Shown here: positions 1 to 64,000 of the stretch, one piece after another | How the letters are laid out: each line of letters begins with the position of its first letter | Position numbering within the stretch: position 1 is the first letter of the stretch | IMG/VR virus record: IMGVR_UViG_3300045988_098116 | Location: 1-64,000 of that record | Length of the DNA: 64,000 nucleotides | Strand: one strand, 5' to 3' | Source: a virus | Translations under genes and position numbers: made by a program | Notes under the pieces: model-generated | What the model was told of the DNA's origin: nothing | What the model saw: only the letters and a program-made list of their open reading frames with translations | Databases searched by the model: none

Positions 1-55
1 CAAACGAACCGATAAGTTTTATGCCAAAAATGTGCAAACCCCTTGAAACAACAAG

Positions 56-86
56 AAATCCCGCAGCCTCAACGACTGCGGGATTT
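56..86 (-). terminator. GC-rich hairpin just downstream (minus sense) of the tRNA 3'-end fragment
   Basis: Inverted repeat AAATCCCGCAG-N9-CTGCGGGATTT. In minus sense it is followed by T-rich cttgttgttt. Confidence 0.4.
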
Positions 87-95
87 CCCTTCATT

Positions 96-120
96 TGGCA
101 GCGGGAGAAGGATTCGAACG
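96..120 (-). other. Isolated tRNA 3'-end fragment (T-loop, T-stem 3' strand, acceptor 3' strand, CCA); candidate att core or prophage junction
   Basis: Minus sense reads CGTTCGAATCCTTCTCCCGCTGCCA. No matching T-stem 5' strand, D arm or anticodon arm lies upstream, so it is not a complete tRNA. Confidence 0.5.
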
Positions 121-268
121 CTCACTTTTTCTTATAAACCCGCTGCGCCACAGCACTTTTGAAATCCGTGTGCATTTTCGTGTGTAAAATCGAATACTTG
201 CAAACCTGCTCAACACGTCATGTCCGTTGTCGAATAATGTAAAAATACATTATATAATATATGGTGTC

Positions 269-898
269 TCATTCCTCACACCACCACACCGTTTCTCTTC
301 TGGCTCCCGCCACGGCGGCCTCCTCATGGGTCATCAGTATGTCAACGTGTTTGCCTATTACGCCAACGTCCAGGGCGATGTATGTCTTGTCTCCGATGAT
401 GACTGTGCTGCCGGTCGGTATCACGTCCGGGTCGGTCGCTACGCAGGAGCCGGGATATACCCACTGGCCGCTGGCGGTCAACACACGGCCGAACTCGTCC
501 TGGTTCATGTGTGCGTACTTCTCAACGCAGTCTGCACAGTAGCCGGTAATGATGCAGTCCTCCAGCACGTTGCTTTTGGCCTTGACGGCTTCCAGTATGC
601 GTTCCGACTCATCGGGATCCTCTTCTACGATTGTATCATGGCTGTCAACATCTTCGCCCCACTCCACCCGCAGGACGGTATGCGGCGTGTCCGCGCTGGC
701 TCTCCACGGTGCGATCAGCGCAAAGATCAACAGCGCCAGCAGCATGAACTCTAACAGGAAGTGTGTCTGCTCCCGACGCACAACGCGCCGGTACTCTGCC
801 CGCATAGCCACGAACGGTCCGGGGCATAATCCGAACTCCCCGGCACGGGCAATGTTCTCGCTCATTGTTTTATAGACTATCTGTTCCCTTTTGGTCAT
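269..898 (-). CDS. 3D-domain (RlpA/MltA-like double-psi barrel) cell-wall-binding protein with N-terminal membrane anchor
   Basis: C-terminal GSCVATDPDVIPTGSTVIIGDKTYIALDVG...HVDI is 3D-domain-like. Hydrophobic helix LLEFMLLALLIFALIAPW. GAGGAG RBS upstream of the ATG. Last gene of the leftward operon. Confidence 0.75.
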   Translation of the reverse strand: MTKREQIVYKTMSENIARAGEFGLCPGPFVAMRAEYRRVVRREQTHFLLEFMLLALLIFALIAPWRASADTPHTVLRVEWGEDVDSHDTIVEEDPDESERILEAVKAKSNVLEDCIITGYCADCVEKYAHMNQDEFGRVLTASGQWVYPGSCVATDPDVIPTGSTVIIGDKTYIALDVGVIGKHVDILMTHEEAAVAGARRETVWWCEE

Positions 899-913
899 TG
901 ATTATATCGCTCC

Positions 914-1321
914 TCACGAATAGTACAGGTTTACCCGGCGGTCAGCGCAGTGCTTGAATATTGCTTTCCAGTGGTCAAACATATTGTAGAGTTTCATTAC
1001 GTGGTAATTGTGCCCCATCATATCGGACTTCAAATCCTTCATGGCGTTGTATATCTTGCGACACTCCTGCGGAGTGAATTTGCCTCCGCAGTCTGAATGA
1101 AAAATCAGGATGTCCAGGTCGTCGTTGCAGTGCGCGTTCCAGTATTCTGCTTCTGCATCAGAGAAGGGCGCACCGCGGAGCATATTTCTCTTGAAAATGT
1201 TGTGGCACTGCTGGCCGTAGGCAACCTTTATCAGTTCAAGGATAAACGTGCCGTATGTAAGATACCCACAGTCAAAACCAGTCTCATTGGTCAACCCTTT
1301 CGCACGAGCGCAAAGTCCCAT
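914..1321 (-). CDS. hypothetical protein
   Basis: 135-aa ORF. AAGGAGG RBS about 9 nt upstream. TAATG stop/start overlap with the upstream small ORF. Confidence 0.7.
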   Translation of the reverse strand: MGLCARAKGLTNETGFDCGYLTYGTFILELIKVAYGQQCHNIFKRNMLRGAPFSDAEAEYWNAHCNDDLDILIFHSDCGGKFTPQECRKIYNAMKDLKSDMMGHNYHVMKLYNMFDHWKAIFKHCADRRVNLYYS

Positions 1322-1464
1322 TATTCTTCGCCCTCCTTCTCTTTCTCCTCATACAGCGGGCACCCGCAGTTTACAAAATCGGCGCAATACGGGCTGTCCC
1401 CGTTGAAGCACGCCCAAGTCCACTCCTCGTGCCACTTGCAGCCAACACAGCATTTGCTTTTCAT
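1321..1464 (-). CDS. small Cys-rich protein (47 aa, MKSKCCVGCKWHEEW...)
   Basis: Translated by hand and below the ORF-track cutoff. ATGA overlap with the upstream gene and TAATG overlap with the downstream gene. Eight Cys residues. Confidence 0.45.
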   Translation of the reverse strand: MKSKCCVGCKWHEEWTWACFNGDSPYCADFVNCGCPLYEEKEKEGEE

Positions 1465-1664
1465 GTCCTCACCTTCTTACTCAGTCTGTTCCAGCTTGCC
1501 GTAGCGGCACTCTGGCTCCACCCAGACAAGGTGAACCCACAGCTCGCGCAGCGCACATAGTACCGTTCCGGCACATGAATACCGATTTTGCGCTCCCCGC
1601 TGTCTCTTCCGCAGTGGGGACATACCTCCAGTTTCCCACCGGGTTTTCTGTTGTACTGATTCAC
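1461..1664 (-). CDS. Lar-family-like zinc-ribbon protein (restriction alleviation-like)
   Basis: CPHCG...YYVRCASCG...ASWNRL pattern typical of the Lar family. GTG start in a GTGA overlap with the upstream gene. Confidence 0.55.
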   Translation of the reverse strand: MNQYNRKPGGKLEVCPHCGRDSGERKIGIHVPERYYVRCASCGFTLSGWSQSAATASWNRLSKKVRT

Positions 1665-2029
1665 TGCTCGTCCTCCTTCCGCAGAATAACAACGCCAGCG
1701 AGTTTCCCAGTGTCAGCGAAATATTCCGCGCCACAGCAGGTCTTGAAGATATGGGCGTGCCACCCAGCTGCGTCCTCTCCATAGACGAGGCCGATAACTC
1801 GTTCCGGCTCGCGAAAATCTCCGGTCTGTATCATCAGCGCTGCCTTATACCGCGTCTTGTCATCAGGTAGTTTTTGTATGCAGTTCCCCTTGTTGGGGGG
1901 AGAACCGTTCAAGGGCTTGTTGGGCTGATAGCCTCGCCCATTGTCCGTTGAAACGATGTCGATAAATGCGGCACCAGCCAGAACGAGGCCCAGAACGAAG
2001 CCGACAAGGACGCCAAAAAAAGTTCCCAT
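1661..2029 (-). CDS. membrane-anchored hypothetical protein
   Basis: N-terminal TM helix FFGVLVGFVLGLVLAGAAFI. GAGGAGAA RBS. Confidence 0.65.
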   Translation of the reverse strand: MGTFFGVLVGFVLGLVLAGAAFIDIVSTDNGRGYQPNKPLNGSPPNKGNCIQKLPDDKTRYKAALMIQTGDFREPERVIGLVYGEDAAGWHAHIFKTCCGAEYFADTGKLAGVVILRKEDEQ

Positions 2030-2042
2030 TATGCTTTTCTCC

Positions 2043-2468
2043 TCACATAGTCACGATTCTTGTCCCCAGCGTTTTTGACGCCGGGGAGTTGATATACTCG
2101 TCGAAGGTCATTCCATCCTTAAACACAGGCTCCGTCCAGTCTCTACCGCACACATAACACTTGTGGTAGATCTCCGTTCCGTGGTCTTGAATAAGTCTCA
2201 GATTATGCTTTAGGCAACACGCCTGTGGAGTATGCCTTTCAATCTTTGCGTTTGCTTTGATTATGCCCTCCGCAACGCTCTGCCAAAGACGCACCATACG
2301 GTCGTCCTCTGTGCGGCACCAGATAAATCGTCCATTTCCACCGGAGCCTCCTGAACCGGGCGTACATACACCGGATCCAGGCTCGCAGCCGGCACCACCA
2401 TTGGCGATGTATACCGGACCAACTCCACCGGCTCCGCCTGTTCCGAGATCTTCTATCTTTCTTTTCAT
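2043..2468 (-). CDS. hypothetical protein with glycine-rich N-terminal segment and Cys cluster
   Basis: Start taken at MKRKIEDLG (AAGGATGTGGTGAAG upstream). GGAGGVG...GSGGSGGNGRFIWCR resembles the C-terminal motif of the glycine-rich tail paralogues at 32157-35271. Confidence 0.6.
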   Translation of the reverse strand: MKRKIEDLGTGGAGGVGPVYIANGGAGCEPGSGVCTPGSGGSGGNGRFIWCRTEDDRMVRLWQSVAEGIIKANAKIERHTPQACCLKHNLRLIQDHGTEIYHKCYVCGRDWTEPVFKDGMTFDEYINSPASKTLGTRIVTM

Positions 2469-2470
2469 CT

Positions 2471-3151
2471 TCACCACATCCTTACCTGTGCCGTATGCTC
2501 CGCAAACCGCTGCTCTTGCAGTTGGAAGTATGTCTGCTCGATCTCGCACCCCACAAATTCAAAGCCGAGGTTGTAGGCCGCTATCCTGCTGCTTCCACTG
2601 CCGAGGTGCGTGTCCAGTATACGCCAGCCTTCTTTGGCGTACTTCATCAGTAGCCACTCGTACAGCGCCACAGGTTTCTGCGTAGGATGGATACGCTTTT
2701 CGTTCAGTGCCTTATTCCCCTGCTGCGTTATGCCGTCCGTGATGCTTTTTCCTTGAAACATCCCATTCCACATATAGCGAAAGATACGAACGCTATCGTG
2801 GCAGTTTGTCGCCGCGATCTCGCAGTCCGAAAAAGAACTGTTTTCGTTACACTTGTCCCAAACGATGCGCCCCGGAGGAAAAACAACATCAAAGTAATTG
2901 CATCCCCATACGATATATTTTTTCGCCACGCGCACCAATTCGGAAAAGTAGTCGATGCCTGGCACGTCCCACTTCGGTGATATGGGATAGTCCCGGTGTA
3001 CGCCGATGGGGCTGACCTTGCAGCCGTAATACCCTCTGCGTTCCGGGCCGGTAAAGTACGGCGGGTCTACGATAGCAAGGTCAAACGCCTTATCCGGTAG
3101 CGTCCGCATATACTTCATGCAGTCTACGTTCAATGCAATTTGTTCTGCCAT
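2471..3151 (-). CDS. DNA methyltransferase, N6-adenine/N4-cytosine class (DPPY)
   Basis: IVDPPYF (motif IV), then HPTQKP and LDTHLGSGSS (motif I), i.e. beta-class order. Internal start MAEQIALN with GGAGGG RBS is preferred over the track start at 3346. Confidence 0.85.
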   Translation of the reverse strand: MAEQIALNVDCMKYMRTLPDKAFDLAIVDPPYFTGPERRGYYGCKVSPIGVHRDYPISPKWDVPGIDYFSELVRVAKKYIVWGCNYFDVVFPPGRIVWDKCNENSSFSDCEIAATNCHDSVRIFRYMWNGMFQGKSITDGITQQGNKALNEKRIHPTQKPVALYEWLLMKYAKEGWRILDTHLGSGSSRIAAYNLGFEFVGCEIEQTYFQLQEQRFAEHTAQVRMW

Positions 3152-3317
3152 TTCTACTCCCTCCGTTCCGTTTCGCCCTGCTGCAACACGACGGTGCTGC
3201 TGGGCGGTGTCCCCACAGTCTGAAATGGACAGGCGGTGAGGGCGCATACGCACTGGCTGTTCATGTTCTTTACCATGTAGGGACATTTTGTGTTGCAACA
3301 GTTCGTGCTCACCATGC

Positions 3318-3845
3318 TCACCTCCGACACAGCGCCACACCCGCAAAATTGATGCCTGGACGTAGATTTTCCCAGTAGATGAAATTGCCGTAGTATACCA
3401 TCAAGTTGCCAGTGCCCACGTTCATCACAGGGTGCTTCTTCGAGGGATTATGCAGTTTGAGAGATTCTATATCGGCATCGCTTAAAGGTTTTGCTTCGTG
3501 CTGAATATCGCAGTTGTCAACAACATACCTTGGAAGTTCGTCATAAAAAAGGTCATCATAATCTACGATAGGAACTCCATACGTCCGTGCAGTATCTATT
3601 TCCACGGACATCTGCTTGCTCCATCCGGGGGCAAATATAGCTATGTCGGCGGTACTTAGAGCCTCAATTACCTTTGCGAGAACATAAAGTGGATTCCCTT
3701 CCGCGGAGGTGCTAATAGCAGATGCGCTGACCACCTCGATGTCCTCGTCATAGCGTTCCTTTAATTTGGACACTATCCGCGCTTCTTCTTCCCTTAAACC
3801 GTCAGTGGTCTTTCGCTCTGGCGGCTGGCTAATAAACACCTTCAT
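3318..3845 (-). CDS. nucleoside 2-deoxyribosyltransferase-like (DUF4406-like) protein
   Basis: MKVFISQP start with AAGGAG RBS and ATGA coupling. ADIAIFAPGWSKQMSVEIDTARTYGVPIV resembles the DUF4406 core. Confidence 0.6.
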   Translation of the reverse strand: MKVFISQPPERKTTDGLREEEARIVSKLKERYDEDIEVVSASAISTSAEGNPLYVLAKVIEALSTADIAIFAPGWSKQMSVEIDTARTYGVPIVDYDDLFYDELPRYVVDNCDIQHEAKPLSDADIESLKLHNPSKKHPVMNVGTGNLMVYYGNFIYWENLRPGINFAGVALCRR

Positions 3846-4096
3846 TTTCCCAAAAACTCCTTCCAATTCTTATCCAGCCCCTTCGCCCGCAGCGTTCTGC
3901 CGTTCATGGTGTACTGGCGCATCCGAAGCATAAGGCTTTCCTCGTGACAGCGGTCGCAGTAACCGTGCGTGGCTATGTCCTTCATGCGGTTCCTCTGCTG
4001 CTCGTGCGTCAGGTACACGATGTACTCCGCTTCCATCTCCTTGATGCACTTGGGGCACAGCTTGGCGGTGCGGACCGTCCAGATGGCCTTATCCAT
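3842..4096 (-). CDS. zinc-finger hypothetical protein
   Basis: CPKC...CDRCH pairs. GAGGA RBS. Confidence 0.6.
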   Translation of the reverse strand: MDKAIWTVRTAKLCPKCIKEMEAEYIVYLTHEQQRNRMKDIATHGYCDRCHEESLMLRMRQYTMNGRTLRAKGLDKNWKEFLGK

Positions 4097-4100
4097 TTAG

Positions 4101-4451
4101 TCAGTCCTCATCCATCATCCAGCGCATCATAACGGCAACGATCTTGACATTATCCTTGTAATTGTCCAGAGAATCGTTGAAGATGATATTTTTCTTTCCG
4201 ATGTATTTTGCGTAGTCGTACTCCAATTTTGCGCCCTTGCTCTCCTGCCATCCGTGCTGAAAAAGCACCACGTCCGCGCTATCCAGCATAGCAAAGCATA
4301 TACGCATATAGTCCGCTGGCTTCATGCCCTCCGGCAGCTCCGCCGGATTTAGGACGGTGTGACCTTCTTCCTGCAGCATGGCCACCGTAGCCTTGAACTG
4401 TGCCTTATAGTTCGGGTTTCCCGTGATCCTTCCAGCTATGTAGATTTTCAT
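4101..4451 (-). CDS. nucleoside 2-deoxyribosyltransferase-like (DUF4406) protein
   Basis: MKIYIAGRITG...ADVVLFQHGWQESKGAKLEYDYAKYIGKKNIIF. Paralogue of 3318-3845. Confidence 0.7.
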   Translation of the reverse strand: MKIYIAGRITGNPNYKAQFKATVAMLQEEGHTVLNPAELPEGMKPADYMRICFAMLDSADVVLFQHGWQESKGAKLEYDYAKYIGKKNIIFNDSLDNYKDNVKIVAVMMRWMMDED

Positions 4452-5020
4452 TTCTCCATTTCCTCCTCCAGTTTGTCCAGCGCCTTTCCGATGAGTTTCC
4501 AGCGGTCAACGCCTATGTCCCGCGCCTCCAGCAGACCAAGCCGCACCACGTCAGGGGCCACCTTGCCGCCGGTAGCGTCGGACACTCTCTGCGCCCAGCC
4601 CAATTTTGTTCTCTGCTGGTAGGCTTGCAGCCGTATAAAAACCTTCCGCTTGATCTCCGCCATCGATCCCTTTGGCTTAAACGGCGTGGCGGGTTCGGTC
4701 GGCTGCGGTGCTGGATCTTGCTGGGCTTCGTTGCCATCCCGCTGTTCGCTTTCCTCCTGTACCTGCACAAACGTGCCAATGGGAAGTATATCGTCCTTGT
4801 TGAGTATCTTTATCGCCGGTACGCCCTCCGGCACGACCGTATAGATGGTGTCCTCATTCTCCACGCCCAGCGCAGGGAACTCCTCAACGGCGTAGGACGT
4901 GACTTCCTCCGGCAGCACCAACACGCCCCGCACCAGCCCCTCTATGATATGGTTGGTCACGCCCTGCGCTATCTGCATACCGCCCTTCACGCGGACGATC
5001 AGCACCTTTCGTTCCGTCAT
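4448..5020 (-). CDS. hypothetical protein
   Basis: 190-aa ORF, overlap-coupled on both sides. Confidence 0.65.
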   Translation of the reverse strand: MTERKVLIVRVKGGMQIAQGVTNHIIEGLVRGVLVLPEEVTSYAVEEFPALGVENEDTIYTVVPEGVPAIKILNKDDILPIGTFVQVQEESEQRDGNEAQQDPAPQPTEPATPFKPKGSMAEIKRKVFIRLQAYQQRTKLGWAQRVSDATGGKVAPDVVRLGLLEARDIGVDRWKLIGKALDKLEEEMEK

Positions 5021-5691
5021 TTCTGTTTCTCCTTTCGCAGTTCATTTACAGCGTATACAAGCTCATTGATCTTGCATTGCTGGGCATATAGCCAGCCACC
5101 ACTACGCTCATTCCAGATATTCCCTTTTTCCACTTCTTTCAGTGGCTCGATTTCATTCAGTTTTTGTGCTTTTTGTACTTCGCTTGCGTTCTCCCACCGT
5201 CCGATGCGCTTATAGCCCTTGAAGCCGTTTTCCGCCTCGTACTTGGTGATGCAGTCCTCCTCACCGTCCGTAAAATGTACAATCGGCTCATAGAACCCAC
5301 GCTCCCGGCATTTCTCACACCGGCAGATGCTCTTGATGTACCCCACCCGACCATCCACGGTTTCCACAAAGTCGCCCTCGTGCAGGTTCCCCGGCATCAT
5401 CAACGGTTTCGTGGAGCTCATCTTGTCGAGCTCGTCCTTTTCTGCATATCCGCAATCCCTGACCGCTCTTAGCCACGCAAAATCGTACTTGCCAATGCGA
5501 GTAAAATTCTTCGGCAGATCCTCTATATTGCCACTCCAGCCCGTCTGCGTCCCATCGTCCCACTTGAAAATGAAACTGTGCGACCGCCCAGGCCGCAGGT
5601 AAGACGACACATATCCGGTAAGCGTTTTGGATGATGTGCCATCGGCACGTTCCAACCTCACATAATCTCCCATATGAAAGGTGTATATCAT
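5017..5691 (-). CDS. hypothetical protein
   Basis: 224-aa ORF, overlap-coupled. Protein-like composition. Confidence 0.65.
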   Translation of the reverse strand: MIYTFHMGDYVRLERADGTSSKTLTGYVSSYLRPGRSHSFIFKWDDGTQTGWSGNIEDLPKNFTRIGKYDFAWLRAVRDCGYAEKDELDKMSSTKPLMMPGNLHEGDFVETVDGRVGYIKSICRCEKCRERGFYEPIVHFTDGEEDCITKYEAENGFKGYKRIGRWENASEVQKAQKLNEIEPLKEVEKGNIWNERSGGWLYAQQCKINELVYAVNELRKEKQK

Positions 5692-6215
5692 TTCTGCTCG
5701 ACCTCCTTCAGCACTTTCTCCGCCTTCTCGCGGGTGAGGAAAACAGTTCGACCAATGGCAAACCGCAGGGGCGTGATAGCCGGCGCAAGGGTGTCCGTAG
5801 CCAGAACCGCGCTCACTCCCGGCTTTGAAAATCCGTTCACTCTGAACTCAATAGCGGTTTTCTCTACGACCTCACCGCAAAAGATCGTATATACCTTGGC
5901 ACCCACCCTGAATGGAAGTACCACCAATCTTTTCTCTTTGCCTGCCTTGCAGATTTCTCGTATCATATCGATCCCACCGCACTCCCCAACAACAGTGCAA
6001 AGGTCGCTCCAGTCTTTAATCAACTCAGACACTTCCTCCGGTGTCAGCCCCGTGTCCTCGTAGGCGGCAAGGCGATCCTTGAGGCGATTGCGGCAATACA
6101 GCGCAGTACAGTCAGCCATCGGCTTACCATGCTTACCCGTCCAATCCGCTTCGCACTTCTGGCAGTTCATCATTGCCTGTCCATCGGTGTTGCGCTTCGT
6201 CATTCTTTTATTCAT
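5688..6215 (-). CDS. hypothetical protein
   Basis: Start at MNKRMTKRN (GGAGGAG RBS, ATGA overlap with the upstream gene) preferred over the track start at 6236. Confidence 0.65.
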   Translation of the reverse strand: MNKRMTKRNTDGQAMMNCQKCEADWTGKHGKPMADCTALYCRNRLKDRLAAYEDTGLTPEEVSELIKDWSDLCTVVGECGGIDMIREICKAGKEKRLVVLPFRVGAKVYTIFCGEVVEKTAIEFRVNGFSKPGVSAVLATDTLAPAITPLRFAIGRTVFLTREKAEKVLKEVEQK

Positions 6216-6844
6216 TTTTGCTCCTCCACATAGCACCAGCTCTGCGGCGCGTGCTTAATATGACCGCCATTTTCGCATGATGCACACCCAAATTCATCAC
6301 ACACTTTGTCTATGCAGTTTTCAAACGGGCGCGAAAACTTGCTCAACTCCTTCGGCGTATCGTAGATTTTCAGGTTGGAGATATGCCAGCCGTAGCCCTT
6401 TGCCCCCTTCAGATACTCGTGCATATCTTTGAGGGTAAGGCACGACTGCCGCGCAACATCGTTTGTTGTCGGCTGATCCTCACCTTTGACATAATAGCTG
6501 CCGCCGGGTGAGCGCGTTTCCAACTCATATATCAGGTCGCAGGTAAACTCTCCGATGACCTTGCCGTTTAAGAAATTGTCTTTCGTGTAGTTTTCACACA
6601 GCATTAGTTCTATGCTGTAGCCGTGTTTAATGCCCTGATCTGGGTGGCGATACAATTCATCGCTGTTCAGCACATGACAACCACAGATGGTCTGATACCT
6701 GACACTTGCTTGCGTGCAGTAGATATAGCACTTAAACGGCGTTTCCAGCTTCGGGCGGGTCTTTCGCACCTCGATAGTCTTTTCGCCTCTGGCAATCTTC
6801 TCACACCACTTCGGGCGGATGCTTATCATCACGGCCTTGCTCAT
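6212..6844 (-). CDS. ASCH (PUA-like) domain protein
   Basis: MSKAVMISIRPKWCEKIARGEKTIEVRKTRP is ASCH-like. GGAAGGAGG RBS. ATGA coupling. Confidence 0.65.
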   Translation of the reverse strand: MSKAVMISIRPKWCEKIARGEKTIEVRKTRPKLETPFKCYIYCTQASVRYQTICGCHVLNSDELYRHPDQGIKHGYSIELMLCENYTKDNFLNGKVIGEFTCDLIYELETRSPGGSYYVKGEDQPTTNDVARQSCLTLKDMHEYLKGAKGYGWHISNLKIYDTPKELSKFSRPFENCIDKVCDEFGCASCENGGHIKHAPQSWCYVEEQK

Positions 6845-7341
6845 GCCTTTTCCTCCTTCCACGGCGTATCCACGCACTCCGGCTTCTTGCAGCGCATCTC
6901 GATTGCCCACAAAATGTTCCACGCCGCCGCCAGCAGATGATCCTCGTCCTCCTGCCCGTCCAGATACTTCGCCGCGTGGCGCATGGCACTGTCCATCAGG
7001 CTGCTGGTGGGGATCCCTTTATCGACGTTATGCGTCCCATACTTGAGTGCCCCTGCCTCGCAGTGCTTGCTTACCTCTATGATCGCCGCCCACGGCAGAA
7101 GATCCATGCGGCCTTTCCCGCTGTGCATATCCCGCTGCGCCCCGGTGCTGAAGGTAGTACGCTCCCCGCTGTCCTTGATACCGCCCATCACTGCCGCTTT
7201 TGACTTTTCGGCAGACTTTTCAAGAATCTCAAGGCGCTGAAAGCCGCCCCACGCAATCTCTCGGCGGCAGTCCGGGCAGAAAAGATGTGAGCCGGATGTT
7301 GTCGCATCAAAGTCCTTTCCGCATCTTCCGCATACGCTCAT
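6841..7341 (-). CDS. protein with dATP/dGTP diphosphohydrolase N-terminal-like (DUF5664) domain and N-terminal zinc ribbon
   Basis: GRMDLLPWAAIIEVSKHCEAGALKYG...MRHAAKYLDGQEDEDHLLAAAWN matches the DUF5664 pattern. CGRCG...CPDC at the N-terminus. Confidence 0.65.
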   Translation of the reverse strand: MSVCGRCGKDFDATTSGSHLFCPDCRREIAWGGFQRLEILEKSAEKSKAAVMGGIKDSGERTTFSTGAQRDMHSGKGRMDLLPWAAIIEVSKHCEAGALKYGTHNVDKGIPTSSLMDSAMRHAAKYLDGQEDEDHLLAAAWNILWAIEMRCKKPECVDTPWKEEKA

Positions 7342-7565
7342 TTATTTTCCTCCTGTTTCAATATCCCCATATCAACGCATAGGCCGATCAGTTTGTCATC
7401 GTTCAGTTCTACGGCACGCTTCGCAATTTCTGTGAGATAGCCGTTCAGCATAGTAAGCCCGATGCCTATTCCAAAGGCGTTTTCTCTTGCCGCCCGGCTC
7501 CTGCTTGCACTCACCGTCCTGTCGATCTCCTCGACCAAGTTGTTGTAGTTCATTTTCACTCTCAT
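7338..7565 (-). CDS. hypothetical protein
   Basis: Start at MRVKMNYNN (AAGAGGAA RBS, ATGA overlap with the HNH gene stop) preferred over the track start at 7616. Confidence 0.55.
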   Translation of the reverse strand: MRVKMNYNNLVEEIDRTVSASRSRAARENAFGIGIGLTMLNGYLTEIAKRAVELNDDKLIGLCVDMGILKQEENK

Positions 7566-8032
7566 GGCTGTTCCTCTTTCAGTTCCTTGTGTCGTTTTTG
7601 GTGGCAGTTGCGGCACAGCGAAACGAGGTTCTGTGCCTCGTCCCCGCCGCCCTGCGCCACCGGCAGTATGTGGTGTACTTCCATGTTCCCATCGTCAATG
7701 GGTATTGCCATGCCGTGCCGGTTGATAAAGGCGTGGAACTCTCCGCAGTCCTGACAGGTGAAGTTGTCCCGATACAAAATGCGGAGCGAATACGGATCCC
7801 GTCCACGGTTCCACACCGTCAGGTTGTCGAACTGAGCACGGCACTGGTCGGAGCAGAAGCGGCGCCGTTTGCTTTTTACCTCTCCGCCGCACCACGGACA
7901 CTGACCGGGCTTTTCGTACTGCGGCTTATCGAAAAACACGTTTTCTGCACCATACATCTTCACAGCTTCGTACAGAGGAGGAAATGGCCTTCGCTTGCCA
8001 TGCAACTCCCAGTAGCGTTTGTATTTGCTCAT
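7562..8032 (-). CDS. HNH endonuclease
   Basis: CQDCG...HHILPVAQGGGDEAQNLVSLCRNCHQKRH. Confidence 0.85.
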   Translation of the reverse strand: MSKYKRYWELHGKRRPFPPLYEAVKMYGAENVFFDKPQYEKPGQCPWCGGEVKSKRRRFCSDQCRAQFDNLTVWNRGRDPYSLRILYRDNFTCQDCGEFHAFINRHGMAIPIDDGNMEVHHILPVAQGGGDEAQNLVSLCRNCHQKRHKELKEEQP

Positions 8033-8072
8033 TCTTCAATTCCTTTCGGTCGTTCCAACGGTCTATCCATTG

Positions 8073-9170
8073 TCAATACCTCACTCCGATGTAGTCCAGC
8101 ACCCTTGCATAGCCCAGTCCGTCTTTCGTGGGCTTCCACAGCCCGTCCGTGTCAAACGCCCCGCCGCCGATGCAGAACTGGTAGTGCTTCGGGTGCGTCA
8201 GTTTCATGCGTTCAAAGCGGTTGACGCCTTTTTCGAGGTGCGCCCCAAACCCGCAAAACATACATCCCGTCCTCTGGCATCCCGTGCAGTGCAGATTGCA
8301 GTCGATCAGCGTCGCGCCGTAGTCGTTCTCGCCGTCGCTGGCTACGATGTCTCCGTACACGCTGGCGTAGGGTAGTTGGTGGTCTACTATAAACCGCAGC
8401 ACATCTTGCTCCGTCCAGAAACTCATGGGCTTAGATAAGGGACGCTTTCCTTCAAAGGCGTTGCAGCCGGTTTCGCGCCATTTTTGCATCCGCAAAAGAC
8501 TTTCCTCCGCCATTGTTGCCGTCGTGGGTTTGACAGCCGCTCGGTGCTCATAGCTCTTTGCTGGGGACTTTTTCATAATTCCACAGCATTTGTCTGATAT
8601 GAGAAATGGAGCCGAAAGCAAATACTCCCACTTTTCACAGTTGTACATACTCTTTTCCCCATCAACACGTAAGACTTCACCACGCAATAGCTTCATACTG
8701 CGGCTCTCCGGTGATCGCCGCGCGGTTTCTATCCGGTGCGCCACATCTTTTCCTATGACGCTATACCCGTACTTCGTCACCACCTGCCGAATGTTCATCT
8801 TCGGGCGTAGACGGTGAATGTTTACGATCACGCGGGGAAACTCCCTCCGCAGCCACGCGGCGTACTCATTCACGAACTTCTGAATTTCAGGGTATTCCAA
8901 CCCCGTGTTCACAAACACCAGATTTAGCTCCCAGGGCGGTGTCCTGAAGCTTGACAGGTACCGAGCCGCCAGATACGCCAGCACCGTGCTGTCCTTTCCG
9001 CCGGAGAAACTGACATAGCACTGCCCGCCCCATGCGGTGTACCATTCGTCCAGCTTTTCGTAGGTCAGTATCTCCTTGTCCTGCACGTCCAGCGCCATCA
9101 GCTTCTTTGCCGCCTCATTCGTCAGCGGCTGGTTTATCCGTCCCATGTATCTCGTTCCCACTCCCATCAT
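8073..9170 (-). CDS. phosphoadenosine phosphosulfate (PAPS) reductase family / DndC-like ATP pyrophosphatase with C-terminal Cys cluster
   Basis: PP-loop YVSFSGGKDSTV. C-terminal CNLHCTGCQRTGCMFCGFG looks like Fe-S cluster ligands. Confidence 0.85.
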   Translation of the reverse strand: MMGVGTRYMGRINQPLTNEAAKKLMALDVQDKEILTYEKLDEWYTAWGGQCYVSFSGGKDSTVLAYLAARYLSSFRTPPWELNLVFVNTGLEYPEIQKFVNEYAAWLRREFPRVIVNIHRLRPKMNIRQVVTKYGYSVIGKDVAHRIETARRSPESRSMKLLRGEVLRVDGEKSMYNCEKWEYLLSAPFLISDKCCGIMKKSPAKSYEHRAAVKPTTATMAEESLLRMQKWRETGCNAFEGKRPLSKPMSFWTEQDVLRFIVDHQLPYASVYGDIVASDGENDYGATLIDCNLHCTGCQRTGCMFCGFGAHLEKGVNRFERMKLTHPKHYQFCIGGGAFDTDGLWKPTKDGLGYARVLDYIGVRY

Positions 9171-9484
9171 AGGCAGAACTGTAGATAGTCCTGCAAAGTC
9201 TTTTTCGCACGGTTCACGCTCCGGCTGACCGTGCTCTTATTTACGTCGTGCACCGCTGCGATCTCCGTCACGCTCATACCGCCATCGTACATCTCGCTCA
9301 GGTACATCCACTGATCGTCTGTCAATTTCAGCGCCGCTTTCGGGAAGTGCCGCCGCAGCCGAAGCAGGGCGCCGAGGTTCGCGTCCCTGTTCAGCAGCAT
9401 TTCATCCACCCTGCCGCCCAGCACTTCGTCCAGCAGGACGTCCGTCGCCACATCTCCCATCCTCCGCATAGTCACCGAAATCAC
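9167..9484 (-). CDS. sigma-70 region-4-like HTH DNA-binding protein
   Basis: GMSVTEIAAVHDVNKSTVSRSVNRAKKTLQDYL. The track start is GTG; the ATG at 9469 (MRRMGDV) is an alternative start. Confidence 0.6.
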   Translation of the reverse strand: MISVTMRRMGDVATDVLLDEVLGGRVDEMLLNRDANLGALLRLRRHFPKAALKLTDDQWMYLSEMYDGGMSVTEIAAVHDVNKSTVSRSVNRAKKTLQDYLQFCL

Positions 9485-9490
9485 CTTCCC

Positions 9491-10042
9491 TTATACCTCG
9501 TCACCCCAGCAGTCCCAGCCGTCCACCTGTTGGCGGGCAAACAGTTCGATGCGGGGTATATCTCCCATCAGTTCTACGATCCGGTCTCTCACCTCATCCG
9601 GCTTCCTGCTGTGCTCCCGCACGTGGCTCAGCACCACACTGTGTACGCCCTTACTCACACGCTTCGGCTTGCCCCTTGTCGCCAGCAGGCACAGCTCCGC
9701 GTTGGCTCGGGTCCAGAAACCCAGACCCCAAAACAGCCCGTCCGACTTCCTGTTCTGCTTTACCCATGTAAACGCGCAGGTCTTGTAGGTAAAACCCCAC
9801 TTACGGATCGGCTCCAAGCCTTCCTCCAAACAAGGCATAGTCACCCACAGAAACAGTACGCAGTCCTCCGCCGCTATGCCCTGCACCGGCAGCGCCTGTA
9901 TGTCCTCTTTCCTCATGCAGGCATAGTGGCTTTGCGCTGACTTTTTCTCTGTGCCTTTGGGGCTGTACGTTTTGAACGTCCACGGAGGATCCGCGTAGAT
10001 CACGTCGTACTTCTTATCAGTATCCAAAATGTCTACTACCAT
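9491..10042 (-). CDS. MT-A70 family N6-adenine DNA methyltransferase
   Basis: VIYADPPWTF, WVTMP, HSRKPDE. ATG at 10042 with GAGGGAG RBS; the track start at 10048 is TTG. Confidence 0.9.
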   Translation of the reverse strand: MVVDILDTDKKYDVIYADPPWTFKTYSPKGTEKKSAQSHYACMRKEDIQALPVQGIAAEDCVLFLWVTMPCLEEGLEPIRKWGFTYKTCAFTWVKQNRKSDGLFWGLGFWTRANAELCLLATRGKPKRVSKGVHSVVLSHVREHSRKPDEVRDRIVELMGDIPRIELFARQQVDGWDCWGDEV

Positions 10043-10064
10043 ATCCAAAACACTCCCTCAATAT

Positions 10065-10083
10065 AACTTGCCGGCCACTTGCT
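10065..10083. repeat. ACTTGC-N5-ACTTGC paired direct half-sites (copy 1)
   Basis: AACTTGCCGGCCACTTGCT. Half-sites are 11 nt apart. A near-identical copy lies at 10325-10343. Confidence 0.5.
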
Positions 10084-10103
10084 CCCGGCCCTTTGGCAAC
10101 CGA

Positions 10104-10127
10104 TAGTCTAATCGCCGTGTCAAGGGA
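10104..10127 (-). promoter_or_regulatory. TCCCTTGACACGG box followed by TAGACTA (minus sense), upstream of the MT-A70 gene
   Basis: Minus sense reads TCCCTTGACACGGCGATTAGACTA. The exact 13-mer is shared with 14318, 22581 and 23939. Confidence 0.55.
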
Positions 10128-10150
10128 AGCAGAAAAACTTTTTCACCCCC

Positions 10151-10168
10151 ATATAACATCCGTGTCAA
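10151..10168 (-). promoter_or_regulatory. Partial box copy (TTGACACGG followed by TATATG)
   Basis: Minus sense reads TTGACACGGATGTTATATG, about 40 nt upstream of the full box. Confidence 0.4.
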
Positions 10169-10324
10169 CACCATGCCGCCACCATCGCACCACCGCCGCA
10201 CAAAGGCCGTACCTTCCCCTCACATATATGGCGCTTGCGCCCGCCGAAATTTTTATTTTTCGCCCTCCTCCTTTTGACCGTTTCGTTTTTTCGGCCCGGT
10301 TTCAAAACCACCCCCCCTACCCCT

Positions 10325-10343
10325 AACTTGCCGGTAACTTGCT
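10325..10343. repeat. ACTTGC-N5-ACTTGC paired direct half-sites (copy 2)
   Basis: AACTTGCCGGTAACTTGCT; 17 of 19 nt identical to 10065-10083. Confidence 0.5.
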
Positions 10344-10460
10344 TGAGAAACGCGGATTGGTGTGCCGGAGTGGAGAACATGGGAGCGGGGAGGAGAGTTG
10401 CGTAGCAGGGAGAAAAGGCTTTGCCCTTCCGGTTTGTAAACCTCCCCCGGGTTGCCGTCC

Positions 10461-10503
10461 TGGTGGTGGTCAGGTGGTGCCGGTGGTGGTCAGCGGGTGC
10501 CGG
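10461..10503. repeat. Tandem direct repeat TGGTGGTGGTCAGGTGGTGCCGG / TGGTGGTCAGCGGGTGCCGG
   Basis: Two adjacent units read directly from the sequence. Confidence 0.7.
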
Positions 10504-11235
10504 GACCGTCCATTTCCGCCGGATTTTGCAGGAAAACCGCCCGCCGCTGGGGTGCTTTCCTTTCCATATTGTCCTAATATGTAAAGGAATGTTGCGATTT
10601 TTGCAAGTTCTCTTTCATTTCGTCCGCTTTCGGCTTCTGATTTGACGATTTCCGCCGGTTTTGGCTGTTTTATCGGTGGTGGCTGCCGTCTGCCGAATGG
10701 TCAGGGCATGGAGCCGGGGCACCCGCCGCCGCTGCCGGTCCCCGTCGGTCAGCTGTTCAGCCCGGAACATAGGCCGCCGGGCGACTCTCCTTCCCTCCCC
10801 TCGCCGCCGCTCTTTTCTTCCGGTCAGTGCTTCCCGCTGGTGGTCTCCGTCCTTCTCCGTTGTTCTCCTGCTTCGGGTCTCCCGCTGGGGTTTTTGGTGC
10901 TCGTTTCTGCTCCGCTGGGTATGGTTGTATACGGGGGTATATTCTTCTTTATTCAACCGCGCCCGGAATTAACGCGCGCGCACGCGTGAGGGGGTGCCGC
11001 TGCTCTTTCCCGTTTCTTTGCCCTCTGTGTGGCTGCTGACGGCGTTTTTCTCTGGGGGTCGGTGTGGGGACATTCCTTCAACGCCCGGAAAGCGTGGCGG
11101 GGCGTTTCTGTTCGATTTCTATATTTCCTGTGGCATTGTCAAAAATCCGCACGGGCATAAAATTAGCACCGCCGGGGCGGTTTTGGTTCCGTCCTGGCGG
11201 TGCTGGTTTGGGCTTATTCGGTTGTCTGTTCTGGG

Positions 11236-11511
11236 TCAGGCGGTGACGATCTCGGCGGGGCTGGGGCTGCCGTGGAAGTCTCCGGCCCACGCTTGATATA
11301 TTGCGCCGTGTTCCCCTACTGCCGTTACCCATCCGCGCACGGTGGCGGCCAGGCGGCACGGGACGCGGGGCCAGCGGCGGCCCACGTCAAGCCAGATTTG
11401 CAGGCCGTCCGCTGCTGCGGCTCTGATCTCCGCGGCGGTGTATAGCTGCGCTTTGCCCTCTGGGGCGATGTTGTACAGGGTTCCCGGGCTGGTGGTGTTG
11501 TTGGTCGTCAT
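11236..11511 (-). CDS. hypothetical protein
   Basis: Start at MTTNNTTSPG with GGAAGGAGA RBS. The track N-terminal extension is low-complexity. Confidence 0.55.
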   Translation of the reverse strand: MTTNNTTSPGTLYNIAPEGKAQLYTAAEIRAAAADGLQIWLDVGRRWPRVPCRLAATVRGWVTAVGEHGAIYQAWAGDFHGSPSPAEIVTA

Positions 11512-11554
11512 GGTGCCTTGTCTCCTTCCTGCGCCCTGCTGGGCGCGTCCGTGG

Positions 11555-12157
11555 TTAGTCTTGGGCGTTGTCCTGCTGCGCGTGGTAGCGGTCCCGCATG
11601 GCATACAGGCGGCGGGAAATGGTGGACCGGTCAACCATCAGCGCGGCGGCTATCTCTGCCGTAGTGTACCCGCGGGCGGTCATTGTCAGCGCTACGCGGT
11701 CCACCTGATCCCGGGCGACGCTCTCCACGCTCTCCCGCAGGATCGCGGCGGCCTCCGGGCTGGGTGCTATCGCGTCGCAGTCCGTCCCGGCCTCGGTGTC
11801 GATCTGCCAGCGCTCGGCGCCGTCGTCGTCAATGGTGGCGGATATGGCGCGGGCGTGTCTCTGCTCGGCCCTGCTTATGCTGTGCGCGGCCTGGGCTGCT
11901 GCCCGGTACAGGATCACCGCCAGCGGCGCGGGCGCGTCCTGGGCCTCGTTACGATCCAGCGCGGCGCCCATCCGAGTCCAGGCGTCAGCGGCTACGGTCT
12001 GCGCGTCGTCCTCGGTCTCGATCCACGCGGCGCCGGTCTGGTTGCGGGCTTCGGCCTTCCGCCGCACGGTCCAGGCCATCGCCACAAGCGCGTTATACTG
12101 TTGTTCCCCGCTCATGCTCTCCCACTCGGCGCGGGCGGTCTTGGTGTTCTCGTTCAT
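11555..12157 (-). CDS. sigma-70 family (ECF-like) sigma factor-like protein
   Basis: Region-2-like EDDAQTVAADAWTRM and region-4-like RVALTMTARGYTTAEIAAALMVDRSTISRRLYAMRDRY. Start at MNENTK with AGGAGGG RBS. Confidence 0.6.
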   Translation of the reverse strand: MNENTKTARAEWESMSGEQQYNALVAMAWTVRRKAEARNQTGAAWIETEDDAQTVAADAWTRMGAALDRNEAQDAPAPLAVILYRAAAQAAHSISRAEQRHARAISATIDDDGAERWQIDTEAGTDCDAIAPSPEAAAILRESVESVARDQVDRVALTMTARGYTTAEIAAALMVDRSTISRRLYAMRDRYHAQQDNAQD

Positions 12158-12173
12158 TGTCTGTTGCCCTCCT

Positions 12174-12941
12174 TTAGTAGTTTTCGGCGTTCTTCTGTTG
12201 CCGGTAGTATTCGCGGCGTGCTGCGTCGTAAGCGCTCCGCTGGGTGGCGTTAAAGCCGCAGGCGGCGAAAAGCTCGGCGCGGTCGGTGTAGTCCTCCACG
12301 TTGGAGCAGTTGCCAAAACATGAAATTACGTCATAGTCCGCTTGCCAGTTGATCCCGTATTCGTGATTATACATTTCCGACAGAAACGCGCTTTTCCAGT
12401 ATTCCGCGTTTTCTTTGTTGCACTGTTCGGCCTCGTCAAGCCCTCGCAGCAGCTCCGCGCCGCGTTTCACAAAGTCGGCGTTTTCCGGGGCATAGTACGC
12501 CATGAAAACCGGGGAAAAAACCATCTTTTCCGTTTTCTTCTCGATCTCCGCCCGCTCCGCGTCGCTGCCGATGAAAAACGCGGAAATATACGGGCGGCGC
12601 ATGGCGTAGTAGTTGCGGATGTAGTAGGATTTGGCGGTGTAATCGTCGTAGCTGTTCACGGTCTGCAACTCCTCATCCGTGAAAAGTTTTCCGGAAAGCT
12701 CCCGGCGGTAAAGCTCGCGCAGCTCGTCCCGGCTCTTGCCTTTGTGGTGTAGTTCGTAGTCGTTCGCGTATTTAATGTGCTGGCCGTCGGCGGTGACGCA
12801 GGCGGAAAAACCGAAATAACCGCCGAAGTCGATATAATAGACCGTGTGCCCCTTGATCGTCTCCACTTCATCCGCGAAGCTGGCCAGATCCGCCGCGCTC
12901 ATGCTCTCGATGTCCTTGATAGTGTAGTTTTTGAGCTCCAT
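12174..12941 (-). CDS. hypothetical protein
   Basis: 255-aa ORF. AAGGAGG RBS. Y/E/F-rich, protein-like composition. Confidence 0.7.
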   Translation of the reverse strand: MELKNYTIKDIESMSAADLASFADEVETIKGHTVYYIDFGGYFGFSACVTADGQHIKYANDYELHHKGKSRDELRELYRRELSGKLFTDEELQTVNSYDDYTAKSYYIRNYYAMRRPYISAFFIGSDAERAEIEKKTEKMVFSPVFMAYYAPENADFVKRGAELLRGLDEAEQCNKENAEYWKSAFLSEMYNHEYGINWQADYDVISCFGNCSNVEDYTDRAELFAACGFNATQRSAYDAARREYYRQQKNAENY

Positions 12942-13008
12942 TTTTTTAGTCCTCCTTGTAAATAATAGTTATGGGGCGGGGCTGATACGCTCAACCCCTC
13001 CGGAAGCG

Positions 13009-13410
13009 TCAGGCGCTGCGCCGCTGCTTGGCCTCCATCAGGTCGAAAAGCTGGGCCTTCAGCCGGTTTACTTCGGTTTCAAGTGCTTTTCGCTTCGCCC
13101 TCTCCGCCTCCAACTGCTGGCGGCAATCGTCCCGGACGGCCTCCGCCGCGCTCCTGCCCTTGCTGTTGGCCTTGTTCAGCTTCCGCGCCTTGTCAAGAGC
13201 GGATCGCGCTTTGTCGCGCTGGGCTTCGGCCTCCTGGCGGCGCTGGCGCTCCTTCTCGCAGTCGGCGGCGTTTCGCATCATCGCGCCACAGTTCAAATAG
13301 CCGGTGCGGAAATTCGCGTCATGGATAAACCAGTTTCTAATTGTAGTCCGCGCCACTTCGTCATCGATCTTCTCGATCTCTAACAGGGCCTCAAGTTCTA
13401 CCTTTGTCAT
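13009..13410 (-). CDS. coiled-coil hypothetical protein (first gene of the leftward operon)
   Basis: ATG at 13410 with GGAGGT RBS (the track start at 13425 is TTG). The C-terminal half is heptad-like and R/E/K/A-rich. Confidence 0.65.
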   Translation of the reverse strand: MTKVELEALLEIEKIDDEVARTTIRNWFIHDANFRTGYLNCGAMMRNAADCEKERQRRQEAEAQRDKARSALDKARKLNKANSKGRSAAEAVRDDCRQQLEAERAKRKALETEVNRLKAQLFDLMEAKQRRSA

Positions 13411-13461
13411 CGTCTGTACCTCCAAAAAATTTTTTTGCTTTGCCTTTGCTTTACATATAGA

Positions 13462-13490
13462 ATTATAATACTAAAACATGATAATATCAA
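13462..13490 (-). promoter_or_regulatory. Leftward sigma-A-type promoter
   Basis: Minus sense TTGATA-N17-TATAAT, about 50 nt upstream of the 13410 start. Confidence 0.6.
13479..13489. promoter_or_regulatory. Operator-like 11-bp palindrome TGATAATATCA
   Basis: Perfect palindrome overlapping the -35 of the leftward promoter. Confidence 0.5.
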
Positions 13491-13512
13491 TATGTAATAT
13501 TATACAAGAAAA

Positions 13513-13523
13513 TGACAATATCA
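13513..13523. promoter_or_regulatory. Operator-like site TGACAATATCA
   Basis: 10 of 11 match to the palindrome at 13479, 34 bp away, just upstream of the rightward -35. Confidence 0.45.
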
Positions 13524-13532
13524 TTGTAAAAA

Positions 13533-13561
13533 TTGACAAAATCAAAAAATCGTGTTATCAT
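13533..13561 (+). promoter_or_regulatory. Rightward sigma-A-type promoter
   Basis: TTGACA-N17-TATCAT. Confidence 0.65.
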
Positions 13562-13591
13562 GTGCACAATTTCAGCCCGTGCCGGTAGACT
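13562..13591 (+). promoter_or_regulatory. Second promoter-like element GTGCAC-N18-TAGACT
   Basis: About 35 nt align with 27040-27071 and share TGCCGGTAGACTATA. Confidence 0.35.
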
Positions 13592-13625
13592 ATATAGCGA
13601 CACGGGCACAAAAAGAGGTGATACA

Positions 13626-13871
13626 ATGGATGCAAGCCGCGCAACCCGTCATTTGCTTGTAGATTCCGGCATCCGTGAAGCCGAACTTGCAAGACGTATC
13701 GGCATAGCCCCGCAAAACCTAAACACCCGGTTAAAATCTCCGCAAAACTGGCGCGTTGATGACCTGGGCAAAATTGCGGCCGCCTGCGGTGCCCGCTTTG
13801 TCTGCGGGTACGAGACCAGCGCCGGGGATTTTATCGAGATTACGCCGACCGCCGACGCCCCCACCACCTGA
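13626..13871 (+). CDS. XRE-family HTH transcriptional regulator (Cro/CI-like)
   Basis: REAELARRIGIAPQNLNTRLKSPQNWRVDDLGKIAAACG. AGAGGTGA RBS. The internal ATG is preferred over the track start at 13533. Confidence 0.75.
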   Translation: MDASRATRHLLVDSGIREAELARRIGIAPQNLNTRLKSPQNWRVDDLGKIAAACGARFVCGYETSAGDFIEITPTADAPTT

Positions 13872-13908
13872 ACAGCAGCCCCGGAAAAATGCGGGGCAAA
13901 ACACGAAC

Positions 13909-13942
13909 AGCGCCCCCGGAGATTTTCCGGGAGCGCTTTTTT
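13909..13942 (+). terminator. Rho-independent terminator
   Basis: AGCGCCCCCGGA-loop-TCCGGGAGCGCT followed by TTTTTT. Confidence 0.65.
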
Positions 13943-13974
13943 CATGCCCGAAACCGGGCGGAAAGGAAAACACC

Positions 13975-14151
13975 ATGCAAGGCAAAAGAATCAAGCAGTT
14001 CATCAAGTGCGGTCACACGATTAAGGACGAGTTCTTCGAGGGGGTGAGTGGCCCCCTCTGTAAGGAGTGTTTGAAAGATCTGATGGTCTATAACACGCTG
14101 AAATCCATGGGCTTTGTCAAGGAAATGAAGAAGGAGGCCGCCGCCCTATGA
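13975..14151 (+). CDS. small hypothetical protein (58 aa)
   Basis: ATG preceded by GGAAAGGAAAA. In frame with track ORF 13756-14151. Confidence 0.5.
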   Translation: MQGKRIKQFIKCGHTIKDEFFEGVSGPLCKECLKDLMVYNTLKSMGFVKEMKKEAAAL

Positions 14152-14249
14152 CCGTCTTTTCCTACATCGTCACCGCCACCGGCGCCGCCACCCTGGCGGC
14201 GCTTTTTGTTCGCCTGCTGGACCGAATCGACCAGCCCCGCAAACGCTGA
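14148..14249 (+). CDS. small hydrophobic peptide (33 aa, MTVFSYIVTATGAATLAALFVRLL...)
   Basis: Hand-translated. AAGGAGG 11 nt upstream. ATGA overlap with the previous gene. Confidence 0.4.
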   Translation: MTVFSYIVTATGAATLAALFVRLLDRIDQPRKR

Positions 14250-14317
14250 ACAGCCGCCGCGCCGCCTCTGGGGAGTTGGGCGCACCAGCTCCACCCCATC
14301 GAAAAAAGTAAATTCGT

Positions 14318-14341
14318 TCCCTTGACACGGGGAACAGACTA
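14318..14341 (+). promoter_or_regulatory. TCCCTTGACACGG box followed by AGACTA
   Basis: Exact 13-mer, about 20 nt upstream of the RBS of the 14362 gene. Confidence 0.55.
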
Positions 14342-14361
14342 CACAACAGGAGGAACACAAA

Positions 14362-15642
14362 ATGAACACCAACAAAACCGAATCCATCCGCTTTTTCTGG
14401 AACGGAATCAAGGTAAACGGCGGAAAACTGATCCGCTGTTTCTACTTCACCGACAGCAAAAGCGACAGCGTGACCATCAGCGCCCGCGATTATGACCACC
14501 TCCCCCGCGACCTGTTCACCGTCAAGAACGAAACCGACCTTTACACCGACTATTTCGACAGCGACAGCGCCACCTTGACCCCGGCGCACCCCCTCTATAA
14601 GTACGCCCGCGCCGCCGCGCTCAAATCTGCCATGCGCGGCGAGCCTGAGTATATCGCCAAGCTGGAACAGGACGCCCGGGACGCCCAGCAGCCGGGCCGC
14701 TACCACTGGCGCAAGCCGGAGGACATCCGCGCCGAAATCGACCGGCGGCAGGCACAGCTTGACCGCAACGCCGCCGAGCTGGCCACCCTGCCCAAAGGCC
14801 ACCCCACCGCCGCCGACGTGGAAGCCGTCCACGAGATGAACACCGCCGCCGAGTCGGCGCGGCTGGCGCGTGAACACGCCGAACAGCTGGAACGCCGGGA
14901 AAAGGCCATCCGCACCCGCAACGAAAACCGCGCTTTCATCGAACAGACCGCCGCCGCACACCCCATCAAGGACGGCGCCCCGGTCGTCACCGTGGAATGG
15001 AGCGAAAACGGTGCTTTTGATGATGGTATGAAATTCTCCGTCGCCGCTGCCGAGATCATTTTCAAGACGCTGGACGAGCAAAACTATAACGACCAGGAAC
15101 GCGGCTATGACAAAACCAGCTTTTCCATCACCTACACCAACGCCGACGGCGAGCAGGACACATATAAAGGCCGCTATGACCTGGGCGACAACGAGGGCGG
15201 ACTCATCGCCCACATTCGCAGCTTTGGCGCGTTCCTGCGCGACAAGGGCAACTTTGGCAGCGGCAAGCCTACCGACGAGGACAAGGAGACCGGCGCGGCC
15301 ATCGTCACCGTAGCCGACCTGCTGGAGCAGTACACCGAGGGCGGGCGCGTGGTCTCCGTCATGCCCGCGCCCTGGCTGGAAGAATACAAGCGCCGCAAGG
15401 CTGAACAGGCACAGCAGGAGCAGGAACAGGCCCGCCAAGACTTCGCCGACATTCTGGAATCGGTGCAAATGCTGACGGATGAACAGCTTGAACGCGCCGT
15501 TTTTGCCATCAGCCCCACCGATAAAGAGAAAATCGACGTGGCTCGTTTTTTCTTGCAGGAACTCAGCCGCCGCGACGAAGCAAACGCGCTTGCGGTGTTC
15601 CGCCGCTGGAAGCGCGGCGAGTCTCCCGAACAGCCAGACTAA
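14362..15642 (+). CDS. hypothetical protein (426 aa), acidic and coiled-coil-rich
   Basis: CAGGAGGAA RBS and protein-like composition. The longer opposite-strand ORF 14170-15684 is a GC shadow. Confidence 0.75.
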   Translation: MNTNKTESIRFFWNGIKVNGGKLIRCFYFTDSKSDSVTISARDYDHLPRDLFTVKNETDLYTDYFDSDSATLTPAHPLYKYARAAALKSAMRGEPEYIAKLEQDARDAQQPGRYHWRKPEDIRAEIDRRQAQLDRNAAELATLPKGHPTAADVEAVHEMNTAAESARLAREHAEQLERREKAIRTRNENRAFIEQTAAAHPIKDGAPVVTVEWSENGAFDDGMKFSVAAAEIIFKTLDEQNYNDQERGYDKTSFSITYTNADGEQDTYKGRYDLGDNEGGLIAHIRSFGAFLRDKGNFGSGKPTDEDKETGAAIVTVADLLEQYTEGGRVVSVMPAPWLEEYKRRKAEQAQQEQEQARQDFADILESVQMLTDEQLERAVFAISPTDKEKIDVARFFLQELSRRDEANALAVFRRWKRGESPEQPD

Positions 15643-15707
15643 ACCAAACCGGGGCGGCATCCGCCGCCCCACGCACAAAACCAAATCACAAAACGGAGGT
15701 GCACACC

Positions 15708-16073
15708 ATGAAAACAGCTGGATACTGGTCTTGCAGAAATGAGATCATCAACGCGCATCTTTCTATCCCGCACAAATACGAACCGTTCACGGAGATTTTC
15801 GACGTGGAGCAGCTCGCCGCCATCCGTGACAAATACGGCGTTGACCTTTACCGCGAGTGCTACGCCGATGCAACGCACGAGGTCATGGAGGCCGCCAACG
15901 TCACAACCCATCTTCGCGCCCTTGGCGTAGAATGTAAGCCGATTTTTACCCCGGACGACTGCCATGTGAACTATATCGCCGTGTTTTCCCTTGGCAACAC
16001 GGCCGCCCAGCGTATCAACGAGATCGCCCGCAAGGCTAATCTTTGCGTCCTGTTTCAGTGCCCAACCCATTGA
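15708..16073 (+). CDS. hypothetical protein
   Basis: ATG at 15708, 7 nt after GGAGGT. The track start at 15699 is a GTG inside the RBS. Confidence 0.65.
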   Translation: MKTAGYWSCRNEIINAHLSIPHKYEPFTEIFDVEQLAAIRDKYGVDLYRECYADATHEVMEAANVTTHLRALGVECKPIFTPDDCHVNYIAVFSLGNTAAQRINEIARKANLCVLFQCPTH

Positions 16074-16097
16074 CCCCGCAAATCAGGAGGTAAAACC

Positions 16098-16274
16098 ATG
16101 AACACCTACCAGCGCGGCAAGGACGCCGCCCGCGCCCAAGCCATCCAATGGCAAGCCGACTTTCCCGACCGTTCCAAACCGTTGGCGGCCATCGCTGCCG
16201 AACAGAGGCACCTTGAACAGCTGGCCCGCCGCTATGGTCTGGTCCGCGAGTTCCGAGAAAACGCCATCATCTGA
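16098..16274 (+). CDS. small hypothetical protein (58 aa, MNTYQRGKDAARAQ...)
   Basis: Hand-translated. CAGGAGGT RBS. Confidence 0.5.
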   Translation: MNTYQRGKDAARAQAIQWQADFPDRSKPLAAIAAEQRHLEQLARRYGLVREFRENAII

Positions 16275-16295
16275 ACAACGAAAGGAGAAATCACC

Positions 16296-17126
16296 ATGCC
16301 CACCATCAAGTATCCCATCCCGGAGGCGGCCGCCGCCCGCACCTACTGCGACGCCATCGCCGCCAATGCCGCCGTTTTGAAAGACGTTATCACCGGCGAC
16401 CCCACCGGCGACACCGCTACCAACGCCATTTCCGCCATCCGCCACAGCCTGGACGAGCTGGAAGCCTACGCCGAACAGCGCCGCCAGGAAAACAGCGAAC
16501 AGCGCGACGATACCCCCTATAAGCACGTTTATTTCCGCCTGAACTCCGGTTATGTATGGGGCAAGGGAATGGACCAGGACAAGACCGAGAATTTCTATAG
16601 TGACATTCTGGGCCTGTTCGCCGCCGAGGGATGGACCATCAAAGAACCGTACCGGAACGGCAGCGGTGCCACCGTCGCCAACGGAAACAGCTCCCTTTAT
16701 ATCCACCCGCAGGCGGTCAGCGGCTACGTCACCGAGGAATTGATCCCCGCCGTTTCCGCCGCGCTGGAACACGGCTGCACCTTCCAGCACTACGCCACCG
16801 ACATCTACGAGACCGCCTACAACTGGACGGCGCAGCAGTACCGGGACTATCTGAACAGCAAGCGCGGCGACATAAACGCCGCCCTGCTGGAGGCGTTCAA
16901 AACGCCCCGGCGCAACCTCTATAAATTTGACTACAACGCCCTGCCCGTGGTCATCAGCAAATTCCACGTCCAGCGCCTGGACGGCCAGAACGGCCATTGC
17001 ACCGGCGACATCACCGAGCAGGTGATCCGCGAAATGTTCACCGCTCTTGTGAACACCGGCAAGATCGACCGGGGCGAGACCAAGAACGGCGCCGCCTACC
17101 GCACCGCGCCCCGGCGGCGCACCTGA
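16296..17126 (+). CDS. hypothetical protein
   Basis: 276-aa ORF. GAAAGGAGA RBS. Confidence 0.7.
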   Translation: MPTIKYPIPEAAAARTYCDAIAANAAVLKDVITGDPTGDTATNAISAIRHSLDELEAYAEQRRQENSEQRDDTPYKHVYFRLNSGYVWGKGMDQDKTENFYSDILGLFAAEGWTIKEPYRNGSGATVANGNSSLYIHPQAVSGYVTEELIPAVSAALEHGCTFQHYATDIYETAYNWTAQQYRDYLNSKRGDINAALLEAFKTPRRNLYKFDYNALPVVISKFHVQRLDGQNGHCTGDITEQVIREMFTALVNTGKIDRGETKNGAAYRTAPRRRT

Positions 17127-17143
17127 CGAAGAAAGGAGCCCCC

Positions 17144-17365
17144 ATGCCCACACGAATCAAGACCCGCACCGCGGCCACGGAGCAGGAGCGCCAGCAGCTC
17201 CTCTCCGCCGCTGCCGCCCTCCGCACCGCCGCGCCGTACCTCAACGCCGAGCAGCGACAGCGCGTCTGTCAGGCAGCGAACAACTGTATTGAACAGCACC
17301 GCCGCACCATCCACACCGCCGAGCTGGCCGCGCTCATCGCCCAGCGCGACGCCCTCACCGCCTGA
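17144..17365 (+). CDS. small hypothetical protein (73 aa)
   Basis: GAAAGGAG RBS. In frame with track ORF 16997-17365. Confidence 0.5.
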   Translation: MPTRIKTRTAATEQERQQLLSAAAALRTAAPYLNAEQRQRVCQAANNCIEQHRRTIHTAELAALIAQRDALTA

Positions 17366-17401
17366 ACACCAAACCAAAAATCTACAAGGAGGCCACCGCC
17401 C

Positions 17402-19300
17402 ATGTTTACCTACGCCACCAAGAAAAACCATTATGGAGATGAACACATCGCCGTTTCCGCCCACGGCGCCGAGATCGCCACCATCAAGGCCAGATCTTAC
17501 TACGGCAACACGGAATATATTGTCAGCGCCACCACCGGAGGCGACGACCGCGGCGACTACCTGGGCCGCGCCTCCACCATCGCGGGAGCGAAAAAGAAGA
17601 TCCGCGACTGGTACAGTGAACACAGCGCCGCCGTGACCACCGCCGCAGCGAACAGCCGCGCCGCCGATCTCCGCCGCCTGCCGTCCTTCGACAACAGCGG
17701 CTTTTACCCCACGCCCTCCAAACTGGCTGGGAAAATGCTCTCCTGCGTGGACTGGGCAAATGTCTTTTCCATCCTCGAGCCCTCCGCCGGTAAAGGCGAC
17801 CTTGCCGATGCCGTTACCGCTTTCGTCCGCAGCTACAGGAACAGCCGCCGTATCTCCTTCAACGAGAACAACACCTACATAGACTGCATCGAGCGCGACA
17901 GCGACCTTGCCGCCCTCCTGCGCGGCAAGGGGCTGCACGTGGTCCACGACGATTTTCTCACCTTCCGCAGCTTCAAGCAGTACGACCTCTGCATCATGAA
18001 TCCGCCTTTCGACAGCGGCGACGAACACCTTTTGCACGCCCTCTCCCTCATGGAGCGCGGCGGCCAGATCGTCTGCCTGCTGAACGCTGAGACCATACGC
18101 AACCCCTACACTAACCGCCGCAAAATTCTTTTGCAACAGCTGCACGAACACAACGCCCGCATTGAGTTCATTGAAAACGCCTTCCGTCATGCCCAGCGCC
18201 CCACCGACGTGGAGATCGCGCTGGTCTATGTGAACATACCGAAAAAAGAAATCCCCAGCGACATTCTTTCCTCCCTCCGCCGCGCCCACGAAAAGAGCAC
18301 CCCAAGCAGCGAACAAGCCACCGACCTTGCCTCCGCCGACTGGCTGCAGAACATGATCGATGGCTATAACTTCGAGGCCGCCCTGGGCGAAAAGCTTATC
18401 AACGAGTTCGCCGCCCTCCGCCCCTACATGGACCCCGGCAGAGATCACGGAGAACCCCTCCTGTCCCTCAAGGTGGGCAACAGGAACACCGGCAACAACG
18501 CCACCATGCTGAACGCCTACCTTTTCGGTCTCCGCGCCAAGTATTGGAGCAATCTCCTGCGCCGTCCGGAGCTCACCGACAAAATGACCTCTGTCATGCA
18601 GCAGGACTATTACGGCAAGGTCAATTCTCTTTCCGAGTACGATTTCTCCCGGTACAACATCGAAACCGTCATGCGGGAGATTGCCCACCAGCTCTCCCGC
18701 GGCGTCGAGGATTCCATCCTTGATCTGTTTGACACCTTCTCCGCCAAGCACTCCTGGTACCCGGAGTGCGCCAACAACATCCATTACTATAACGGCTGGG
18801 CGACGAACAAGGCCCACAAGGTGGGTATGAAAGTCATCATCCCCTCCAACGGCTGCTGCGCCAGCTGGGGCCGTGAAAAGCTGGACAGCTACCGGGTGAA
18901 CAGCCTAATCTCCGATCTGGAACGCGCTATGAACTATCTGGACCGCGGCGAAACTACTTTCCACACACCCATAGATCGCGCCGTCCGCATCGCCAACATG
19001 AACGAAATGAACAAGGCGGATTTCACCTATTTCACCTGCACCTTCTACAAAAAGGGCACCTGCCACATCAAGTTTAAGCCGGAGGCGTCCCGCATCATCG
19101 ACCGTTTGAACATCTTTGCCGGTCAGAAAAAGAACTGGCTGCCGCCCACCTACGGCAAAAAGCACTACGCCGACATGACCGCCGAAGAACAGGCCGTCAT
19201 TGACGACTTCCAGGGTGCGGACAGCTACGAAAAGACTATCGCCGACCCGTCCATGCTCATCACCTCCGGCAGCGCCCTCATGGCGCTGCCCGGAATGTGA
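17402..19300 (+). CDS. N6-adenine DNA methyltransferase (NPPF class) with large C-terminal DUF4942-like domain
   Basis: ILEPSAGKGDL (motif I) and DLCIMNPPF (motif IV). CAAGGAGG RBS. Confidence 0.85.
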   Translation: MFTYATKKNHYGDEHIAVSAHGAEIATIKARSYYGNTEYIVSATTGGDDRGDYLGRASTIAGAKKKIRDWYSEHSAAVTTAAANSRAADLRRLPSFDNSGFYPTPSKLAGKMLSCVDWANVFSILEPSAGKGDLADAVTAFVRSYRNSRRISFNENNTYIDCIERDSDLAALLRGKGLHVVHDDFLTFRSFKQYDLCIMNPPFDSGDEHLLHALSLMERGGQIVCLLNAETIRNPYTNRRKILLQQLHEHNARIEFIENAFRHAQRPTDVEIALVYVNIPKKEIPSDILSSLRRAHEKSTPSSEQATDLASADWLQNMIDGYNFEAALGEKLINEFAALRPYMDPGRDHGEPLLSLKVGNRNTGNNATMLNAYLFGLRAKYWSNLLRRPELTDKMTSVMQQDYYGKVNSLSEYDFSRYNIETVMREIAHQLSRGVEDSILDLFDTFSAKHSWYPECANNIHYYNGWATNKAHKVGMKVIIPSNGCCASWGREKLDSYRVNSLISDLERAMNYLDRGETTFHTPIDRAVRIANMNEMNKADFTYFTCTFYKKGTCHIKFKPEASRIIDRLNIFAGQKKNWLPPTYGKKHYADMTAEEQAVIDDFQGADSYEKTIADPSMLITSGSALMALPGM

Positions 19301-19330
19301 GCGAACACCACACGAAAGGAGCACCACACC

Positions 19331-20077
19331 ATGACCCCCGAAAAGCTTTTGGAAAACCTCTACGCCATCGCCTATTCCCTCCCGAAACAGGAACGCCGCT
19401 TTTTCTGCGCCCTGGAACCCTCCATCGACCCGAACACCCACGGGAAGATCAACGCCGGCTACCAGCTGGCGCTCCTGGTCCGCGCCATCCACACCGACAT
19501 GGCCAAGCAATACAAGCGGGACGACAAGCGCCGCACCAGTGCTATCGCCTTGCGGCGCCTGTACAACGCCTCCGTTTCTAAGAAGGAATGGGTCCGTCCC
19601 CATTTCGCCGGCGCGTTTCTGGACGAACAGGGCCGCCAGTACATCACGGACGGCTTCACCCTCCTGCGCCTGAACACGCCCTCCACCGCGCTGCAATGGG
19701 CGCCGCCGCCTAACGACCCTCACGTCTACGACACCATACCGGAGCTGCTGAACAGCGACGGCGCCACCATCACCCTCAACCTACCAACTGCCGCCGAGGT
19801 ACGCGCCAAGATCGCCAGCGACCGGGCAAAATACAAGGCCGAGTCCCACCCCGCAGGGGACACGCTCTCCACCTGCTTCAGCTGGGGCGACGGTCTGCCA
19901 ATGGTCAACGCCCTTTATCTCTTGGACATTCTGGAGGCGCTTCCCGGCTGCACCGCCGCTTGCCGCCCCGGTGAGCTGTCCATCGTCTATTTCCACAGCC
20001 CGGACGGCGACGCACTCATCATGCCCATCCGCAGGCACATCGCCAACAGCACCGACGAACAGGAGGAACGGGAATGA
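19331..20077 (+). CDS. hypothetical protein with DnaN (beta sliding clamp) C-terminal-domain-like segment
   Basis: VNALYLLDILEAL...ALIMPIRR resembles the clamp domain III motif (FN.SYLLDVLNAL...VVMPMRL). GAAAGGAG RBS. Confidence 0.6.
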   Translation: MTPEKLLENLYAIAYSLPKQERRFFCALEPSIDPNTHGKINAGYQLALLVRAIHTDMAKQYKRDDKRRTSAIALRRLYNASVSKKEWVRPHFAGAFLDEQGRQYITDGFTLLRLNTPSTALQWAPPPNDPHVYDTIPELLNSDGATITLNLPTAAEVRAKIASDRAKYKAESHPAGDTLSTCFSWGDGLPMVNALYLLDILEALPGCTAACRPGELSIVYFHSPDGDALIMPIRRHIANSTDEQEERE

Positions 20078-20265
20078 AAAACAAATTCTGCCCCTACAAA
20101 AAGACCTGCCGCGACATCTGCTACGGCGAGACTCCTTGTGCATTTGCACAAGCCTTTGACGGCCTCGCCCGCAAGATCGACCGCAAGACCGTCTGCATAG
20201 ATTCCCTACGCGCTGAAAACGCCGCACTGAAAGCACGGCTGGAACAGGAGGAACACAACGTATGA
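20074..20265 (+). CDS. small hypothetical protein
   Basis: 63-aa ORF, ATGA-coupled. Confidence 0.55.
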   Translation: MKNKFCPYKKTCRDICYGETPCAFAQAFDGLARKIDRKTVCIDSLRAENAALKARLEQEEHNV

Positions 20266-20573
20266 GCCACATCTGCAAAATGACCGGCATGGAGGCCGTG
20301 CTGCCCTGCGCCGCCCCTCAGTGCCCCGCCTACGGCGATTGTGCATCTGCCTATGCCAAATCCCAGCAGGGCTTCCATCTGGAACGGCACCCCAAAACAA
20401 ACCTTGAACACTTCCGCGAGATGACCGCCGAGCAGTTGGCGGAGTGGATCATGTGTCCCTACTCCGCCGACCCCGACCTCTGCCTCGACGAGGATTGCGT
20501 CAAATGCTGCACCGACTTCCTTAACGCCCCCTATGACGGCTTTGACCTCGACCCCGGCGAACAGGACCCGTAA
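20262..20573 (+). CDS. Cys-rich hypothetical protein
   Basis: 103-aa ORF, overlap-coupled. Confidence 0.55.
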   Translation: MSHICKMTGMEAVLPCAAPQCPAYGDCASAYAKSQQGFHLERHPKTNLEHFREMTAEQLAEWIMCPYSADPDLCLDEDCVKCCTDFLNAPYDGFDLDPGEQDP

Positions 20574-20580
20574 CATACGA

Positions 20581-20609
20581 ACAGGAGCGCCAAAAACGCT
20601 CCTGTTTCG
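20581..20609 (+). terminator. Hairpin terminator
   Basis: ACAGGAGCG-CCAAAAA-CGCTCCTGT followed by TTCGT. Confidence 0.5.
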
Positions 20610-20694
20610 TCGCAATCCCCACAGAACGCCCTTGCTATTGCCGCTTGAATGTGCTATTCTGACGACAAGAACAGCAAGGAGGCCAATACCGCCC

Positions 20695-21144
20695 ATGACA
20701 CGAGAGGAATTTATTTTTGCCGCCCACAGCATCCTGCCCTACAGTTTCGAGGACACCAACATCGCCCTGGACCGTGCCTTTGCCGCATCACCGGAGAAGC
20801 AGGCATACACGCCCCACGACGTACAGGCGCTGGACCTCGCCCTCCGCCTATCCGGGGCAGCGCCCGAGTTGTCCGGCATCGTCATGGACGAGCAGGACAT
20901 AGAGGCGCTTTCCGATCCGGAACAGCAAATGACCGCTGCGCAGTTCATCGACGAGGCGGAGCGCCAGGGCTTCCCCCGTCGCCTTGCGGAGCTGGTGACG
21001 CAGCACAGTGAACAGGAAACCTACGACATCGCCGACCTGGACGGACTTGGCATTCTCGATCTCGTCATCACCCCGGACCGCTACGACGACCCGGAGATCC
21101 ACAAAATCATGCAGGCCATTTTCTCCGTTTTCGACGGGGAATAA
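20695..21144 (+). CDS. acidic hypothetical protein
   Basis: Start at MTREEFIF with AAGGAGG upstream. The track N-terminal extension crosses the terminator. Confidence 0.6.
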   Translation: MTREEFIFAAHSILPYSFEDTNIALDRAFAASPEKQAYTPHDVQALDLALRLSGAAPELSGIVMDEQDIEALSDPEQQMTAAQFIDEAERQGFPRRLAELVTQHSEQETYDIADLDGLGILDLVITPDRYDDPEIHKIMQAIFSVFDGE

Positions 21145-21175
21145 TGATACATAAAATCGAAAGGGGAACAAAACT

Positions 21176-21664
21176 ATGACTACAAACTACACCTGCCCGG
21201 AGTGCGGCGCCACCGTTACCCAGGAACAGCTCAGCATCAAGGGGATGTGCCCGGAGTGCGGCTGTCCCTCATCTGCCATCTACGCCGCCCAGCAAAAAAA
21301 GGACGCGCAGGAACGCCGCGAAAACGCCGCCAAGGAAGAAGCCGCAGCCGCCGCGCTGCCCAGGACCTCCGACATTCGCTACAAAACCGGAGCCGCCCAT
21401 ATGCTGGAGGTGTTCGCGTACATCGTCTGGGTATGCGGCGGTATCAACGTTATCGCCATCGCCATCTCGGCCAGCCAGCTTCGTTATTCCTACTATTCCT
21501 CCGGCGCAACAGGCACCACGCTGTTTTTCCTGGCGGTTGCCGCCGCGGTATCCGCCCTGGTTTTCGGCGGCCTGCTCTACGGCGCATCCAAACTGCTCAT
21601 TGACGTTCACGCCGCCCGCGTAAACCTGGAACAGCTCAACAAAAAGAAGGAGGCGCAGCAGTAA
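21176..21664 (+). CDS. zinc-ribbon membrane protein
   Basis: CPECG...CPECGC at the N-terminus, then two or three hydrophobic helices. Confidence 0.65.
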   Translation: MTTNYTCPECGATVTQEQLSIKGMCPECGCPSSAIYAAQQKKDAQERRENAAKEEAAAAALPRTSDIRYKTGAAHMLEVFAYIVWVCGGINVIAIAISASQLRYSYYSSGATGTTLFFLAVAAAVSALVFGGLLYGASKLLIDVHAARVNLEQLNKKKEAQQ

Positions 21665-22125
21665 TGGCCCTAAAGACCTGTCCCCACTGCGGCCACAGCG
21701 TAAGTGACCAGGCCATAAAGTGCCCCTCTTGCGGCAAGGACCCCCGTTATACAGACTTCCAGCTGGAACAGCAGGAACAGCAGCGCAAGAAAAAGCGCAG
21801 AACCGTCGGCATCATCGTCGCCATCCTCGTAGTGATTATCGCTACCGTCTGCGCTATCTTTCTCCCGAACAGGATTCGCTATCAAAAAGGAATTGCTTGC
21901 CGCGAAGCTAAGGACTACGAAACTGCAGTTGATATTTTTAATTCTCTTGGCAGTTACAGAGATTCCGACCAAATGGCACTATTATCCATGATGGATTACA
22001 TTTTTGCCCACCCCACCAGTAATGATCCCATATCAGTAAAGTACGCCGAGCGGTTAATGGAGGCCGGGTATGCTACATCTCTCCCATCAGACAATCCCAG
22101 GGGCACGATTACCCATTCTTCTTAG
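21664..22125 (+). CDS. zinc-ribbon membrane protein
   Basis: CPHCG...CPSCG followed by TM helix VGIIVAILVVIIATVCAIFL. Confidence 0.65.
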   Translation: MALKTCPHCGHSVSDQAIKCPSCGKDPRYTDFQLEQQEQQRKKKRRTVGIIVAILVVIIATVCAIFLPNRIRYQKGIACREAKDYETAVDIFNSLGSYRDSDQMALLSMMDYIFAHPTSNDPISVKYAERLMEAGYATSLPSDNPRGTITHSS

Positions 22126-22136
22126 TACAAAAGCAA

Positions 22137-22172
22137 AACCCCGCACGGCATCAGCCGTGCGGGGTTCTTTTG
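22137..22172 (+). terminator. Rho-independent terminator
   Basis: AACCCCGCACGGC-ATCA-GCCGTGCGGGGTT followed by CTTTTG. Confidence 0.75.
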
Positions 22173-22187
22173 CCCATAAAATTGTTC

Positions 22188-22216
22188 TTGACATTTTGCG
22201 TTCCATAAACTATAAT
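22188..22216 (+). promoter_or_regulatory. Consensus sigma-A promoter
   Basis: TTGACA-N17-TATAAT, exact consensus hexamers. Confidence 0.75.
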
Positions 22217-22249
22217 CTAATTATCGGAACGCAGAAAGTGAGGTGTAAC

Positions 22250-22423
22250 ATGAGTCCGAAAACCGGGCGCCCGAAGTCTAAGCACCCAAAGAATGTTGAC
22301 GTTAAAGTTCGTTTCGACGAGCTTACGCACGAAAAGTTACTGGCGTATTGTGAAGAACACAACATAACCAGAACCGAAGCATTACGGCAAGGTGTGCAGT
22401 TACTTCTGACGCAAAAAAAATAA
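22250..22423 (+). CDS. ribbon-helix-helix (CopG/Arc-like) DNA-binding protein
   Basis: VDVKVRFDELTHEKLLAYCEEHNITRTEALRQGVQLLL. GTGAGGTG RBS. Confidence 0.6.
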   Translation: MSPKTGRPKSKHPKNVDVKVRFDELTHEKLLAYCEEHNITRTEALRQGVQLLLTQKK

Positions 22424-22514
22424 ATGTCTCGCCTCCACCCTTCCACAAGCGAAGCGAAACACTTATCCGCCAGCACCGCACGGGCGCCGTCTAAATCTTA
22501 TTATAGACGCCGCC

Positions 22515-22550
22515 CCTGCGAAAGTCAACAGCTTTCTGCAGGGGATTTTT
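22515..22550 (+). terminator. Hairpin plus T-tract terminator
   Basis: CCTGCGAAAG-TCAACAG-CTTTCTGCAGG followed by GGATTTTT. Confidence 0.55.
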
Positions 22551-22580
22551 GCGCTCATTTTTGGAAATCCACCCTCGGAA

Positions 22581-22603
22581 TCCCTTGACACGGCGTATAG
22601 TAT
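22581..22603 (+). promoter_or_regulatory. TCCCTTGACACGG box followed by TAGTAT
   Basis: Exact 13-mer, about 40 nt upstream of the antirepressor start. Confidence 0.55.
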
Positions 22604-22642
22604 GCTGACTACCAAAGATAAACCGAAAGGAGATTTTCACAG

Positions 22643-23455
22643 ATGAACGACCTCGTGACCATCGGCAACACCCAGTTCACTGCCAAGACGCTGGACGGCA
22701 AGCCTGTTCTCACCTTCCATGACATCGACGCCATCCACCACCGTCCCGAAGGAAGCGCCAGAAAGCGCTTCAACGACAACCGTCAGAGGTTTGTAGAGGG
22801 CGAGGACTACATGAAAATTTGCGCGTCCGAATTTCGGACGCACTTCGATGGACTTTCCAGCAAGGCCACCGAGGACGTATACCTTCTTACCGAGTCCGGC
22901 TACCTGATGATCGTCAAGTCCTTCACCGACGATTGGGCCTGGGAGGTACAGCGTCGCTTGGTCAAGACCTATTTCCGCGCCAAGGAGCTGGCTGCCGAAA
23001 AGCCCAAGCCTATGTCTACCAATGATTTGTTTGAGCTGCAGGTAAAAATCAACCGCGAGTACGAGAACAAGATCAATGCGCTGGAGGAACGCGCCGAAAG
23101 CGCCGACCGCAAAATCAGCACCATCACCGACGTGTTCGCTGCCCCTCCCACCGACGAGGAACGCTGGCGTGACGTGATGAACCGCAAGGTACGCACCATG
23201 TGCGAGGAGTACGGTCTGAACTACCACACCACCATCGGTGAGATGTACGCCGAGTTGGAGCGCCGTGCCCATGTTAATCTCTCCGTCCGGCAGAAGAACC
23301 TCCGTGAACGTATGCGTCTCGGCGGCGCGAAGTACGCCCAGCGGGAAGCCGTCAGCAAACTGGTGGTCATCTCCCAGGATGCAAAACTTCGTTACATCTA
23401 CGAGGCTATTGTCCGCGAGAAGGGCGCCCAACTTGCCGCCTCCCGTATGCACTGA
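22643..23455 (+). CDS. phage antirepressor-like protein (ORF6N / ORF6C domains)
   Basis: N-terminal ...RKRFNDNRQRFVEGEDYMKI...LLTESGYLMIVKSFTDDWAWEVQRRLVKTYF matches the ORF6N pattern. GAAAGGAGA RBS. Confidence 0.7.
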   Translation: MNDLVTIGNTQFTAKTLDGKPVLTFHDIDAIHHRPEGSARKRFNDNRQRFVEGEDYMKICASEFRTHFDGLSSKATEDVYLLTESGYLMIVKSFTDDWAWEVQRRLVKTYFRAKELAAEKPKPMSTNDLFELQVKINREYENKINALEERAESADRKISTITDVFAAPPTDEERWRDVMNRKVRTMCEEYGLNYHTTIGEMYAELERRAHVNLSVRQKNLRERMRLGGAKYAQREAVSKLVVISQDAKLRYIYEAIVREKGAQLAASRMH

Positions 23456-23516
23456 TTACACATTATATACCCACATTCACATCATACACCATTTATACAG
23501 CAGGAGGAAATTTATC

Positions 23517-23735
23517 ATGACAGTCCTTGAAGCGTGCGCCATGCTGGAGCTTGGCGACGGTATCAAACCCAATATTGAACTCACATTCGGCTCTTGCGGC
23601 GTTCCGTTCAACCCACAAAACGGCCTTGAGATGATGGCCTACGGCGATTTCCTCATCGAAACTTGCCACGTCTGGGAGGGCGGTGTCAACCTCGTCCTCA
23701 AGCAGCAGTTCTGCAAAAAGAACTGGAACGCATAA
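23517..23735 (+). CDS. small hypothetical protein (72 aa)
   Basis: CAGGAGGAAA RBS. In frame with track ORF 23238-23735. Confidence 0.55.
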   Translation: MTVLEACAMLELGDGIKPNIELTFGSCGVPFNPQNGLEMMAYGDFLIETCHVWEGGVNLVLKQQFCKKNWNA

Positions 23736-23747
23736 GGAGGGCACAGC

Positions 23748-23912
23748 ATGATCCCCTCCAACATCAATTTGGGCGATACCGTCACCCGCCGCATCGAGGC
23801 CACAGACCGCAAGGCCACCGGAACAGTCGTTTACATCCACCCGGAGGGCCGCTACTACACCGCCGAATTTGACCTCGGTCTCTACAAAATCCGCGAGTCC
23901 TTCAACACCTGA
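23748..23912 (+). CDS. small hypothetical protein (54 aa)
   Basis: Hand-translated. TAAGGAGGG RBS. Confidence 0.5.
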   Translation: MIPSNINLGDTVTRRIEATDRKATGTVVYIHPEGRYYTAEFDLGLYKIRESFNT

Positions 23913-23938
23913 AAATTCTTTCAAAAACTTTCAGAAGT

Positions 23939-23962
23939 TCCCTTGACACGGGGCGCATACTT
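23939..23962 (+). promoter_or_regulatory. TCCCTTGACACGG box followed by ATACTT, heading the tRNA/ncRNA locus
   Basis: Exact 13-mer. No ORF follows for about 1.5 kb. Confidence 0.55.
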
Positions 23963-24169
23963 AAAATTGCCGAAGGGGAGACCCCTTCCCCGACGGCTTC
24001 GGTGTACCCCCCGAATTATATAAGCCCTTCCGTAAGAAAGGCTGCACCGGTCTTACATCCATTCTTCCGGTGTTCCCAGCGCAATTCTGGCAGGAACGCG
24101 GTCACGGGGGCGCAAGCCCCTCTGTCGCACGTCAGCTCGCCCACCAGGACGTAAACAAGGTGGGGGTCC

Positions 24170-24245
24170 GGTGTCGTAGCTCAGCTGGCAGAGCAGCTCA
24201 TTCGTAATGAGCAGGTCGTGGGTCCGATCCCCACCGATACCTCCA
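24170..24245 (+). tRNA. tRNA-Thr(CGT): tRNA-Thr (anticodon CGT), CCA encoded
   Basis: Hand-folded cloverleaf: GGTGTCG/CGATACC acceptor, GCTC/GAGC D stem, GCTCA-TTCGTAA-TGAGC anticodon arm, GTGGG-TCCGATC-CCCAC T arm. The T loop is TCC rather than TTC. Confidence 0.8.
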
Positions 24246-24419
24246 ATTCTACGTGGACACCGCGAGTGACGAGCGTATAGCGGAACAGCCGTATGGGTGA
24301 TGCGAAGTCCTGAAGTAAGCCCCTCAAGCCTCGATGTTGTAATTGCGCCTGTGATCTGCTGGCAAAAGCGAGGCACGGAAAAGATCTGGCGGCTCGGAAA
24401 GACGAGCAACCCCCTCAAT

Positions 24420-24510
24420 GCAGATGTACCTCAGCCGTGGAAGAGGGTCTGATCGTAGCGTAAAGCGCGAGCTCGGAAAGTCGCAGGTTCGAATCCTGCC
24501 GTCTGCACCA
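24420..24510 (+). ncRNA. tRNA-like element (91 nt) lacking a normal anticodon loop
   Basis: Has the acceptor (GCAGATG/CGTCTGC plus ACCA), U8, a D arm (CCTC..GG..GAGG) and a T arm (GCAGG-TTCGAAT-CCTGC). The anticodon-stem position (TCTGA/TCGGA) encloses 20 nt that fold into GCGT-AAA-GCGC. Confidence 0.55.
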
Positions 24511-24836
24511 TAGGCGTGACCTCTTGCCTCGCAGCCGCACGGAGCGTAAGCCTGCGGAAGTGGTCTTTCCTGTGCGCTGTACGAAAGCGGCAGGACGAAG
24601 TAATTTATGTATTGGCTGGCACCGGCTTTGTAAAGATGAACGGATGCGACCGACGTACCGGCGCAGGGCTGAAAAGTTCCGTGGTTGGTTCGGGTGCCGG
24701 CGTGTGCGGCGAAAATCCGAGGCGATAACCTATAGATGTGGAAGCGGCGTGGTGGCGGCTGTCTTTGGACAAGGCCGCCGTGTAGGTCAGTAGCCATCCG
24801 CACCGGCACCCCGCCAACTGTGTCCCCGCAAAATTT

Positions 24837-24913
24837 GCAGCGTTAGTGTTCAACGGTCAGCACACCAGCCTTCCAAGCTGGGAGTGGCGGTTCGAATCCG
24901 CTACGCTGCTCCA
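24837..24913 (+). tRNA. tRNA-Gly(TCC): tRNA-Gly (anticodon TCC), CCA encoded
   Basis: GCAGCGT/ACGCTGC acceptor, CCAGC-CTTCCAA-GCTGG anticodon arm, GGCGG-TTCGAAT-CCGCT T arm. Confidence 0.8.
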
Positions 24914-25083
24914 TGCCCGCCTGATGGATGACTTCCCCCGTCAGGAATGAAACCTCCGCATCTGGCAGCGGTGTCGCCGGGTCGAACCAGCCGGTAGCAT
25001 GATTTGGGCGTGACAGCGAACGAAGGACGCCCCACCCCATCGGGGAGGCGGGCATCCCCCAGCCCGTCCTCCCCACTCTCTAC

Positions 25084-25231
25084 GCAGGAGCGCCGTTGGG
25101 GCGCTTGCACGGCACACACAGAGATCTCCTTTCTGCTGCTGTTGTTCGGACACATCAACACCTCCAATGTTCATGTTCTATTTTCCGTGCGCCGGCAAGC
25201 CATGCGGGTTCGACTCCCGCCTCCTGCTCCA
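25084..25231 (+). ncRNA. tRNA-like element (148 nt) with a 72-nt insertion in place of the anticodon loop
   Basis: GCAGGAG/CTCCTGC acceptor plus TCCA and GCGGG-TTCGACT-CCCGC T arm. The GCACGG (25107-12) / CCGTGC (25185-90) helix encloses a lower-GC insert. The D region is a CGCC-GTTGG-GGCG hairpin without U8/A14. Confidence 0.5.
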
Positions 25232-25404
25232 TCGGACGCGATAGGCGTCCGCGGTCCAGATAGGACCTCCTTTATAAATGCTGCGGCTGTAAGAAGCAGC
25301 ACCGGGTTTTGTTCATTTTCCCCGGCTCCTGTTGGAATACAGGCAGGCCAAGCGATTTCTCCTTCCGGGCGGCGCGGTCTGGGCAGCCCGCCGCCCAACC
25401 CCCT

Positions 25405-25480
25405 GGGGGATTAGCTCAATCGGCAGAGCAGGCCGCTCATAACGGCCCGGTTCCGGGTTCAAGTCCCCGATCCCCCACCA
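25405..25480 (+). tRNA. tRNA-Met(CAT): tRNA with CAT anticodon (Met, or Ile2 if lysidinylated), CCA encoded
   Basis: GGGGGAT/ATCCCCC acceptor, GCTC/GAGC D stem, GGCCG-CTCATAA-CGGCC anticodon arm, T arm with one mismatch. Confidence 0.8.
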
Positions 25481-25538
25481 GCCGCAAGGCGATAAAACGT
25501 TTCAGTCTGAAATCTACAACAGAAAGGAGGCACATTCC

Positions 25539-25814
25539 ATGACCAAGAGCGAGTTTATTTCTACTCTGGCAGCAGCGACCGACATGAAGAAGTCCGACGT
25601 CGAGCGCGTGATCGCCGCCGCTGCCAACACCCTTACCGGCGTCATGCGCTCCGGCGACAGCGTGAATATCTCCGGCTTCGGCATCTTCACCAGCAAAGTC
25701 CGCGACGCGCACCCCGGTAAGAACCCCGCTACCGGCGAGGCCATCACCGTCCCCGCTAAGCGCGTGGCCATCTTCAAGCCCGCAAAACAGCTCAAGGATG
25801 CCGTCAACAGCTGA
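25539..25814 (+). CDS. hup: HU/IHF-family histone-like DNA-binding protein
   Basis: MTKSEFISTLA...GDSVNISGFGIFTSKVRDAHPGKNPATGEAITVPAKRVAIFKPAKQLKDAVN. GAAAGGAGG RBS. Confidence 0.9.
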   Translation: MTKSEFISTLAAATDMKKSDVERVIAAAANTLTGVMRSGDSVNISGFGIFTSKVRDAHPGKNPATGEAITVPAKRVAIFKPAKQLKDAVNS

Positions 25815-25854
25815 CGGCGCAGGGCCGTACCCACACAAAATATCCCACATTACG

Positions 25855-25889
25855 AGCCGGACGGCACACCGCCCTCCGGCTTGTTTTGT
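25855..25889 (+). terminator. Rho-independent terminator after hup
   Basis: AGCCGGA-loop-TCCGGCT followed by TGTTTTGT. Confidence 0.6.
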
Positions 25890-25895
25890 AAACTA

Positions 25896-25919
25896 TATTT
25901 CCGTTGCGTTTTGAATATT
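25896..25919 (+). repeat. 24-nt element TATTTCCGTTGCGTTTTGAATATT (copy 1), 3 nt upstream of a TATAAT
   Basis: Identical 24-mer at 49101-49124. TATAAT at 25923-25928. Confidence 0.7.
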
Positions 25920-25959
25920 TCCTATAATCCACACACAAACCACGAAAGGAGTAATTCCC

Positions 25960-27015
25960 ATGATCTACTTCGACAACGCCGCCACCACACCGGTGCTTCC
26001 CTGCGCGTGGGAGGCCATGCAAGCCGCGCCGGAGGCAAACCCATCCAGCAGCCACGCCGCAGGGCGTGAGGCAAAAGCCGCGCTGGAAAACGCCCGCGCC
26101 GCCATCGCCCGGTGCCTCAACTGTGCTCCCTGCGAGGTCTACTTTACCTCCGGCGCCACGGAAAGCTGCAACTGGATGGTCAAATGTCTCCGCATAGAGA
26201 CAGACAGCATCATCTACAACGACACCGTTCACCACGCCGTCAGCGGGGGCATCCACGCCTATTCTTCCCCCAATGCGCCCCGCGGAAAGCCCTCCGCCGT
26301 CCTTTCTCTCGTCAACAATGAAACCGGGCAGATATGCGATGTGGACGCTTTCTGCCGCAAAAACCGTCCGCACCGCATCGGCATAGACGCCACCGCCGCC
26401 GTAGGCCACATCCCCGTGGACTTCAAGGCGCTGGGTGCGGACTACATGGCTTTCGGCGGCCACAAGTTCGGTTCCCTCAAGGGCATAGGCGCGTTGATTG
26501 TCAAGGAGGGGTGTCCCATCGCCCCCATGATCTTCGGCGGCGCACAGGAGCGCGGTATGCGCGGCGGCACGGTCTCCGTCCCCCTTGTCAGCTCTATGGC
26601 CGCCGCCCTCACCTGGCGCTCCCTCCACATGGAGGAAAACGAGAAAGCTATCCGCGCCGTCGCTCAAGAGCTTATCATTTCCCTTGGTTGCCACCGTGTG
26701 GATTTCGACATCAATCTGCCCGGCGGCAAAAGCAGCAAGGATTGCGCTCCCCACATCCTCTCCATCCGTTTTCCCGGCGTCTACGGCGCTGCCCTCGCCG
26801 CCGCCCTCAGCGTAAACGGCGTCATGGTGTCTACCGGCTCCGCCTGTTCCTCCGGCGACAACGCCGCCTCCGCCAACCTCATGGCCAGCGGCCTTACCGA
26901 GCAGGAGGCACTGGAGACCATCCGCTTCTCCTTCGACTGGTACAACACCACCGCCGAGGCATCCGAGGCCGCCGGCATCATCGCCGATATTGTCCCCACA
27001 CTCCGTCGCGGCTAA
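25960..27015 (+). CDS. cysteine desulfurase (NifS/IscS-like, aminotransferase class V)
   Basis: MIYFDNAATTP, GGHKFGSLKGIG (PLP lysine), SACSSG (catalytic Cys). GAAAGGAG RBS. Confidence 0.85.
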   Translation: MIYFDNAATTPVLPCAWEAMQAAPEANPSSSHAAGREAKAALENARAAIARCLNCAPCEVYFTSGATESCNWMVKCLRIETDSIIYNDTVHHAVSGGIHAYSSPNAPRGKPSAVLSLVNNETGQICDVDAFCRKNRPHRIGIDATAAVGHIPVDFKALGADYMAFGGHKFGSLKGIGALIVKEGCPIAPMIFGGAQERGMRGGTVSVPLVSSMAAALTWRSLHMEENEKAIRAVAQELIISLGCHRVDFDINLPGGKSSKDCAPHILSIRFPGVYGAALAAALSVNGVMVSTGSACSSGDNAASANLMASGLTEQEALETIRFSFDWYNTTAEASEAAGIIADIVPTLRRG

Positions 27016-27039
27016 ATTTTGAAAATTTTTTCAAATCCC

Positions 27040-27069
27040 TTGCACAAAATCCGCATTTGCCGGTAGACT
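27040..27069 (+). promoter_or_regulatory. Promoter-like TTGCAC-N18-TAGACT preceded by TCCC and an A/T inverted repeat
   Basis: TCCCTTGCAC resembles the box. Shares TGCCGGTAGACTATA with 13579-13593. Confidence 0.45.
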
Positions 27070-27104
27070 ATACTATGACAAAATTCTGTAAGGAGGACAC
27101 CACC

Positions 27105-27389
27105 ATGTCTATCAGCCCTGAAAAACTCAAGCAGTACATCTCCCTCAAGGAAGCGGCCCTCACCCTGCGCCCCGACTTCGCCGTGGACTTCAACGATCCC
27201 AAACCCGAAAGCGAAGCCGCCACAGTCTCCGTTGTGCTCCATACGCCGTTCATCGGTCTGGACAGGACAAAAACCGCCATCGCTTCCCTGTTCACATTCT
27301 GCGACACGTTCATTGTCGCCGACAGCGATGTGATCCACAATATCGTCCGCTTCACCTTTGGCGTGGACGGTATGCAGAAGGAGGAATGA
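27105..27389 (+). CDS. hypothetical protein (94 aa)
   Basis: TAAGGAGGA RBS. In frame with the tail of track ORF 26334-27389. Confidence 0.6.
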   Translation: MSISPEKLKQYISLKEAALTLRPDFAVDFNDPKPESEAATVSVVLHTPFIGLDRTKTAIASLFTFCDTFIVADSDVIHNIVRFTFGVDGMQKEE

Positions 27390-27393
27390 CCCC

Positions 27394-27567
27394 ATGCTCG
27401 TCACCAACGTGATAAAGCGCGAATACCCCTTCACCGTCCGCCGCAAGCGGGACGGCGAGATTATGACCATGCTCATCACCGCCGAAAGTGAGTCCGCCGC
27501 CCGTCTGCTGCTTCCCGACACCGTGGAGCTGGTGGGACCACGCGAACCCCACAGGAAGGAGGAATGA
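27394..27567 (+). CDS. small hypothetical protein (57 aa)
   Basis: GGAGGAA RBS. Confidence 0.5.
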   Translation: MLVTNVIKREYPFTVRRKRDGEIMTMLITAESESAARLLLPDTVELVGPREPHRKEE

Positions 27568-27574
27568 CCCCATT

Positions 27575-28576
27575 ATGCCAAGACCCGCCCCTCAAATCAT
27601 TGGGAAAAAGTTTGGACACCTTACCGTCGTCAAAAAAGCCGAAGAAAAAGGCCGTACAAGATACCTTTGCCAGTGCGATTGTGGCAACAGCGTCGAGGTC
27701 TTTGCATCGAGCATTATAAGTGGTCACACGAAAAGCTGTGGCTGTATAAAGCGCGATCAGCCTGCGCATAACTTCTTCGATATTACCGGGATGAAGTTCG
27801 GGCACCTCCATGTGCAAGGTGTCGACCACAAATTTAACGGGAGGGTTTATTATAAATGTCTGTGCGACTGTGGGAAAGAAATCGTTGTTCTCGGAAACTC
27901 TTTGAAGCGTGGTGCTACACACAGTTGTGGATGCGCACGATCTCAGGCGATTTCAAAAAAAATACGCACACACGGCGAGTCCTCCACACGGTTATTCCGG
28001 GTTTGGACCGGCATGAAAAACCGATGCTATAACAAAAACGAGCCGTCCTACCAGAATTATGGCGCTCGCGGAATCGGTGTATGCTCGGAATGGTTAAACA
28101 GCTATGAAGCGTTCCGAGACTGGGCTTTAGCAAACGGCTACGACGAAAATGCGCCCTACGGGGAATGTACGCTTGACCGAATTGACACAAACGGAGATTA
28201 CTCTCCGGGGAATTGCCGTTGGGCAGATCTTACAGTTCAGGCCAACAATAAGACTACCAGCCACTTTATTGACTTTCGCGGTGAGCGCCATACCATAGCA
28301 GAGTGGAGCAAAATTTTGGGCATCCCAAAGCATATTATAAACACTGGGCTCCGTGCCGGTAAGCCTTTTTCGGAAATCATTGAGCTACCACATATTAGGA
28401 GAACCTATATAACACTTGGTGGAAAGACTCTCTCTATTTCGGCATGGGAACGCGAAATGAATCTTGCGCAAAAAACTATTTCGCGGCGATTAAAGCAAGG
28501 GTGGAGCGCCGAGGATGCAATATTAACACCCTCAGCCAAAAAGAAAAAGGAGTGTGCAAAAAATGGGCAGAAGTAG
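27575..28576 (+). CDS. DNA-binding protein with duplicated CxCxCG zinc modules and an AP2/HNH-associated-like domain
   Basis: Two FGHL..V...CxCDCG...SCGC repeats, then LDRIDTNGDYSPGNCRWA. AGGAGGAA RBS. Visibly lower GC than its neighbours. Confidence 0.6.
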   Translation: MPRPAPQIIGKKFGHLTVVKKAEEKGRTRYLCQCDCGNSVEVFASSIISGHTKSCGCIKRDQPAHNFFDITGMKFGHLHVQGVDHKFNGRVYYKCLCDCGKEIVVLGNSLKRGATHSCGCARSQAISKKIRTHGESSTRLFRVWTGMKNRCYNKNEPSYQNYGARGIGVCSEWLNSYEAFRDWALANGYDENAPYGECTLDRIDTNGDYSPGNCRWADLTVQANNKTTSHFIDFRGERHTIAEWSKILGIPKHIINTGLRAGKPFSEIIELPHIRRTYITLGGKTLSISAWEREMNLAQKTISRRLKQGWSAEDAILTPSAKKKKECAKNGQK

Positions 28577-29606
28577 CCGTGCAGAAATGAAATTGTGCCA
28601 AGCAACAGATTCCTACATCAAAAACTGCGCCGCCACCGGCGCTTCTCCCCGCACCGTCGAGGCGTACACCGCCACGCTGGAGAACTTCGTCAACTTCTTC
28701 ATCGAGTCCAAAGAGAATTACGCCGACCCCTCCTACGCCACCATCCTTTTGTGGCGCGACAACCTGATCGACAGCGGCTGCAGCAACTACACCGTCGCCC
28801 TCTACGTCAACCGGCTCCGCACCTTTTTCGACTACGCCAGCGACCCCGAGTGCGGCGGCTGGTACGCCAACAATCCTGTCTCCCGTCGCCTGACGCCCGA
28901 CACCCGCAAGACCGCCCGTCGTCCCTACGATGTGCTTCTCACCGACCAGCAGGTGATGAAGCTTTGGCGCAACGACAAGCCCGCCACCGCCAAGGCGAAA
29001 ACATGGCCCCGGAATTACGCCATCGTCATCATGCTTCTAACCACCGAGCTCCGCAACGCCGAGCTTCTGGACCTCACCCCGGCGGATCTCCACTGGGAGG
29101 ACGGCGAACTCTCCGTCGAGAGCGGCAAGGGCAGTAAGTTCCGCCGCATCGAATTTCCCGACATCGCCCAGTCCGCCGTCCGTATCTATCTGGCCAGCGG
29201 CATCCGCCCGAAGGATCTTCCCGACACAGCGCCCCTGTTCGGCAATACCGCGCCAAAGGGTTCCTTCGGTCCCCGCACCGGCGATGAGAACCGCGAGTGG
29301 CAGCGCGGCTCTCGTCAGTGGCTCTCCACCCTTGTGGAATCCCACGTCAGGGCAGTCACCGGCGTTCCCGACATCCGCAGCCACGACCTGCGCCATGTAG
29401 GCGCCCGCATCGACCTCAACGCCGGTATGAAGCAGGAGGAGCTTCAGTCCAAGCTGGGTCACACCAATCCCAACGTTACCCAGCGCTATTCAGGCCGTCT
29501 GCTTTCCCGCACCGGCAAGCGCTCCGCCGCCCTCGTTCTCGAAGCCCGTGAGCGTCAGGCGGACATCAATGCCAACATTTTGGCCGGGAGGGTACAAAAT
29601 GCGTAA
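28563..29606 (+). CDS. int: tyrosine recombinase / phage integrase
   Basis: C-terminal HDLRHVGAR...LGHTNPNVTQRY, and an N-terminal SAM-like core-binding domain (TVEAYTATLENF). ATG at 28563 with AAGGAG RBS; the track start at 28554 is GTG. Confidence 0.85.
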   Translation: MGRSSRAEMKLCQATDSYIKNCAATGASPRTVEAYTATLENFVNFFIESKENYADPSYATILLWRDNLIDSGCSNYTVALYVNRLRTFFDYASDPECGGWYANNPVSRRLTPDTRKTARRPYDVLLTDQQVMKLWRNDKPATAKAKTWPRNYAIVIMLLTTELRNAELLDLTPADLHWEDGELSVESGKGSKFRRIEFPDIAQSAVRIYLASGIRPKDLPDTAPLFGNTAPKGSFGPRTGDENREWQRGSRQWLSTLVESHVRAVTGVPDIRSHDLRHVGARIDLNAGMKQEELQSKLGHTNPNVTQRYSGRLLSRTGKRSAALVLEARERQADINANILAGRVQNA

Positions 29607-29706
29607 AGATTTGTCACCCGCCATTGACGCGCCCGCCCGTTTGTGCTACAGTAAATGTGATGCAGCCCTCCCTTTACACACAGGTTGCGTCTCCCACTTT
29701 TCAAGC

Positions 29707-29765
29707 CCTCCCGCCGCCGAGTGTTACCCCCCTTCACTCCCGGCGGGAGGCATCTTTCTATTTCG
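29707..29765 (+). terminator. 10-bp-stem hairpin plus T-rich tail downstream of int
   Basis: CCTCCCGCCG-N24-CGGCGGGAGG followed by catctttctatttcg. Confidence 0.4.
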
Positions 29766-29770
29766 CCCGT

Positions 29771-29797
29771 AAACGCCCTCTGCGGCGTTTCTTTTTT
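29771..29797 (+). terminator. Rho-independent terminator
   Basis: AAACGCC-CTCTGC-GGCGTTT followed by CTTTTTT. Confidence 0.6.
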
Positions 29798-29828
29798 ACC
29801 CGTCAATCTACCCTCCTGTTAAAGTAGA

Positions 29829-29875
29829 AAGCCCCCTGTGACACTCTGTGCGCCGCAGGGGGCTTATTTTTATTT
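29829..29875. terminator. Bidirectional hairpin between the convergent int and endolysin genes
   Basis: AAGCCCCCTG-N17-CAGGGGGCTT with a T-run on the plus side. Confidence 0.55.
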
Positions 29876-29915
29876 CTCCGGTCGTTTTTGTCCTATCGCC
29901 TTATGCGCTCCGCGG

Positions 29916-31190
29916 TCACTTCACGATCTCCCACGTGCCGCTTTTCCCGTCCGCGCTCCGCGTCACCTTCACGGTGTACGTTTCGGTCACGGCCGGCTGT
30001 TCCGGTGTCTCCGGCTGTTCCGGCTCCTGCGGCTTTTCCGGCTCCACATATTCCAGCCCGCAGAACTCGCACAGCGCCTTGCAGTCCGCCACAGCGCAAT
30101 CCTCCATGTGCTCGTGGAACCACGCCGCGTCCTCCGGGTTGTCGTGGTACACGTGCTCCTGGTACACGGCGTAAGCGTTGGTGTCGTCCAGCTCGTGCAG
30201 GTCGCTCCGCGTCGCGGTCCGGCAGCCGTGGGGGTAGATGGCCTTGCGGTACTTCACCATCAGCTCTGCCAGCTTCTTCCCGTTGGCGCTGCTGGGGTGG
30301 TACATGGACAAAAATCCCTTTACCGTGCCGTGCCCGGTGGGGCCGTTGGTGCTGCCGTTGGTGTGGGACACATAGTGCACCTTTGCGCCCCACTCGTTGC
30401 TCTCCTTGATGGCGCGGTACATATAGTCCGGGCCGTACTCGTCGCTCATGGGCGTCCGGCGGGGACCGCGCATGATGTCAAAGCCGCACCGCTCCAGCAT
30501 GGGCTGCAAAATATCCAGAAACTCATTGTTTTCGAGAGTTTCAAAACATTGCTGGCCATCGGGACGCTTATAGCAGCACTGGTTGGCCTTGTGGTACGCC
30601 GGGGACAGATAGATCTTCGGCTTCTCCGCCGGCGCGTCCTCGTCGCTCTCCTGATAATCCGGGTAGCCGAAGGTGTACGAGGACTTCACGCTGGCGTACT
30701 CCTTCTCGTACACGCCGCCGCCGTTGACCACCACGCCGCTCTGCGGGCTGGTGTTGCCCTCTATGGTGCGGAAGCCCTTGCCCACGATCTCCGTCACAAT
30801 GCCCGTGTGATCGTCGCCGAAGAATACCTGTGCGCCCACCTTCGGCGTAGTGCCCAGCTGCCCCGCAGCCTTGAAGTACCGCTTCAGGTAGTACACGCCC
30901 GCGCCCAGACTGTCATCCGGCAGGTTCTGCAGCCGCTTCGCCTCTGCTACGCCGAACGCCTGCACGTTCACCCACGCCACGAACGTGGTGCACCACGGGT
31001 ATCCCTGCTTTTTCCCGTTGTAGAAATGGGGGATGGCGTCAATGTCCCGTGCGTACTTCGTGAAGTTCTTGTCCCCTGCGTTGGCGGTCTTGCTGTCGAG
31101 ATAGTGTGTCTCCGGCGTGTCGTTGGAAGCCTTCTCAAGATAGCCCAGCTCCTCCCGGGCTATCTTGATGACCTTACTGGCGCCGTTCAT
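29916..31190 (-). CDS. endolysin: CHAP peptidase plus N-acetylmuramoyl-L-alanine amidase, with a C-terminal extension
   Basis: CHAP-like GYPWCTTFVAW...GDDHTGIV...IEGNT. Amidase-like YLSPAYH...HYVSHTNG...VYQEHVYHDN. Overlap-coupled to the holin. Confidence 0.85.
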   Translation of the reverse strand: MNGASKVIKIAREELGYLEKASNDTPETHYLDSKTANAGDKNFTKYARDIDAIPHFYNGKKQGYPWCTTFVAWVNVQAFGVAEAKRLQNLPDDSLGAGVYYLKRYFKAAGQLGTTPKVGAQVFFGDDHTGIVTEIVGKGFRTIEGNTSPQSGVVVNGGGVYEKEYASVKSSYTFGYPDYQESDEDAPAEKPKIYLSPAYHKANQCCYKRPDGQQCFETLENNEFLDILQPMLERCGFDIMRGPRRTPMSDEYGPDYMYRAIKESNEWGAKVHYVSHTNGSTNGPTGHGTVKGFLSMYHPSSANGKKLAELMVKYRKAIYPHGCRTATRSDLHELDDTNAYAVYQEHVYHDNPEDAAWFHEHMEDCAVADCKALCEFCGLEYVEPEKPQEPEQPETPEQPAVTETYTVKVTRSADGKSGTWEIVK

Positions 31191-31408
31191 GCTGCTTCCC
31201 CCAGGTCCTTCTCCTTCTTATAGCTGGCGCTGGAAATGCCCAGCACAGCACCGAGGAAAACGGTGATGCAGGAGATGGTGCTCACGATCTGCTCCGCATA
31301 GGGCCAGCCCCAGATACCGGCCAGACCGGAGTACAGCGCCGCAATAGCGGGCAGCACGATGATAACGCACCACTTGATGATGTCATACATACGATTGCTC
31401 AGCTTCAT
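31187..31408 (-). CDS. holin
   Basis: 73 aa, two hydrophobic helices and a charged C-terminus, immediately upstream of the endolysin. Confidence 0.75.
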   Translation of the reverse strand: MKLSNRMYDIIKWCVIIVLPAIAALYSGLAGIWGWPYAEQIVSTISCITVFLGAVLGISSASYKKEKDLGEAA

Positions 31409-31427
31409 AGTTACTTCCTTTCCGGCT

Positions 31428-31736
31428 TTACGCCTCTCGCTTGATGGGCAGCTTCCTTACTTCCTCCATGACCCGTTTTGCACTGCCGTTGCCGCCCATC
31501 TTTTCATACGGCTGGTACAGATAGTCATTGAGGTTTTCGTACTCATCCTGCGTGACGTACCCTCTCGTCACGTACACCATGCCAAGATGGATGATGCGGT
31601 CATGCGCCAGACCCACCAGCATCTTCCGCTCCGCGTTGTTCTTGTCCGCACGCTTCGATACCAGTGCCCACAAACCGCTGCTTGTCAGCACCGCTACCGC
31701 CAGCGGTACGGCGATCTGCTGTACCCACGGTTCCAT
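31428..31736 (-). CDS. membrane-anchored hypothetical protein (lysis-cassette associated)
   Basis: N-terminal TM IAVPLAVAVLTSSGLWALV. Position next to the holin. Confidence 0.6.
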   Translation of the reverse strand: MEPWVQQIAVPLAVAVLTSSGLWALVSKRADKNNAERKMLVGLAHDRIIHLGMVYVTRGYVTQDEYENLNDYLYQPYEKMGGNGSAKRVMEEVRKLPIKREA

Positions 31737-31838
31737 TCGCCGCGTTCTCCTCTCAAATTATTTTTGCACCCTCGACACCCTTCGACCGTTTCTGACACGC
31801 CACCTGTGCTATCCTGCTTGCAGAAAGGAGGTGTTCCC

Positions 31839-31964
31839 ATGCCCGAGTATTTCACCCTGTTCAACGCCGTCACCGACGCCATTGCCCAGCTTGAAAAGGC
31901 CGTTGCCGCACTTAAACAGGCACAGATCCGTGCCGAGGAAGCCTACATCCAGCGGGGGGAGTAA
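31839..31964 (+). CDS. small plus-strand ORF (41 aa, MPEYFTLFNAVTDAIAQLEKAV...)
   Basis: Strong GAAAGGAGGTG RBS 6 nt upstream. Sits alone on the opposite strand inside the late region. Confidence 0.45.
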   Translation: MPEYFTLFNAVTDAIAQLEKAVAALKQAQIRAEEAYIQRGE

Positions 31965-31976
31965 TCTCCCCGCCCT

Positions 31977-32132
31977 TTATTCTGCGTACACGCTCTCGAT
32001 CAGCGCACACAGGTCCGTGTACTGCTCGTCCGTGATGCGCCCCACGGCGAAAAATACGTCGCACTTCTGCTGCGCCTCCTCCCGGGTCTTGTAGAACCGC
32101 TTGTTGATGAGCTTCGTCATAATGTTGTACAT
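31977..32132 (-). CDS. XkdX-like small tail-fibre-associated protein (51 aa)
   Basis: Hand-translated MYNIMTKLINKRFYKTREEAQQKCDVFFAVGRITDEQYTDL... with AAGGAG RBS. Pattern resembles the XkdX family. Confidence 0.5.
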   Translation of the reverse strand: MYNIMTKLINKRFYKTREEAQQKCDVFFAVGRITDEQYTDLCALIESVYAE

Positions 32133-32156
32133 AGTCGTTCTCCTTTCAGTTTGTCG

Positions 32157-32963
32157 TTACGCTTCCTTGTGCAGGCGGATGCACACGATGCCCGAGCCGC
32201 CGGCAGCACCTTTTGAGCGCCCTTGGGGCGAATCAGAAGCAGTACCGCCCCCTCCACCAGAGCCCGTATTTTCCTGACCAGAGGTTGCCTCTCCAGCGAT
32301 ACTTCCACCATTTCCTCCCCCGCCTTCGCCCCCAACACCTGCGGTACCTTGGCCGTTCCTATCGTACGTAGAGCCACCGCCACCTCCGCCGGCATAAAGC
32401 TTACCGGTAGTCTCGCCAAACTCTCGTGTAGTAGTGCCTTGTCCAGAACCGCCTGTGGAATAATTGTTATATGTGTTTCCTCCGCTGGAGCCGTCGGAGC
32501 CACCATTAGCTGCATTTTTTGTAGCCGTCGTGTTAGTTGTTCCACCAGCTCCTCCACCAGAGCCACCAGGGCTGCCAATGTAATATGAACCTGAATTCCT
32601 ACTGCCGCCTTCAACAGAGCTGCCAAAAGCAGACGTAGAGCCTCCGGGGTTTGATGGGTCAGTATAAGAAGCACTTTCTGCACCACCGCTTCCAATGATT
32701 ATTTGATATCCCTGTTTCGCCATTGGGATTATATTGGTTAGCGTTTTTGTAAACCCGCTACTGCCACCAGCTCCACCATTGCCGCCGTTGGACGCTGCTC
32801 TCCCACTGGCCCCTCCCCCAACAAGGAATACATCAATAGGTGTTTCCTTCTTGAACGTAATCACACCACTGGTCAGCAGCTCTACCACACCATCCTCAAG
32901 CCGTTCGTTGTACGTTCCGGTGTACTCAAACTCTAACCGTTTAGCAGTACCCCCCCCCCGCAA
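32157..32963 (-). CDS. glycine-rich tail-distal protein, paralogue 3; its family-type ATG at 32985 is out of frame because of a G10 tract
   Basis: The body aligns with 33268-34389 and 34429-35271 (LEFEYTG..., ...GGSGIVCIRLHKEA). The track start is TTG. The upstream ATG encodes MIIGKALIAGGG and then hits a stop. Confidence 0.7.
   Translation of the reverse strand: MRGGGTAKRLEFEYTGTYNERLEDGVVELLTSGVITFKKETPIDVFLVGGGASGRAASNGGNGGAGGSSGFTKTLTNIIPMAKQGYQIIIGSGGAESASYTDPSNPGGSTSAFGSSVEGGSRNSGSYYIGSPGGSGGGAGGTTNTTATKNAANGGSDGSSGGNTYNNYSTGGSGQGTTTREFGETTGKLYAGGGGGGSTYDRNGQGTAGVGGEGGGGNGGSIAGEATSGQENTGSGGGGGTASDSPQGRSKGAAGGSGIVCIRLHKEA
32950..32959 (-). repeat. Homopolymeric G10 tract (C10 on the plus strand) at the 5' end of paralogue 3
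   Basis: Counted directly. The in-frame paralogue at 35234-35242 has G9. Confidence 0.85.
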
Positions 32964-32987
32964 TTAACGCTTTGCCGATAATCATGC

Positions 32988-33254
32988 TCATCCGATAACC
33001 TCCATATCCGCCTGATAGATGGTTTCCACAGCCTCGCCCAGCTGCTGCGTCAGGCTGTCTATCTCCTTGTTGGCCTCCTCCAGTGCCGTCAGAACCTCTT
33101 TGCCGTCACGGTAGAACTTCCCCTCCGTGTACGTGTCGCCCATGCCCACAGGCCGGTCGCCTGTGTACACCGCCGAGGGAAAGAACTGCTCGTTCCGCTT
33201 GTCCATTTCGATGATGTTCGTAACAACACCGTTTTCCACTAATGCGTATCTCAC
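32988..33254 (-). CDS. hypothetical protein (tail-fibre region)
   Basis: 88-aa ORF between the glycine-rich paralogues. Confidence 0.6.
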   Translation of the reverse strand: MRYALVENGVVTNIIEMDKRNEQFFPSAVYTGDRPVGMGDTYTEGKFYRDGKEVLTALEEANKEIDSLTQQLGEAVETIYQADMEVIG

Positions 33255-33267
33255 TTAATCACGCTCC

Positions 33268-34389
33268 TTAATCCGAAATCTTGGTGGCGTTTGCGGTGAA
33301 CCATGCGTAGAACTCCGGAGAAACTACTTGATAGCGATTCCAGAATTTTATGGTTTTTGCTGTTGATTGCCTCCACATGTTATGTGTAAAGTCATATACC
33401 AGTACATAATTTGTCGACAAATCACCGGAGTTATGCCCAAAGCACAGATCGGTTGTGCCAGAGAATGCTCTTGCGCCCATCACGGCATAAAGGCTGGAAC
33501 CGGCATAGACAAATGTCCCGTCATAATCGAAGTTCTCTGTAAACAAAGCGCTCGGCATGGTAAGTGTGTCATTAAACCTCCACGTTCCACTCAGCACGTT
33601 CTCAGTGGGGTCGTCTTGGTGCAGGCGGATACACACGATACCGCTGCCGCCAGCAGTCCCTTGACCGCCGGTGCCTCCACCACCAGCAAACCCTTTCCCG
33701 CCGCCGCCACCGCCACCGGTATTAGCTGTAGCGTCAGTTGTGGAATTCCCGTTTGCACCGCCCCCTTCACCGCCAGCTCCCGCAGTTCCATAGTTTCCGT
33801 ATATTCCTTGACCGCCGCCACCTCCACCGGCATACAGTTTTCCGGTTGCTTCGCCAAACTCTCTTGTGGTGGCGCCTTGCCCTTTCCCAGGGTTTCCGGT
33901 TGTTGCGCTACCGACATTGCCACCATCAGCTCCGTTTGACCCTCCATCACCAGCGTTTGTTTGCCCGCTTGCAGAAACGCCGCCTTTACCGCCGCCAGAG
34001 CCGCCGTTAGCAACAGTTCCACCTGTAACTGTGTAACCAAAAGCCGAAGTCTCCCCGCCGGAGTTGCCACCACCGGTGCCGCCCGCGCCAATAACAACTT
34101 GGTATGCCACCCCTTTTCGCAACAAAGCGTTTACAATAGTTCTTGTGCATCCACCGCTACCTCCGGCTCCGCCGTTGCTGGATGTTCCAATAGACACACC
34201 ACCGGCACCACCGCCAACCATGAATACATCCACATACGTATCCTTTTTCATCGTAAGGATACCGGTTTCCAAAAACTCCACTACACCGTCTGCGGTACGC
34301 TCATTGAATGTACCGCCCGTGTAGGTGAAATCCAGCCGATTGGCAATTCCGCCGCCCCCTGCTGTCACCGCTCTGCCTGTAATTGCCAT
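33268..34389 (-). CDS. glycine-rich tail-distal protein, paralogue 2 (with extra C-terminal domain)
   Basis: MAITGRAVTAGGGGIANRLDFTYTG..., repeated GGxGG blocks, ...GGSGIVCIRLH, then a 110-aa non-Gly domain. Confidence 0.75.
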   Translation of the reverse strand: MAITGRAVTAGGGGIANRLDFTYTGGTFNERTADGVVEFLETGILTMKKDTYVDVFMVGGGAGGVSIGTSSNGGAGGSGGCTRTIVNALLRKGVAYQVVIGAGGTGGGNSGGETSAFGYTVTGGTVANGGSGGGKGGVSASGQTNAGDGGSNGADGGNVGSATTGNPGKGQGATTREFGEATGKLYAGGGGGGQGIYGNYGTAGAGGEGGGANGNSTTDATANTGGGGGGGKGFAGGGGTGGQGTAGGSGIVCIRLHQDDPTENVLSGTWRFNDTLTMPSALFTENFDYDGTFVYAGSSLYAVMGARAFSGTTDLCFGHNSGDLSTNYVLVYDFTHNMWRQSTAKTIKFWNRYQVVSPEFYAWFTANATKISD

Positions 34390-34428
34390 ATAAACCTCCG
34401 TTCCCGACCTCCGAAACGGAGGCCGTGT

Positions 34429-35271
34429 TTATTCTTTGTGTACGCGCATACAGATGATGCCCGAGCCGCCGCTTCCGCCCGAGGTACTGTCGCTGGGAGA
34501 ATAGGCGTAATTAAAACCACCGCCTCCGCCTCCACCAGTATTAGGAGTTCCGTCCCCAGCAGAACCACGGAATTTTGCACCATTGCCACCGCCGCCTGCG
34601 CCACCGGCTCCGGAGTCTGCATTATATCCGTCGTCGTATGTAGCGCCACCGCCGCCGCCGCCGGAATACAATTTCCCGGTAGTCTCGCCAAACTCCCTTG
34701 TAGTTGTGCTCTGTCCGGTTCCGCCTGCGCCACCGCCATTGGCACCGGAAGCACCATCAGAACCACCGCCCCCGCCAGGTGCACGACTGGCACTATTCGC
34801 ATAGCTGCCTCCACCACCGCCAGAGCCGCCGTTGCCACCTTCCCTGGTACTGGTTGATGCGTGTTTTCCACCCTCCGATGCTGTAAAAAACCCATCGGAT
34901 CCAGTGATAGATGTTGTCCCTCCGTCTGTGGGGCTCGCTCCAGTTTTTGTCGACCCCCCTGTGCCACCAGCCCCAATAACTATGTTATAAGTGCCTTTTC
35001 GAAGTAGGGTATTCAAAACCGTCTTTGTGTAGCCTCCACCACCCCCACCGTTACATAAAGCTGATAGTTGGCCGTTTTGTGCGCCTCCACCGCCGCCGCC
35101 CACAAGAAACAGGTCCGTGTACACGTCCTTCTTGATGGTCAGCACGCCGGTAGACAAAAACTCCACAACGTTGTCCTCTGCGCGGCGGATGTACTGCCCG
35201 GAATACTCGAAATCAATATCCGGTGCTACACCACCCCCCCCCGCAATTTGCGATTTACCGATAATAACCAT
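34429..35271 (-). CDS. glycine-rich tail-distal protein, paralogue 1
   Basis: MVIIGKSQIAGGGGVAPDIDFEYSG... ...GGSGGSGIICMRVHKE. Confidence 0.75.
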   Translation of the reverse strand: MVIIGKSQIAGGGGVAPDIDFEYSGQYIRRAEDNVVEFLSTGVLTIKKDVYTDLFLVGGGGGGAQNGQLSALCNGGGGGGYTKTVLNTLLRKGTYNIVIGAGGTGGSTKTGASPTDGGTTSITGSDGFFTASEGGKHASTSTREGGNGGSGGGGGSYANSASRAPGGGGGSDGASGANGGGAGGTGQSTTTREFGETTGKLYSGGGGGGATYDDGYNADSGAGGAGGGGNGAKFRGSAGDGTPNTGGGGGGGFNYAYSPSDSTSGGSGGSGIICMRVHKE

Positions 35272-35273
35272 CG

Positions 35274-35672
35274 TTAGCTTACCTCCTTTACTTCGTACAC
35301 CGTCACCTGAACGATCAGGTCAGCGGTGGGTTTCTCGCCCACAGCCACGGCGGTGAACGTCCCGTTCTCGTTCTTGATGTAGATGGCGTTGGTGCTGTCG
35401 TCCAACATCTGCTGGATGACCGTATCATCCGCTTGGATGTCCACCTGTGTGGTGGCCGTGCCGCCTGTGATGCTTACCCCCTGGCTGTACGGGCTTGCGC
35501 TGCCTGTCCAGCCCGCCGCCGTCAGCGTCAGCGTCAGCTTGTCTATCTGCTCCTGCTTGTCCGGCACAGCGCCGCTCAGTTCCTCCACCTCGTTGCACAG
35601 CGCGTTCAGGTTCTCCGCGTTCAGTGCAGGCGGCGCACCGTTGTTCCATCCGGGGTTCTTGTAACCTGCCAT
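35274..35672 (-). CDS. tail-fibre-associated hypothetical protein
   Basis: 132-aa ORF. Position between the baseplate and glycine-rich genes. Confidence 0.6.
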   Translation of the reverse strand: MAGYKNPGWNNGAPPALNAENLNALCNEVEELSGAVPDKQEQIDKLTLTLTAAGWTGSASPYSQGVSITGGTATTQVDIQADDTVIQQMLDDSTNAIYIKNENGTFTAVAVGEKPTADLIVQVTVYEVKEVS

Positions 35673-35696
35673 ATCGTCCCTCGCTCCTTTCGTCCG

Positions 35697-37775
35697 TCAA
35701 TTTTTTGCTACGGTCCACAGGGCGTCGCCCTGCCGTATCAGTATCTGTGCGCCCTCCGCGCTCCCGGTCTCAGCCCACGGCACCGCGCAGATCAGCGCCT
35801 GCTGCCGCGTGTTGTCCTGCGTCTCGCAGGTGATCTCCGCGTTGACAAATACCCGCAGCACCTCGCCCTTTCGGTTTTTCAGGAATAAGGTGTTCTGCGT
35901 CAGCGCCAAAGCAAACAGCGCGTCCCGCTTCGCCAGCGTGTCGCTGTACTCCGCATTGGCGCCCACCTCGCCGATATAGCCGCTCAGCTCGCCGCTTTGG
36001 TACAGCTGCGGTACCATCTGTACCGTGGGGTATCGGGTGAAGTTTTCCAGCAGCGTCGGTCGGTTGTTGTTGCTCACCGTCCCGCTCTCCACGTTCAGGC
36101 TGAACCGGAATAGCTCCTCCACCCGGTATACGTTGTCGCCGTCCTCCGCGCAGGAGAGTATCGTCCAGTCCCACAAGCACACCGTCACCGGCTGGCTGGG
36201 CAGCGCCGTGGTCACAAAGGATCTCTCCCCCACGCCGAATACGTAGTAGGTGTACGTTCCCTGCGAGGCCGCCGCGCAGTCGATCACGCTGCGCTCCGCG
36301 TACCCTACGTCCGCCACGTGCACCAGCGACGCTGCGCCCTCCTCTCTGCGGTATACGGCCCAGCCCGTCAGCGGCTCCTCCGCCACGATGTTGCCGCCCC
36401 GCAGGTCTGTGGCGAAGTCCGCCAGCAGCAGCGTCCTGCCGCCGAACTCCGGTGTGTACCCCGCTGCGCTCATCAGTGCCGTCACCACCGTGTCCGTCAA
36501 CTCGCCCTCCTCTATCCACAGGTAGTCGCACACCTGTGCGCCAACCAGCTTCACGTTCACCACGGTCATGTCCGCCATCACCGCGTCAGCCATGTATTTC
36601 AGCACCGAGAATTGGCTGGCCCGGGGGAATAACCGCACCGACGGTTCCAGACTCTCCGCCGGGAATAGTCCACGCTCATACCGCCGCCGCACATACAGTT
36701 TTCCGCCCGTCAGCGCCACCGTCAGCTCGTCCTCCGGGGCAAAGGCAGCGTCCACCCGGCCTATCTCCGCGCCGCCCTGCATAGCCCGCACCGCCGTTGT
36801 GCTCACCGTCACCGTCAGCGACTTTCCGTCCGCGCCGGTCAGGTTGAATAGCGTCGCCGGCAGCGCCTTGACCGTTCCCTTCCATACGATGCTTATGGGC
36901 GTCGTCAGCGCCATCGCTTCGCCCGTCACCGTGTCCCATGTCACCGTGGATCCGGTGCTCAGGTTCAGCTCCCCGTTTCGGATGGTGTATTCGCCCTCCG
37001 CCGTGCCCGGTATGTCGTAGGCGCCCGGCCACGACACCAGCACGCCGCTTTGCTTCCGCTTTACGCACGTCACCACCGCGCCGGTATAATTGCTGGCGCT
37101 GTATTGCACCGCGAACTGTACCCAGCCCGTGTCTGCCACCACGCCGTTGCTGGTCTCCACCCGGCACCGCACGGCGTATTCCTGCCCGGTGAATAAGCCG
37201 TCGTAGTAAAACGCCAGCTGTGCCGTCGCCACGTTGCCCGTGTCGTACAGCACGTCCTCCGTGTCCATTGCCGGTGCAATCTGCCACCGCGCCCAAATAA
37301 TGGGGTCGCCCTGCGCCTGCGAATAGCTGGCCGTCCACGTCATCTCCTTCGCCGCCACCGGCTTCGTAAAGTCGTTGATGGTCAGCACCGGTGCGCTCCG
37401 GCACACGAATACCGATGCGCTCTGCTGCGTCACGCTGTCCGCGTCTGTCCACCACTGGGTGATGAGCAGCTTGTAGCTGTTTCCGTTGGTGATTCCCGCC
37501 GCAGCCAGCGCCGCCGCCGTGATCGTGTAGCTGAAAAACACCACATCGCCCTTGGCGTTTCGCCCGTAAAAGGGGCAGTTGTCCGTCCGTTTTCCCGAGT
37601 CGTACAGCTGTGCGCTCTCCGCCGTGTTGGCCAGAATTTTTATCTCAAACGCCGTCATGGCGTTCTGTCCGTCCACCTGCCAGGTCACGGTCATGTTTTG
37701 GCTTGCATCCACCGTCCCGTTGCCCAGCGCTCCCAGCGTGGAGGGCGTGATATTTGTAGGCATAAAAAGTGCCAT
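35697..37775 (-). CDS. large tail/baseplate structural protein (692 aa)
   Basis: Size and synteny downstream of the tape measure. Beta-rich composition. Confidence 0.65.
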   Translation of the reverse strand: MALFMPTNITPSTLGALGNGTVDASQNMTVTWQVDGQNAMTAFEIKILANTAESAQLYDSGKRTDNCPFYGRNAKGDVVFFSYTITAAALAAAGITNGNSYKLLITQWWTDADSVTQQSASVFVCRSAPVLTINDFTKPVAAKEMTWTASYSQAQGDPIIWARWQIAPAMDTEDVLYDTGNVATAQLAFYYDGLFTGQEYAVRCRVETSNGVVADTGWVQFAVQYSASNYTGAVVTCVKRKQSGVLVSWPGAYDIPGTAEGEYTIRNGELNLSTGSTVTWDTVTGEAMALTTPISIVWKGTVKALPATLFNLTGADGKSLTVTVSTTAVRAMQGGAEIGRVDAAFAPEDELTVALTGGKLYVRRRYERGLFPAESLEPSVRLFPRASQFSVLKYMADAVMADMTVVNVKLVGAQVCDYLWIEEGELTDTVVTALMSAAGYTPEFGGRTLLLADFATDLRGGNIVAEEPLTGWAVYRREEGAASLVHVADVGYAERSVIDCAAASQGTYTYYVFGVGERSFVTTALPSQPVTVCLWDWTILSCAEDGDNVYRVEELFRFSLNVESGTVSNNNRPTLLENFTRYPTVQMVPQLYQSGELSGYIGEVGANAEYSDTLAKRDALFALALTQNTLFLKNRKGEVLRVFVNAEITCETQDNTRQQALICAVPWAETGSAEGAQILIRQGDALWTVAKN

Positions 37776-37796
37776 ATCGTCCTTCCCTCCTTCCGT

Positions 37797-39071
37797 TTAT
37801 GTCTTTGTCTCCGTTTTCAGCGGCCACACCGTCACCGTCGCCACCGGGAAGTCCGCCACGCTGGTGGCGGATATGGTCATTTGCCCCTCTCCTGTCAGCG
37901 GGCGGGAAAAGCCGGTGATGAGATGCCGCTCCGTGGGGCTCCCCTGCTTGTCCCGGCGCACCAGCGTCACAAGCTCGTTCTCCTTAATGTGAAAGATCTG
38001 CCCGCAGCTGATGTCCACGCTCTTCTGCAGCACCGTGGACCGCTTTAGCTCCCACTCTGCCCTGTCCCGGCACATGGTCTCCGTTGCGTAGCCGCTCTCC
38101 TCCGCCCACACCGTCTTGCGGCCTATCAGCTGCACGTTGGTATCGCTCATGGGGTCGTTGTTGGTGGCTCTCGCCCCCGGCTGGCTGTTGTCGTCCAGCG
38201 CCGCCCCCAGCACGATGTAGTCGTTGTACACCTCGGTGTTTTGCGCCGTGTATGTCATGCCCAGCAGCGTCGCCTCCCCCATCGAGAAGGCGTAGCTGAC
38301 GGGCTTTTCACTGTCCAGCAGGTCGTCCTGGCTGGGGTCTATCCGCAGCCGTCCCGTGGCGTCGTAGCCGATCCATGCGTTCAGCATCTCCGCAAAGCCC
38401 AGTATCACCTCCGCGTATGTGCCGCTTCCCGGATCCACCTCCAGCGTGTACGGCGCGTCCACCAGGTTTACTTCCGTGCCGTCCGTCAGCTTCTGCTTCT
38501 TGCCGTTGTAATACTCCGTGTACACCGGGGGGATGGGGTCCACCTTCCGCCCGTTTCCCTTGTCGTCCTGCAGCAGGGCGTTGATCTGCTGAAAGATGTT
38601 CACGTTCAGCTTTCCCTTATAGGTGCCCTCCAGCTTGCCCCACAGCGTCCCGTCCAGATTGGCCCACTTGTCCACCAGCTCGTACTGCATCAGCCGCCGT
38701 CCCGGCTCCACCGTTTCCTGCGGACTCTGTATCAGGAAAACGCCCTGCTGTATGTAGTAGTCCTCGCCGTTTGGCAGCACCAGCCCCTCGTCCAGCGCGA
38801 TCTCCTGCCCGAACCACAGGTGGTTTACGTTGTAGTCGAACGCGCCGTCCACGTTCCCCAGCATCACACTGGCCGTTCGCCTTACCCCGTTTTGCAAATT
38901 CACCGTCAGCGCCCCGTCCGCAACAAAGGCGCCGCTGTGCTTATTTCGCGGGTTATTGTCCACGAAGAACGCCGTGCTCCCGTCCGGGTTCAGAAAGCGC
39001 AGCCGGCACAGCTTCTGAAACCGGCCCTTCAGCGCTCTCAGGTACGCCAGATATTTCTCCTGCTCCGTCAT
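37797..39071 (-). CDS. tail/baseplate structural protein (424 aa)
   Basis: Synteny downstream of the tape measure. Confidence 0.65.
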   Translation of the reverse strand: MTEQEKYLAYLRALKGRFQKLCRLRFLNPDGSTAFFVDNNPRNKHSGAFVADGALTVNLQNGVRRTASVMLGNVDGAFDYNVNHLWFGQEIALDEGLVLPNGEDYYIQQGVFLIQSPQETVEPGRRLMQYELVDKWANLDGTLWGKLEGTYKGKLNVNIFQQINALLQDDKGNGRKVDPIPPVYTEYYNGKKQKLTDGTEVNLVDAPYTLEVDPGSGTYAEVILGFAEMLNAWIGYDATGRLRIDPSQDDLLDSEKPVSYAFSMGEATLLGMTYTAQNTEVYNDYIVLGAALDDNSQPGARATNNDPMSDTNVQLIGRKTVWAEESGYATETMCRDRAEWELKRSTVLQKSVDISCGQIFHIKENELVTLVRRDKQGSPTERHLITGFSRPLTGEGQMTISATSVADFPVATVTVWPLKTETKT

Positions 39072-39087
39072 GGCACGTGCCCTCCGT

Positions 39088-39291
39088 TCAGCTGCGCTTA
39101 CGCTTCTTCCTGTCCTCCGCCGCCGTCAGCGCGTCGCACTCCTCGTCCGTGGCCGCCCTGATCTTCCGTATATCCGGGTTTCCCTTGCGGTACTGGCTTT
39201 CACGGGTGATGTAGTACCGTCCCGTGATGCCCGTTATCGGTATTTCTCTGCCGCTTTTCATCACCAGGATGTGCCGTGTCTTTTTCGCCAT
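39088..39291 (-). CDS. small hypothetical protein
   Basis: ATG at 39291 (MAKKTRHIL) with GAAAGGA RBS. The track start at 39312 is GTG. Confidence 0.5.
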   Translation of the reverse strand: MAKKTRHILVMKSGREIPITGITGRYYITRESQYRKGNPDIRKIRAATDEECDALTAAEDRKKRKRS

Positions 39292-39308
39292 AGTCCAGCC
39301 GTCCTTTC

Positions 39309-39614
39309 TCACATATTCCGTCCGTCCGCATACATGAAAACCATGTGGTTCCCTGCGTTCTTCCCCTCGCCGAATACCAGCACCACCACCTGCGCCCCCA
39401 CCGGGGCCGCCGCCATCGTGCTCACATAGGGGAGAAAGCTCTCCGTTTCGTCAAAGGGGCGTTTTACGCCGATTTTCCCGTCTGCCGCCGCGGTCGTCAC
39501 CTGCGCCCGGTACTGCCGTACCATATCCGTCTGCGTCTCCCGTACCCGCCGCACATAAAAGTTGTCCCACAACCGCTTTGCCAGCTCCGCCAGCGTCTTT
39601 GCGTTCTCGTCCAT
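39309..39614 (-). CDS. hypothetical tail protein
   Basis: 101-aa ORF immediately after the tape measure. Confidence 0.6.
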   Translation of the reverse strand: MDENAKTLAELAKRLWDNFYVRRVRETQTDMVRQYRAQVTTAAADGKIGVKRPFDETESFLPYVSTMAAAPVGAQVVVLVFGEGKNAGNHMVFMYADGRNM

Positions 39615-39618
39615 GCTT

Positions 39619-42600
39619 TTATCCTCCGTAGGGCTTCACGTTGTGCGCCATCCGGCACATCTGCGCCACCGTCAGGTGCTCCGCCTGCTGCTCCGTCAGC
39701 GTGATGCCCTTCACGTTGTAGGTGGGCCCGCTGTGGTCGCTGTAGCTGCGGTTATCGCTGTCCCCCGCCACGCTGCGGCTCACCGGCGTTTCGCCGTACA
39801 ATCCGCCCAGCTCGTTCACCCTGGCCCTGAACCGCGCATCCGCCGACGGCTTCAGCATCTTCGCCGTCACGTCGGGCGGCAGCACCATCTCGTCGTCCAC
39901 CGTGGCCTTTATGCCGCCCAGCCCGTGCAGCACACCGCCGCTGTCGTACTTTTTCTTCCGTCCCCCGCTGACGGCGCCGATAATGCTTCCTGACACGACG
40001 CTGGATTTGCCTACCGATCCGCCTATCGCCCCGGCGATCACTCCCGACAGGGCGCTGTCCGCCGCTGGGGATTTCTCACTTCCGCCGCCCAACGCTCCTG
40101 CCGCAGCGCCGCCCACGGCACCCGCAGCGGCTGCCGCCCGCGCTGCCGCGATTTTGGCCGCCGCCTTCTCATTGGCCGCTACTTCGTCCTCCAGTATTAT
40201 TTTTTCCTGCTCAACCGTCTCTCTCAGCGCGTTGATGTATTCCTCCAGCGCGTCAATTTTCAGCTGGTACGCCGCCTCGATGGCCTTCTTCCTCGCCTCC
40301 AGCTCCTCAATGGCGAGGTCCAGTTCCATCTCCCTCTCATAGTCCCGCAGGTCCTTCTTCGCGTCCGCAAGGTCCTCCTCGGCCTGCTTCACCTTCTCCG
40401 GGTCCGCGATCCACTCCCACTGCCCGGACTCGGCGTTGTACATCCGCACCGTGCGCTCGTTCCGGGCGTTCAGCAGCGCGTCCTGCTTCCGCATGACCTC
40501 CAGCCGCAGCTCCTCCAGCTTCTCGGCCCGGTCTATCTCCTCGTTCTGCTTCTTCAAGGCATTGATTTGCGCGTCTATGGCCGCCAGCTCCGCGTCCCGC
40601 TGCTTTTCCAGCGCGTCGATCTCGTCCTGATACTTCTTTTTCGCCGCGCTGCTGCCGGAGGACCCGCCGCCGTAGCCACCACCGCCAGACGTCACTTTGC
40701 TCGTCGTATTGCCAATAGACCAAGACAAATACCGTTGCATCTCAGACAGGTACTTGGCCTCAGCTTGCTTGCGGCCCATTCCCTGCTGCATATACGCCTG
40801 AATCGTGCGTTCACGATTTCGCACTTGGTCGGCAGAACTCATGTTCGTGCCAAACACGGCATTCATCTGGGCGGCGGTAAGCCCCGCTTGATAACCAAGG
40901 GCTTGCAGGGCGGCAATCTGCTGACTGAAATTTAGGTTTGTCTTGCTTGCCGTGATCTGTGCCGCCACCAGGTCGTACAGCGCTTTACCCGTATACCCTG
41001 CCTGCTGTGCCTCGGCCAGCAGTCCATTTACCACCCTTTGCGATTCGGCTTGCTGCCTGACCTCGGCCGACATCAAATTCTCAAGAGCCGTCTTTTGGAT
41101 AATGTACCCATCAGCCGTCTGTGTCGCCGCAGACGCCAGTTGCGGGTATAGGCTGATTAGCCGCTGATACTCGCTTTCTGTAAGCGCGGTAGATTGCGCC
41201 ACCTTGTTGTATGCCTCAACAAGCAGCTCTTGGCCATTGACCGCACGGTCAAACGCCTGTTGCAGTTCCTCATAGGCCGCAATCATATTTTTCTGCTCGT
41301 CGGTCAGCGATTCGCCATTCGCCTCGAGTACGCGCAGCCATTCGACCTGTGTGGCAATTTCGGCGTTCATGCTGTCAAAATGCGCACGTTGCTCGTCGGC
41401 TATTTCACCTGTTTTATCAAGCTGATTGGCAAACGCCTTCAACTGCTCTGTCGCAACCTTATACGCATTTTCGCCAGACCGCGTAATCTCGGTGGTTACA
41501 GTGACCGGAGTTACTGTGCCAACAAATTCTTCCTCTGTCTTATATTCGCCAGTATGGAATATGAAGTTGTCGCCCGTTTCCTTGTCGGCCTTTTTCTTGC
41601 GCTCCTCATCAAGCAAATCAAGTTGCTTTTCAAGCTCCTCATTTTCTTTTTCAAGAGCGGCCTTTTCATTTAAGATTTCGCTTGTCCGCTCGTTCCACGG
41701 CATTGCGTTGATTTCTTCCAGCCGAGTCTTGTTGGTTTGAAGCTTGTCGTTGGCATCCGCGATCTCTGCATCAAAATCGGCGATAGACTTTTGCGACGCC
41801 TTCACAACTTCCAGCACAACCCCTATTGCCGCGCCCGCGGCCATAATGCCCAGCACCCACGGGTTCAGCGATCCCAAGCTAAGTGCCGTCGCCGCTTTTT
41901 TTATGGCGTTGATCGCCGCAACGACACCTACCAGTGCTGCAGACACAGCACCCGCCGTCACCACAGCACGCCCGAAGTCCGTGTCCAGCATCTCCACCAG
42001 CCCGATCACGCCGTCCAGCGCACCCTTTATGGTGTCCGTCTCCACCAGGTGGCTCACAAACTCCGTCCAGCTTGCGGTGAGCTGCTTGCTCTTGGCCTCC
42101 CAGCTGTCCAAATAGATCTCGTTTTCTCTCAACGCAGAACCCGCGCCGTCGGCGTAGTCCTGCATCATTTTTTCAACAGTGTCCCAGTTGCCCATCAGGG
42201 CGGTCAGGATGTTGGCCTGTCGCTTTCCAGCCAGCGCCTCGGCTATCGCCGACTGCGCCACCGTGTCCAGCGTGTCCCACTTCCCTGCAAGGTCACTCAA
42301 CACCGCAGAGGACTCGCGGAGCTGCCCGTTCGCCATCGTGCTGATACCGGCGTACTCTCGCAGGGCATTGGACGCCTTTGCGATGCTCTCTCCGTCTATC
42401 AGCTCTCCGTCCTCGGTCTCGCCCTTGATCTGGCGAATGTTCATCACGATGGTACGCAGGCCGCGGGATATCTCCGAGCCGCTGCGCTGCGTGGCCGCAA
42501 CACCTGCGCCCACCAGTGCAGAGAACGTCTGCACGGACTCACCGGCCTCCGCAAACACGCTGCCCGCCACGGTGATACCGCTGGTCAGCGCTTCCATGTC

Positions 42601-43749
42601 CACGGCGTTTTTGTTGGTGATCTCGTTCAGGCCGTCCATGACGGTCATCAATTCGCTTTCGCTGCCGTTCAGTTTCCACGCCGCGTCTACCGCAAGCAGG
42701 AACTTTGCGGCGGTGTCCTGCGAAATATCACCGATGTTTGCCAGCAGAGTGCCCAGCTCCGCCATGCTGTCCAACTGGTCATCCAGATAACCCGCACGAG
42801 CGAAGGTGGTGTACATGGCGGTTATCTCATCCGCCGTCCTGCCGTATGCGCTGGCGAGACTGTAAGCGTTCTCCTCCAGCTCCTTCATCTGCGTGTTGGA
42901 GTAGTCCGTGACCTTCTGCACGTTGACCATTTCCGTATCAACGTCCTTGAGGGTATTTATCGCCTCGCGAAAAGATCCAATCACCTTGGAGATCATGTCG
43001 CCGAATATCTGCCACGCGGCCATTTTCAGCAGGACTCTGCCAATACTGTCGCCCAGCAGCGAGTTTTTCTTCGCCGCATCCACCGCGCCGTTAGCCAGTT
43101 TGTACACTTCGCCGGTGCTCTCATTGATGGCAAAGGTGAAGTTGTCAGTCGTGCCTTTGGCTCCGTTTACCGCCGCAGAATAGGTCTGGAATACGCCCGC
43201 CGCGTTCCGCACGTTGCCGGTCGCTTTGACCGTTGCGCCGGACATTCCATCCAGCGAAGCTATCCACTCCTTGGCCTCCGCCGCATTGCCGCTGAACGTT
43301 CCGATGTTGGTTCCCATTGAACCGAGAACGTTCTGTATCTTCTGCGCTTCCGCTGCGGCTCTGTTCGCTTCAGCGTCCTGCGCTTTCTGTGCCGCCTCCT
43401 GTGCTTTTGCCTGTACCTGTGCGGCACGTTCAGCAGCCTTCGCCACCTTTTCGTAGTTCTGGGTGACTTTCTCCTGCGTGACTTCCAGATTTCCGGTTTC
43501 CTTGTTCAGCCGCCGCGTAACCTGTACCGTTTCGCCAAGTTTGCTGTTGTACTGCTGCACAGCTCCCGTCAGCTGTCCGCCACCATCGAAGGTCTGCGTC
43601 ATCTTGGAGAGGTTTTGCGATGTGGCTTTTATCTTTGCTATGACCGGCGTAGTGTCTATGTCGATCTTTATGGGTGTAGACTCCAGCCCGGAGATCGCGC
43701 TTTTCAGTTCAGTAAAGTCGGGCTTTGCCGTTACCTTAAAAATCGCCAT
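39619..43749 (-). CDS. tail tape measure protein (1376 aa)
   Basis: Length, long alpha-helical/coiled-coil composition, internal hydrophobic segment and Gly-rich C-terminal region. ACGGAGGT RBS. Confidence 0.9.
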   Translation of the reverse strand: MAIFKVTAKPDFTELKSAISGLESTPIKIDIDTTPVIAKIKATSQNLSKMTQTFDGGGQLTGAVQQYNSKLGETVQVTRRLNKETGNLEVTQEKVTQNYEKVAKAAERAAQVQAKAQEAAQKAQDAEANRAAAEAQKIQNVLGSMGTNIGTFSGNAAEAKEWIASLDGMSGATVKATGNVRNAAGVFQTYSAAVNGAKGTTDNFTFAINESTGEVYKLANGAVDAAKKNSLLGDSIGRVLLKMAAWQIFGDMISKVIGSFREAINTLKDVDTEMVNVQKVTDYSNTQMKELEENAYSLASAYGRTADEITAMYTTFARAGYLDDQLDSMAELGTLLANIGDISQDTAAKFLLAVDAAWKLNGSESELMTVMDGLNEITNKNAVDMEALTSGITVAGSVFAEAGESVQTFSALVGAGVAATQRSGSEISRGLRTIVMNIRQIKGETEDGELIDGESIAKASNALREYAGISTMANGQLRESSAVLSDLAGKWDTLDTVAQSAIAEALAGKRQANILTALMGNWDTVEKMMQDYADGAGSALRENEIYLDSWEAKSKQLTASWTEFVSHLVETDTIKGALDGVIGLVEMLDTDFGRAVVTAGAVSAALVGVVAAINAIKKAATALSLGSLNPWVLGIMAAGAAIGVVLEVVKASQKSIADFDAEIADANDKLQTNKTRLEEINAMPWNERTSEILNEKAALEKENEELEKQLDLLDEERKKKADKETGDNFIFHTGEYKTEEEFVGTVTPVTVTTEITRSGENAYKVATEQLKAFANQLDKTGEIADEQRAHFDSMNAEIATQVEWLRVLEANGESLTDEQKNMIAAYEELQQAFDRAVNGQELLVEAYNKVAQSTALTESEYQRLISLYPQLASAATQTADGYIIQKTALENLMSAEVRQQAESQRVVNGLLAEAQQAGYTGKALYDLVAAQITASKTNLNFSQQIAALQALGYQAGLTAAQMNAVFGTNMSSADQVRNRERTIQAYMQQGMGRKQAEAKYLSEMQRYLSWSIGNTTSKVTSGGGGYGGGSSGSSAAKKKYQDEIDALEKQRDAELAAIDAQINALKKQNEEIDRAEKLEELRLEVMRKQDALLNARNERTVRMYNAESGQWEWIADPEKVKQAEEDLADAKKDLRDYEREMELDLAIEELEARKKAIEAAYQLKIDALEEYINALRETVEQEKIILEDEVAANEKAAAKIAAARAAAAAGAVGGAAAGALGGGSEKSPAADSALSGVIAGAIGGSVGKSSVVSGSIIGAVSGGRKKKYDSGGVLHGLGGIKATVDDEMVLPPDVTAKMLKPSADARFRARVNELGGLYGETPVSRSVAGDSDNRSYSDHSGPTYNVKGITLTEQQAEHLTVAQMCRMAHNVKPYGG

Positions 43750-43768
43750 ACGCTACCTCCGTTTTGTC

Positions 43769-43797
43769 TTGCATTGTCTTTATATTTGTGGTATAAT
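43769..43797 (+). promoter_or_regulatory. Sigma-A promoter with extended -10 for the plus-strand cassette
   Basis: TTGCAT-N17-TATAAT with TGG immediately upstream of the -10. Confidence 0.65.
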
Positions 43798-43821
43798 TTC
43801 AGGTGAAAGGAAGTGATTTTT

Positions 43822-43965
43822 GTGTCTGAGAAAACCGAGTCTTACACGTTCCGCATCCCCTCTGACTTGCGGGAGAAATTGGAACTCCGCGCCGCTAATG
43901 AGGGGCGTTCCCTGTCTAACCTCATCATCTTCCTGTTGAAAAAATCCGTTGCCGCAAAGGGGTGA
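43822..43965 (+). CDS. Arc-like ribbon-helix-helix protein (47 aa)
   Basis: Hand-translated VSEKTESYTFRIPSDLREKLELRAANEGRSLSNLIIFLLKKS. Matches the Arc/Mnt pattern. GTG start after GAAAGGAAGTGA. Confidence 0.6.
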   Translation: MSEKTESYTFRIPSDLREKLELRAANEGRSLSNLIIFLLKKSVAAKG

Positions 43966-43969
43966 TCTC

Positions 43970-44182
43970 ATGGATTTCTTTGAAAGCATGGCCTTGTCTG
44001 GCGGCGATCCCGCGGTGGCTGCCGGTATGCACACAGCCGCCAATTCATCTCCCGAACGTCCTGCACCCGCTGGGCGCCGCGGTCCTCCGCCTCCCGGTGT
44101 GACAATTCCCCCGAACGCCTACGCCATTTACTCTCGTTCCGGGAAGTATCTCGGCTGGGCTTACCATGAGGAGAAACTATGA
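43970..44182 (+). CDS. small Pro/Gly-rich hypothetical protein (70 aa)
   Basis: ATG after AAGGGGTGA. The C-terminus (YAIYSRSGKYLGWAY) resembles a degenerate GIY-YIG first motif. Confidence 0.4.
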   Translation: MDFFESMALSGGDPAVAAGMHTAANSSPERPAPAGRRGPPPPGVTIPPNAYAIYSRSGKYLGWAYHEEKL

Positions 44183-45111
44183 GCAGCGGCATCTATGGCA
44201 TCCACAACCTCGTCAATGACAAGTGGTATGTGGGTCAGGCGGCAAACATCCGTATGCGTTGGAACGCTCACCGGAGTTTGCTTTCGCGGGGCGCTCGTGA
44301 TTCCATCCACTTGCTTCGCGCATGGAGAAAGTACGGTGCCGATGCCTTTGAATGGGTAGTCCTTGAAGAGTGCCCTGTGGAAGAACTTGATCAAAAGGAA
44401 ATTGAGTGGATCAATAGAAAAGACTCATATCGTAACGGCTATAACCGCACCGTAGGGGGCGGCGGTTGCCGGGGGTTTTCGATGCCCGAAAGCGCAGTAC
44501 AATCCAAATCAGAAATTACTAAGGCGTATTGGGCAGACCCTGTTCACCGCGAGTTTCGCTTGGCTCGTATGCACGAGACTATGACTACTCCCGAATACCG
44601 AGCCAAATTGTCCGCCGCTGGTCAGCGGAATTGGAACGACCCCGCTTTCCGCGATGAATCCTTACGCCGTATGCAGGACGGCGCTCGTGACCCCGAGAAG
44701 AAAGCTAAACGCTGCGCGGCTATTGCCGCTTCTCTGCAACGCCCATCTACCCGCGTTCTGTTATCTGAAAGTTCTAAAAAGAACTGGCAGTCTGAAGAAT
44801 ATCGGGCGAAAATTTCTGCCAAACGTTCGGAGTGGTTAAATGATGAGTACCGGGAAACTATCAGGCAGAAATCTCTTGCCCGTTGGCAGGACCCTGCGGA
44901 AAGGGCCAAAATGTGTGCCGGGGATTCTCGTGCTGCGCGGAAGCGTGCGCCCCGCGTTGTGTTGGTTGAAACCGGTCAGGTTTTCGAGTGTGCCGCCGAG
45001 GCGGCGGAGTTCCTTGGGCTGAAAAATCACTGCCATATTGGTTCCGTGTGCCGTGGTAAGCGGAATGTGGCCTACGGCTACCACTGGCGCTACGCAGACC
45101 CGGAAGATTAA
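44179..45111 (+). CDS. GIY-YIG homing endonuclease with NUMOD-like DNA-binding repeats
   Basis: SGIYGIHNLVNDKWYVGQA...R...H...EWV...E...NGYN. Repeated ...YR.K.S.. modules. C-terminal HTH-like VFECAAEAAEFLG...YGYHWRY. GAGGAGA RBS. Confidence 0.85.
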   Translation: MSSGIYGIHNLVNDKWYVGQAANIRMRWNAHRSLLSRGARDSIHLLRAWRKYGADAFEWVVLEECPVEELDQKEIEWINRKDSYRNGYNRTVGGGGCRGFSMPESAVQSKSEITKAYWADPVHREFRLARMHETMTTPEYRAKLSAAGQRNWNDPAFRDESLRRMQDGARDPEKKAKRCAAIAASLQRPSTRVLLSESSKKNWQSEEYRAKISAKRSEWLNDEYRETIRQKSLARWQDPAERAKMCAGDSRAARKRAPRVVLVETGQVFECAAEAAEFLGLKNHCHIGSVCRGKRNVAYGYHWRYADPED

Positions 45112-45647
45112 TCCCAATCGTCCTCTTCCCGTATCATCCCGGTATCTTCCGCCAGCTCCAGTGTGGGGTCCGCTCCGTTCATGGCCCGCACCAGTGTTTC
45201 TTCCGCCCTGCCGTCCAGCATCTCCTCCACGAAGTTGCGGAAAAAGGGTCTGTTCTTTGGCCGTCTGCCCCAGTTGTACGCGGGGTCGTTTTTCTCGATC
45301 CGGTTCACCAGGTCGTCCCCGTCCACATGGGGGGTTATGGGTTCTCCGTTGCCGTCCGTTGCGCCGCTGGGGTGATACAGCAGCGTCAGGTTCATGCCGC
45401 CGTCCCGCTCATCCGAATACACCGTGGCGCTGGCGTTCATGTCCGCCAATCCCTTCGTGCCGCGCCGGCGCACATACTCCTCCGGCACCAGCTTGTCGTA
45501 TACGTCCTCTACCACGTGCTCCCGCAAGCACTGCCGCATTTCCTCCGCCAGTGCGGGGCGCGATGCGCGAAAGGCATCCTTTACCTGCTTTTCCAACGCC
45601 GCCATGTCCTGCTCAAACCCGCTGAACTGCCCCACCAGCTTCGCCAT
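45108..45647 (-). CDS. hypothetical protein between the major tail and tape measure genes (tail chaperone position)
   Basis: 179-aa ORF. Called on synteny only. Confidence 0.55.
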   Translation of the reverse strand: MAKLVGQFSGFEQDMAALEKQVKDAFRASRPALAEEMRQCLREHVVEDVYDKLVPEEYVRRRGTKGLADMNASATVYSDERDGGMNLTLLYHPSGATDGNGEPITPHVDGDDLVNRIEKNDPAYNWGRRPKNRPFFRNFVEEMLDGRAEETLVRAMNGADPTLELAEDTGMIREEDDWD

Positions 45648-45711
45648 GTCTCGCGCCTCCCCTCTCTCACATACGCCAATGCGCTGTCTTGCTTCAGCGC
45701 ACTCGCGTCTG

Positions 45712-45749
45712 CCCCCTCCCCCGCCTTGCGGCAGGGGAGGGGATTTTTT
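45712..45749. terminator. GC-rich hairpin directly 3' of the major tail gene; T-tract on the plus side
   Basis: CCCCCTCCCCCGCC-TTGC-GGCAGGGGAGGGG followed by ATTTTTT. Minus-sense loop is GCAA. Confidence 0.5.
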
Positions 45750-45756
45750 GTTGTCG

Positions 45757-46872
45757 TCAGGCTTCCTTCACGCTCACAGCGCACTGGTCGGTGTAGGTCG
45801 TGTCCTCGTACACAAAGGTCACGGTCATGTCGCAGTCGCCAGCAGTGGCTCCTGCGGAGATCAGTCCGCTTGCGTTCACGGTGGTGCCGCTGGGTGCGCC
45901 GTTCAGGCTGTAGGCGCACTTGGCAGGATCCAGCACCGCCAGCTGGCCGTTCTCCAGCACCGCCTGGGGCTTCACCTGCGCCGTGCCGCTGACGGGGACG
46001 TTGATAACGCCGCCGATGGCGGTCACGATGCCCGTCACTACCTCAGCGCCGTTGTCCGGCACGTACACGTACCAGCCCAGGGTGCCGCCGGCGCAGTCCT
46101 CGCACTTGTCAGAGATCACGCTCTCGTCCGTGCTCAGTGCGCGTCCCACGATCTGCGTGGTGTCGTAGTTGCTCTGGCTGCCGGTCACGGTGGCGGTGTC
46201 CGCCTGCAGCTTCAGCGGTACGTTGATGTACAGCCAGCCCTGGCGGGTTCCCTCGTTGGTCTTGGCGTTTACGTTGCCGTACACCGCCAGCTGGGCGGTG
46301 AAAAGGCCCACCTTGCCGTTCATGCCGGTGTTCAGCTTGCCGCACATGGCGCTGAGCTTGTTCACGAAGTACCACACCTTGTACTCGGTGCCGCTCACCG
46401 CGGTAAAGCCGCTGATGGTGCCGTCCGCCGCGATCTCATAGGCGATGCCTCCCTGCTGGATGCCGGAAGCCTTCTTGGTCTCCTGCACATAGGCGTAGGG
46501 CTTTGCCATCGCATACTGCGCCACAGGGGCGCCGTCGGTCACGTCCACCTTCAGCACGGTGCTGTTTGCTGTCACCACCTGGCACACCGGGGCCACAGCG
46601 TTGTAGGTCACAGCGCCGCCCACGCCCGCCATCTTCGTCCGCAGGTCGAAGTTGGCCTGAGTGAAGTTCACCTGGATGTCCGGGTCGCTCTCGATGATGG
46701 TGGCAATGCCGTTGTTCAGTCCGGCACGCAGGGGATCGCCGTTCACGGTCACGGTGATGTTGCCTTCCTGGAACTTATTGCTGCTCAGCAGGATCTGACC
46801 GGTTTCCATGTCGGCGAACTGTGCAGCGCAGATGCCGCGGGTATACAGTCTCGGATCGGTAAAAGTAATCAT
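45757..46872 (-). CDS. major tail protein with C-terminal Ig-like (Big_2-type) domain
   Basis: Start at MITFTDPRL with AAAGGAGTG RBS. Position upstream of the chaperone and tape measure. C-terminal AYSLNGAPSGTTVNASGLISAGATAGDCDMTVTF. Confidence 0.6.
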   Translation of the reverse strand: MITFTDPRLYTRGICAAQFADMETGQILLSSNKFQEGNITVTVNGDPLRAGLNNGIATIIESDPDIQVNFTQANFDLRTKMAGVGGAVTYNAVAPVCQVVTANSTVLKVDVTDGAPVAQYAMAKPYAYVQETKKASGIQQGGIAYEIAADGTISGFTAVSGTEYKVWYFVNKLSAMCGKLNTGMNGKVGLFTAQLAVYGNVNAKTNEGTRQGWLYINVPLKLQADTATVTGSQSNYDTTQIVGRALSTDESVISDKCEDCAGGTLGWYVYVPDNGAEVVTGIVTAIGGVINVPVSGTAQVKPQAVLENGQLAVLDPAKCAYSLNGAPSGTTVNASGLISAGATAGDCDMTVTFVYEDTTYTDQCAVSVKEA

Positions 46873-46894
46873 TCCGCTTTCACTCCTTTTTGAT

Positions 46895-46937
46895 ATAAAA
46901 AATGGAGGCAAAGCCCCGGTTTCCCGTTGGCTTCGCC
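46895..46937 (-). terminator. Hairpin plus T-tract (minus sense) just upstream of the major tail gene
   Basis: Minus sense GGCGAAGCC-N13-GGCTTTGCC followed by TCCATTTTTTAT. Confidence 0.4.
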
Positions 46938-46983
46938 CCACTTGGCGTTCCGCCCTGCCCGCTTGCAGGGCCTATTCCCTTCT

Positions 46984-47790
46984 CTATGCCTGTCCCATGC
47001 CACGTGTCGCTTCCTCCACGGGCCGCAGTGCCGTGTTGCCGTCGCTTCCCCGGTCATAAAACAGGCTCGGCCACGGGTTGCCCCGTTTCCACTGTGTTCC
47101 TCTCGCCTCCGCGATGGTGCAGGTCATGTACCCCAATATCCGCTGCCACGTTTTTGCTTTCGTTTGCAGCTTCAGCAGTGGCCACGACTCTATTTCCGTC
47201 TCCTCCGCGTGTTCCAGCGCGGCCACCGTCGCCACCCGTTCCCACGCATCTCCGCTCAGTTTTGCGCCGCCGTTCATCTCCGCCAGCTCCCGCTGCGCTT
47301 CCACCAGTTCCGGGTTGGCCTCCGGCGGCGTCAGCTCAATTCCGTTCTGTGCGGCGATGATCTCCCGAAGGTACTGGAACTGCGCCGGCGTAATGCGCCA
47401 CAGCTCCTCTCCGTGCAGCACGAACTCCACCGCCGTCAACCGGCTGGGGTCTTTCGTGTCCACCTTGCAGCGAAACGCCTTCAAGCGCTCGTCCAACGGC
47501 TTTCCTCTCCCCAGCCGCAGGGAGAGCGCCAGCATCAAAAGCGCCCTTGACAGCAGCCCCACTGTCTCCTCTCCGCGCCCCATCGCGTCGTACTCCATCT
47601 TGTAGTAGGCCGCCAGCAGCGGCATCACAGCATACGCCACAGGGAGGCTCTGCTGCACGATGTCAATGCCCGGTCGCGCCAACTCGAATGTCTCCATCTC
47701 CTCCACAAGGATGGGGTACAGCGTCAGTCCCTCCGCCTGTACTTCCTCGTACCTGCGGCAGGCCCTTTCTATGCTCTGTGAGATCGGCAT
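46984..47790 (-). CDS. hypothetical structural-module protein (268 aa)
   Basis: ORF in the late operon. Confidence 0.6.
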   Translation of the reverse strand: MPISQSIERACRRYEEVQAEGLTLYPILVEEMETFELARPGIDIVQQSLPVAYAVMPLLAAYYKMEYDAMGRGEETVGLLSRALLMLALSLRLGRGKPLDERLKAFRCKVDTKDPSRLTAVEFVLHGEELWRITPAQFQYLREIIAAQNGIELTPPEANPELVEAQRELAEMNGGAKLSGDAWERVATVAALEHAEETEIESWPLLKLQTKAKTWQRILGYMTCTIAEARGTQWKRGNPWPSLFYDRGSDGNTALRPVEEATRGMGQA

Positions 47791-47963
47791 ATCAGCTCTT
47801 TTCCTCCCTCACGAAACACCTTTACGATAATAGCCTTGACTTCATTTCCCGGCTCCAGCACCATGCACCGGCAAACTTTTTTCCATTTTTCATCCATAGC
47901 AAACGTAGCCAGCTTTCCGCAGTACGGACACGTTGCTGTTTTATAGAAAATTACTCTGTTCAT
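47769..47963 (-). CDS. small zinc-binding hypothetical protein
   Basis: CPYCG...CRC. 64 aa. Confidence 0.5.
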   Translation of the reverse strand: MNRVIFYKTATCPYCGKLATFAMDEKWKKVCRCMVLEPGNEVKAIIVKVFREGGKELICRSHRA

Positions 47964-47997
47964 AATTTCTATACTCCTTATTGATTATGCAGTTTTC

Positions 47998-48300
47998 TTA
48001 TAAATGGATTCCCGCCTGTACCAGCAGCGCCGTCACCGCGCCGCCCAGTACCAGCCACACCAGTTTCTCTACCACGTCGTTCCACCGCTTTGCCGGCAGG
48101 TTCGTCAGGCTCTTTACGTCCTTCTTGACCTCCGACAGGTCATCCCGCATATTCTTCTGTTCCCGGGTCATCAGCGCCACCGAGGTCGCCAGTTCGTTCA
48201 TCGCTTTCTGCCACTCGGCCAGCTCGTTTATGCGGTGCGTGTTGCTTTTGCTCCGCTGTTCCACCTCCGTCAGCCGGTGGTCAAAAGTCACTTCATCCAT
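47998..48300 (-). CDS. coiled-coil protein with C-terminal TM helix (XhlA-like topology)
   Basis: Start at MDEVTFDHRLTEVEQ with GGAGGG RBS. C-terminal LVWLVLGGAVTALLVQAGI. Confidence 0.5.
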   Translation of the reverse strand: MDEVTFDHRLTEVEQRSKSNTHRINELAEWQKAMNELATSVALMTREQKNMRDDLSEVKKDVKSLTNLPAKRWNDVVEKLVWLVLGGAVTALLVQAGIHL

Positions 48301-48320
48301 CTGCGCCGCCCTCCGTTCTC

Positions 48321-49016
48321 TCAGAATGTAGTCACGACGCTTTCTTCGTCGCTGTCCGCCCAAGCAAGGCTCATGTGTACGCGCCGTCCCACGTTCATTC
48401 CCTGGTCGTATATGGCATGGGATCCGTTGTCCGTATGTGCCCCTCTGTCAAAGGTCATCACCCCGGCTCCGCCTATGTTCACGCCGTTCAGTGCCTCAAT
48501 GATGCACTGCTCCATGTCATAGCTGCGGGAGTAATCGTCCGTCCGTGTGGTGGTCTCGTGTCCGTAGTTGCACAGTATGTCGAAGTATATTCCTACCGCC
48601 GCTGTAAAGGGTGTCTTTGGAATCACCCGCCCGATGTACACCTTTACCACCGTCTGCGCCATGCTCTGCGCCTGTCCCCAGTATTCCAGCGGGAATAGCC
48701 TGTACCCCTTGGGGTGCTTTGCCTTCTGCTCCTCCGTGTCCACCGCCGGCGACTCACCGTCAAACACAATGCTCAGCTTTTCCTCCGCCGTGGGCAGGGG
48801 CTGGGCCAGTGGGTTCGCCCCGTCGCAGCAGATGTACTTCATCAGCCGCACCCTGGGTCTTGCGTTGTCGTCCACGGGCGTGTACCCGTTCCTGTCCGGC
48901 AGGTCCAGCAGGTAGTTCACGATCTTTTTCGGTATCTTCTCCGCACCCTTAAAGGTGCCGTAACCGGTTTCCACACGCTCAAATGGATAGTAGGGGCTGT
49001 CGAAATCTGTGTTCAC
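48321..49016 (-). CDS. hypothetical structural protein (231 aa)
   Basis: GTG start after GGGGTGAGGG. First gene after the 106-nt internal intergenic region. Confidence 0.6.
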   Translation of the reverse strand: MNTDFDSPYYPFERVETGYGTFKGAEKIPKKIVNYLLDLPDRNGYTPVDDNARPRVRLMKYICCDGANPLAQPLPTAEEKLSIVFDGESPAVDTEEQKAKHPKGYRLFPLEYWGQAQSMAQTVVKVYIGRVIPKTPFTAAVGIYFDILCNYGHETTTRTDDYSRSYDMEQCIIEALNGVNIGGAGVMTFDRGAHTDNGSHAIYDQGMNVGRRVHMSLAWADSDEESVVTTF

Positions 49017-49067
49017 GCCCTCACCCCGCTTTCCGTTTTCCTAATTGTTTCACATGAAACATTGTAT

Positions 49068-49124
49068 TATTCGTTGCGTTTTTGATATTTTTGCAACTTT
49101 TATTTCCGTTGCGTTTTGAATATT
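49068..49124 (+). repeat. Two tandem copies of the TYCGTTGCGTTTT(T)GATATT element; the second is an exact 24-mer copy of 25896-25919
   Basis: 49068-49089 TATTCGTTGCGTTTTTGATATT and 49101-49124 TATTTCCGTTGCGTTTTGAATATT. Adjacent inverted repeat GTTTCA-CA-TGAAAC at 49049-49062. Confidence 0.7.
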
Positions 49125-49680
49125 ATTTTGTTCCCTTCTGCACCTGTTCCGCCAGCTCCACCAGCTCCTTCATGCTCTCCGGCGTCATGGCCGCCGCGCT
49201 GCTCATGGCCATCCGCGCCACCACATCGTTCATCACCGCCAGATTGGCGTTGATCTCCGTGTTCAGCATCTTCTCCAGGTCCCGGTAATCCGCCAGCAGG
49301 TCATACGCCTTGTCCCGCAGGGCGTCGCTCTGCTTCTTCATCCGGTCGATCTGGTTGACCAGCTGCACACCGCCCACCAGGTCGTAGTCGTCGGCGCTCA
49401 TCAGCCACTTGTCCTCCTCGCAGCCCTCAAAATCCAGCCGCAGATACGCCCGCGACAGTATGCCCATCAGGTAGCGCCGTTTCCGCTGTCCGTTCTCCCG
49501 GTACATGGGCGGCACGTCGCCCCGGAAGCGCTCCCCGGTATCCACCACCACCCGGTCAATGCACCTCTCCGCGCAGTGGCTCACGATGGCCGCCTTCTCC
49601 ATCAGCGGCACATAAGCGTTGGCCTTGGCGAATACCTCCTTCATGGTAATGGGCTTGCGCTCTTTAATGCTGTTTTCCAT
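49123..49680 (-). CDS. hypothetical structural-module protein
   Basis: Start at MENSIKERK with AAAGGAGCAGGAGAG upstream. The ATG at 49704 is an alternative. Confidence 0.6.
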   Translation of the reverse strand: MENSIKERKPITMKEVFAKANAYVPLMEKAAIVSHCAERCIDRVVVDTGERFRGDVPPMYRENGQRKRRYLMGILSRAYLRLDFEGCEEDKWLMSADDYDLVGGVQLVNQIDRMKKQSDALRDKAYDLLADYRDLEKMLNTEINANLAVMNDVVARMAMSSAAAMTPESMKELVELAEQVQKGTK

Positions 49681-49725
49681 CTCTCCTGCTCCTTTCAGAT
49701 TCATAATGGAAATTCCCTCACGTAT

Positions 49726-49905
49726 TTACTTTTTCTCCATACAGCGCAGTGAGCAGTGCCGCCACTGCGCTGCGTTTTCGTACCGTCCGCTGTCCGGGCA
49801 GTGGTACTGGTAGCAGCAGAAGTCGTGCTCTCCCGTCTGCTTCCTGCACCGTATGATGATCTCCCCTACCTTCCGGTAGGCGCTCTCACATATCGGCTTT
49901 GCCAT
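49726..49905 (-). CDS. small Cys-rich protein (59 aa)
   Basis: MAKPICESAYRK...CCYQYHCPDSG...CSLRC. C-terminal part of track ORF 49726-50328, whose N-terminal part is a shadow of the next gene. Confidence 0.45.
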   Translation of the reverse strand: MAKPICESAYRKVGEIIIRCRKQTGEHDFCCYQYHCPDSGRYENAAQWRHCSLRCMEKK

Positions 49906-49910
49906 CGTTC

Positions 49911-51230
49911 TTACCACCCCTCCAGTGTGATGTCCGCGCTCACGCTCTTGCCCTTGCAGGCTGCCGTAACCGTCAAAGGCTTTACGCTCCCGCCCCAGCA
50001 GTACACGGTGGCGGTGCTGCCGTCCACCTCTGCGGTGTAGCTGTCCTCCGCCGCCCCGGTGAAGGTCCATTCCACCGCGTCTCCGGTCTCCGCGCCGTTC
50101 TCGGTGTATATGGCCGTCAGCACGGTCTTGCCGTAGGCTTCCAGTCTCTCCACCGGATCCGTCTGCCAGTGTACGCCGCTTACGCTCTCTGCCACCGTCA
50201 CGGCATAGGTGCCGTAGTGCTCCTCGTTCTGCACCAGCACCGCCGTGATGGTGCACTCTCCCTCGCCCACCGCCGTCACGTTTCCCGTGGGGTCCACCCG
50301 GCATACGCTCTCGTCGCTGCTGTACCACAGATAGCGGGTGGGGTGTTCTGTGTCTCCGTCCGCCGCCTCTCCGTTTCGCAGGGATGCGGCGGTAAACTTT
50401 GCCTTTTCTCCCGTGCTCATGGCCGCCCTGCCGCTCACGTTCACCTCCCAGGTGAAGGGATAGGCGTTGGCCACCCGGCGAACCAGGTCGTCCTTCTCCC
50501 TATCCGGCTCCGTCATCCGCGCCGTAAACCGCAGCAGCCGGCAGCTCTCGTCGTCTCCGGTGAACTCCTGCGCCACGTCCGCGTAGCCGGTGATCTGATA
50601 CGCCATCCGCCCCAGGATCAGGCGGCTGTTCACATCCAGGTTTTTCGTTTCGCCGTTGCGCTGTATGGTAATGTTGAAGTACCCCTGCATGATGAGCATG
50701 GTCTCCTGAAAGTCGTTGGCGTTGGCGTTCAGTTTCACGTTTTCCACCACCATCGGTTCCTTCAGCACGTTGCCGTACCAATCCAGATGGTTCCATGTGG
50801 CGTTGCACCGCCTTATGATGCCCCCGCCCACGGCAGAGGATATGTTGGCCGGGTTCGTCACCAGCCATGTGGAGCCCATTGTCTCCATTTTTGCGCCCTC
50901 CGGCACATATTCGATGCGCCGGTTTACAAACAGAACTTCCTTATAGTTGTCTATGGGCCGGTCTATGGCGTTGCCCTTCTTCCGCGCATCGGCAAGGCGT
51001 ACCAGCTGTTCGCTCCACTCGTAGAAGTTGTTGGGGTCGCTGTCCAGCCCCTGCACCCGGCACGCGGTGTAGTCGCTGGCGTATTTGCCGTATGTCTGCA
51101 CGAATCGCGCCGTTGGATCTCCAAAGTAGGGGTTGCGCCTGTCGTTGTACTGTGCGGGGCGGTTGGTGGGTGCCTGCGGTCTCTCCGCCATTGCGGCGAT
51201 ATTGCCAAGATTGTTCTTTACGTCCGCCAT
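49911..51230 (-). CDS. structural protein with C-terminal Ig-like (Big_2-type) domains
   Basis: RYLWYSSDESVCRVDPTGNVTAVGEGECTITAV and a second Ig-like repeat. Confidence 0.65.
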   Translation of the reverse strand: MADVKNNLGNIAAMAERPQAPTNRPAQYNDRRNPYFGDPTARFVQTYGKYASDYTACRVQGLDSDPNNFYEWSEQLVRLADARKKGNAIDRPIDNYKEVLFVNRRIEYVPEGAKMETMGSTWLVTNPANISSAVGGGIIRRCNATWNHLDWYGNVLKEPMVVENVKLNANANDFQETMLIMQGYFNITIQRNGETKNLDVNSRLILGRMAYQITGYADVAQEFTGDDESCRLLRFTARMTEPDREKDDLVRRVANAYPFTWEVNVSGRAAMSTGEKAKFTAASLRNGEAADGDTEHPTRYLWYSSDESVCRVDPTGNVTAVGEGECTITAVLVQNEEHYGTYAVTVAESVSGVHWQTDPVERLEAYGKTVLTAIYTENGAETGDAVEWTFTGAAEDSYTAEVDGSTATVYCWGGSVKPLTVTAACKGKSVSADITLEGW

Positions 51231-51249
51231 CGCCCGTCACCTCCCCGTT

Positions 51250-51972
51250 TCACAGGAACTGGTATCGTCCGTACCCGCCCCGGCCTCTCTGCACCGTGTT
51301 CAGGAACGTACAGTCCTGCTCATACTTGTGCATCTCGTCCATCAGCCTTGCCCGGTTCTTCTCCTGCTTCGCGGCGCCCTCCTTCATATAGGTGCCCTCG
51401 TTCACCGTGTCAAAGCTCGCGTCCTTTATCTTCATTTGGTCGTTCAGCCAGTTGCGGAAGAACCGCTCGTCCCATACGCTTGCCACGCACAGCCCAAGTA
51501 TTCGCTTCTGCTCCATTGTCAGCTCGTGACCAAATTCACCGTCTGTGTAAAAGTCCAGCGTGTAGTTTATTCCCGCCATGTCCTGCATAGGGAACGTCAC
51601 CACGCCTGTTTCGGCGTTGTAGCTCGCCCCGGTGTACGGCACCGCCGTCATGCCGCCCGTCACATCCTGCTCCACAATGGCGCAGGAAAACAGCTCGTAG
51701 CCCACCATTCCGGTGTCCACTTCCGTTTCTCCCACCAGGCTGTCCTCGCTGCTGGTCCAGTAGTAGTCGCCGTAGCTTGGCTGTACCAGCCCCTCACCCA
51801 GATACGCTCTCATCTGCACCGGCAGGGAGAATAGGGGGATGGCGTTCACCATATACAGGCTCATCCTCCGCAGGAACGCCGCCGGGTCGTTGGCTGCCTC
51901 CTCCTGCAAGCGCACGTCGTCTATGGCCACCATCGCGTGGTTCGATATGACCTCGCTCCACTTCGTCCCCAT
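51250..51972 (-). CDS. hypothetical structural protein (240 aa)
   Basis: ORF in the late operon. Confidence 0.6.
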   Translation of the reverse strand: MGTKWSEVISNHAMVAIDDVRLQEEAANDPAAFLRRMSLYMVNAIPLFSLPVQMRAYLGEGLVQPSYGDYYWTSSEDSLVGETEVDTGMVGYELFSCAIVEQDVTGGMTAVPYTGASYNAETGVVTFPMQDMAGINYTLDFYTDGEFGHELTMEQKRILGLCVASVWDERFFRNWLNDQMKIKDASFDTVNEGTYMKEGAAKQEKNRARLMDEMHKYEQDCTFLNTVQRGRGGYGRYQFL

Positions 51973-51984
51973 GTTCTCCCCTCC

Positions 51985-52512
51985 TTATGCCGGAATATAG
52001 ATCGTTATCAGTTCTCCCGCCGTGCCGTCCGTCAGTGCCACGCCGTCCGCGCCGGTCGAATTTCCGCCCAGCCCCTCCACCAGCGGCGCGTTGCTGGGGT
52101 ATGTGCTCCTGCCGGGGTACAGATTGCTGCTGGGCATCAGTCCCGCCTTTTCCGCCTGTGGATACAGGCTTTCCGACGGGTACAGTGTCGCCGAAGGGAA
52201 TAGCCCTTTCGTGATCTTTACAAAGTCTCCCACCTGTACCACGGAGCCGGGAGCCACCCGGTAGGTCGCCTCCCAGTCTCCGTTTCCGTACAGGTACAGG
52301 GCGTAGCCTTCGCCCTCCGCCAGTGGGAAGCGCATCTGCCCGATGTTCGGGTAGGTGGAGTTGTTTATCTTCAACCCCGCTTTCCACTTTTCCAGCGCTC
52401 CGGGCGCACCATTGACTTGCATGAACCGTGCCGCGCCTCCCTCGGCCAGCGGCACCTGCACGACGGAGACGCCCGTATAGGTCACGCCGTTGATCTTTAC
52501 ATCTCTCGCCAT
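51985..52512 (-). CDS. hypothetical structural protein with (S/T)LYP repeats
   Basis: ATLYPSESLYPQAEKAGLMPSSNLYPGRSTYPS. Confidence 0.6.
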   Translation of the reverse strand: MARDVKINGVTYTGVSVVQVPLAEGGAARFMQVNGAPGALEKWKAGLKINNSTYPNIGQMRFPLAEGEGYALYLYGNGDWEATYRVAPGSVVQVGDFVKITKGLFPSATLYPSESLYPQAEKAGLMPSSNLYPGRSTYPSNAPLVEGLGGNSTGADGVALTDGTAGELITIYIPA

Positions 52513-52530
52513 GCGTTTTGTTCCTCTCCG

Positions 52531-52716
52531 TCAGGCTATCGTCATCACGCTGCCCGCCACACTGATCTGCGGCGTTGTCATCGTTCCTACGATGGGTGCC
52601 CCTCTTTTGTCGTGGGCGGTAGCGCCTTTCGCCAGTGTGTTGGCCGTCACGCTGTCCATTGACAGGTCCAGCTTCACCGCGCCGTCCACCACGACCTTGT
52701 TTACGTTTTTCGCCAT
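52531..52716 (-). CDS. small structural protein, paralogous to the N-terminus of 52745-53332
   Basis: MAKNVNKVVVDGAVKLDLSMDSV...KGATAHDKRGAPIVGT aligns with MANQYINKVILNGQVKIDLTADSV...KGITAHDKTGATITGT. Confidence 0.55.
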   Translation of the reverse strand: MAKNVNKVVVDGAVKLDLSMDSVTANTLAKGATAHDKRGAPIVGTMTTPQISVAGSVMTIA

Positions 52717-52744
52717 CGCCCTTTTACCTCGTTTCCTCCGCTTC

Positions 52745-53332
52745 TCAGGCGCCGATGGTCAGCGTCACGCCGCCGGCCTCGTTGTCCGTCTCGCTCACGG
52801 GGATAGCGTTCACCGTCACGCTGGACAGGCAGTTGAACCCCTCGTCGGGCAGGACCTCCTGGCTGGCAAAGGTGGGGGTCACAGTCTTGGCCTGTGCCTT
52901 CATGTCCTCGCTGCCGGACATGGTGCCCTCCACGCCCAGAATAGTCACACCCTCGCGGATGTTGGTGGCGATGAGCTTGGCCTGCTCCGCCTCGGCGATC
53001 TGCACGGTGCCGCTTCCGTCGTGGAAGCCCAGGGGCACGGTATACACCTGCGCCTTGGTGGTGATGCTGCCAGCCACAGCGCCGTTGTTGGGCATCGTAC
53101 CAGTGACCTCCGCGCCCTTCACAAATGCGGTCTTGCCCAGCAGGATCTCCGCAGCGGACGCGGTAGCGCCGGAGGTATCCGCATCAAAGGTACACGTACC
53201 CGTGATGGTCGCACCCGTCTTGTCGTGGGCAGTAATGCCCTTGAGCAGCTTGGCAGGCACCACGCTGTCGGCGGTCAGATCGATTTTTACCTGTCCGTTC
53301 AGAATTACTTTGTTGATGTACTGATTAGCCAT
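52745..53332 (-). CDS. hypothetical structural protein
   Basis: Start at MANQYINK (AGGAGA RBS) preferred over 53341. Confidence 0.6.
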   Translation of the reverse strand: MANQYINKVILNGQVKIDLTADSVVPAKLLKGITAHDKTGATITGTCTFDADTSGATASAAEILLGKTAFVKGAEVTGTMPNNGAVAGSITTKAQVYTVPLGFHDGSGTVQIAEAEQAKLIATNIREGVTILGVEGTMSGSEDMKAQAKTVTPTFASQEVLPDEGFNCLSSVTVNAIPVSETDNEAGGVTLTIGA

Positions 53333-53624
53333 ACTCCACATCTCCTATCGTTAAAGTTTTTCCGCCGGCGGCATTACTGACTTCGTACTGGGGAATTTTC
53401 TTCACCGTCACATCGTCGTTCATGCGTTTGGCTTTTGTATGCAGCACAACAGGCTTGTCCACCTGTGGTGTTACCTCATATTCGCCCTCGTAGGTGGGGA
53501 TGATCTCTCCCCCGGTCTGTATCACTACATCCCGTATTTCTATCTCCACCACGGGCTGCCCCACCGGGGCGGTGCTGGCGTTGGCGTTCTTCTTCTGTTC
53601 CGCCGCGAACTGCTGCAGCGCCAT
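53325..53624 (-). CDS. hypothetical structural protein
   Basis: 99-aa ORF. The C-terminus (GGKTLTIGD) is similar to the ends of neighbouring proteins. Confidence 0.55.
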   Translation of the reverse strand: MALQQFAAEQKKNANASTAPVGQPVVEIEIRDVVIQTGGEIIPTYEGEYEVTPQVDKPVVLHTKAKRMNDDVTVKKIPQYEVSNAAGGKTLTIGDVEYG

Positions 53625-53933
53625 TTACATCACCCCTTTGGACCGGCTTGCGGAGACGTATATGGTCTTGCCCTTTGCCCCCACCACGCTCTCGTCGTTG
53701 AATTTTATCCGCGCCTGCACCGGGGGCGTCCTCCCGGCCTTAAAGGCGAAGGTCTGCTCCTGCGTCAGCGGAAACAGCCACTGTCCGTTCTCCTCGTCGT
53801 AGCGCACCACGCCGGGGTACGTCCTCGTCAGGGTCCCTATGGTGATCTCCAGCCGCAGTACCATCTCCGGCGTTATCAGCAGTTCCCCCTGCCGCAGCAC
53901 GATGGGCAGCGAATAGGCGTCGCCCTGCATCAT
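53625..53933 (-). CDS. hypothetical structural protein
   Basis: 102-aa ORF. Confidence 0.55.
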   Translation of the reverse strand: MMQGDAYSLPIVLRQGELLITPEMVLRLEITIGTLTRTYPGVVRYDEENGQWLFPLTQEQTFAFKAGRTPPVQARIKFNDESVVGAKGKTIYVSASRSKGVM

Positions 53934-53976
53934 GGCCGTTCCCTCCTTCCGCTTTTATGGTCAAGAACTCCCTTTC

Positions 53977-54810
53977 TTACTTGGTGTCCTTTTCGTTCAT
54001 GTCCTCGATAATGGCAATGAAGTCGCCCTTCTCGTGGCCCTTGCGCTTGCTCAGCGCGTTCAGCTTCACCGTGCGCTCCCGCGTCACATACCGGCTGCCC
54101 TGGCGGTAGGCGTCGGCGTACATCTGCGCCGCCATCACCTTGTGCCCCTCGCACAGTGCCGGGTAGATGTTCAGCAGCTGGTCCCCCAGCTCCACCAGCT
54201 TGGCAAAGGCTCTCTTGTCCAGCACCTCACCCGGCTTGTAGTCCACACCCAGCGCCTCGCGCTCCTCGTCCGTCAGGCCGCTTACCACCAGCAGCCACCG
54301 CTGCGCCATGAACCGGCGGTTCATCTCCGTCAATATGCGGCTCAGGTCCGGCTTCGGCACGTAAAAGCTGCCCGTCTTGCCCACGATATTTCCGTACATT
54401 CCGCCGTCGCCGAACTGCACCACGTTGTCGTCCGCCACCGGCGCCATCCACAGGAAATGTACCTGCTCCGCGCTGGTACTCACCTGCACGATCTGCGGCG
54501 CCGTCTGCTGGGGAATGTTTTTCAGCGCCTCCGCCACGGCGGCGGCAGCGGCCTCCTTCATCATCTGCTGCACCTGCTCCGCGGTGTACATCACCGGCGC
54601 GGCGGGCTGTTCCGGATATGCCTTGCCGCCCTCCCTCACATTGGAAGAAGTCGCTTCCTGCGCGTCCTTGCTTTCCGCCGTGTTCGCGTCCGCAGCGTTG
54701 TCCTCCGCTTCCGTGCTCTGCTGGGCCGCCAGCATCACCTGGTCGTTCTCGCTCTCCTCCGCCGCGATCTGCGCGGCCAGTCTGTTTCCGCTTTTTCTCT
54801 GCTTACCCAT
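53977..54810 (-). CDS. hypothetical structural-module protein
   Basis: Start at MGKQRKSG with AAAGGAGCAGAAAGC upstream. Confidence 0.6.
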   Translation of the reverse strand: MGKQRKSGNRLAAQIAAEESENDQVMLAAQQSTEAEDNAADANTAESKDAQEATSSNVREGGKAYPEQPAAPVMYTAEQVQQMMKEAAAAAVAEALKNIPQQTAPQIVQVSTSAEQVHFLWMAPVADDNVVQFGDGGMYGNIVGKTGSFYVPKPDLSRILTEMNRRFMAQRWLLVVSGLTDEEREALGVDYKPGEVLDKRAFAKLVELGDQLLNIYPALCEGHKVMAAQMYADAYRQGSRYVTRERTVKLNALSKRKGHEKGDFIAIIEDMNEKDTK

Positions 54811-54936
54811 GCTTTCTGCTCCTTTCAGATTCCTTTCATGGTCTGTTTCTATCTGCCGCAATGCGTCAAGGCTCCCACCGCTGCCCCGTTTACACGTCGG
54901 CGCATTGCATACCCGCGGCTTCGCCGCACAGCCTTA

Positions 54937-55012
54937 TGGCGGAAACGGCAGGGTTTGAACCTGCGCCCCTCTGATTAACAGTCAGATGCTCTGCCAACTG
55001 AGCTACATTTCC
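54937..55012 (-). tRNA. tRNA-Asn(GTT): tRNA-Asn (anticodon GTT), CCA encoded
   Basis: Minus sense: GGAAATG/CGTTTCC acceptor, GCTC/GAGC D stem, TCTGA-CTGTTAA-TCAGA anticodon arm, GCAGG-TTCAAAC-CCTGC T arm. Confidence 0.85.
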
Positions 55013-55072
55013 GTATGGGGCTTGCGCCCCCATAAACTCCCTTTCGGGCGAAAACGATCCAACGTTTTCATC

Positions 55073-55147
55073 TGGCACGGACGCGAGGACTCGAACCTTG
55101 AACTGCGGTTTTGGAGACCGCCGTTTTCCCGGTTAAACTAAATCCGC
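55073..55147 (-). tRNA. tRNA-Trp(CCA): tRNA-Trp (anticodon CCA), CCA encoded; some stem mismatches
   Basis: Minus sense: GCGGT-CTCCAAA-ACCGC anticodon arm, GTTT/AAAC D stem, TTCGAGT T loop. Acceptor has one mismatch and two G-U pairs. Confidence 0.7.
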
Positions 55148-55153
55148 ATATCC

Positions 55154-55178
55154 GGGGAGGGGCTTTCGCCCCTTCCCC
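55154..55178 (-). terminator. GNRA-capped GC hairpin directly 3' of the capsid gene (stabiliser or attenuator; no T-tract)
   Basis: Minus sense GGGGAAGGGGC-GAAA-GCCCCTCCCC. Confidence 0.4.
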
Positions 55179-55191
55179 AGTGTGGTTTCCC

Positions 55192-56409
55192 TTACACGGT
55201 GAAGTGCGCGATCTTGGACGCGAACGTGGCCACAGAGTCCAGAGCGATGGTCAGGTTCAGGCCGATCTCGAAATCCCCGGTGCGGGTGGGATCCATCTCA
55301 ATAGAGATGGGCGTTCCGCTGGTGTAGCCGATGGTCAGCGGCTTTCTGCCGTTGCCAGCCAGCATCCAGATGTCGTTCTCGCTGAGCATGGTCTCCACGG
55401 TGGTGTTCTGAGTGCCGGGGATGATAACGTCCCGCATGGGCATCAGGCGCACCGCCATGAACTCGCCCAGGTAGCCGGCCTTGGTGTAGTCGGCGCCCAG
55501 CAGCGTGGCGATAGCGGCGTCCATGTTCACGTTGGTGGAGCCGGTCACAGTGTTGGGCAGTACCTTGCTCAGGGCCACGGTGCCGCCGGTGGCAAACACG
55601 TCAGAGATGGTGGTGTTGTTCAGCGCGGCGATCTTGTTGGCGCCCTTCACCCAGTTCTGGTTGTTGAAGGTGAAGTTCAGGTTGGTGGGGATCAGGCTGG
55701 TGTCCTCCGTGGCGGTGGTCATGGCCTCATTCCACATACCCATGGTCTTGGCGTACATACCCGCCACCATGTTGGCGAAGAAAACGCCGAAGTCCATGTT
55801 GGCGCCCACCAGCTGCATCCACTTGGCGGTGATCCAGCAGCTCTTGGGGGTGGGGTTCAGCGTGTAATCGCGGGAATAGAAGCGGTTACGCGGCACGCTG
55901 CGGCTGGCTCCCCAGCTGGAGTCCTGGAAAACGGGGATGTCGTTGCTGCCGATGCTCACGGCGTAGGTCTGGCCCAGCTCGATCTCCACGGTCTCGGCGA
56001 AGTCGCTCAGCGCCTCGGAGTACACGGCGGGCAGAATGGGGATGATGACCTCCTGCCAGATGCCCTGCAGCACGGCGTAGAAACGGGCGTTGCCGTAATA
56101 CTCGCCGCCGTTGCGCTTGAACTCCTCCCAGCTCTCGGGGGCCTTCTTGCCAGTGCTGGCGCAGGCCAGCTTGGCGGCGTACAGCAGGCTCTCCCGCTGG
56201 AACTGCTCGTTCAGCTGCTTGTAGCCCCGGTCGTTCATGGTGCGCTGCACGGGGGTGTTCTGCCCCTTGGCGCTCAGAACGGCCATCTTGCCCTTCAGGG
56301 CGTGTTCATAAAACAGCACGCGGCCCTTGGCCACGATGTCCTCGCGCTGGTCGTTTCCGTTGATGGCGAAAACCTCGTTGGAAACGCTGTTCAGGTTCAG
56401 CTTTGCCAT
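55192..56409 (-). CDS. major capsid protein (putative)
   Basis: 405 aa. Position after the protease/scaffold gene and a small head protein. Followed by a strong hairpin. The opposite-strand ORF 55111-56475 is a shadow. Confidence 0.6.
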   Translation of the reverse strand: MAKLNLNSVSNEVFAINGNDQREDIVAKGRVLFYEHALKGKMAVLSAKGQNTPVQRTMNDRGYKQLNEQFQRESLLYAAKLACASTGKKAPESWEEFKRNGGEYYGNARFYAVLQGIWQEVIIPILPAVYSEALSDFAETVEIELGQTYAVSIGSNDIPVFQDSSWGASRSVPRNRFYSRDYTLNPTPKSCWITAKWMQLVGANMDFGVFFANMVAGMYAKTMGMWNEAMTTATEDTSLIPTNLNFTFNNQNWVKGANKIAALNNTTISDVFATGGTVALSKVLPNTVTGSTNVNMDAAIATLLGADYTKAGYLGEFMAVRLMPMRDVIIPGTQNTTVETMLSENDIWMLAGNGRKPLTIGYTSGTPISIEMDPTRTGDFEIGLNLTIALDSVATFASKIAHFTV

Positions 56410-56432
56410 TTCTTACTCACTCTCCTCTCTTG

Positions 56433-57026
56433 TCACGCGGTCACGGTGCTGACCTTGCAGGCCCACACGTCGTAGTACACGAAGCTCTGCCCGGCGCCCT
56501 CGGTGAAGTTGCCGGTGCCCTTCAGCTTGAAGTAGATGGCGCCGGTAGCAGTGGGGGCGGCAGCGGCGGGCACCAGCAGACCGTTGGCGATGGTGAAGAT
56601 GGTATTCTCGCCGATGGCGGTGCTCAGGTTGCCCTCGCCGAAGCGGTAGGCGTGCTTGCCGTCAAACACGATCTCGGTGAAGGTGCCGTCCCGGCCCGCA
56701 GGAACGCCCAGCCCCAGCGTGGCGGTGCCCACGGCGTAGTTGTTGCCGTTGCGTCCGCCCAGCGTGGGCCACTCGTAGGTGTTGCAGGCGTACACGCCGG
56801 TGTCGGCGTTGGCGGCAGCGCCCGCAGCGTTCATGTAAAAGGCGTTCTCGTTCTTAACGCCCTTGAAGCCCGCACAGGGCAGCTGCTCGCCGCGTACCAC
56901 CAGCAGACCAGCGGAGCAGTCCGCATCCGCATCGGACACCTGATAGCGTCCCGTGATGTTGCACAGTTCGTTGTACTCGTTGTTGGTGATCCGCGGCTCA
57001 AACGCGGTTTTCTCAATGTATGCCAT
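56433..57026 (-). CDS. head-associated protein (decoration or scaffold position)
   Basis: 197-aa ORF between the protease/scaffold and capsid genes. Confidence 0.55.
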   Translation of the reverse strand: MAYIEKTAFEPRITNNEYNELCNITGRYQVSDADADCSAGLLVVRGEQLPCAGFKGVKNENAFYMNAAGAAANADTGVYACNTYEWPTLGGRNGNNYAVGTATLGLGVPAGRDGTFTEIVFDGKHAYRFGEGNLSTAIGENTIFTIANGLLVPAAAAPTATGAIYFKLKGTGNFTEGAGQSFVYYDVWACKVSTVTA

Positions 57027-57049
57027 GTTTGTTCACTCTCCTTTTCGTT

Positions 57050-58444
57050 TTACTTGCCGGCATCGATGCCCCACTTGTTCAGCAGAGCGTCCACACCCTC
57101 GCTTCCCTCGCCGCTGTTGCCGGCGATGTGCTCCCAGGCATAGGTGGTCTTGCGCTTCTGTGCGCTGCGCTTGTCGCTCTCCATCACGGCCTCGCCGCAC
57201 ACGGCCAGCACCGCCTCGCGCACCAGCTTCTCGCCCAGCCACGCACCGTCCTTGTCGCAGCTATTGGCGTACAGTCCGGCCTCGATGTTCTCGTTCACGG
57301 CCTTGATGGCGTCCTCTGCCACCTTTTCCTCGCGGTTGGCGTTGAAGGCGTCCAGCGTTGCCTTGGCGGAAGCCTTGCAGGCACTCAGCCGGCGCTTGCT
57401 CTCCGCCTCCTGCATGGCGCTGATCTGCTCATTGGCGGCTTCCAGCCTGGCGTTCAGGCTCTTCACATCGCCGTCGGTCTCCTTCACGGAGGCCACGGTG
57501 TAGTCCACCACGTCCGCCACATCGGCGTTCAGCTCCACCTCGCCCACGCTCAGCACGATGTGCGCTGCGCAGGGCATGATCTTTCTGGCGATCACCTCTC
57601 CGTTGTCGTCAGCGTTAAAGGTGTAGCCGAAAAGATTGCCGGAAGCGTCCAGCAGTGCCACGTTCAGCCCGTCCTCGCTCATGGAGAGCACCTTGTGGTT
57701 GGGGAACTTGGTCTGCATCTGCTCCATCGCTCTCTTGTTCATGTTGCTTTTCACTCCTTTTTTTGTGTTTTTGTCGGGTTCCTTGCCGTCGCTGCCCTCT
57801 GCGGCTGTGTGCAGCGACGCGGCCCGCAGTTTCAATTCCTTAAATTCCTCCTGCATGGCCGCCAGCTTTGCGATGCTCGCACCCGGTATCGCCGGGTTTA
57901 CCCTGTCGCCCAGAATGGTCACGCCTATGCCCGACCATTTGGTAAACACGTCCACATCGCCCTCTTTGTGGCTCTCCGACACCATCGTCTCGGCGGAAAC
58001 GTCCATCGTGCCCTGTTCCACGATCTTCCGCGTCAGCTCCGGGGCGTAAAAAGCAAATAGCCGTCCCTTCGCTCTGAGCCATGTATGACCGCCCCTCTCC
58101 ACAAGGGTAAAGTCCTTTTCGTCATCGGACAGCGTTCCCACGATGCGCTCCGCCGTCCCCTCCATGAAGGATTGGTACTCCTCCCCGGTCTTGGGATCCC
58201 GGCGCTTGCTCATGTTGTGTCCGTCCCCCACCTGCTGCCCCACATAAGCGATCAGGATGGGCTGCCCGATGAAGGTCTTGTAGTAGTCCCGCAGGTTGCG
58301 GTAGTCCCACTTGTTCCGGTTCTCGCCTTCGCGCATGACCCACAGTTCCACGCCGAACTCATATTCATTCAGCCGCTGCATCACCCGCAGGGTGCCGCTG
58401 GCGCTCACCTTTTTGGGCAGCGCTTTGGTTTTCAGCGTGCTCAT
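57050..58444 (-). CDS. prohead protease-like N-terminal domain fused to a coiled-coil scaffold-like C-terminal region
   Basis: N-terminal ...GQPILIAYV...VSAETMV...GVTILGDRVNPAIPGASI resembles U35/HK97-type proteases. Coiled-coil C-terminal half. Synteny. Confidence 0.5.
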   Translation of the reverse strand: MSTLKTKALPKKVSASGTLRVMQRLNEYEFGVELWVMREGENRNKWDYRNLRDYYKTFIGQPILIAYVGQQVGDGHNMSKRRDPKTGEEYQSFMEGTAERIVGTLSDDEKDFTLVERGGHTWLRAKGRLFAFYAPELTRKIVEQGTMDVSAETMVSESHKEGDVDVFTKWSGIGVTILGDRVNPAIPGASIAKLAAMQEEFKELKLRAASLHTAAEGSDGKEPDKNTKKGVKSNMNKRAMEQMQTKFPNHKVLSMSEDGLNVALLDASGNLFGYTFNADDNGEVIARKIMPCAAHIVLSVGEVELNADVADVVDYTVASVKETDGDVKSLNARLEAANEQISAMQEAESKRRLSACKASAKATLDAFNANREEKVAEDAIKAVNENIEAGLYANSCDKDGAWLGEKLVREAVLAVCGEAVMESDKRSAQKRKTTYAWEHIAGNSGEGSEGVDALLNKWGIDAGK

Positions 58445-58977
58445 TCGTCCTCACCGCCTTCAAACAGTTCTCTGCACCAGCTGTCAAAGGTGGCGCGGCT
58501 CATGCCCCCCTGGTCCCACATGGTCCAGGCATCCAGCAGCTTGCGCCTGTCGTCGGTGTTGGCGATCTGCAGCTCCTCCGCCTTCAGGGAAAGCGCGTTG
58601 AACTCCCCATCCGCCGTGGCGCGGATAAATCCGCCCAGTGCCTCGTTGACACCGTCCACAATGGCCACGCACACTTCGAATACCCGGTCCAGGTCGTTGT
58701 CAAAGTCCTCGTCCAGCTCCGGCGTACCCGGGTACATCAGCCGCAGGTGGTAGTCGTGGGGTATCTCCGCGAACTCGTCTATCCGCTCAGGCTGCTTATG
58801 CTCCAGCTTGTGAATCGCATCCGACAGAAACGGCATACCCATGTCGCACAGCACCCGGTCCTTGATGTCCGCAAACCACTTTTCCGCATTGCCGTATGCC
58901 TCCATCACCCGGCGCATCGGCTCCCGCATAGGTGCGAACCGCGGGTTATCCCAGCTGGCGTATTCCTGTGCTCTCAT
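58441..58977 (-). CDS. hypothetical head-module protein
   Basis: Start at MRAQEYASW with GAGGGAGTGAGGA RBS. The track N-terminal extension crosses a terminator. Confidence 0.55.
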   Translation of the reverse strand: MRAQEYASWDNPRFAPMREPMRRVMEAYGNAEKWFADIKDRVLCDMGMPFLSDAIHKLEHKQPERIDEFAEIPHDYHLRLMYPGTPELDEDFDNDLDRVFEVCVAIVDGVNEALGGFIRATADGEFNALSLKAEELQIANTDDRRKLLDAWTMWDQGGMSRATFDSWCRELFEGGEDE

Positions 58978-59008
58978 GTCCTCACTCCCTCTCTCCGCAA
59001 AATAAAAA

Positions 59009-59055
59009 TGGGGCCGCAGCCGGTGTTCTCCACCGGCGCAGCCCCATTCGGCTTT
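59009..59055 (-). terminator. Strong rho-independent terminator inside the head module
   Basis: Minus sense GGGGCTGCGCCGGTG-GAGAA-CACCGGCTGCGGCCCC followed by ATTTTTATTTT. Confidence 0.7.
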
Positions 59056-59197
59056 CCCCGCAGCCCCTTTGCCGCGGTTATCCACTTTTCACGGCCATTG
59101 TGCCTACCTCAATACCCCGCGCATCCGCGCAAGCCTTCGGTCACAGCAGCCGCATTCTCTGTTTTAATTCCCCACTGTCGCAGGGGCTCTCGCCGCC

Positions 59198-59368
59198 CTA
59201 TCGGTCTGTCGGCATCGGCAGTGCCGGGCCTTTCTTTTTCTTCACCGTGTGTACGGTGTGTGCCTTTATGGCCAGTCCCTCAGCCGTCCGGCGTATCTCC
59301 ACGTCGTTCCCCCGGGCCAGCTCCCGGTTGATCTCGTGCAGGTCGTCCGCCGTCAGTATTGCCGTCAT
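59198..59368 (-). CDS. small hypothetical protein (56 aa)
   Basis: Hand-translated MTAILTADDLHEINRELARGNDVEIRR.... Weak RBS. Confidence 0.35.
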   Translation of the reverse strand: MTAILTADDLHEINRELARGNDVEIRRTAEGLAIKAHTVHTVKKKKGPALPMPTDR

Positions 59369-59380
59369 GCCCATTTCTTC

Positions 59381-61171
59381 TCAGCCTCCCGCGTCCTCTG
59401 ACGCTTCCTGTCCCTCGGTCCCCGGCGCCCCTTCCGATGCCGGTCTCCCTCCGGGGTTCATGTCGTGGGCCGCCTGCGGCGGCAGTCCGCTTTCGCTCTG
59501 CTTGGCGTTGTAGCTGGTCACAAGGGGCAGCCGCAGGTCCATAATGCCGCTTTCTTTCACCGCACGGCTGATGGCCATGTCGTCCATCACGCTCATGTCC
59601 AGCATCGCCATGTAAAGCATGGTCTGGGGCAGTATGCCCAACGTCATGCCCTGTCTGGCGTTTTCAAAGGTCTTTTCGTCCTCCGCGATGTTGCCAAACA
59701 TGGTGAATCTCCATGAATACTTCAGGTTCAGCCCGTCCATGATGCCCTGCATCATCCGCTCGTAGCAGCGGTATATCTGCTCGGCGAACTTGCTCTCTAT
59801 CTGCAAACTGATGTTCGCCACGCCCGCCCGCGGCTCGTCGCTGGTGGGGATCAGTGCGCTCAGCCCCGCCTTCGCCATGGTGTAGCCGTACCCTGCTGAG
59901 CTTATCTTCGTAGCGCTGGGCGCTTCCGCCAACTGGTGCAGCTCCATGTTCCGCAGCGGCGCGGCGTACCAGCCTATACCGCTGGTGTTGTTTTCCGCCA
60001 GCTCGTCGTAAAACCGTGTGCGGAAAAGCTCCCACCCCGCGTTGCTCAGCTTGTAGGCATCGGACAAATTGCGGTTGTTGTCATCCGCGTACTCTATCTC
60101 GCCCGTCAGCAGGGAGATCAGCGGGTTCTGCACCAGCTCCAGCTGTATCTGCTCGTACTGCGCGATCTGTATAAACGATAGGAAAAGTCCCGTCAGCGGT
60201 GATACCACCGCCGTCTGCGCGTCGTCTATCTCAAAGGGGTAAACAGCGTCCACCGGCAGCGTCACCCAGTAGCACCATTTCCCGTTCTGATAGTACACGT
60301 CCGGGTCTCCCGGCAGCACGCCGCCGTCCTGCTCCGCTGCTGTTTTCAGTTCTGTAAAGCGGTTCATATTGATGGTGTTCTTCGCCGCGTATACATACCG
60401 GGTTCCCGCGCCCTTGGGCGGTCTCGCCGCCACCTGGGTGAATATGCCCCAGTAGGGCTTAAACAGCTCCCCGAACTGCGCCGGCTCACATCCCGGCTTC
60501 AGAAAGTACATCATGTTAAAGGCCACGGTGTACTTCGACACGCTGTTGAACCCCACGATCTTTATCCAGTCGCTGGGCAGCTGCTGCATAAAAGCGTAGT
60601 TCACCTTGTTGTGGGGCTTGTCCACGCTCACGCGGGGGTAGTAGAATACTTTGCCCTCCTGCACCGCCTGCCCCGCCAGCTTGTGGGCCGTGGTCTTTAC
60701 GTCCAGCTTGCGCCGCAGCTTCTCCAGCAGCTTCCACTCCCGCCAGAACTCGTCGTTCTTCGCCGTGTCTTTATCGGTGAACTCCGGGGCGATGTAGCTG
60801 TGATACGTCAGCAGATCCTGGTACATCTTCCGGGTGTGGAAAAGCGGATAGGCCGTAAATTCCAGCCCGTGCTCCACCTGCCGCAGCCCCTGCTCGTTGC
60901 CAAGCGGGGCGGTCAGCATCTCTGCCACCGTATTCTTGGTATAGTCCTCCGGCAGCGATGAGATGGCCTGCACCCTTCGGTTCTGTATGTAGGGGTTCAC
61001 CCGTGCCGACTGGCTCATGCTCACCCGGCTGAAGGCGCTGGCCAGCGCCCCTGCCGGCATATTGCCGTACTGCTCCGCCAGCGCGTTGAAGCGCTGAAAT
61101 ATCTCCGGGTAGGTGCCGCAGGCTACGCTCTGCAATTCACTTGTCAGGTTCCTCCGCTTCTCCTGCTCCAT
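59381..61171 (-). CDS. portal protein (putative)
   Basis: 596 aa, immediately downstream of the large terminase gene and a small ORF. Confidence 0.65.
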   Translation of the reverse strand: MEQEKRRNLTSELQSVACGTYPEIFQRFNALAEQYGNMPAGALASAFSRVSMSQSARVNPYIQNRRVQAISSLPEDYTKNTVAEMLTAPLGNEQGLRQVEHGLEFTAYPLFHTRKMYQDLLTYHSYIAPEFTDKDTAKNDEFWREWKLLEKLRRKLDVKTTAHKLAGQAVQEGKVFYYPRVSVDKPHNKVNYAFMQQLPSDWIKIVGFNSVSKYTVAFNMMYFLKPGCEPAQFGELFKPYWGIFTQVAARPPKGAGTRYVYAAKNTINMNRFTELKTAAEQDGGVLPGDPDVYYQNGKWCYWVTLPVDAVYPFEIDDAQTAVVSPLTGLFLSFIQIAQYEQIQLELVQNPLISLLTGEIEYADDNNRNLSDAYKLSNAGWELFRTRFYDELAENNTSGIGWYAAPLRNMELHQLAEAPSATKISSAGYGYTMAKAGLSALIPTSDEPRAGVANISLQIESKFAEQIYRCYERMMQGIMDGLNLKYSWRFTMFGNIAEDEKTFENARQGMTLGILPQTMLYMAMLDMSVMDDMAISRAVKESGIMDLRLPLVTSYNAKQSESGLPPQAAHDMNPGGRPASEGAPGTEGQEASEDAGG

Positions 61172-61508
61172 GCGCCGCCTCCTCGTCTATGCGGGAGCGC
61201 TCTTTTTCCAGCTCCCTCTCCCACGCATCCAGCAGCTCGTTCAGCCGCTTCTGCGTGTCAGCCCTGTTCTTTTTCACCCCGTCCGCCAGCGCCGCCGCGA
61301 TGCAGTCCGCCAGCCACAGCCGGTCTCGCTCCGTCAGGCGTTTCAGATCCGCGCCTTTGATCTCCACCGTCTGCATTTTTTTCGGCGCCGTAGTGCGGTA
61401 CAGCAGCATATACCCCGCCGTTATCCGTACAAAGCGCTCCTTTTCCGCCAGCGCCACCGTTTCACCTGTCACCCGCGCCGCGTACAGTCTGTACTTCCTT
61501 GCCGCCAT
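61137..61508 (-). CDS. hypothetical protein between terminase and portal
   Basis: 123-aa ORF overlapping the portal start. Confidence 0.5.
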   Translation of the reverse strand: MAARKYRLYAARVTGETVALAEKERFVRITAGYMLLYRTTAPKKMQTVEIKGADLKRLTERDRLWLADCIAAALADGVKKNRADTQKRLNELLDAWERELEKERSRIDEEAAHGAGEAEEPDK

Positions 61509-61509
61509 T

Positions 61510-63366
61510 TCAGCATATCCTCCCGCCGCGCCGCGCCGTCACCGTGCGGCCTCCCGCGCCGGCTGCCGCCGCTCTGTGCGGTGCCGCGGCACGGTTTTTG
61601 TATTTTGCCAGTTCCGCGTCCCAGTCGCTCTTATGCCGCACCGCCTGCGCCAGCTCCTCGCGCTCCAGTATCTGCGCCACCCGCAGCGCATATTTCAGTG
61701 CCGACCATATATCGCGCTGTATGTGCTTGGAAATGCGTTCTTCCTTCTGCGTCGTGCCGCTGGCCACCTTTTTCAGGTTCTGTATCTGCCCCACCAGTTC
61801 CCGGGTCTTTATGTAGGGGTCTGCCAGCATGGCATCCATGCTGTCGTCCTTGATCCGGTGGTACTTCTTGTAGTTCTCCACGCCCTCGTTCACGTTAGAG
61901 CACAGCAGTTCCACATTCCGGTTCTCAAATTGCAGCTCCGCGTACCGCACCATCTCCGCGTCCGGGTCCGTCACGCCCGCGCCGCCCGCCTTGATGGGGT
62001 ACAGGCATGGCACGGCGTTTTCCTGTTCCAGTTCCGTGAAGCTTGCGTGGTTCCTTACGCACAGCGGCGCAAGGCCGTCACCAAGGTCCATCATCAGGTT
62101 CTCCACCACGCTGGTGCCGTACTGCCATGCGTCTATTGCCAGGTATGTCGCGGCCCCTCCGTCGTAGCAGAAGCGGCTCCACACGTCCTTGATCCGCTGC
62201 GCCTGCATCATGCTCTTTACCGGTGGGTTCCAAACGTCCACATACACCACCTGCTTCAGGTAGCGGTCCCGCTTCAGCCAGTCCGTTTGACGTGTGCATT
62301 TCAGCACCACGCAGGCGCATTTTGCGTTCTTCTTGTCGTCGGCGTAGGATACGTCGTACCCCACGATATAGATCACGTCCTCCGGCTTCAGTTTGTTGCC
62401 TATGTCGTAGGCGCAGTGCCGGTTCTCCGCGATCATCAGTTTGCGGCACTCTGTCAGCACCTCGTCCCGCACGATAGGATTGCTGTCCGCGCCGGTGTAC
62501 CGGCTTTCGAACTCGCGCATCCACTTTTCCGCCGTGCATTTTCGCTTATACTTCAGCGCCCATGTGAAAGGCCGCATCTGCTGCAGTATCACGCACTCCC
62601 ATGAAATGTCATAGGCAAAGGCGCTCTCGCCCGCCAGCATGGCTTTCATGTTCTCGCACCGCGTTTCGTAGGCGTGGTTTTGCTTCCGCCCCGCGCTGGT
62701 GATGGCGTGGTCCTTATACGGGATGTAGTTGGGATCCGGCTTGCCGTTCACATTATGCGTCAGACGCACCGCCGGCAGCACCACCGTGGTATACTCATTG
62801 AAGTCAAACGCCGGGTTCTCCTCCTGTGCGTACTCCTCCGCCGTCACGTCATGCAGGTTGTCTCCTCGCATGGCAGATATGTAAAAGGCGCTCCCGCAGT
62901 CGGTCTCTATCTTAAAGTCGTCCTTGCTCTCCGCCGTCACCCGCCACTGTTTTGCCAGCGCCGGGTAGTCGTGCTCTATCTGGCGGAAGGTCTTGCTGCC
63001 TATTGTCGCCATTTGTTTGTATGCTGGGCCATAGTAGGCGCTCTGCGTCCCCGGCCACACCAACCCGTTTACCAGCGCATACTTGAACTTCGTGTTGGTC
63101 TTTGTCATGCCGCGGGTGCCCGTAAACGATGCCGAGGCTTTCCGGGCGTATACCCGCATCATCACCCGCTGCAGCAGTTCTTCATTCCCAAAGTCCGCCT
63201 CTGTGCTTCTGAATACATCGCACGCCTTATCCGGGTACCAGCGGAATACCCACATAATAAACGCCCAGAAGGCATCCTCATAGTTCTCGTATCTGCGCTC
63301 CTGCGTGGGCTTTTTTGTCACCCAGCCCAGGCCCGCCACATATGCTTTACCCGTTCGCCTCGCCAT
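61510..63366 (-). CDS. terL: terminase large subunit
   Basis: 618 aa. Walker-A-like GTRGMTKT. C-terminal nuclease-like VGYDVSYADD. Position upstream of the portal. Confidence 0.75.
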   Translation of the reverse strand: MARRTGKAYVAGLGWVTKKPTQERRYENYEDAFWAFIMWVFRWYPDKACDVFRSTEADFGNEELLQRVMMRVYARKASASFTGTRGMTKTNTKFKYALVNGLVWPGTQSAYYGPAYKQMATIGSKTFRQIEHDYPALAKQWRVTAESKDDFKIETDCGSAFYISAMRGDNLHDVTAEEYAQEENPAFDFNEYTTVVLPAVRLTHNVNGKPDPNYIPYKDHAITSAGRKQNHAYETRCENMKAMLAGESAFAYDISWECVILQQMRPFTWALKYKRKCTAEKWMREFESRYTGADSNPIVRDEVLTECRKLMIAENRHCAYDIGNKLKPEDVIYIVGYDVSYADDKKNAKCACVVLKCTRQTDWLKRDRYLKQVVYVDVWNPPVKSMMQAQRIKDVWSRFCYDGGAATYLAIDAWQYGTSVVENLMMDLGDGLAPLCVRNHASFTELEQENAVPCLYPIKAGGAGVTDPDAEMVRYAELQFENRNVELLCSNVNEGVENYKKYHRIKDDSMDAMLADPYIKTRELVGQIQNLKKVASGTTQKEERISKHIQRDIWSALKYALRVAQILEREELAQAVRHKSDWDAELAKYKNRAAAPHRAAAAGAGGRTVTARRGGRIC

Positions 63367-63985
63367 CGGTGTTCACATCCTCTGCGTCCGCTTTCGGCTT
63401 ACCCGGATTTTTCTTCTTTTTCACCGGGCGCATCCGCACCAGCCCCAGCTTTTCGTAGGCTTCTTTCTCCGCCTCGTTTGGTTTCTCTGCAAACTCGCCC
63501 AGATTGTCCTCCAGCCGCATCTCGTCCGGCAGCTCTGTCAGCTCCGGCAGTCCGTCGTTCTGCCGCATCCGGTTTTCGTTTATCAGTATCATCTGGTCTG
63601 CGGCATCCCGCGTGTAGGGGTACTTGCACGGCCTTCCGAAGAATATGCGGAACGCCTCGTCCGGTTCGCAGGGTTTCCCGTTTTTCAGCAGTCCCGCCCG
63701 CTCCAGCGCCACCACCATGTTGTCCAGCCGCAGGTCCTCCACCGGCTTCGTGTCCTTCTTCCGCAGGTTTTCCGATGCCAGATTCTCCTGTATCATGCTG
63801 GATAGCTTCTTGGCCTTGTCTATGGCGCCCATCTCCGCGGCGTCGTTCATCTGCTTCGTCCACTTCGCCACGTTCCGCAAGATCAGCTGCTGCTTGGCGC
63901 TCACCGCCTGCTCCCCGCCAAAGTCGGCGCACAGCGCGTTGTAGATGCGGTCAAACTCGTTGTAGTCCTCGCTGGTGTAGGGCAT
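63347..63985 (-). CDS. terS: terminase small subunit (putative, by position)
   Basis: 212-aa ORF overlapping the terL start. Basic C-terminus. Confidence 0.4.
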   Translation of the reverse strand: MPYTSEDYNEFDRIYNALCADFGGEQAVSAKQQLILRNVAKWTKQMNDAAEMGAIDKAKKLSSMIQENLASENLRKKDTKPVEDLRLDNMVVALERAGLLKNGKPCEPDEAFRIFFGRPCKYPYTRDAADQMILINENRMRQNDGLPELTELPDEMRLEDNLGEFAEKPNEAEKEAYEKLGLVRMRPVKKKKNPGKPKADAEDVNTDGEANG

Positions 63986-64000
63986 TTTCCCCGTTCCCTC

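What the first reader, a model, noticed from the sequence alone, without database searches (positions are those of the whole stretch)
23939..25538. 1.5-kb ORF-free, hairpin-dense RNA locus: tRNAs separated by 170-330-nt structured spacers
Seen in the sequence: a TCCCTTGACACGG box at 23939 is followed by about 1.5 kb with no RBS-led ORF until hup at 25539. This stretch holds three canonical tRNAs (Thr-CGT, Gly-TCC, CAT) and two tRNA-like elements, all with CCA encoded. They are separated by spacers of roughly 205, 174, 326, 170 and 173 nt, which is long for a tRNA array. The spacers are full of GC helices. Examples are the GNRA-capped GGGGC-GCAA-GCCCC at 24107-24120, CGGACGC-GATAG-GCGTCCG at 25233-25251, and a long-range closing helix pairing 24914-24927 with 25037-25054. 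Established knowledge: large ornate prophage ncRNAs (the ROOL and GOLLD classes) typically sit beside tRNAs, and HDV-like theta ribozymes flank tRNAs in gut phages. Inference: the spacers may be functional RNAs released by tRNA-type processing, or parts of one large ornate RNA with embedded tRNAs. I could not fold them into any named family by eye.
Basis: partly seen in the sequence, partly recalled or inferred. Interest (0 to 1): 0.75.

Follow-up and report, generated by a model that had tools for sequence, protein, structure and literature searches.

The report
Phage array of tRNA-punctuated structured RNAs
In this gut-phage locus the long "spacers" between tRNAs are conserved RNAs with compensating base-pair changes that match no curated RNA family, and they are separated by real tRNAs and by tRNA look-alikes that have lost their anticodon, so they are probably functional RNAs excised by tRNA-processing enzymes, although their function is unknown.

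Summary
Window 23913-25538 (+) has no credible gene. It carries tRNA-Thr, tRNA-Gly and tRNA-Met plus two tRNA-like elements that lack a normal anticodon loop: T2 (24420-24510) and T5 (25084-25231). All five encode CCA.

The spacers are not filler.
- RNA-A (24511-24826, about 315 nt) shares an exact 21-mer with at least 118 IMG/VR phage contigs.
- RNA-B (24914-~25054) occurs in 85 contigs.
- RNA-C (24246-~24408) occurs in 38 contigs.
- The two remaining spacers (RNA-D, RNA-E) are conserved, with compensatory changes, in diverged relatives.

Each of RNA-A, -B and -C starts directly after the CCA of a tRNA or tRNA-like element. Covariation is strong: 92-95% of cells pair, against 32-50% in slid controls, and 0 of 500 shuffles reach the observed score. 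Module order and combination differ between phages, so these are independent RNAs, not one giant RNA.

Rfam 15 gives only tRNA hits. There is no ROOL, GOLLD, HDV-like, RNase P or tmRNA match.

Best reading: a co-transcribed RNA island in phages of Oscillospiraceae, cut by RNase P and by tRNA 3'-end enzymes into stable RNAs that act in trans. Processing and function are inferred, not shown.

The parts
23913..23975 (+). Conserved upstream box: an A/T-rich stretch, then TTGACACGG ... TTGCCGAAGGG. It may be a non-sigma-70 promoter or the transcript 5' end.
   Evidence: Conserved in relatives, including the roughly 62%-identical locus L142 (TT[G/T]ACACGG and TTGCC.AAGGG are invariant). No sigma-70-type promoter was found.
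23976..24169 (+). RNA-D (spacer 1). The conserved core lies at about 23990-24095. It is followed by window-lineage hairpins, including the GNRA-capped 24107-24120.
   Evidence: Alignment A6 shows compensatory changes by inspection: AGCC..GGCU to AGCUCC..GGAGCU, and CCAG-CGCAAUU-CUGG to CGCG-UGCAAUU-CGCG. In L159, L008 and L142 the core is followed directly by a tRNA-like element. The 5' half folds with z -3.1.
24170..24245 (+). tRNA-Thr (CGU), CCA encoded
   Evidence: ARAGORN; Rfam tRNA 61.8 bits
24246..24419 (+). RNA-C (spacer 2). It starts at the CCA of the preceding tRNA. Its core contains GAUGCGAAGUCCUGAAGUAAGCCCC. It ends with the hairpin GCUCG-GAAAGA-CGAGC (24392-24407).
   Evidence: The 25-mer occurs in 38 IMG/VR contigs. 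In alignment A5, 11 of 28 predicted pairs have double changes. The terminal hairpin varies as GCUCG/CGAGC, GCCGG/CCGGC, GCCUG/CAGGC and GUCUG/CAGAC.
24420..24510 (+). tRNA-like T2. Acceptor, D arm, T arm and ACCA are intact. The anticodon loop is replaced by an extended stem capped by GUAAA.
   Evidence: Rfam tRNA 47.5 bits with a 19-nt insert in the anticodon loop. ARAGORN does not call it. Fold.
24511..24826 (+). RNA-A (spacer 3), about 315 nt. Its parts are a 5' variable domain, hairpin Pb (24568-24595) and hairpin Pc GCUGG-CA-CCGGC (24615-24626). The invariant core ACGGAUGCGACC..GGCGCAGGGCUGAAAAGUUCCGUGG spans 24640-24684, and GAGGCG lies at 24719-24724. Hairpin Pg with a conserved AG bulge spans 24754-24779. 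The long closing helix Pf pairs 24681-24709 with 24798-24822.
   Evidence: The 21-mer at 24660 occurs in at least 118 viral contigs and in 4 Oscillospiraceae/Eubacteriales MAGs. Covariation in A4: 91.7% of cells paired against 34-50% in slid controls, 19 of 38 pairs with double changes, 0 of 500 shuffles. In A2: 94.9% against 32-50%, 15 of 39 pairs. 73 of 79 unique 3' domains form the closing helix in their minimum-energy fold. No Rfam match.
24837..24913 (+). tRNA-Gly (UCC), CCA encoded
   Evidence: ARAGORN; Rfam tRNA 42.1 bits
24914..25054 (+). RNA-B (spacer 4). It reads UGCCCGCC, a variable hairpin, then GGAAUGAAACCUCCGCAUCUGGCAGCGGUGUCGCCGGGU..GCCGGUAGC and a further hairpin. A closing helix specific to the window's lineage follows.
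   Evidence: The pattern occurs in 85 viral contigs, always directly after CCA. Hairpin 1 has 5-9 consecutive pairs in 8 sequence versions, against 0.6 in shuffles. Two other pairs covary: G-C/A-U/G-U and U-A/C-G/G-C.
25084..25231 (+). tRNA-like T5. It has an acceptor stem, a small D-like hairpin, a T arm and UCCA. A roughly 95-nt low-GC arm replaces the anticodon arm and displays an unpaired CACCUCC, which resembles an anti-Shine-Dalgarno sequence.
   Evidence: Fold and z -3.1. The acceptor covaries (GCAGGAG/CUCCUGC against GCGGAAG/CUUCCGC). A C/U-rich motif (ACCUCCC, CUCCC, CCCUCC) is kept in an otherwise diverged arm in L142, L052 and L170.
25232..25404 (+). RNA-E (spacer 5): a series of hairpins between T5 and tRNA-Met
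   Evidence: Alignment A7 shows compensatory changes by inspection: GCUGC..GCAGC to GCUGU..ACAGC, CCGGG..CCCGG to CUGGG..CCCAG, and CCUGU..ACAGG to CCUGC..GCAGG. The first hairpin is replaced by a different hairpin in L170 and is absent in L142. The only terminator-like site (25253-25267) is weak.
25405..25480 (+). tRNA-Met/Ile2-type (CAU), CCA encoded
   Evidence: ARAGORN; Rfam tRNA 59 bits
25539..25814 (+). hup (HU-family DNA-binding protein), the first gene after the RNA island, on the same strand
   Evidence: Pfam PF00216, E 3e-27

Best explanation
The locus is a phage-encoded RNA island. It is probably one co-transcribed precursor on the + strand in which five structured RNAs (D, C, A, B, E) alternate with three real tRNAs and two anticodon-less tRNA-like elements.

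The tRNA-shaped elements serve as punctuation. Host RNase P cuts at their 5' ends, which sets the 3' end of the preceding RNA. The tRNA 3'-end machinery, meaning RNase Z or another endonuclease acting at the encoded CCA, frees the 5' end of the following RNA. The result is a set of discrete, stable RNAs of about 140-320 nt.

The tRNA-like elements keep exactly the parts these enzymes read: acceptor stem, elbow and NCCA. They have lost the anticodon loop, which those enzymes ignore.

The released RNAs are independent, horizontally shuffled modules. They most likely act in trans during infection, in the same genomic niche as ROOL and GOLLD. The large RNA-A, with about 50 invariant nucleotides, is the candidate for a sophisticated function. 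T5 looks like a tRNA-scaffolded RNA that presents a C/U-rich, anti-Shine-Dalgarno-like segment able to pair with ribosome-binding sites.

Shown: conservation, covariation, placement at CCA, modularity, and absence from Rfam. Inferred: co-transcription, the processing enzymes, action in trans, and any target.
For: (1) Recurrence. RNA-B is in 85 contigs and RNA-C in 38. A 43.9-kb phage (MT835513) shares only the RNA-A region (window 24480-24684, 12% of the locus) with the window.
(2) Structure under selection. Searches give 92-95% paired cells against 32-50% when partners are slid. 19 of 38 and 15 of 39 pairs have changes on both sides. No shuffle of 500 reaches the observed covariation. Many G-U pairs would be A-C on the other strand, so the constraint is on + strand RNA.
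(3) Junctions. RNA-A, RNA-B and RNA-C begin 0-3 nt after CCA (CAA in a few loci). A tRNA or tRNA-like element ends at -142 to -175 from the RNA-A anchor. Another tRNA often starts at +153 to +228.
(4) Anticodon-less tRNA-likes. Of 134 unique tRNA-shaped elements with perfect acceptor, T arm and NCCA, 50 are not callable as tRNAs. The same acceptor, GCAGACG/CGUCUGC+ACCA, sits on very different bodies.
(5) Modularity. Module orders include [A] alone, B-C, C-A-B and A...B, all on the tRNA strand.
(6) No protein partner is universal. The best neighbour families are in 31 or fewer of about 120 loci.
(7) No frame is consistently open.
(8) From established knowledge: RNase P recognises the acceptor/T-stem stack, the elbow and 3'-RCCA but not the anticodon arm. 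ROOL and GOLLD sit near phage tRNA islands (PMC12286853; PMC5737381).
Against: There are no expression or end-mapping data, so co-transcription and cleavage at CCA are unproven. In Firmicutes, RNase Z is classically inhibited by an encoded CCA, so the enzyme that frees the module 5' ends is unknown. No promoter or terminator was identified. RNA-D, RNA-E and T5 are documented only in the window's own lineage and a few diverged relatives. The loci were collected with exact seeds, so the invariance of the seeded regions is partly by construction. In some phages RNA-A lies within about 100 nt of a gene start (L002). The island usually precedes packaging genes, which would also fit a cis-acting role.
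Confidence: 0.65

Rival explanations
1. The modules are self-cleaving ribozymes that cut at their own 5' end and so mature the 3' end of the upstream tRNA. This is the job theta (HDV-like) ribozymes do in other gut phages.
For: All three widespread modules begin exactly at the CCA of the upstream tRNA or tRNA-like element. The host enzyme that would cut there is not obvious. Theta ribozymes show the principle exists (PMC10879173).
Against: No HDV-like, hatchet, glmS, twister, pistol or hammerhead model matches at E <= 10. The modules are 140-320 nt with three or more unrelated folds. I could not draw an HDV-type double pseudoknot for RNA-B without breaking a covarying hairpin. Theta partners lack CCA in 95% of cases and their hosts are about 90% Bacteroidota. 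Degenerate tRNA-likes would need no 3' maturation.
Confidence: 0.1
2. The modules are cis-acting leaders, for example processive antitermination elements or riboswitch-like sensors. They would control the downstream genes, which are hup and, in most phages, the terminase and packaging operon.
For: The island typically lies between early or regulatory genes and terS, terL and portal genes. In L002 RNA-A is followed within about 100 nt by an RBS and a start codon. All modules are on the coding strand of the downstream genes.
Against: The modules are usually bracketed by tRNAs on both sides. Downstream genes differ widely: HU, methylase, two TerL types and TerS types. Several unrelated modules in series, in shuffled order, are not expected of one leader. 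No terminator or antiterminator alternative was found.
Confidence: 0.1
3. The whole 1.5 kb is one giant ornate RNA with embedded tRNAs, as suggested for some GOLLD RNAs whose linker holds tRNAs.
For: GOLLD can carry tRNAs in its linker region. In the window's lineage the order C-A-B is stable across about 15 loci.
Against: RNA-A occurs alone in at least 41 loci. B-C, B alone, C alone, and A...B separated by 0.6-3 kb all occur. Each module closes on itself, for example through the long helix Pf of RNA-A. No long-range pairing between modules was seen.
Confidence: 0.05
4. The spacers are decayed tRNA genes or neutral filler. On this view the similarity reflects recent common ancestry, or DNA-level sites such as attP, origin or pac, and not RNA function.
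For: Phage tRNA arrays do decay, and half-degenerate tRNAs are present. An integrase gene lies 3 kb downstream. Thermodynamic z-scores of most spacers are unremarkable.
Against: Compensatory changes and strand-specific G-U pairs are present. Invariant blocks sit next to helices whose sequence is completely replaced between subfamilies. The modules appear in unrelated phage backbones. The tRNA-likes keep both acceptor strands with compensatory changes, unlike attP fragments.
Confidence: 0.04

Closest known systems
ROOL and GOLLD RNAs (large ornate phage/prophage RNAs)
   Same: They are encoded by phages and prophages, often next to tRNA islands and probably co-transcribed with them. They have no dedicated protein partner, complex conserved folds and unknown function. 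GOLLD can have tRNAs in its linker (PMC12286853; PMC5737381).
   Different: There is no sequence or structure match to either covariance model. RNA-A is about 315 nt, against about 580 nt for ROOL and more than 800 nt for GOLLD. Here several unrelated smaller modules are arrayed. Each starts exactly at a CCA and is punctuated by dedicated anticodon-less tRNA-likes.
Theta ribozymes (minimal HDV-like ribozymes next to tRNAs in gut phages)
   Same: Both are structured RNA elements in gut phages that lie directly (within 5 nt) against a tRNA gene and are linked to tRNA-end formation.
   Different: Theta ribozymes are small HDV-like folds. About 95% of their partner tRNAs lack CCA, about 90% of hosts are Bacteroidota, and they associate with suppressor tRNAs and recoding. 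Here every partner encodes CCA (or CAA in a few related loci) and the hosts are Oscillospiraceae. The elements are 140-320 nt, and no HDV-like model matches.
Stable RNAs C and D (species 1 and 2) in the phage T4 tRNA gene cluster (from my own knowledge)
   Same: They are non-tRNA stable RNAs encoded inside a phage tRNA cluster. They are co-transcribed with the tRNAs, cut out by the tRNA-processing machinery, and still have no known function.
   Different: They belong to unrelated phages and hosts. They are smaller and are not known as widespread, shuffled, covarying families.
tRNA-punctuated release of other RNAs: mitochondrial tRNA punctuation, MALAT1-mascRNA, MHV68 tRNA-miRNA units, and E. 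coli tRNA-spacer sRNA sponges such as 3'ETS-leuZ (from my own knowledge)
   Same: tRNA or tRNA-like structures recruit RNase P and RNase Z to define the ends of neighbouring functional RNAs. In bacteria, spacers of tRNA operons can be functional.
   Different: Those neighbours are mRNAs, miRNAs or short unstructured sponges. None is a series of large, highly structured RNA families in a phage, and bacterial examples do not use degenerate tRNA-likes.

Membership tests
tRNA (Rfam RF00005), applied to T2 24420-24510 | Cloverleaf scoring above the family gathering score (29 bits) | tested here: met
   47.5 bits
tRNA (decoding), applied to T2 | A 7-nt anticodon loop on a 5-bp stem | tested here: not met
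   A 19-nt insert sits in the loop position. The fold shows an extended stem with a GUAAA cap. ARAGORN does not call it.
tRNA, applied to T5 25084-25231 | A covariance-model or ARAGORN call | tested here: not met
   No Rfam or ARAGORN hit. Only the acceptor, T arm and NCCA are tRNA-like.
ROOL RNA | A match to the Rfam covariance model (about 580 nt, six multistem junctions) | tested here: not met
   No hit at E <= 10 in 23850-25600. None at gathering score in the window or in 12 related loci.
GOLLD RNA | A match to the Rfam covariance model (conserved 3' half, more than 800 nt) | tested here: not met
   No hit
ROOL/GOLLD (context only) | Located in a phage or prophage next to a tRNA island | tested here: met
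   The window matches phage MT835520 at 97%.
HDV-like / theta ribozymes | A nested double-pseudoknot fold detected by HDV-family models | tested here: not met
   No HDV-family hit at E <= 10. A manual attempt on RNA-B conflicts with a covarying hairpin.
HDV-like / theta ribozymes | Directly abuts a tRNA, and the partner tRNA usually lacks an encoded CCA | tested here: inconclusive
   The abutment is met (0-3 nt after the tRNA). However, every partner here encodes CCA (or CAA in a few related loci), against 4.5% for theta partners.
HDV-like / theta ribozymes | Self-cleavage at the ribozyme 5' end | not testable with these tools
   Needs in vitro transcription and a cleavage assay
RNase P RNA, tmRNA (including permuted), group I intron, hammerhead, twister, T-box, 5S rRNA, Y RNA | A match to the Rfam covariance model | tested here: not met
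   The only such hit is tmRNA_permuted at 12.8 bits, E = 7 (gathering 47), overlapping the T arm of T2. ARAGORN finds no tmRNA.
RNase P / RNase Z substrates (tRNA punctuation) | Acceptor stem, T arm/elbow and 3'-NCCA are retained while the anticodon arm is dispensable | tested here: met
   50 of 134 unique tRNA-shaped elements keep a perfect acceptor, T arm and NCCA but have no callable anticodon arm. The acceptors show compensatory changes.
RNase P / RNase Z substrates (tRNA punctuation) | Actual cleavage at the predicted sites | not testable with these tools
   Needs end-mapping or enzyme assays

The most novel reading that the evidence does not exclude
RNA-A, and perhaps RNA-B and RNA-C, are new classes of large phage RNAs with a sophisticated biochemical role. 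They could be ribozymes that act at tRNA CCA ends, or RNA-only assemblies that engage tRNAs or ribosomes as proposed for ROOL and GOLLD. On this reading the anticodon-less tRNA-likes are not mere punctuation. They would be tRNA mimics that present Shine-Dalgarno-like (AGGAGG) or anti-Shine-Dalgarno-like (CCUCC) segments to reprogram host translation.
Probability: 0.25. Interest if true: 0.9.

Novelty: new variant of a known kind. Interest (0 to 1): 0.72.

Why it matters
Large, highly conserved bacterial and phage RNAs without a known job are rare, and in the past they have led to new biochemistry. This locus yields at least three widespread families missing from Rfam 15. One is about 315 nt with a roughly 50-nt invariant core. 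It also yields a clear organising rule: each RNA starts at the CCA of a tRNA or of a tRNA look-alike that has kept only the features read by processing enzymes.

That rule gives a way to find more such RNAs, by looking for long conserved 'spacers' in phage tRNA arrays. It also makes a concrete hypothesis testable: that phages use tRNA punctuation to produce non-tRNA RNAs. It widens the unexplained link between phage tRNA islands and ornate RNAs (ROOL, GOLLD, T4 species 1 and 2) to abundant gut Oscillospiraceae phages. Finally, the natural tRNA-scaffolded RNAs may interest RNA engineers.

Tried and rejected
- **Thermodynamic stability of the window spacers against shuffles.** Most are not significant, so this cannot support the claim.
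- **Sigma-70 promoter and intrinsic-terminator scan.** It found no promoter and one weak terminator-like site.
- **One global MAFFT alignment of all RNA-A 3' domains.** Helices whose sequence is entirely replaced between subfamilies were misaligned, and RNAalifold collapsed. I used a well-aligning subset (A4) and per-helix counts instead. Helix Pf3 is out of register by one column in A4 and therefore scores only 57%.
- **RNAalifold on RNA-B.** It proposed pairing UGCCCGC with GCGG.GU. I rejected this because the variable column breaks it, while the competing hairpin CUCC[G/A]C / G[C/U]GG.G covaries.
- **Resemblances by eye.** I considered RNase P CR-V (CCGGCUUA), group II domain V, 5S rRNA (RNA-B), two-piece tmRNA (a possible tag frame PLASQPHGA*), T-box UGGN pairing with NCCA, and HDV-like P1. 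None is supported by the covariance models or by covariation, and all were dropped.
- **Coding test.** No frame across the RNA-A core is open in all homologues.
- **attP remnant idea.** Rejected because both acceptor strands are present and covary.
- **Literature.** I found no description of these RNAs. The catalogue of 10,006 anonymous viral structured-RNA candidates (PMC10690425) could contain them, but its supplements are not held. A 2026 preprint on mining non-coding elements could not be opened.
- **Protein partner search.** No neighbour family is found in more than about a quarter of loci.
Full report
**1. The observation**

- ARAGORN finds tRNA-Thr(CGT) 24170-24245, tRNA-Gly(TCC) 24837-24913 and tRNA-Met(CAT) 25405-25480.
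- The Rfam tRNA model also hits 24420-24507 at 47.5 bits, but with a 19-nt insertion where the 7-nt anticodon loop should be. I call this element T2.
- A second tRNA-like element, T5, spans 25084-25231. It has a 7-bp acceptor stem (GCAGGAG/CUCCUGC), a canonical T arm and U+CCA. A roughly 95-nt low-GC arm replaces the anticodon arm. It folds better than all 200 shuffles.
- All five elements encode CCA.
- hup starts at 25539 (Pfam Bac_DNA_binding).
- The flanking genes are on the same strand: an ORF6N antirepressor-type protein upstream, then HU, a class-V aminotransferase and a tyrosine recombinase downstream.
- The window matches an unannotated human-faecal phage record at 97% (MT835520).

Two parts of the observation are weaker than stated. 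Hairpin density is mostly what a 59% G+C sequence gives by chance; only 23940-24089 and T5 have z near -3. The TTGACA box has no sigma-70 -10 partner.

**2. The spacers are conserved RNA modules**

A second phage record (MT835513, 43.9 kb) shares only window 24480-24684, at 90% (12% of the locus). The alignment extends the similarity to about 24800. That region is the 3' end of T2 plus the following spacer. The pair already shows a compensatory change, UCCUG..CAGGA to GCCUG..CAGGC.

It also occurs in four MAGs, all Oscillospiraceae, Oscillibacter or Eubacteriales. Conservation runs from the CCA of T2 to about 24826. I call this roughly 315-nt element RNA-A.

*RNA-B.* The spacer after tRNA-Gly holds a second family, RNA-B (24914-~25054). 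It is found in 85 contigs, always directly after a CCA.

*RNA-C.* The spacer after tRNA-Thr holds a third family, RNA-C (24246-~24408), found in 38 contigs.

*RNA-D, RNA-E and T5.* The first and last spacers, and T5, are documented only in the window's lineage and in a few relatives at 62-82% identity (L142, L170, L052). Their hairpins still show compensatory substitutions, and one hairpin is swapped for a different one.

**3. RNA structure is under selection on the + strand**

*3' domain of RNA-A* (17 sequences, 38 pairs):
- 91.7% of cells form standard pairs, against 34-50% when partners are slid.
- 19 pairs change on both sides, against 4-9 in slid controls.
- The covariation score is 0.40, against 0.13 or less.
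- No shuffle of 500 reaches the observed values.

*Whole RNA-A* (30 sequences, 39 pairs): 94.9% paired against 32-50%, 15 pairs with double changes, 0 of 500 shuffles.

The long closing helix Pf has completely different sequences in different subfamilies: GGGUGCCGG, CCGGCAUUGC, CUCUUGGC..CCAGA, GGCGGAGGA and AAGAGCGGUGGCGG. It still forms in the minimum-energy fold of 73 of 79 unique 3' domains.

Hairpin Pg keeps an AG bulge while both of its stems are replaced (by inspection). Several helices use invariant G-U pairs, which would be A-C on the other strand. The constraint is therefore on + strand RNA and not on DNA.

Between the helices lies an invariant core: GCUGGnnCCGGC, ACGGAUGCGACC-loop-GGCGCAGGGCUGAAAAGUUCCGUGG, GAGGCG and GUGG. 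Part of this invariance comes from seeding the search on the 21-mer.

*RNA-B.* Its first hairpin has 5-9 consecutive pairs in eight sequence versions, against 0.6 in shuffles. Two other pairs covary, G-C/A-U/G-U and U-A/C-G/G-C.

*RNA-C.* 11 of 28 predicted pairs have double changes.

No reading frame across the RNA-A core is open in all homologues.

**4. Relationship to tRNAs**

In the oriented loci, a tRNA or tRNA-like element ends at -142 to -175 from the RNA-A anchor, which is immediately 5' of RNA-A. Another tRNA often starts at +153 to +228.

The upstream partner varies. It can be tRNA-Gly, Met, Trp, Ser, Thr or Phe, or one of several degenerate tRNA-likes.

RNA-A, RNA-B and RNA-C all start 0-3 nt after the CCA (CAA in a few loci). 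The distance from a module's 3' end to the next tRNA is variable, as for an ordinary RNase P leader.

A census of tRNA-shaped elements (perfect 7-bp acceptor, 5-bp T stem, T-loop, NCCA) gave 134 unique sequences. ARAGORN cannot of them, and 6 more have aberrant anticodon loops. The commonest class keeps acceptor, D arm and T arm but replaces the anticodon arm with about 17 nt containing AGGAGG. The same acceptor stem plus ACCA (GCAGACG/CGUCUGC-ACCA) recurs on very different bodies.

So the parts that RNase P and the 3'-end enzymes read are retained, and the part they ignore is lost. The statement about what RNase P reads is established knowledge. That these elements are its substrates is inference.

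**5. Independent modules, not one RNA**

Module maps of about 180 loci show RNA-A alone (with its tRNA-like), B-C, C-A-B, A...B separated by kilobases, C alone and B alone. All are on the tRNA strand.

Neighbouring genes also differ. They include two TerL types, TerS types, portal, methylase, HU and XRE regulators, and none is present in more than about a quarter of loci. The island usually sits between early or regulatory genes and the packaging module. This argues against one giant RNA and against a dedicated protein partner.

**6. Comparison with known families**

cmscan against Rfam 15 gives only tRNA hits:
- in the window at gathering thresholds;
- in the locus at E <= 10;
- across 121 kb of twelve related loci;
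- in twelve further small loci at E <= 5. The one exception there is a skipping-rope RNA in L102, outside the modules.

ROOL, GOLLD, HDV-like, hammerhead, twister, group I intron, RNase P, tmRNA, T-box, 5S and Y RNA are therefore not matched.

ROOL and GOLLD share the niche: phage or prophage, next to tRNA islands, unknown function, and sometimes tRNAs inside GOLLD's linker. Theta ribozymes share the direct contact with tRNAs but differ in size, fold, host and the CCA status of their partners.

From my own knowledge, the T4 tRNA cluster also encodes two stable non-tRNA RNAs of unknown function. tRNA punctuation is known from mitochondria, MALAT1/mascRNA and MHV68, and E. coli tRNA spacers can be functional sponges.

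I found no paper describing these particular RNAs. They could be among the 10,006 anonymous candidates of PMC10690425, which I could not check.

**7. Interpretation**

The best-supported reading is a phage RNA island transcribed as a precursor and cut at tRNA-shaped punctuation into discrete structured RNAs. These RNAs are horizontally shuffled among phages of gut Oscillospiraceae.

Their function is not known. I think action in trans during infection on the translation apparatus or on host defences is most likely, by analogy with the niche of ROOL and GOLLD.

T5 is a candidate tRNA-scaffolded regulator. Its arm sequence is diverged between relatives, but an unpaired C/U-rich, anti-Shine-Dalgarno-like motif persists: CACCUCC in the window, ACCUCCC in L142, CUCCC in L052 and CCCUCC in L170.

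Rival readings are not excluded. They are self-cleaving elements that mature the upstream CCA end, or cis-acting leaders of the packaging genes. They are less likely for the reasons given under each rival.

**8. Verdict**

The families are new relative to Rfam, and the kind (structured phage RNAs tied to tRNA islands) is known. The systematic CCA-abutting arrangement with dedicated anticodon-less tRNA-likes is a new variant. Expression, processing and function remain to be shown.

Noticed in passing
L102:72-166 (+): A curated Rfam motif of unknown function, skipping-rope RNA (RF02924), scores 45.6 bits (gathering 36.7). It lies just upstream of the tRNA-like + RNA-A unit of this phage contig, so known orphan ncRNAs share these islands.
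   Followed up: partly
related loci, e.g. L022:310-382, L008:8047-8119, L092:408-479: This is the commonest anticodon-less tRNA-like class: 72-73 nt, with more than 25 unique versions. It keeps acceptor GCAGACG/CGUCUGC+ACCA, the D arm and the T arm. The anticodon arm is replaced by CCGCGCC(A/G)GGAGGUAUG, a Shine-Dalgarno-like AGGAGG on a tRNA body.
   Followed up: partly
window 25150-25165 (inside T5); L142, L052, L170 homologues: An unpaired anti-Shine-Dalgarno-like motif (CACCUCC, ACCUCCC, CUCCC, CCCUCC) is kept inside an otherwise diverged low-GC arm of the tRNA-like T5. RNA-B also has an invariant AAACCUCC.
   Followed up: partly
window 24266-24272; L004-type 92-nt element; L008/L034-type 112-115-nt tRNA-like: A short motif, GAGUGAC (or AAGUGAA), recurs in RNA-C. 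It also appears in a cloverleaf-like element without a T-loop (GCGGCAU...AUGCCGUACCA) that precedes RNA-A in many phages, and in the long variable arm of another tRNA-like class. Its meaning is unknown.
   Followed up: no
window 25960-27015 (+): A class-V aminotransferase / cysteine-desulfurase-like gene (Pfam PF00266, E 2e-45) lies two genes after the RNA island. Homologues are near RNA-A in 18 loci and HU in 26. Cysteine desulfurases supply sulfur for tRNA thiolation, so a link to the tRNAs is conceivable.
   Followed up: no
L013, L052, L170 and others (3' ends of tRNA-likes): Some tRNA-like elements that precede modules end in CAA instead of CCA.
   Followed up: no
L067:620-690, L092:623-693: The tRNA that ARAGORN calls Trp(CCA), which precedes RNA-A in many phages, scores best against the tRNA-Sec model (36-37 bits, below threshold). 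It has an unusual shape.
   Followed up: no
window 54937-55147 (-): A second, ordinary tRNA pair sits on the opposite strand: Asn-GTT and Trp-CCA, 60 nt apart. This shows what a normal short spacer looks like in the same genome.
   Followed up: no
L018/L026-type loci, about 154 nt between tRNA-Gly and RNA-A: Another CCA/CAA-ending element fills the 140-180-nt gaps seen in many module maps. It contains CACCGG-AUUUGCAA-CCGGUGU, which is reminiscent of the RNA-D core. More module families probably exist.
   Followed up: no

What the first reader, a model, noticed from the sequence alone, without database searches (positions are those of the whole stretch)
24420..24510. tRNA-like element with acceptor, D and T arms but an anticodon loop replaced by a 20-nt hairpin
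The 91-nt element has a 7-bp acceptor stem (GCAGATG/CGTCTGC, one G-U pair), discriminator A plus CCA, U8, a D arm with GG and A21, a 5-nt variable loop, and a perfect GCAGG-TTCGAAT-CCTGC T arm. At the anticodon-stem position, TCTGA (24448-52) pairs with TCGGA (24473-77). That helix encloses 20 nt (TCGTAGCGTAAAGCGCGAGC) that fold into GCGT-AAA-GCGC rather than a 7-nt loop with U33. It therefore cannot decode as drawn. Possibilities, all inference: a tRNA with a short intervening sequence, an anticodon-less decoy or processing signal, or a degenerate pseudogene.
Basis: seen in the sequence. Interest (0 to 1): 0.65.

Follow-up and report, generated by a model that had tools for sequence, protein, structure and literature searches.

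The report
Anticodon-less tRNA mimic fused to new phage RNA
The odd "tRNA" is real but cannot decode: it is one allele of a family of tRNA-shaped modules in gut phages whose anticodon arm varies freely, and which always sit directly in front of an undescribed ~310-nt structured RNA.

Summary
The 91-nt element at 24420-24510 is exactly as described. Rfam's tRNA model scores it 47.5 bits by skipping 19 nt in the anticodon loop; ARAGORN rejects it by default. It is not an isolated oddity. In more than 150 gut-phage and metagenome loci (host probably Oscillospiraceae), a tRNA or tRNA-shaped module ending in NCCA directly abuts a conserved, non-coding, covarying RNA of about 310 nt (window 24511 to about 24816) that has no Rfam match. 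In these modules the acceptor, D and T stems are kept by compensatory changes. The region between the D and T stems ranges from 19 to 44 nt, against 23 nt in a normal tRNA. The window's 36-nt version occurs in 19 copies, always with the 20-nt insert. Some homologues carry near-normal Asn, Trp or Thr tRNAs at this position, and the window family looks like a former tRNA-Thr(CGU).

Best reading: a non-decoding tRNA mimic kept for its shape. It most likely serves as an RNase P / 3'-end processing handle that excises the neighbouring structured RNA from the tRNA-island transcript. A trans-acting decoy is the main rival. The intron-containing tRNA and decaying pseudogene readings are disfavoured. 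Function is inferred, not shown.

The parts
24386..24419 (+). Leader module: hairpin GCTCG-GAAAGA-CGAGC, a C-rich tract, then AAT ending at U(-1). It precedes the tRNA-like element.
   Evidence: The same leader precedes each tRNA-like copy in related loci. The hairpin covaries to GCCGG-GAAAGA-CCGGC in L027, L031 and L041. It is also shared with distant phages L009, L016, L020 and L036.
24420..24510 (+). 91-nt non-decoding tRNA-shaped module: acceptor 24420-26/24500-06, D arm 24429-46, T arm 24483-99, A73 24507, CCA 24508-10.
   Evidence: Rfam tRNA 47.5 bits. ARAGORN default makes no call. 19 copies of this allele exist. The arms covary across the family.
24448..24477 (+). Expanded 'anticodon' arm: TCTGA / TCGGA enclosing the 20-nt insert 24453-24472. 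The predicted fold is an irregular helix of about 11 bp capped by GUAAA.
   Evidence: Fold (z = -1.0, not significant on its own). The insert is always 20 nt in 19 copies, with two fold-neutral variants. There is no second or complementary copy in the window.
24511..24816 (+). Conserved two-domain structured non-coding RNA (the 'block'). It starts at the base after CCA. In window coordinates the helices are P1 24524-27/24681-84, P3 24568-78/24586-95, P5 24645-52/24659-65, P7 24691-98/24805-12 and P9 24754-63/24768-79. A less conserved tail runs to 24836.
   Evidence: nhmmer profile hit 24509-24814, E = 3.5e-82, and a single copy per locus in 150 loci. RNAalifold on 46 sequences under 93% identical gives 59 pairs, 17 with compensatory double changes. 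No codon periodicity and no preserved frame. No Rfam family matches.
24837..24913 (+). tRNA-Gly(TCC), which bounds the block on its 3' side.
   Evidence: ARAGORN and Rfam at 42.1 bits. In other phages the block is followed by a Gln-TTG-like tRNA or by another tRNA-like module.
24170..24245 (+). Genuine tRNA-Thr(CGT), the first gene of the island and a likely paralogue of the ancestor of the tRNA-like family.
   Evidence: ARAGORN and Rfam at 61.8 bits. It shares the unusual T arm GTGGG-TCCGA(T/G)C-CCCAC with the Thr-like family member in L014.
25405..25480 (+). tRNA-Met(CAT), the last gene of the tRNA island.
   Evidence: ARAGORN and Rfam at 59 bits.

Best explanation
The element is a tRNA-shaped RNA that no longer decodes. 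It probably descends from a phage tRNA-Thr(CGU) paralogue. It keeps everything that tRNA-maturation enzymes read: U at -1, a 7-bp acceptor helix, A73-CCA, a canonical T arm, and a D arm with G18G19, so the elbow is intact. Its anticodon arm is under no sequence or length constraint, and in this allele it has grown into a 30-nt hairpin.

Proposed mechanism (inferred, not shown): the tRNA island is transcribed as one precursor. RNase P cuts at 24419/24420. 3'-end maturation at the encoded CCA releases the 5' end of the ~310-nt structured RNA that begins at 24511. RNase P cleavage at tRNA-Gly (24837) sets that RNA's 3' side. The module would then act as tRNA punctuation, and possibly as a nuclease-resistant cap, for a new phage non-coding RNA. 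The released CCA-ended mimic would be a by-product or a secondary player.

Shown here: the shape conservation, the free anticodon arm, the obligate junction with the block, and the RNA nature of the block. Inferred: the cleavages and their purpose.
For: (1) In 133 parsed loci with 77 distinct partner sequences, the block is preceded without a spacer by a module with a 7-bp acceptor-type helix (7/7 pairs in almost all). Among 38 distinct canonical-T-loop partners, the tail is ACCA in 31 and N(-1) is U in 34.
(2) Acceptor, D and T stems are 99.5% paired. 10 of 16 pairs show compensatory double changes, and 0 of 500 shuffles reach this.
(3) The D-to-T central region is 19-21 nt in 22 distinct elements, 23-25 in 8, 29-30 in 3, 36 in the window type, and 44 in one. 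A normal tRNA has 23. Many loops lack U33.
(4) The partner can be a near-canonical tRNA: Asn-GTT in L137 at 67 bits, Trp-CCA types, and Thr-CGT-like in L014 and L058. It can also be a four-way junction with no tRNA sequence signature (z = -3.0). What is required is therefore a tRNA shape, not an anticodon.
(5) The block is also followed by a tRNA or tRNA-like module in the window and in L080, L081, L092, L105 and L109.
(6) From the literature: RNase P measures the acceptor/T-stem stack and the elbow, not the anticodon arm (PMC4919913). A bacterial tRNA-like domain with a 7-bp acceptor stem (M. smegmatis YrlA) is cleaved by RNase P and receives CCA (PMC4201824).
Against: There are no expression or RNA-end data. 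The window-type allele also occurs detached from the block, followed by a ~140-nt spacer and a second tRNA-like element (L027, L031, L144, L149, L153, L154), so it is not only a handle for the block. A mere handle would not obviously need a full D arm, nor would it show such allele turnover among 95-98% identical phages. In Firmicutes, precursors with an encoded CCA are trimmed by exonucleases rather than cut precisely (from memory), so a defined 5' end for the block is not guaranteed. The arms alignment used was preselected for pairing.
Confidence: 0.45

Rival explanations
1. Trans-acting tRNA mimic or decoy. The released CCA-ended, anticodon-less RNA would bind and titrate a host factor that reads the acceptor end or elbow of tRNAs. 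Candidates include a defence toxin that modifies or cuts tRNA 3' ends or acceptor stems, a synthetase, or a modification enzyme. Allele turnover would reflect an arms race.
For: Near-identical phages (95-98% identical flanks) carry four different alleles of 73, 73, 82 and 91 nt at the same site. Relatives hold arrays of several anticodon-less tRNA-likes, not all next to the block (L027, L032, L041, L024). The acceptor sequence GCAGAYG/A73/CCA is constant within the family. The element sits in a phage tRNA island, and phage tRNAs have been proposed as counter-measures to tRNA-targeting defences (from memory).
Against: Known anticodon nucleases need the anticodon loop (from memory), which is exactly what is missing or variable here. 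No candidate target was identified. The partner of the block can be an ordinary tRNA. The allele turnover can be explained by unequal recombination between tandem copies that share leaders and acceptor ends.
Confidence: 0.25
2. The tRNA-like module is an integral, uncleaved domain of one larger RNA (module plus block, about 400 nt). This would resemble the tRNA-like domain of tmRNA or YrlA, or the tRNAs linked within GOLLD.
For: There is no spacer between CCA and the block in all loci. L083's partner is recognised by the tmRNA model's tRNA-like domain at 31 bits, below the threshold of 47. GOLLD can carry covalently linked tRNAs (PMC12286853).
Against: Partner type and block variant assort independently. 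The first ~15 nt of the block are unpaired in the consensus. The window allele also exists without an adjacent block. An internal CCA has no obvious role.
Confidence: 0.12
3. Neutral relic: a duplicated tRNA-Thr gene that lost its anticodon and persists without function.
For: Homologues at this position include near-normal tRNAs. The family shows anticodon loops with A33 or C33, deletions and insertions, as expected after loss of decoding. All copies of the window allele come from closely related phages, so their identity could reflect recent ancestry.
Against: Decay is confined to one arm. The other three stems are essentially always paired, with compensatory changes, across 23-77 distinct sequences. 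The tertiary-interaction nucleotides, U(-1) and CCA are all kept.
Confidence: 0.08
4. A decoding tRNA whose anticodon loop carries a 13-nt intervening sequence that is removed to give a functional tRNA.
For: ARAGORN with the intron option reports tRNA-Tyr(GTA) with a 13-nt intron. The insert begins TCGTA, which resembles a Thr-CGU loop.
Against: The spliced loop would have C33. A bacterial tRNA-Tyr is class II with a long variable arm, which is absent here. The fold has 1-nt and 2-nt bulges, not a bulge-helix-bulge motif. 13-20 nt is far too short for a group I intron, and Rfam finds none. The host is probably a bacterium. Sister alleles have arms shorter than a normal anticodon arm.
Confidence: 0.03
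5. A DNA-level feature: an attP or recombination site derived from a host tRNA gene and used by the nearby tyrosine integrase (28554-29606).
For: The phage is temperate. Distant phages share DNA starting in the T arm (24480) and running downstream, as attP cores in tRNA genes often do.
Against: The complete 5' half of the cloverleaf is present. The shared downstream DNA shows RNA-type covariation, not simple identity. The ends are constant and the middle is variable, which is the opposite of a crossover pattern. The element lies about 4 kb from the integrase, inside a tRNA island.
Confidence: 0.03

Closest known systems
YrlA-type bacterial Y RNAs (tRNA-like domain; PMC4201824)
   Same: Both are non-decoding RNAs that mimic the acceptor, D and T arms of tRNA, and both are found in bacteria and phages. 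M. smegmatis YrlA has a 7-bp acceptor stem, is cut by RNase P and gains CCA.
   Different: In YrlA the RNA's own 5' and 3' ends form a Ro60/Rsr-binding stem. Here the ends are at the acceptor stem, as in a real tRNA, with CCA encoded. No Rfam Y RNA or YrlA hit was found, and no Rsr gene was seen among the ORFs scanned.
tmRNA tRNA-like domain
   Same: Both have an acceptor stem, a T arm and ACCA with no anticodon. One partner type (L083) is weakly recognised by the tmRNA model.
   Different: The element has no G3:U70 (it has A3-U70), no mRNA-like reading frame and no pseudoknot ring. It retains a full D arm. ARAGORN finds no tmRNA.
GOLLD and ROOL large phage RNAs (PMC12286853, PMC5737381)
   Same: These are large, ornate, covarying RNAs of unknown function encoded by phages and prophages, often in or beside tRNA islands. 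GOLLD sometimes has tRNAs covalently linked.
   Different: There is no match to either Rfam model. The block is smaller, about 310 nt against about 580 and over 800. Here the link to an upstream tRNA or tRNA-like module is obligatory and has no spacer.
mascRNA / MALAT1-type tRNA-like processing signals and mitochondrial tRNA punctuation (from memory)
   Same: A tRNA-shaped element with a non-functional anticodon arm is recognised by RNase P and 3'-end enzymes, and this defines the ends of a neighbouring RNA.
   Different: Those are eukaryotic or organellar systems. In MALAT1 the tRNA-like lies 3' of the long RNA. No bacterial or phage example of this kind is known to me.
Viral tRNA-like structures lacking an anticodon, such as the BMV TLS (PMC9976931)
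   Same: A viral tRNA mimic with a short pseudo-anticodon loop that is still read by tRNA enzymes.
   Different: Those sit at the 3' end of an RNA virus genome with a pseudoknotted acceptor. This one is a true cloverleaf gene in a DNA phage.

Membership tests
Decoding tRNA (RF00005) | Cloverleaf with a 7-bp acceptor stem, a 5-bp T stem with a TΨC-type loop, and a D arm with G18G19 | tested here: met
   Read directly from the sequence. Rfam scores 47.5 bits against a threshold of 29.
Decoding tRNA (RF00005) | 7-nt anticodon loop with U33 and a purine at 37 | tested here: not met
   The loop is 20 nt. No 7-nt reading yields U33. ARAGORN default makes no call.
Decoding tRNA (RF00005) | Aminoacylation and use on the ribosome | not testable with these tools
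   G1-C72, C2-G71 and A73 fit the Thr acceptor identity, but the anticodon determinants are absent (PMC9976931).
Intron-containing tRNA (archaeal bulge-helix-bulge or bacterial group I) | A bulge-helix-bulge motif at the splice sites, or a group I ribozyme core of at least ~200 nt in the anticodon loop | tested here: not met
   The fold has 1-nt and 2-nt bulges only. The insert is 20 nt. Rfam finds no intron family at E <= 5. ARAGORN -i makes only a formal call with C33.
tmRNA | tRNA-like domain with G3:U70, a tag reading frame and pseudoknots | tested here: not met
   ARAGORN finds no tmRNA. The pair is A3-U70. No reading frame is conserved in the block. Rfam tmRNA does not hit the window.
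YrlA / bacterial Y RNA | Ro60/Rsr-binding stem formed by the RNA termini, with an rsr gene nearby | tested here: not met
   No Rfam Y RNA hit. The termini form the acceptor stem. No Ro60/TROVE protein appeared among the ~30 window ORFs scanned (Pfam only on the 10 ORFs; PHROGs). The ORF set was incomplete.
ROOL / GOLLD | Match to the family covariance model | tested here: not met
   No hit in the window region at E <= 5, nor in 13 divergent loci at the gathering threshold.
ROOL / GOLLD | Phage-encoded large structured RNA in or next to tRNA islands | tested here: met
   This is a similarity of context only.
RNase P substrate / tRNA-like processing signal | 12-bp acceptor plus T-stem stack, intact elbow, RCCA 3' tail, and U(-1) | tested here: met
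   These are sequence features only.
RNase P substrate / tRNA-like processing signal | Actual cleavage at -1/+1 and release of flanking RNAs | not testable with these tools
   This needs an in vitro RNase P assay or RNA-end mapping.

The most novel reading that the evidence does not exclude
The tRNA-shaped module and the ~310-nt RNA together define a new, widespread class of phage RNA system in human-gut Oscillospiraceae phages. An ornate non-coding RNA would depend on an upstream tRNA or tRNA mimic, which would be its maturation signal, built-in ligand or substrate. The anticodon-less mimics may themselves form a fast-evolving family of decoys aimed at host factors that read tRNA acceptor ends. 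The block could even be a ribozyme or a self-assembling RNA acting on, or with, the tRNA 3' end.
Probability: 0.25. Interest if true: 0.85.

Novelty: new variant of a known kind. Interest (0 to 1): 0.68.

Why it matters
Phage tRNA islands are usually read as codon-usage or counter-defence cargo. This locus shows that some of their "tRNAs" are kept for shape alone, and that they are tied to a large structured RNA absent from Rfam 15 and from the literature I could search.

It gives ROOL and GOLLD, two unexplained phage RNAs that also sit in tRNA islands, a third and smaller companion. This one has a much tighter and therefore more testable link to tRNA: a junction with no spacer, a partner that can be swapped, and natural alleles ranging from real tRNAs to bare four-way junctions.

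It also warns annotators. ARAGORN labels family members Gly, Ile, Arg, Thr or Tyr-with-intron, and none of those labels is believable.

Tried and rejected
- **Coding block:** rejected. Variable columns fall 42/51/53 across the three codon phases, and no frame is preserved.
- **Known RNA family for the block or element beyond tRNA:** none found in Rfam, either for window 22500-27500 at E <= 5 or for 13 divergent loci.
- **tmRNA:** rejected, apart from a weak hit to the tRNA-like domain in L083.
- **Guide RNA idea:** the 20-nt insert has no similar or complementary site elsewhere in the window, with up to 3 mismatches allowed.
- **Correlation between anticodon-arm type and block variant (kissing or co-folding):** none seen.
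- **Conserved protein partner within ±8 kb:** none shared across loci. Only spurious ORFs over the RNA cluster together.
- **Second copy of the block in the window, for example beside the Trp/Asn tRNAs:** none.
- **Promoter and terminator scan of 23400-26100:** no promoter-like site and one weak terminator-like site, below the shuffle expectation.
- **Annotated phages:** only two unannotated faecal contigs match.
- **Literature:** seven full-text searches found no description. The supplements of the large phage structured-RNA survey are not held, and one 2026 preprint could not be opened.
- **Terminase or portal homologues of the small phages:** not found in the window.
- **Covariance model of the whole block:** not built, because the alignment (425 columns) exceeds the 400-column limit. 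An nhmmer profile was used instead.

Full report
**1. The observation**

- a 7-bp acceptor stem GCAGATG/CGTCTGC with one U.G pair
- U8
- a D arm CCTC-AGCCGTGGAA-GAGG containing GG and A21
- a 5-bp helix TCTGA/TCGGA enclosing 20 nt
- a 5-nt variable loop
- a perfect GCAGG-TTCGAAT-CCTGC T arm
- A73 and CCA

Rfam's tRNA model accepts it at 47.5 bits (threshold 29; E = 4.9e-7) by treating 19 nt of the anticodon loop as an insertion. ARAGORN with default settings does not call it.

The element lies in a tRNA island: Thr-CGT 24170-24245, the element, Gly-TCC 24837-24913, Met-CAT 25405-25480.

RNAfold instead extends the anticodon stem under a GUAAA loop, and the arm alone is not more stable than shuffled sequence (z = -1.0).

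**2. Whose genome this is**

The window is a temperate tailed phage. The features identified are:
- anti-repressor, 22643-23455
- class-V aminotransferase, 25960-27015
- HNH endonuclease, 27488-28576
- tyrosine integrase, 28554-29606
- tape measure protein, portal and tail genes on the minus strand

It is 95% identical to an unannotated human-faecal contig, MT835520. A conserved motif from this locus occurs in Oscillospiraceae and Oscillibacter MAG contigs. Together with the 58% G+C, this suggests that host group. The MAG contigs could themselves be binned phage DNA, so the host is an inference.

**3. The element is one allele of a family**

A 20-nt pattern spanning the 3' acceptor strand and the following bases found 42 viral contigs. 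All share the acceptor GCAGACG/CGTCTGC, A73, CCA, and normal D and T arms. The region where the anticodon arm belongs differs in both sequence and length, giving elements of 73, 77, 78, 82 and 91 nt.

Phages whose flanks are 95-98% identical to the window differ precisely in 24414-24485, the body of the element.

ARAGORN assigns the alleles it accepts to Gly-CCC, Ile-AAT, Arg-CCG, Thr-CGT or '???'. None of these fits the constant acceptor identity.

**4. What lies downstream**

From the base after CCA to about 24816, the DNA is conserved even in phages that share nothing else with the window. It is not a gene. Variable columns fall 42/51/53 over the three codon phases, and no reading frame is preserved.

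It is a structured RNA. On 46 sequences under 93% identical, RNAalifold finds 59 pairs, 17 of them with compensatory double changes. These include a long-range helix (window 24691-98 with 24805-12) that covaries at almost every position, and a hairpin (24754-63 with 24768-79) seen in three compensated versions.

No Rfam family matches it, in the window at E <= 5 or in 13 divergent loci. A profile of it hits once in the window (E = 3.5e-82) and once in each of 150 loci.

**5. What precedes the block, without my first pattern's bias**

In 133 parsed loci (77 distinct sequences), the block is always preceded, without a spacer, by a module that closes with a 7-bp acceptor-type helix and an NCCA tail (ACA or ACAA in a few).

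The modules span a wide range:
- near-canonical tRNAs: Asn-GTT in L137 (67 bits), Trp-CCA types, and Thr-CGT-like genes with a bulged A in L014 and L058
- the GCAGACG family, with truncated or expanded arms
- a 112-nt form that the tmRNA model recognises through its tRNA-like domain (L083)
- a 92-nt four-way junction with GNRA-capped arms and no tRNA sequence signature (z = -3.0)

Partner type and block variant assort independently.

**6. The conservation pattern**

Across 23 distinct arm sets, the acceptor, D and T stems are 99.5% paired. 10 of 16 pairs show changes on both sides, and none of 500 shuffles reaches this. These sequences were preselected for pairing, but 7/7 acceptor pairs is the rule in the unfiltered parse.

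In contrast, the D-to-T region varies widely. A normal tRNA has 23 nt.

| D-to-T length (nt) | Distinct elements |
|---|---|
| 19-21 | 22 |
| 23-25 | 8 |
| 29-30 | 3 |
| 36 (window type) | 2 |
| 44 | 1 |

Seven-nt loops, where present, often have A33 or C33. N(-1) is U in 34 of 38 distinct partners, and the tail is ACCA in 31 of 38.

So selection holds the acceptor/T-stem stack, the elbow and the 3' end, and ignores the anticodon arm.

**7. The window's own allele**

Viral and metagenome scans found 19 copies. All have a 20-nt insert: 15 are identical, three have T9->C and one has C2->T. Both changes are neutral for the predicted hairpin. No copy has a 7-nt loop.

The allele occurs directly before the block (as in the window). 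It also occurs before a ~140-nt spacer and a second, 73-nt tRNA-like that carries the block (L027, L031 and others). Each copy has the same leader: a hairpin that covaries, then a C-rich tract. The window arrangement can be derived from the tandem one by deletion between the repeated ...CGTCTGCACCA ends.

The insert starts TCGTA. Family members L014 and L058 have CTTCGTGAG loops. L014 shares the unusual TCCGA T-loop with the window's genuine tRNA-Thr(CGT), and G1-C72/C2-G71 fit Thr acceptor identity (PMC9976931). The family therefore probably descends from a tRNA-Thr(CGU) paralogue. This is an inference.

**8. Position in the genome**

In the smaller, distant phages, the unit lies just upstream of a terS-like gene, terL and portal. 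Further conserved hairpins run to the ribosome-binding site of the first packaging gene. In the window it lies inside the tRNA island, at the head of a plus-strand gene run.

In the window and in L080, L092, L105 and L109, a tRNA also follows the block. In L081 another tRNA-like module follows it.

No protein family is shared by all loci within ±8 kb. This suggests the RNA works alone or with host factors.

**9. How it most likely works**

RNase P measures the acceptor/T-stem stack and the elbow, not the anticodon arm (PMC4919913). A bacterial tRNA-like domain with a 7-bp acceptor stem is cut by RNase P and receives CCA (PMC4201824). The conserved features here are exactly that set.

I therefore propose that the element is a non-decoding tRNA mimic that acts as punctuation. 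RNase P would cut at 24419/24420, 3' maturation at CCA would free the structured RNA that begins at 24511, and RNase P cleavage at tRNA-Gly would bound it. Confidence is 0.45. The cleavages are inferred.

The main rival, at 0.25, is a trans-acting decoy for a host factor that reads tRNA acceptor ends. It is favoured by the allele turnover and by arrays of several anticodon-less tRNA-likes in relatives. It is weakened by the lack of any target and by the fact that ordinary tRNAs can fill the same slot.

The other rivals are:
- an uncleaved domain of a ~400-nt RNA (0.12)
- a neutral relic (0.08)
- an intron-containing tRNA (0.03): ARAGORN -i gives only a formal Tyr-GTA with a 13-nt intron and C33, there is no bulge-helix-bulge motif, and the host is probably bacterial
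- an attP-type DNA site (0.03)

**10. Comparison with known systems, and novelty**

The element resembles the following, without belonging to any of them:
- YrlA Y RNAs
- the tmRNA tRNA-like domain
- viral tRNA-like structures that lack an anticodon
- eukaryotic mascRNA-type processing signals

The block shares its context with ROOL and GOLLD (phage RNAs near tRNA islands; PMC12286853) but matches neither model. Seven literature searches found no description.

I rate the element a new variant of a known kind (tRNA mimics). The block is probably a new RNA family. What either RNA does for the phage remains unknown.

Noticed in passing
window 24246-24385: The spacer between tRNA-Thr and the leader hairpin is conserved in close relatives (L027, L032). 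It contains GCGAGTGACG...GAAG, a motif that also occurs inside the 92-nt non-cloverleaf partner type (…AGCGAGTGACGGGG…CCCCGAAGCGCT…). Small GC-clamped hairpins with GUAA, GUAUA or GUAAA loops recur in the spacer, the insert and the block.
   Followed up: no
window 24914-25404: The 490-nt gap between tRNA-Gly and tRNA-Met has no convincing gene and is variable. L001 lacks about 25043-25261, and L024 carries an extra ARAGORN 'tRNA-???' with a 2-nt anticodon there. One weak terminator-like hairpin lies at 25253-25267.
   Followed up: partly
L032 4532-4604 (-), L041 372-451, L024 3223-3294: Close relatives hold further aberrant tRNA-like genes in the same island. One has a 13-nt arm (GTGA-CGCGA-TCAC) and no CCA. 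Others are called by ARAGORN with 4-nt or 2-nt 'anticodons'. The island is an array of non-canonical tRNA-likes.
   Followed up: partly
window 25960-27015 (+): A class-V aminotransferase (cysteine-desulfurase-like; Pfam PF00266, E = 1.7e-45) lies just downstream of the tRNA island. Enzymes of this family supply sulfur for tRNA thiolation, so a link to the island is conceivable. None was tested.
   Followed up: no
window 54937-55147 (-): A tRNA-Trp(CCA) and tRNA-Asn(GTT) pair sits inside the structural gene module. In other phages, Trp- and Asn-type tRNAs are the direct partners of the block. No block copy lies next to this pair.
   Followed up: yes
window 24837-24913: tRNA-Gly(TCC) aligns to the Rfam model only over positions 3-68, at 42 bits, and has an unusual D arm (GTGT-TCAACGGTCA-GCAC). 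ARAGORN accepts it.
   Followed up: no
L002 ~3340-3450 and many small-phage loci: Between the block and the first packaging gene lie further conserved hairpins (for example GCCCAATATGGGC and GCCCTTCGGGGC), then GGGTAAAGTCTGCTATGTAAGGCCAAGGGGCGGGGGCTGGTAGCAAAA running up to an AGGAGG ribosome-binding site. These could be a leader or regulatory extension of the RNA.
   Followed up: no
window 27488-29606 (+): The HNH endonuclease ORF (27488-28576) and the tyrosine integrase ORF (28554-29606) overlap by 23 nt. The 461-aa ORF 29838-31223 has no Pfam or PHROG match, and the 201-aa ORF 31359-31964 has no PHROG match (it was not scanned against Pfam).
   Followed up: no
window 44179-45111 (+): A GIY-YIG-type homing endonuclease gene lies on the opposite strand, just beyond the minus-strand tail and tape-measure genes (37797-43749).
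   Followed up: no
L143 (CAZIQF010000008.1): A contig binned as 'Staphylococcaceae' carries a block 90% identical to the window's. This is probably a binning error or a phage contig, and it is a caution for the host assignment.
   Followed up: no
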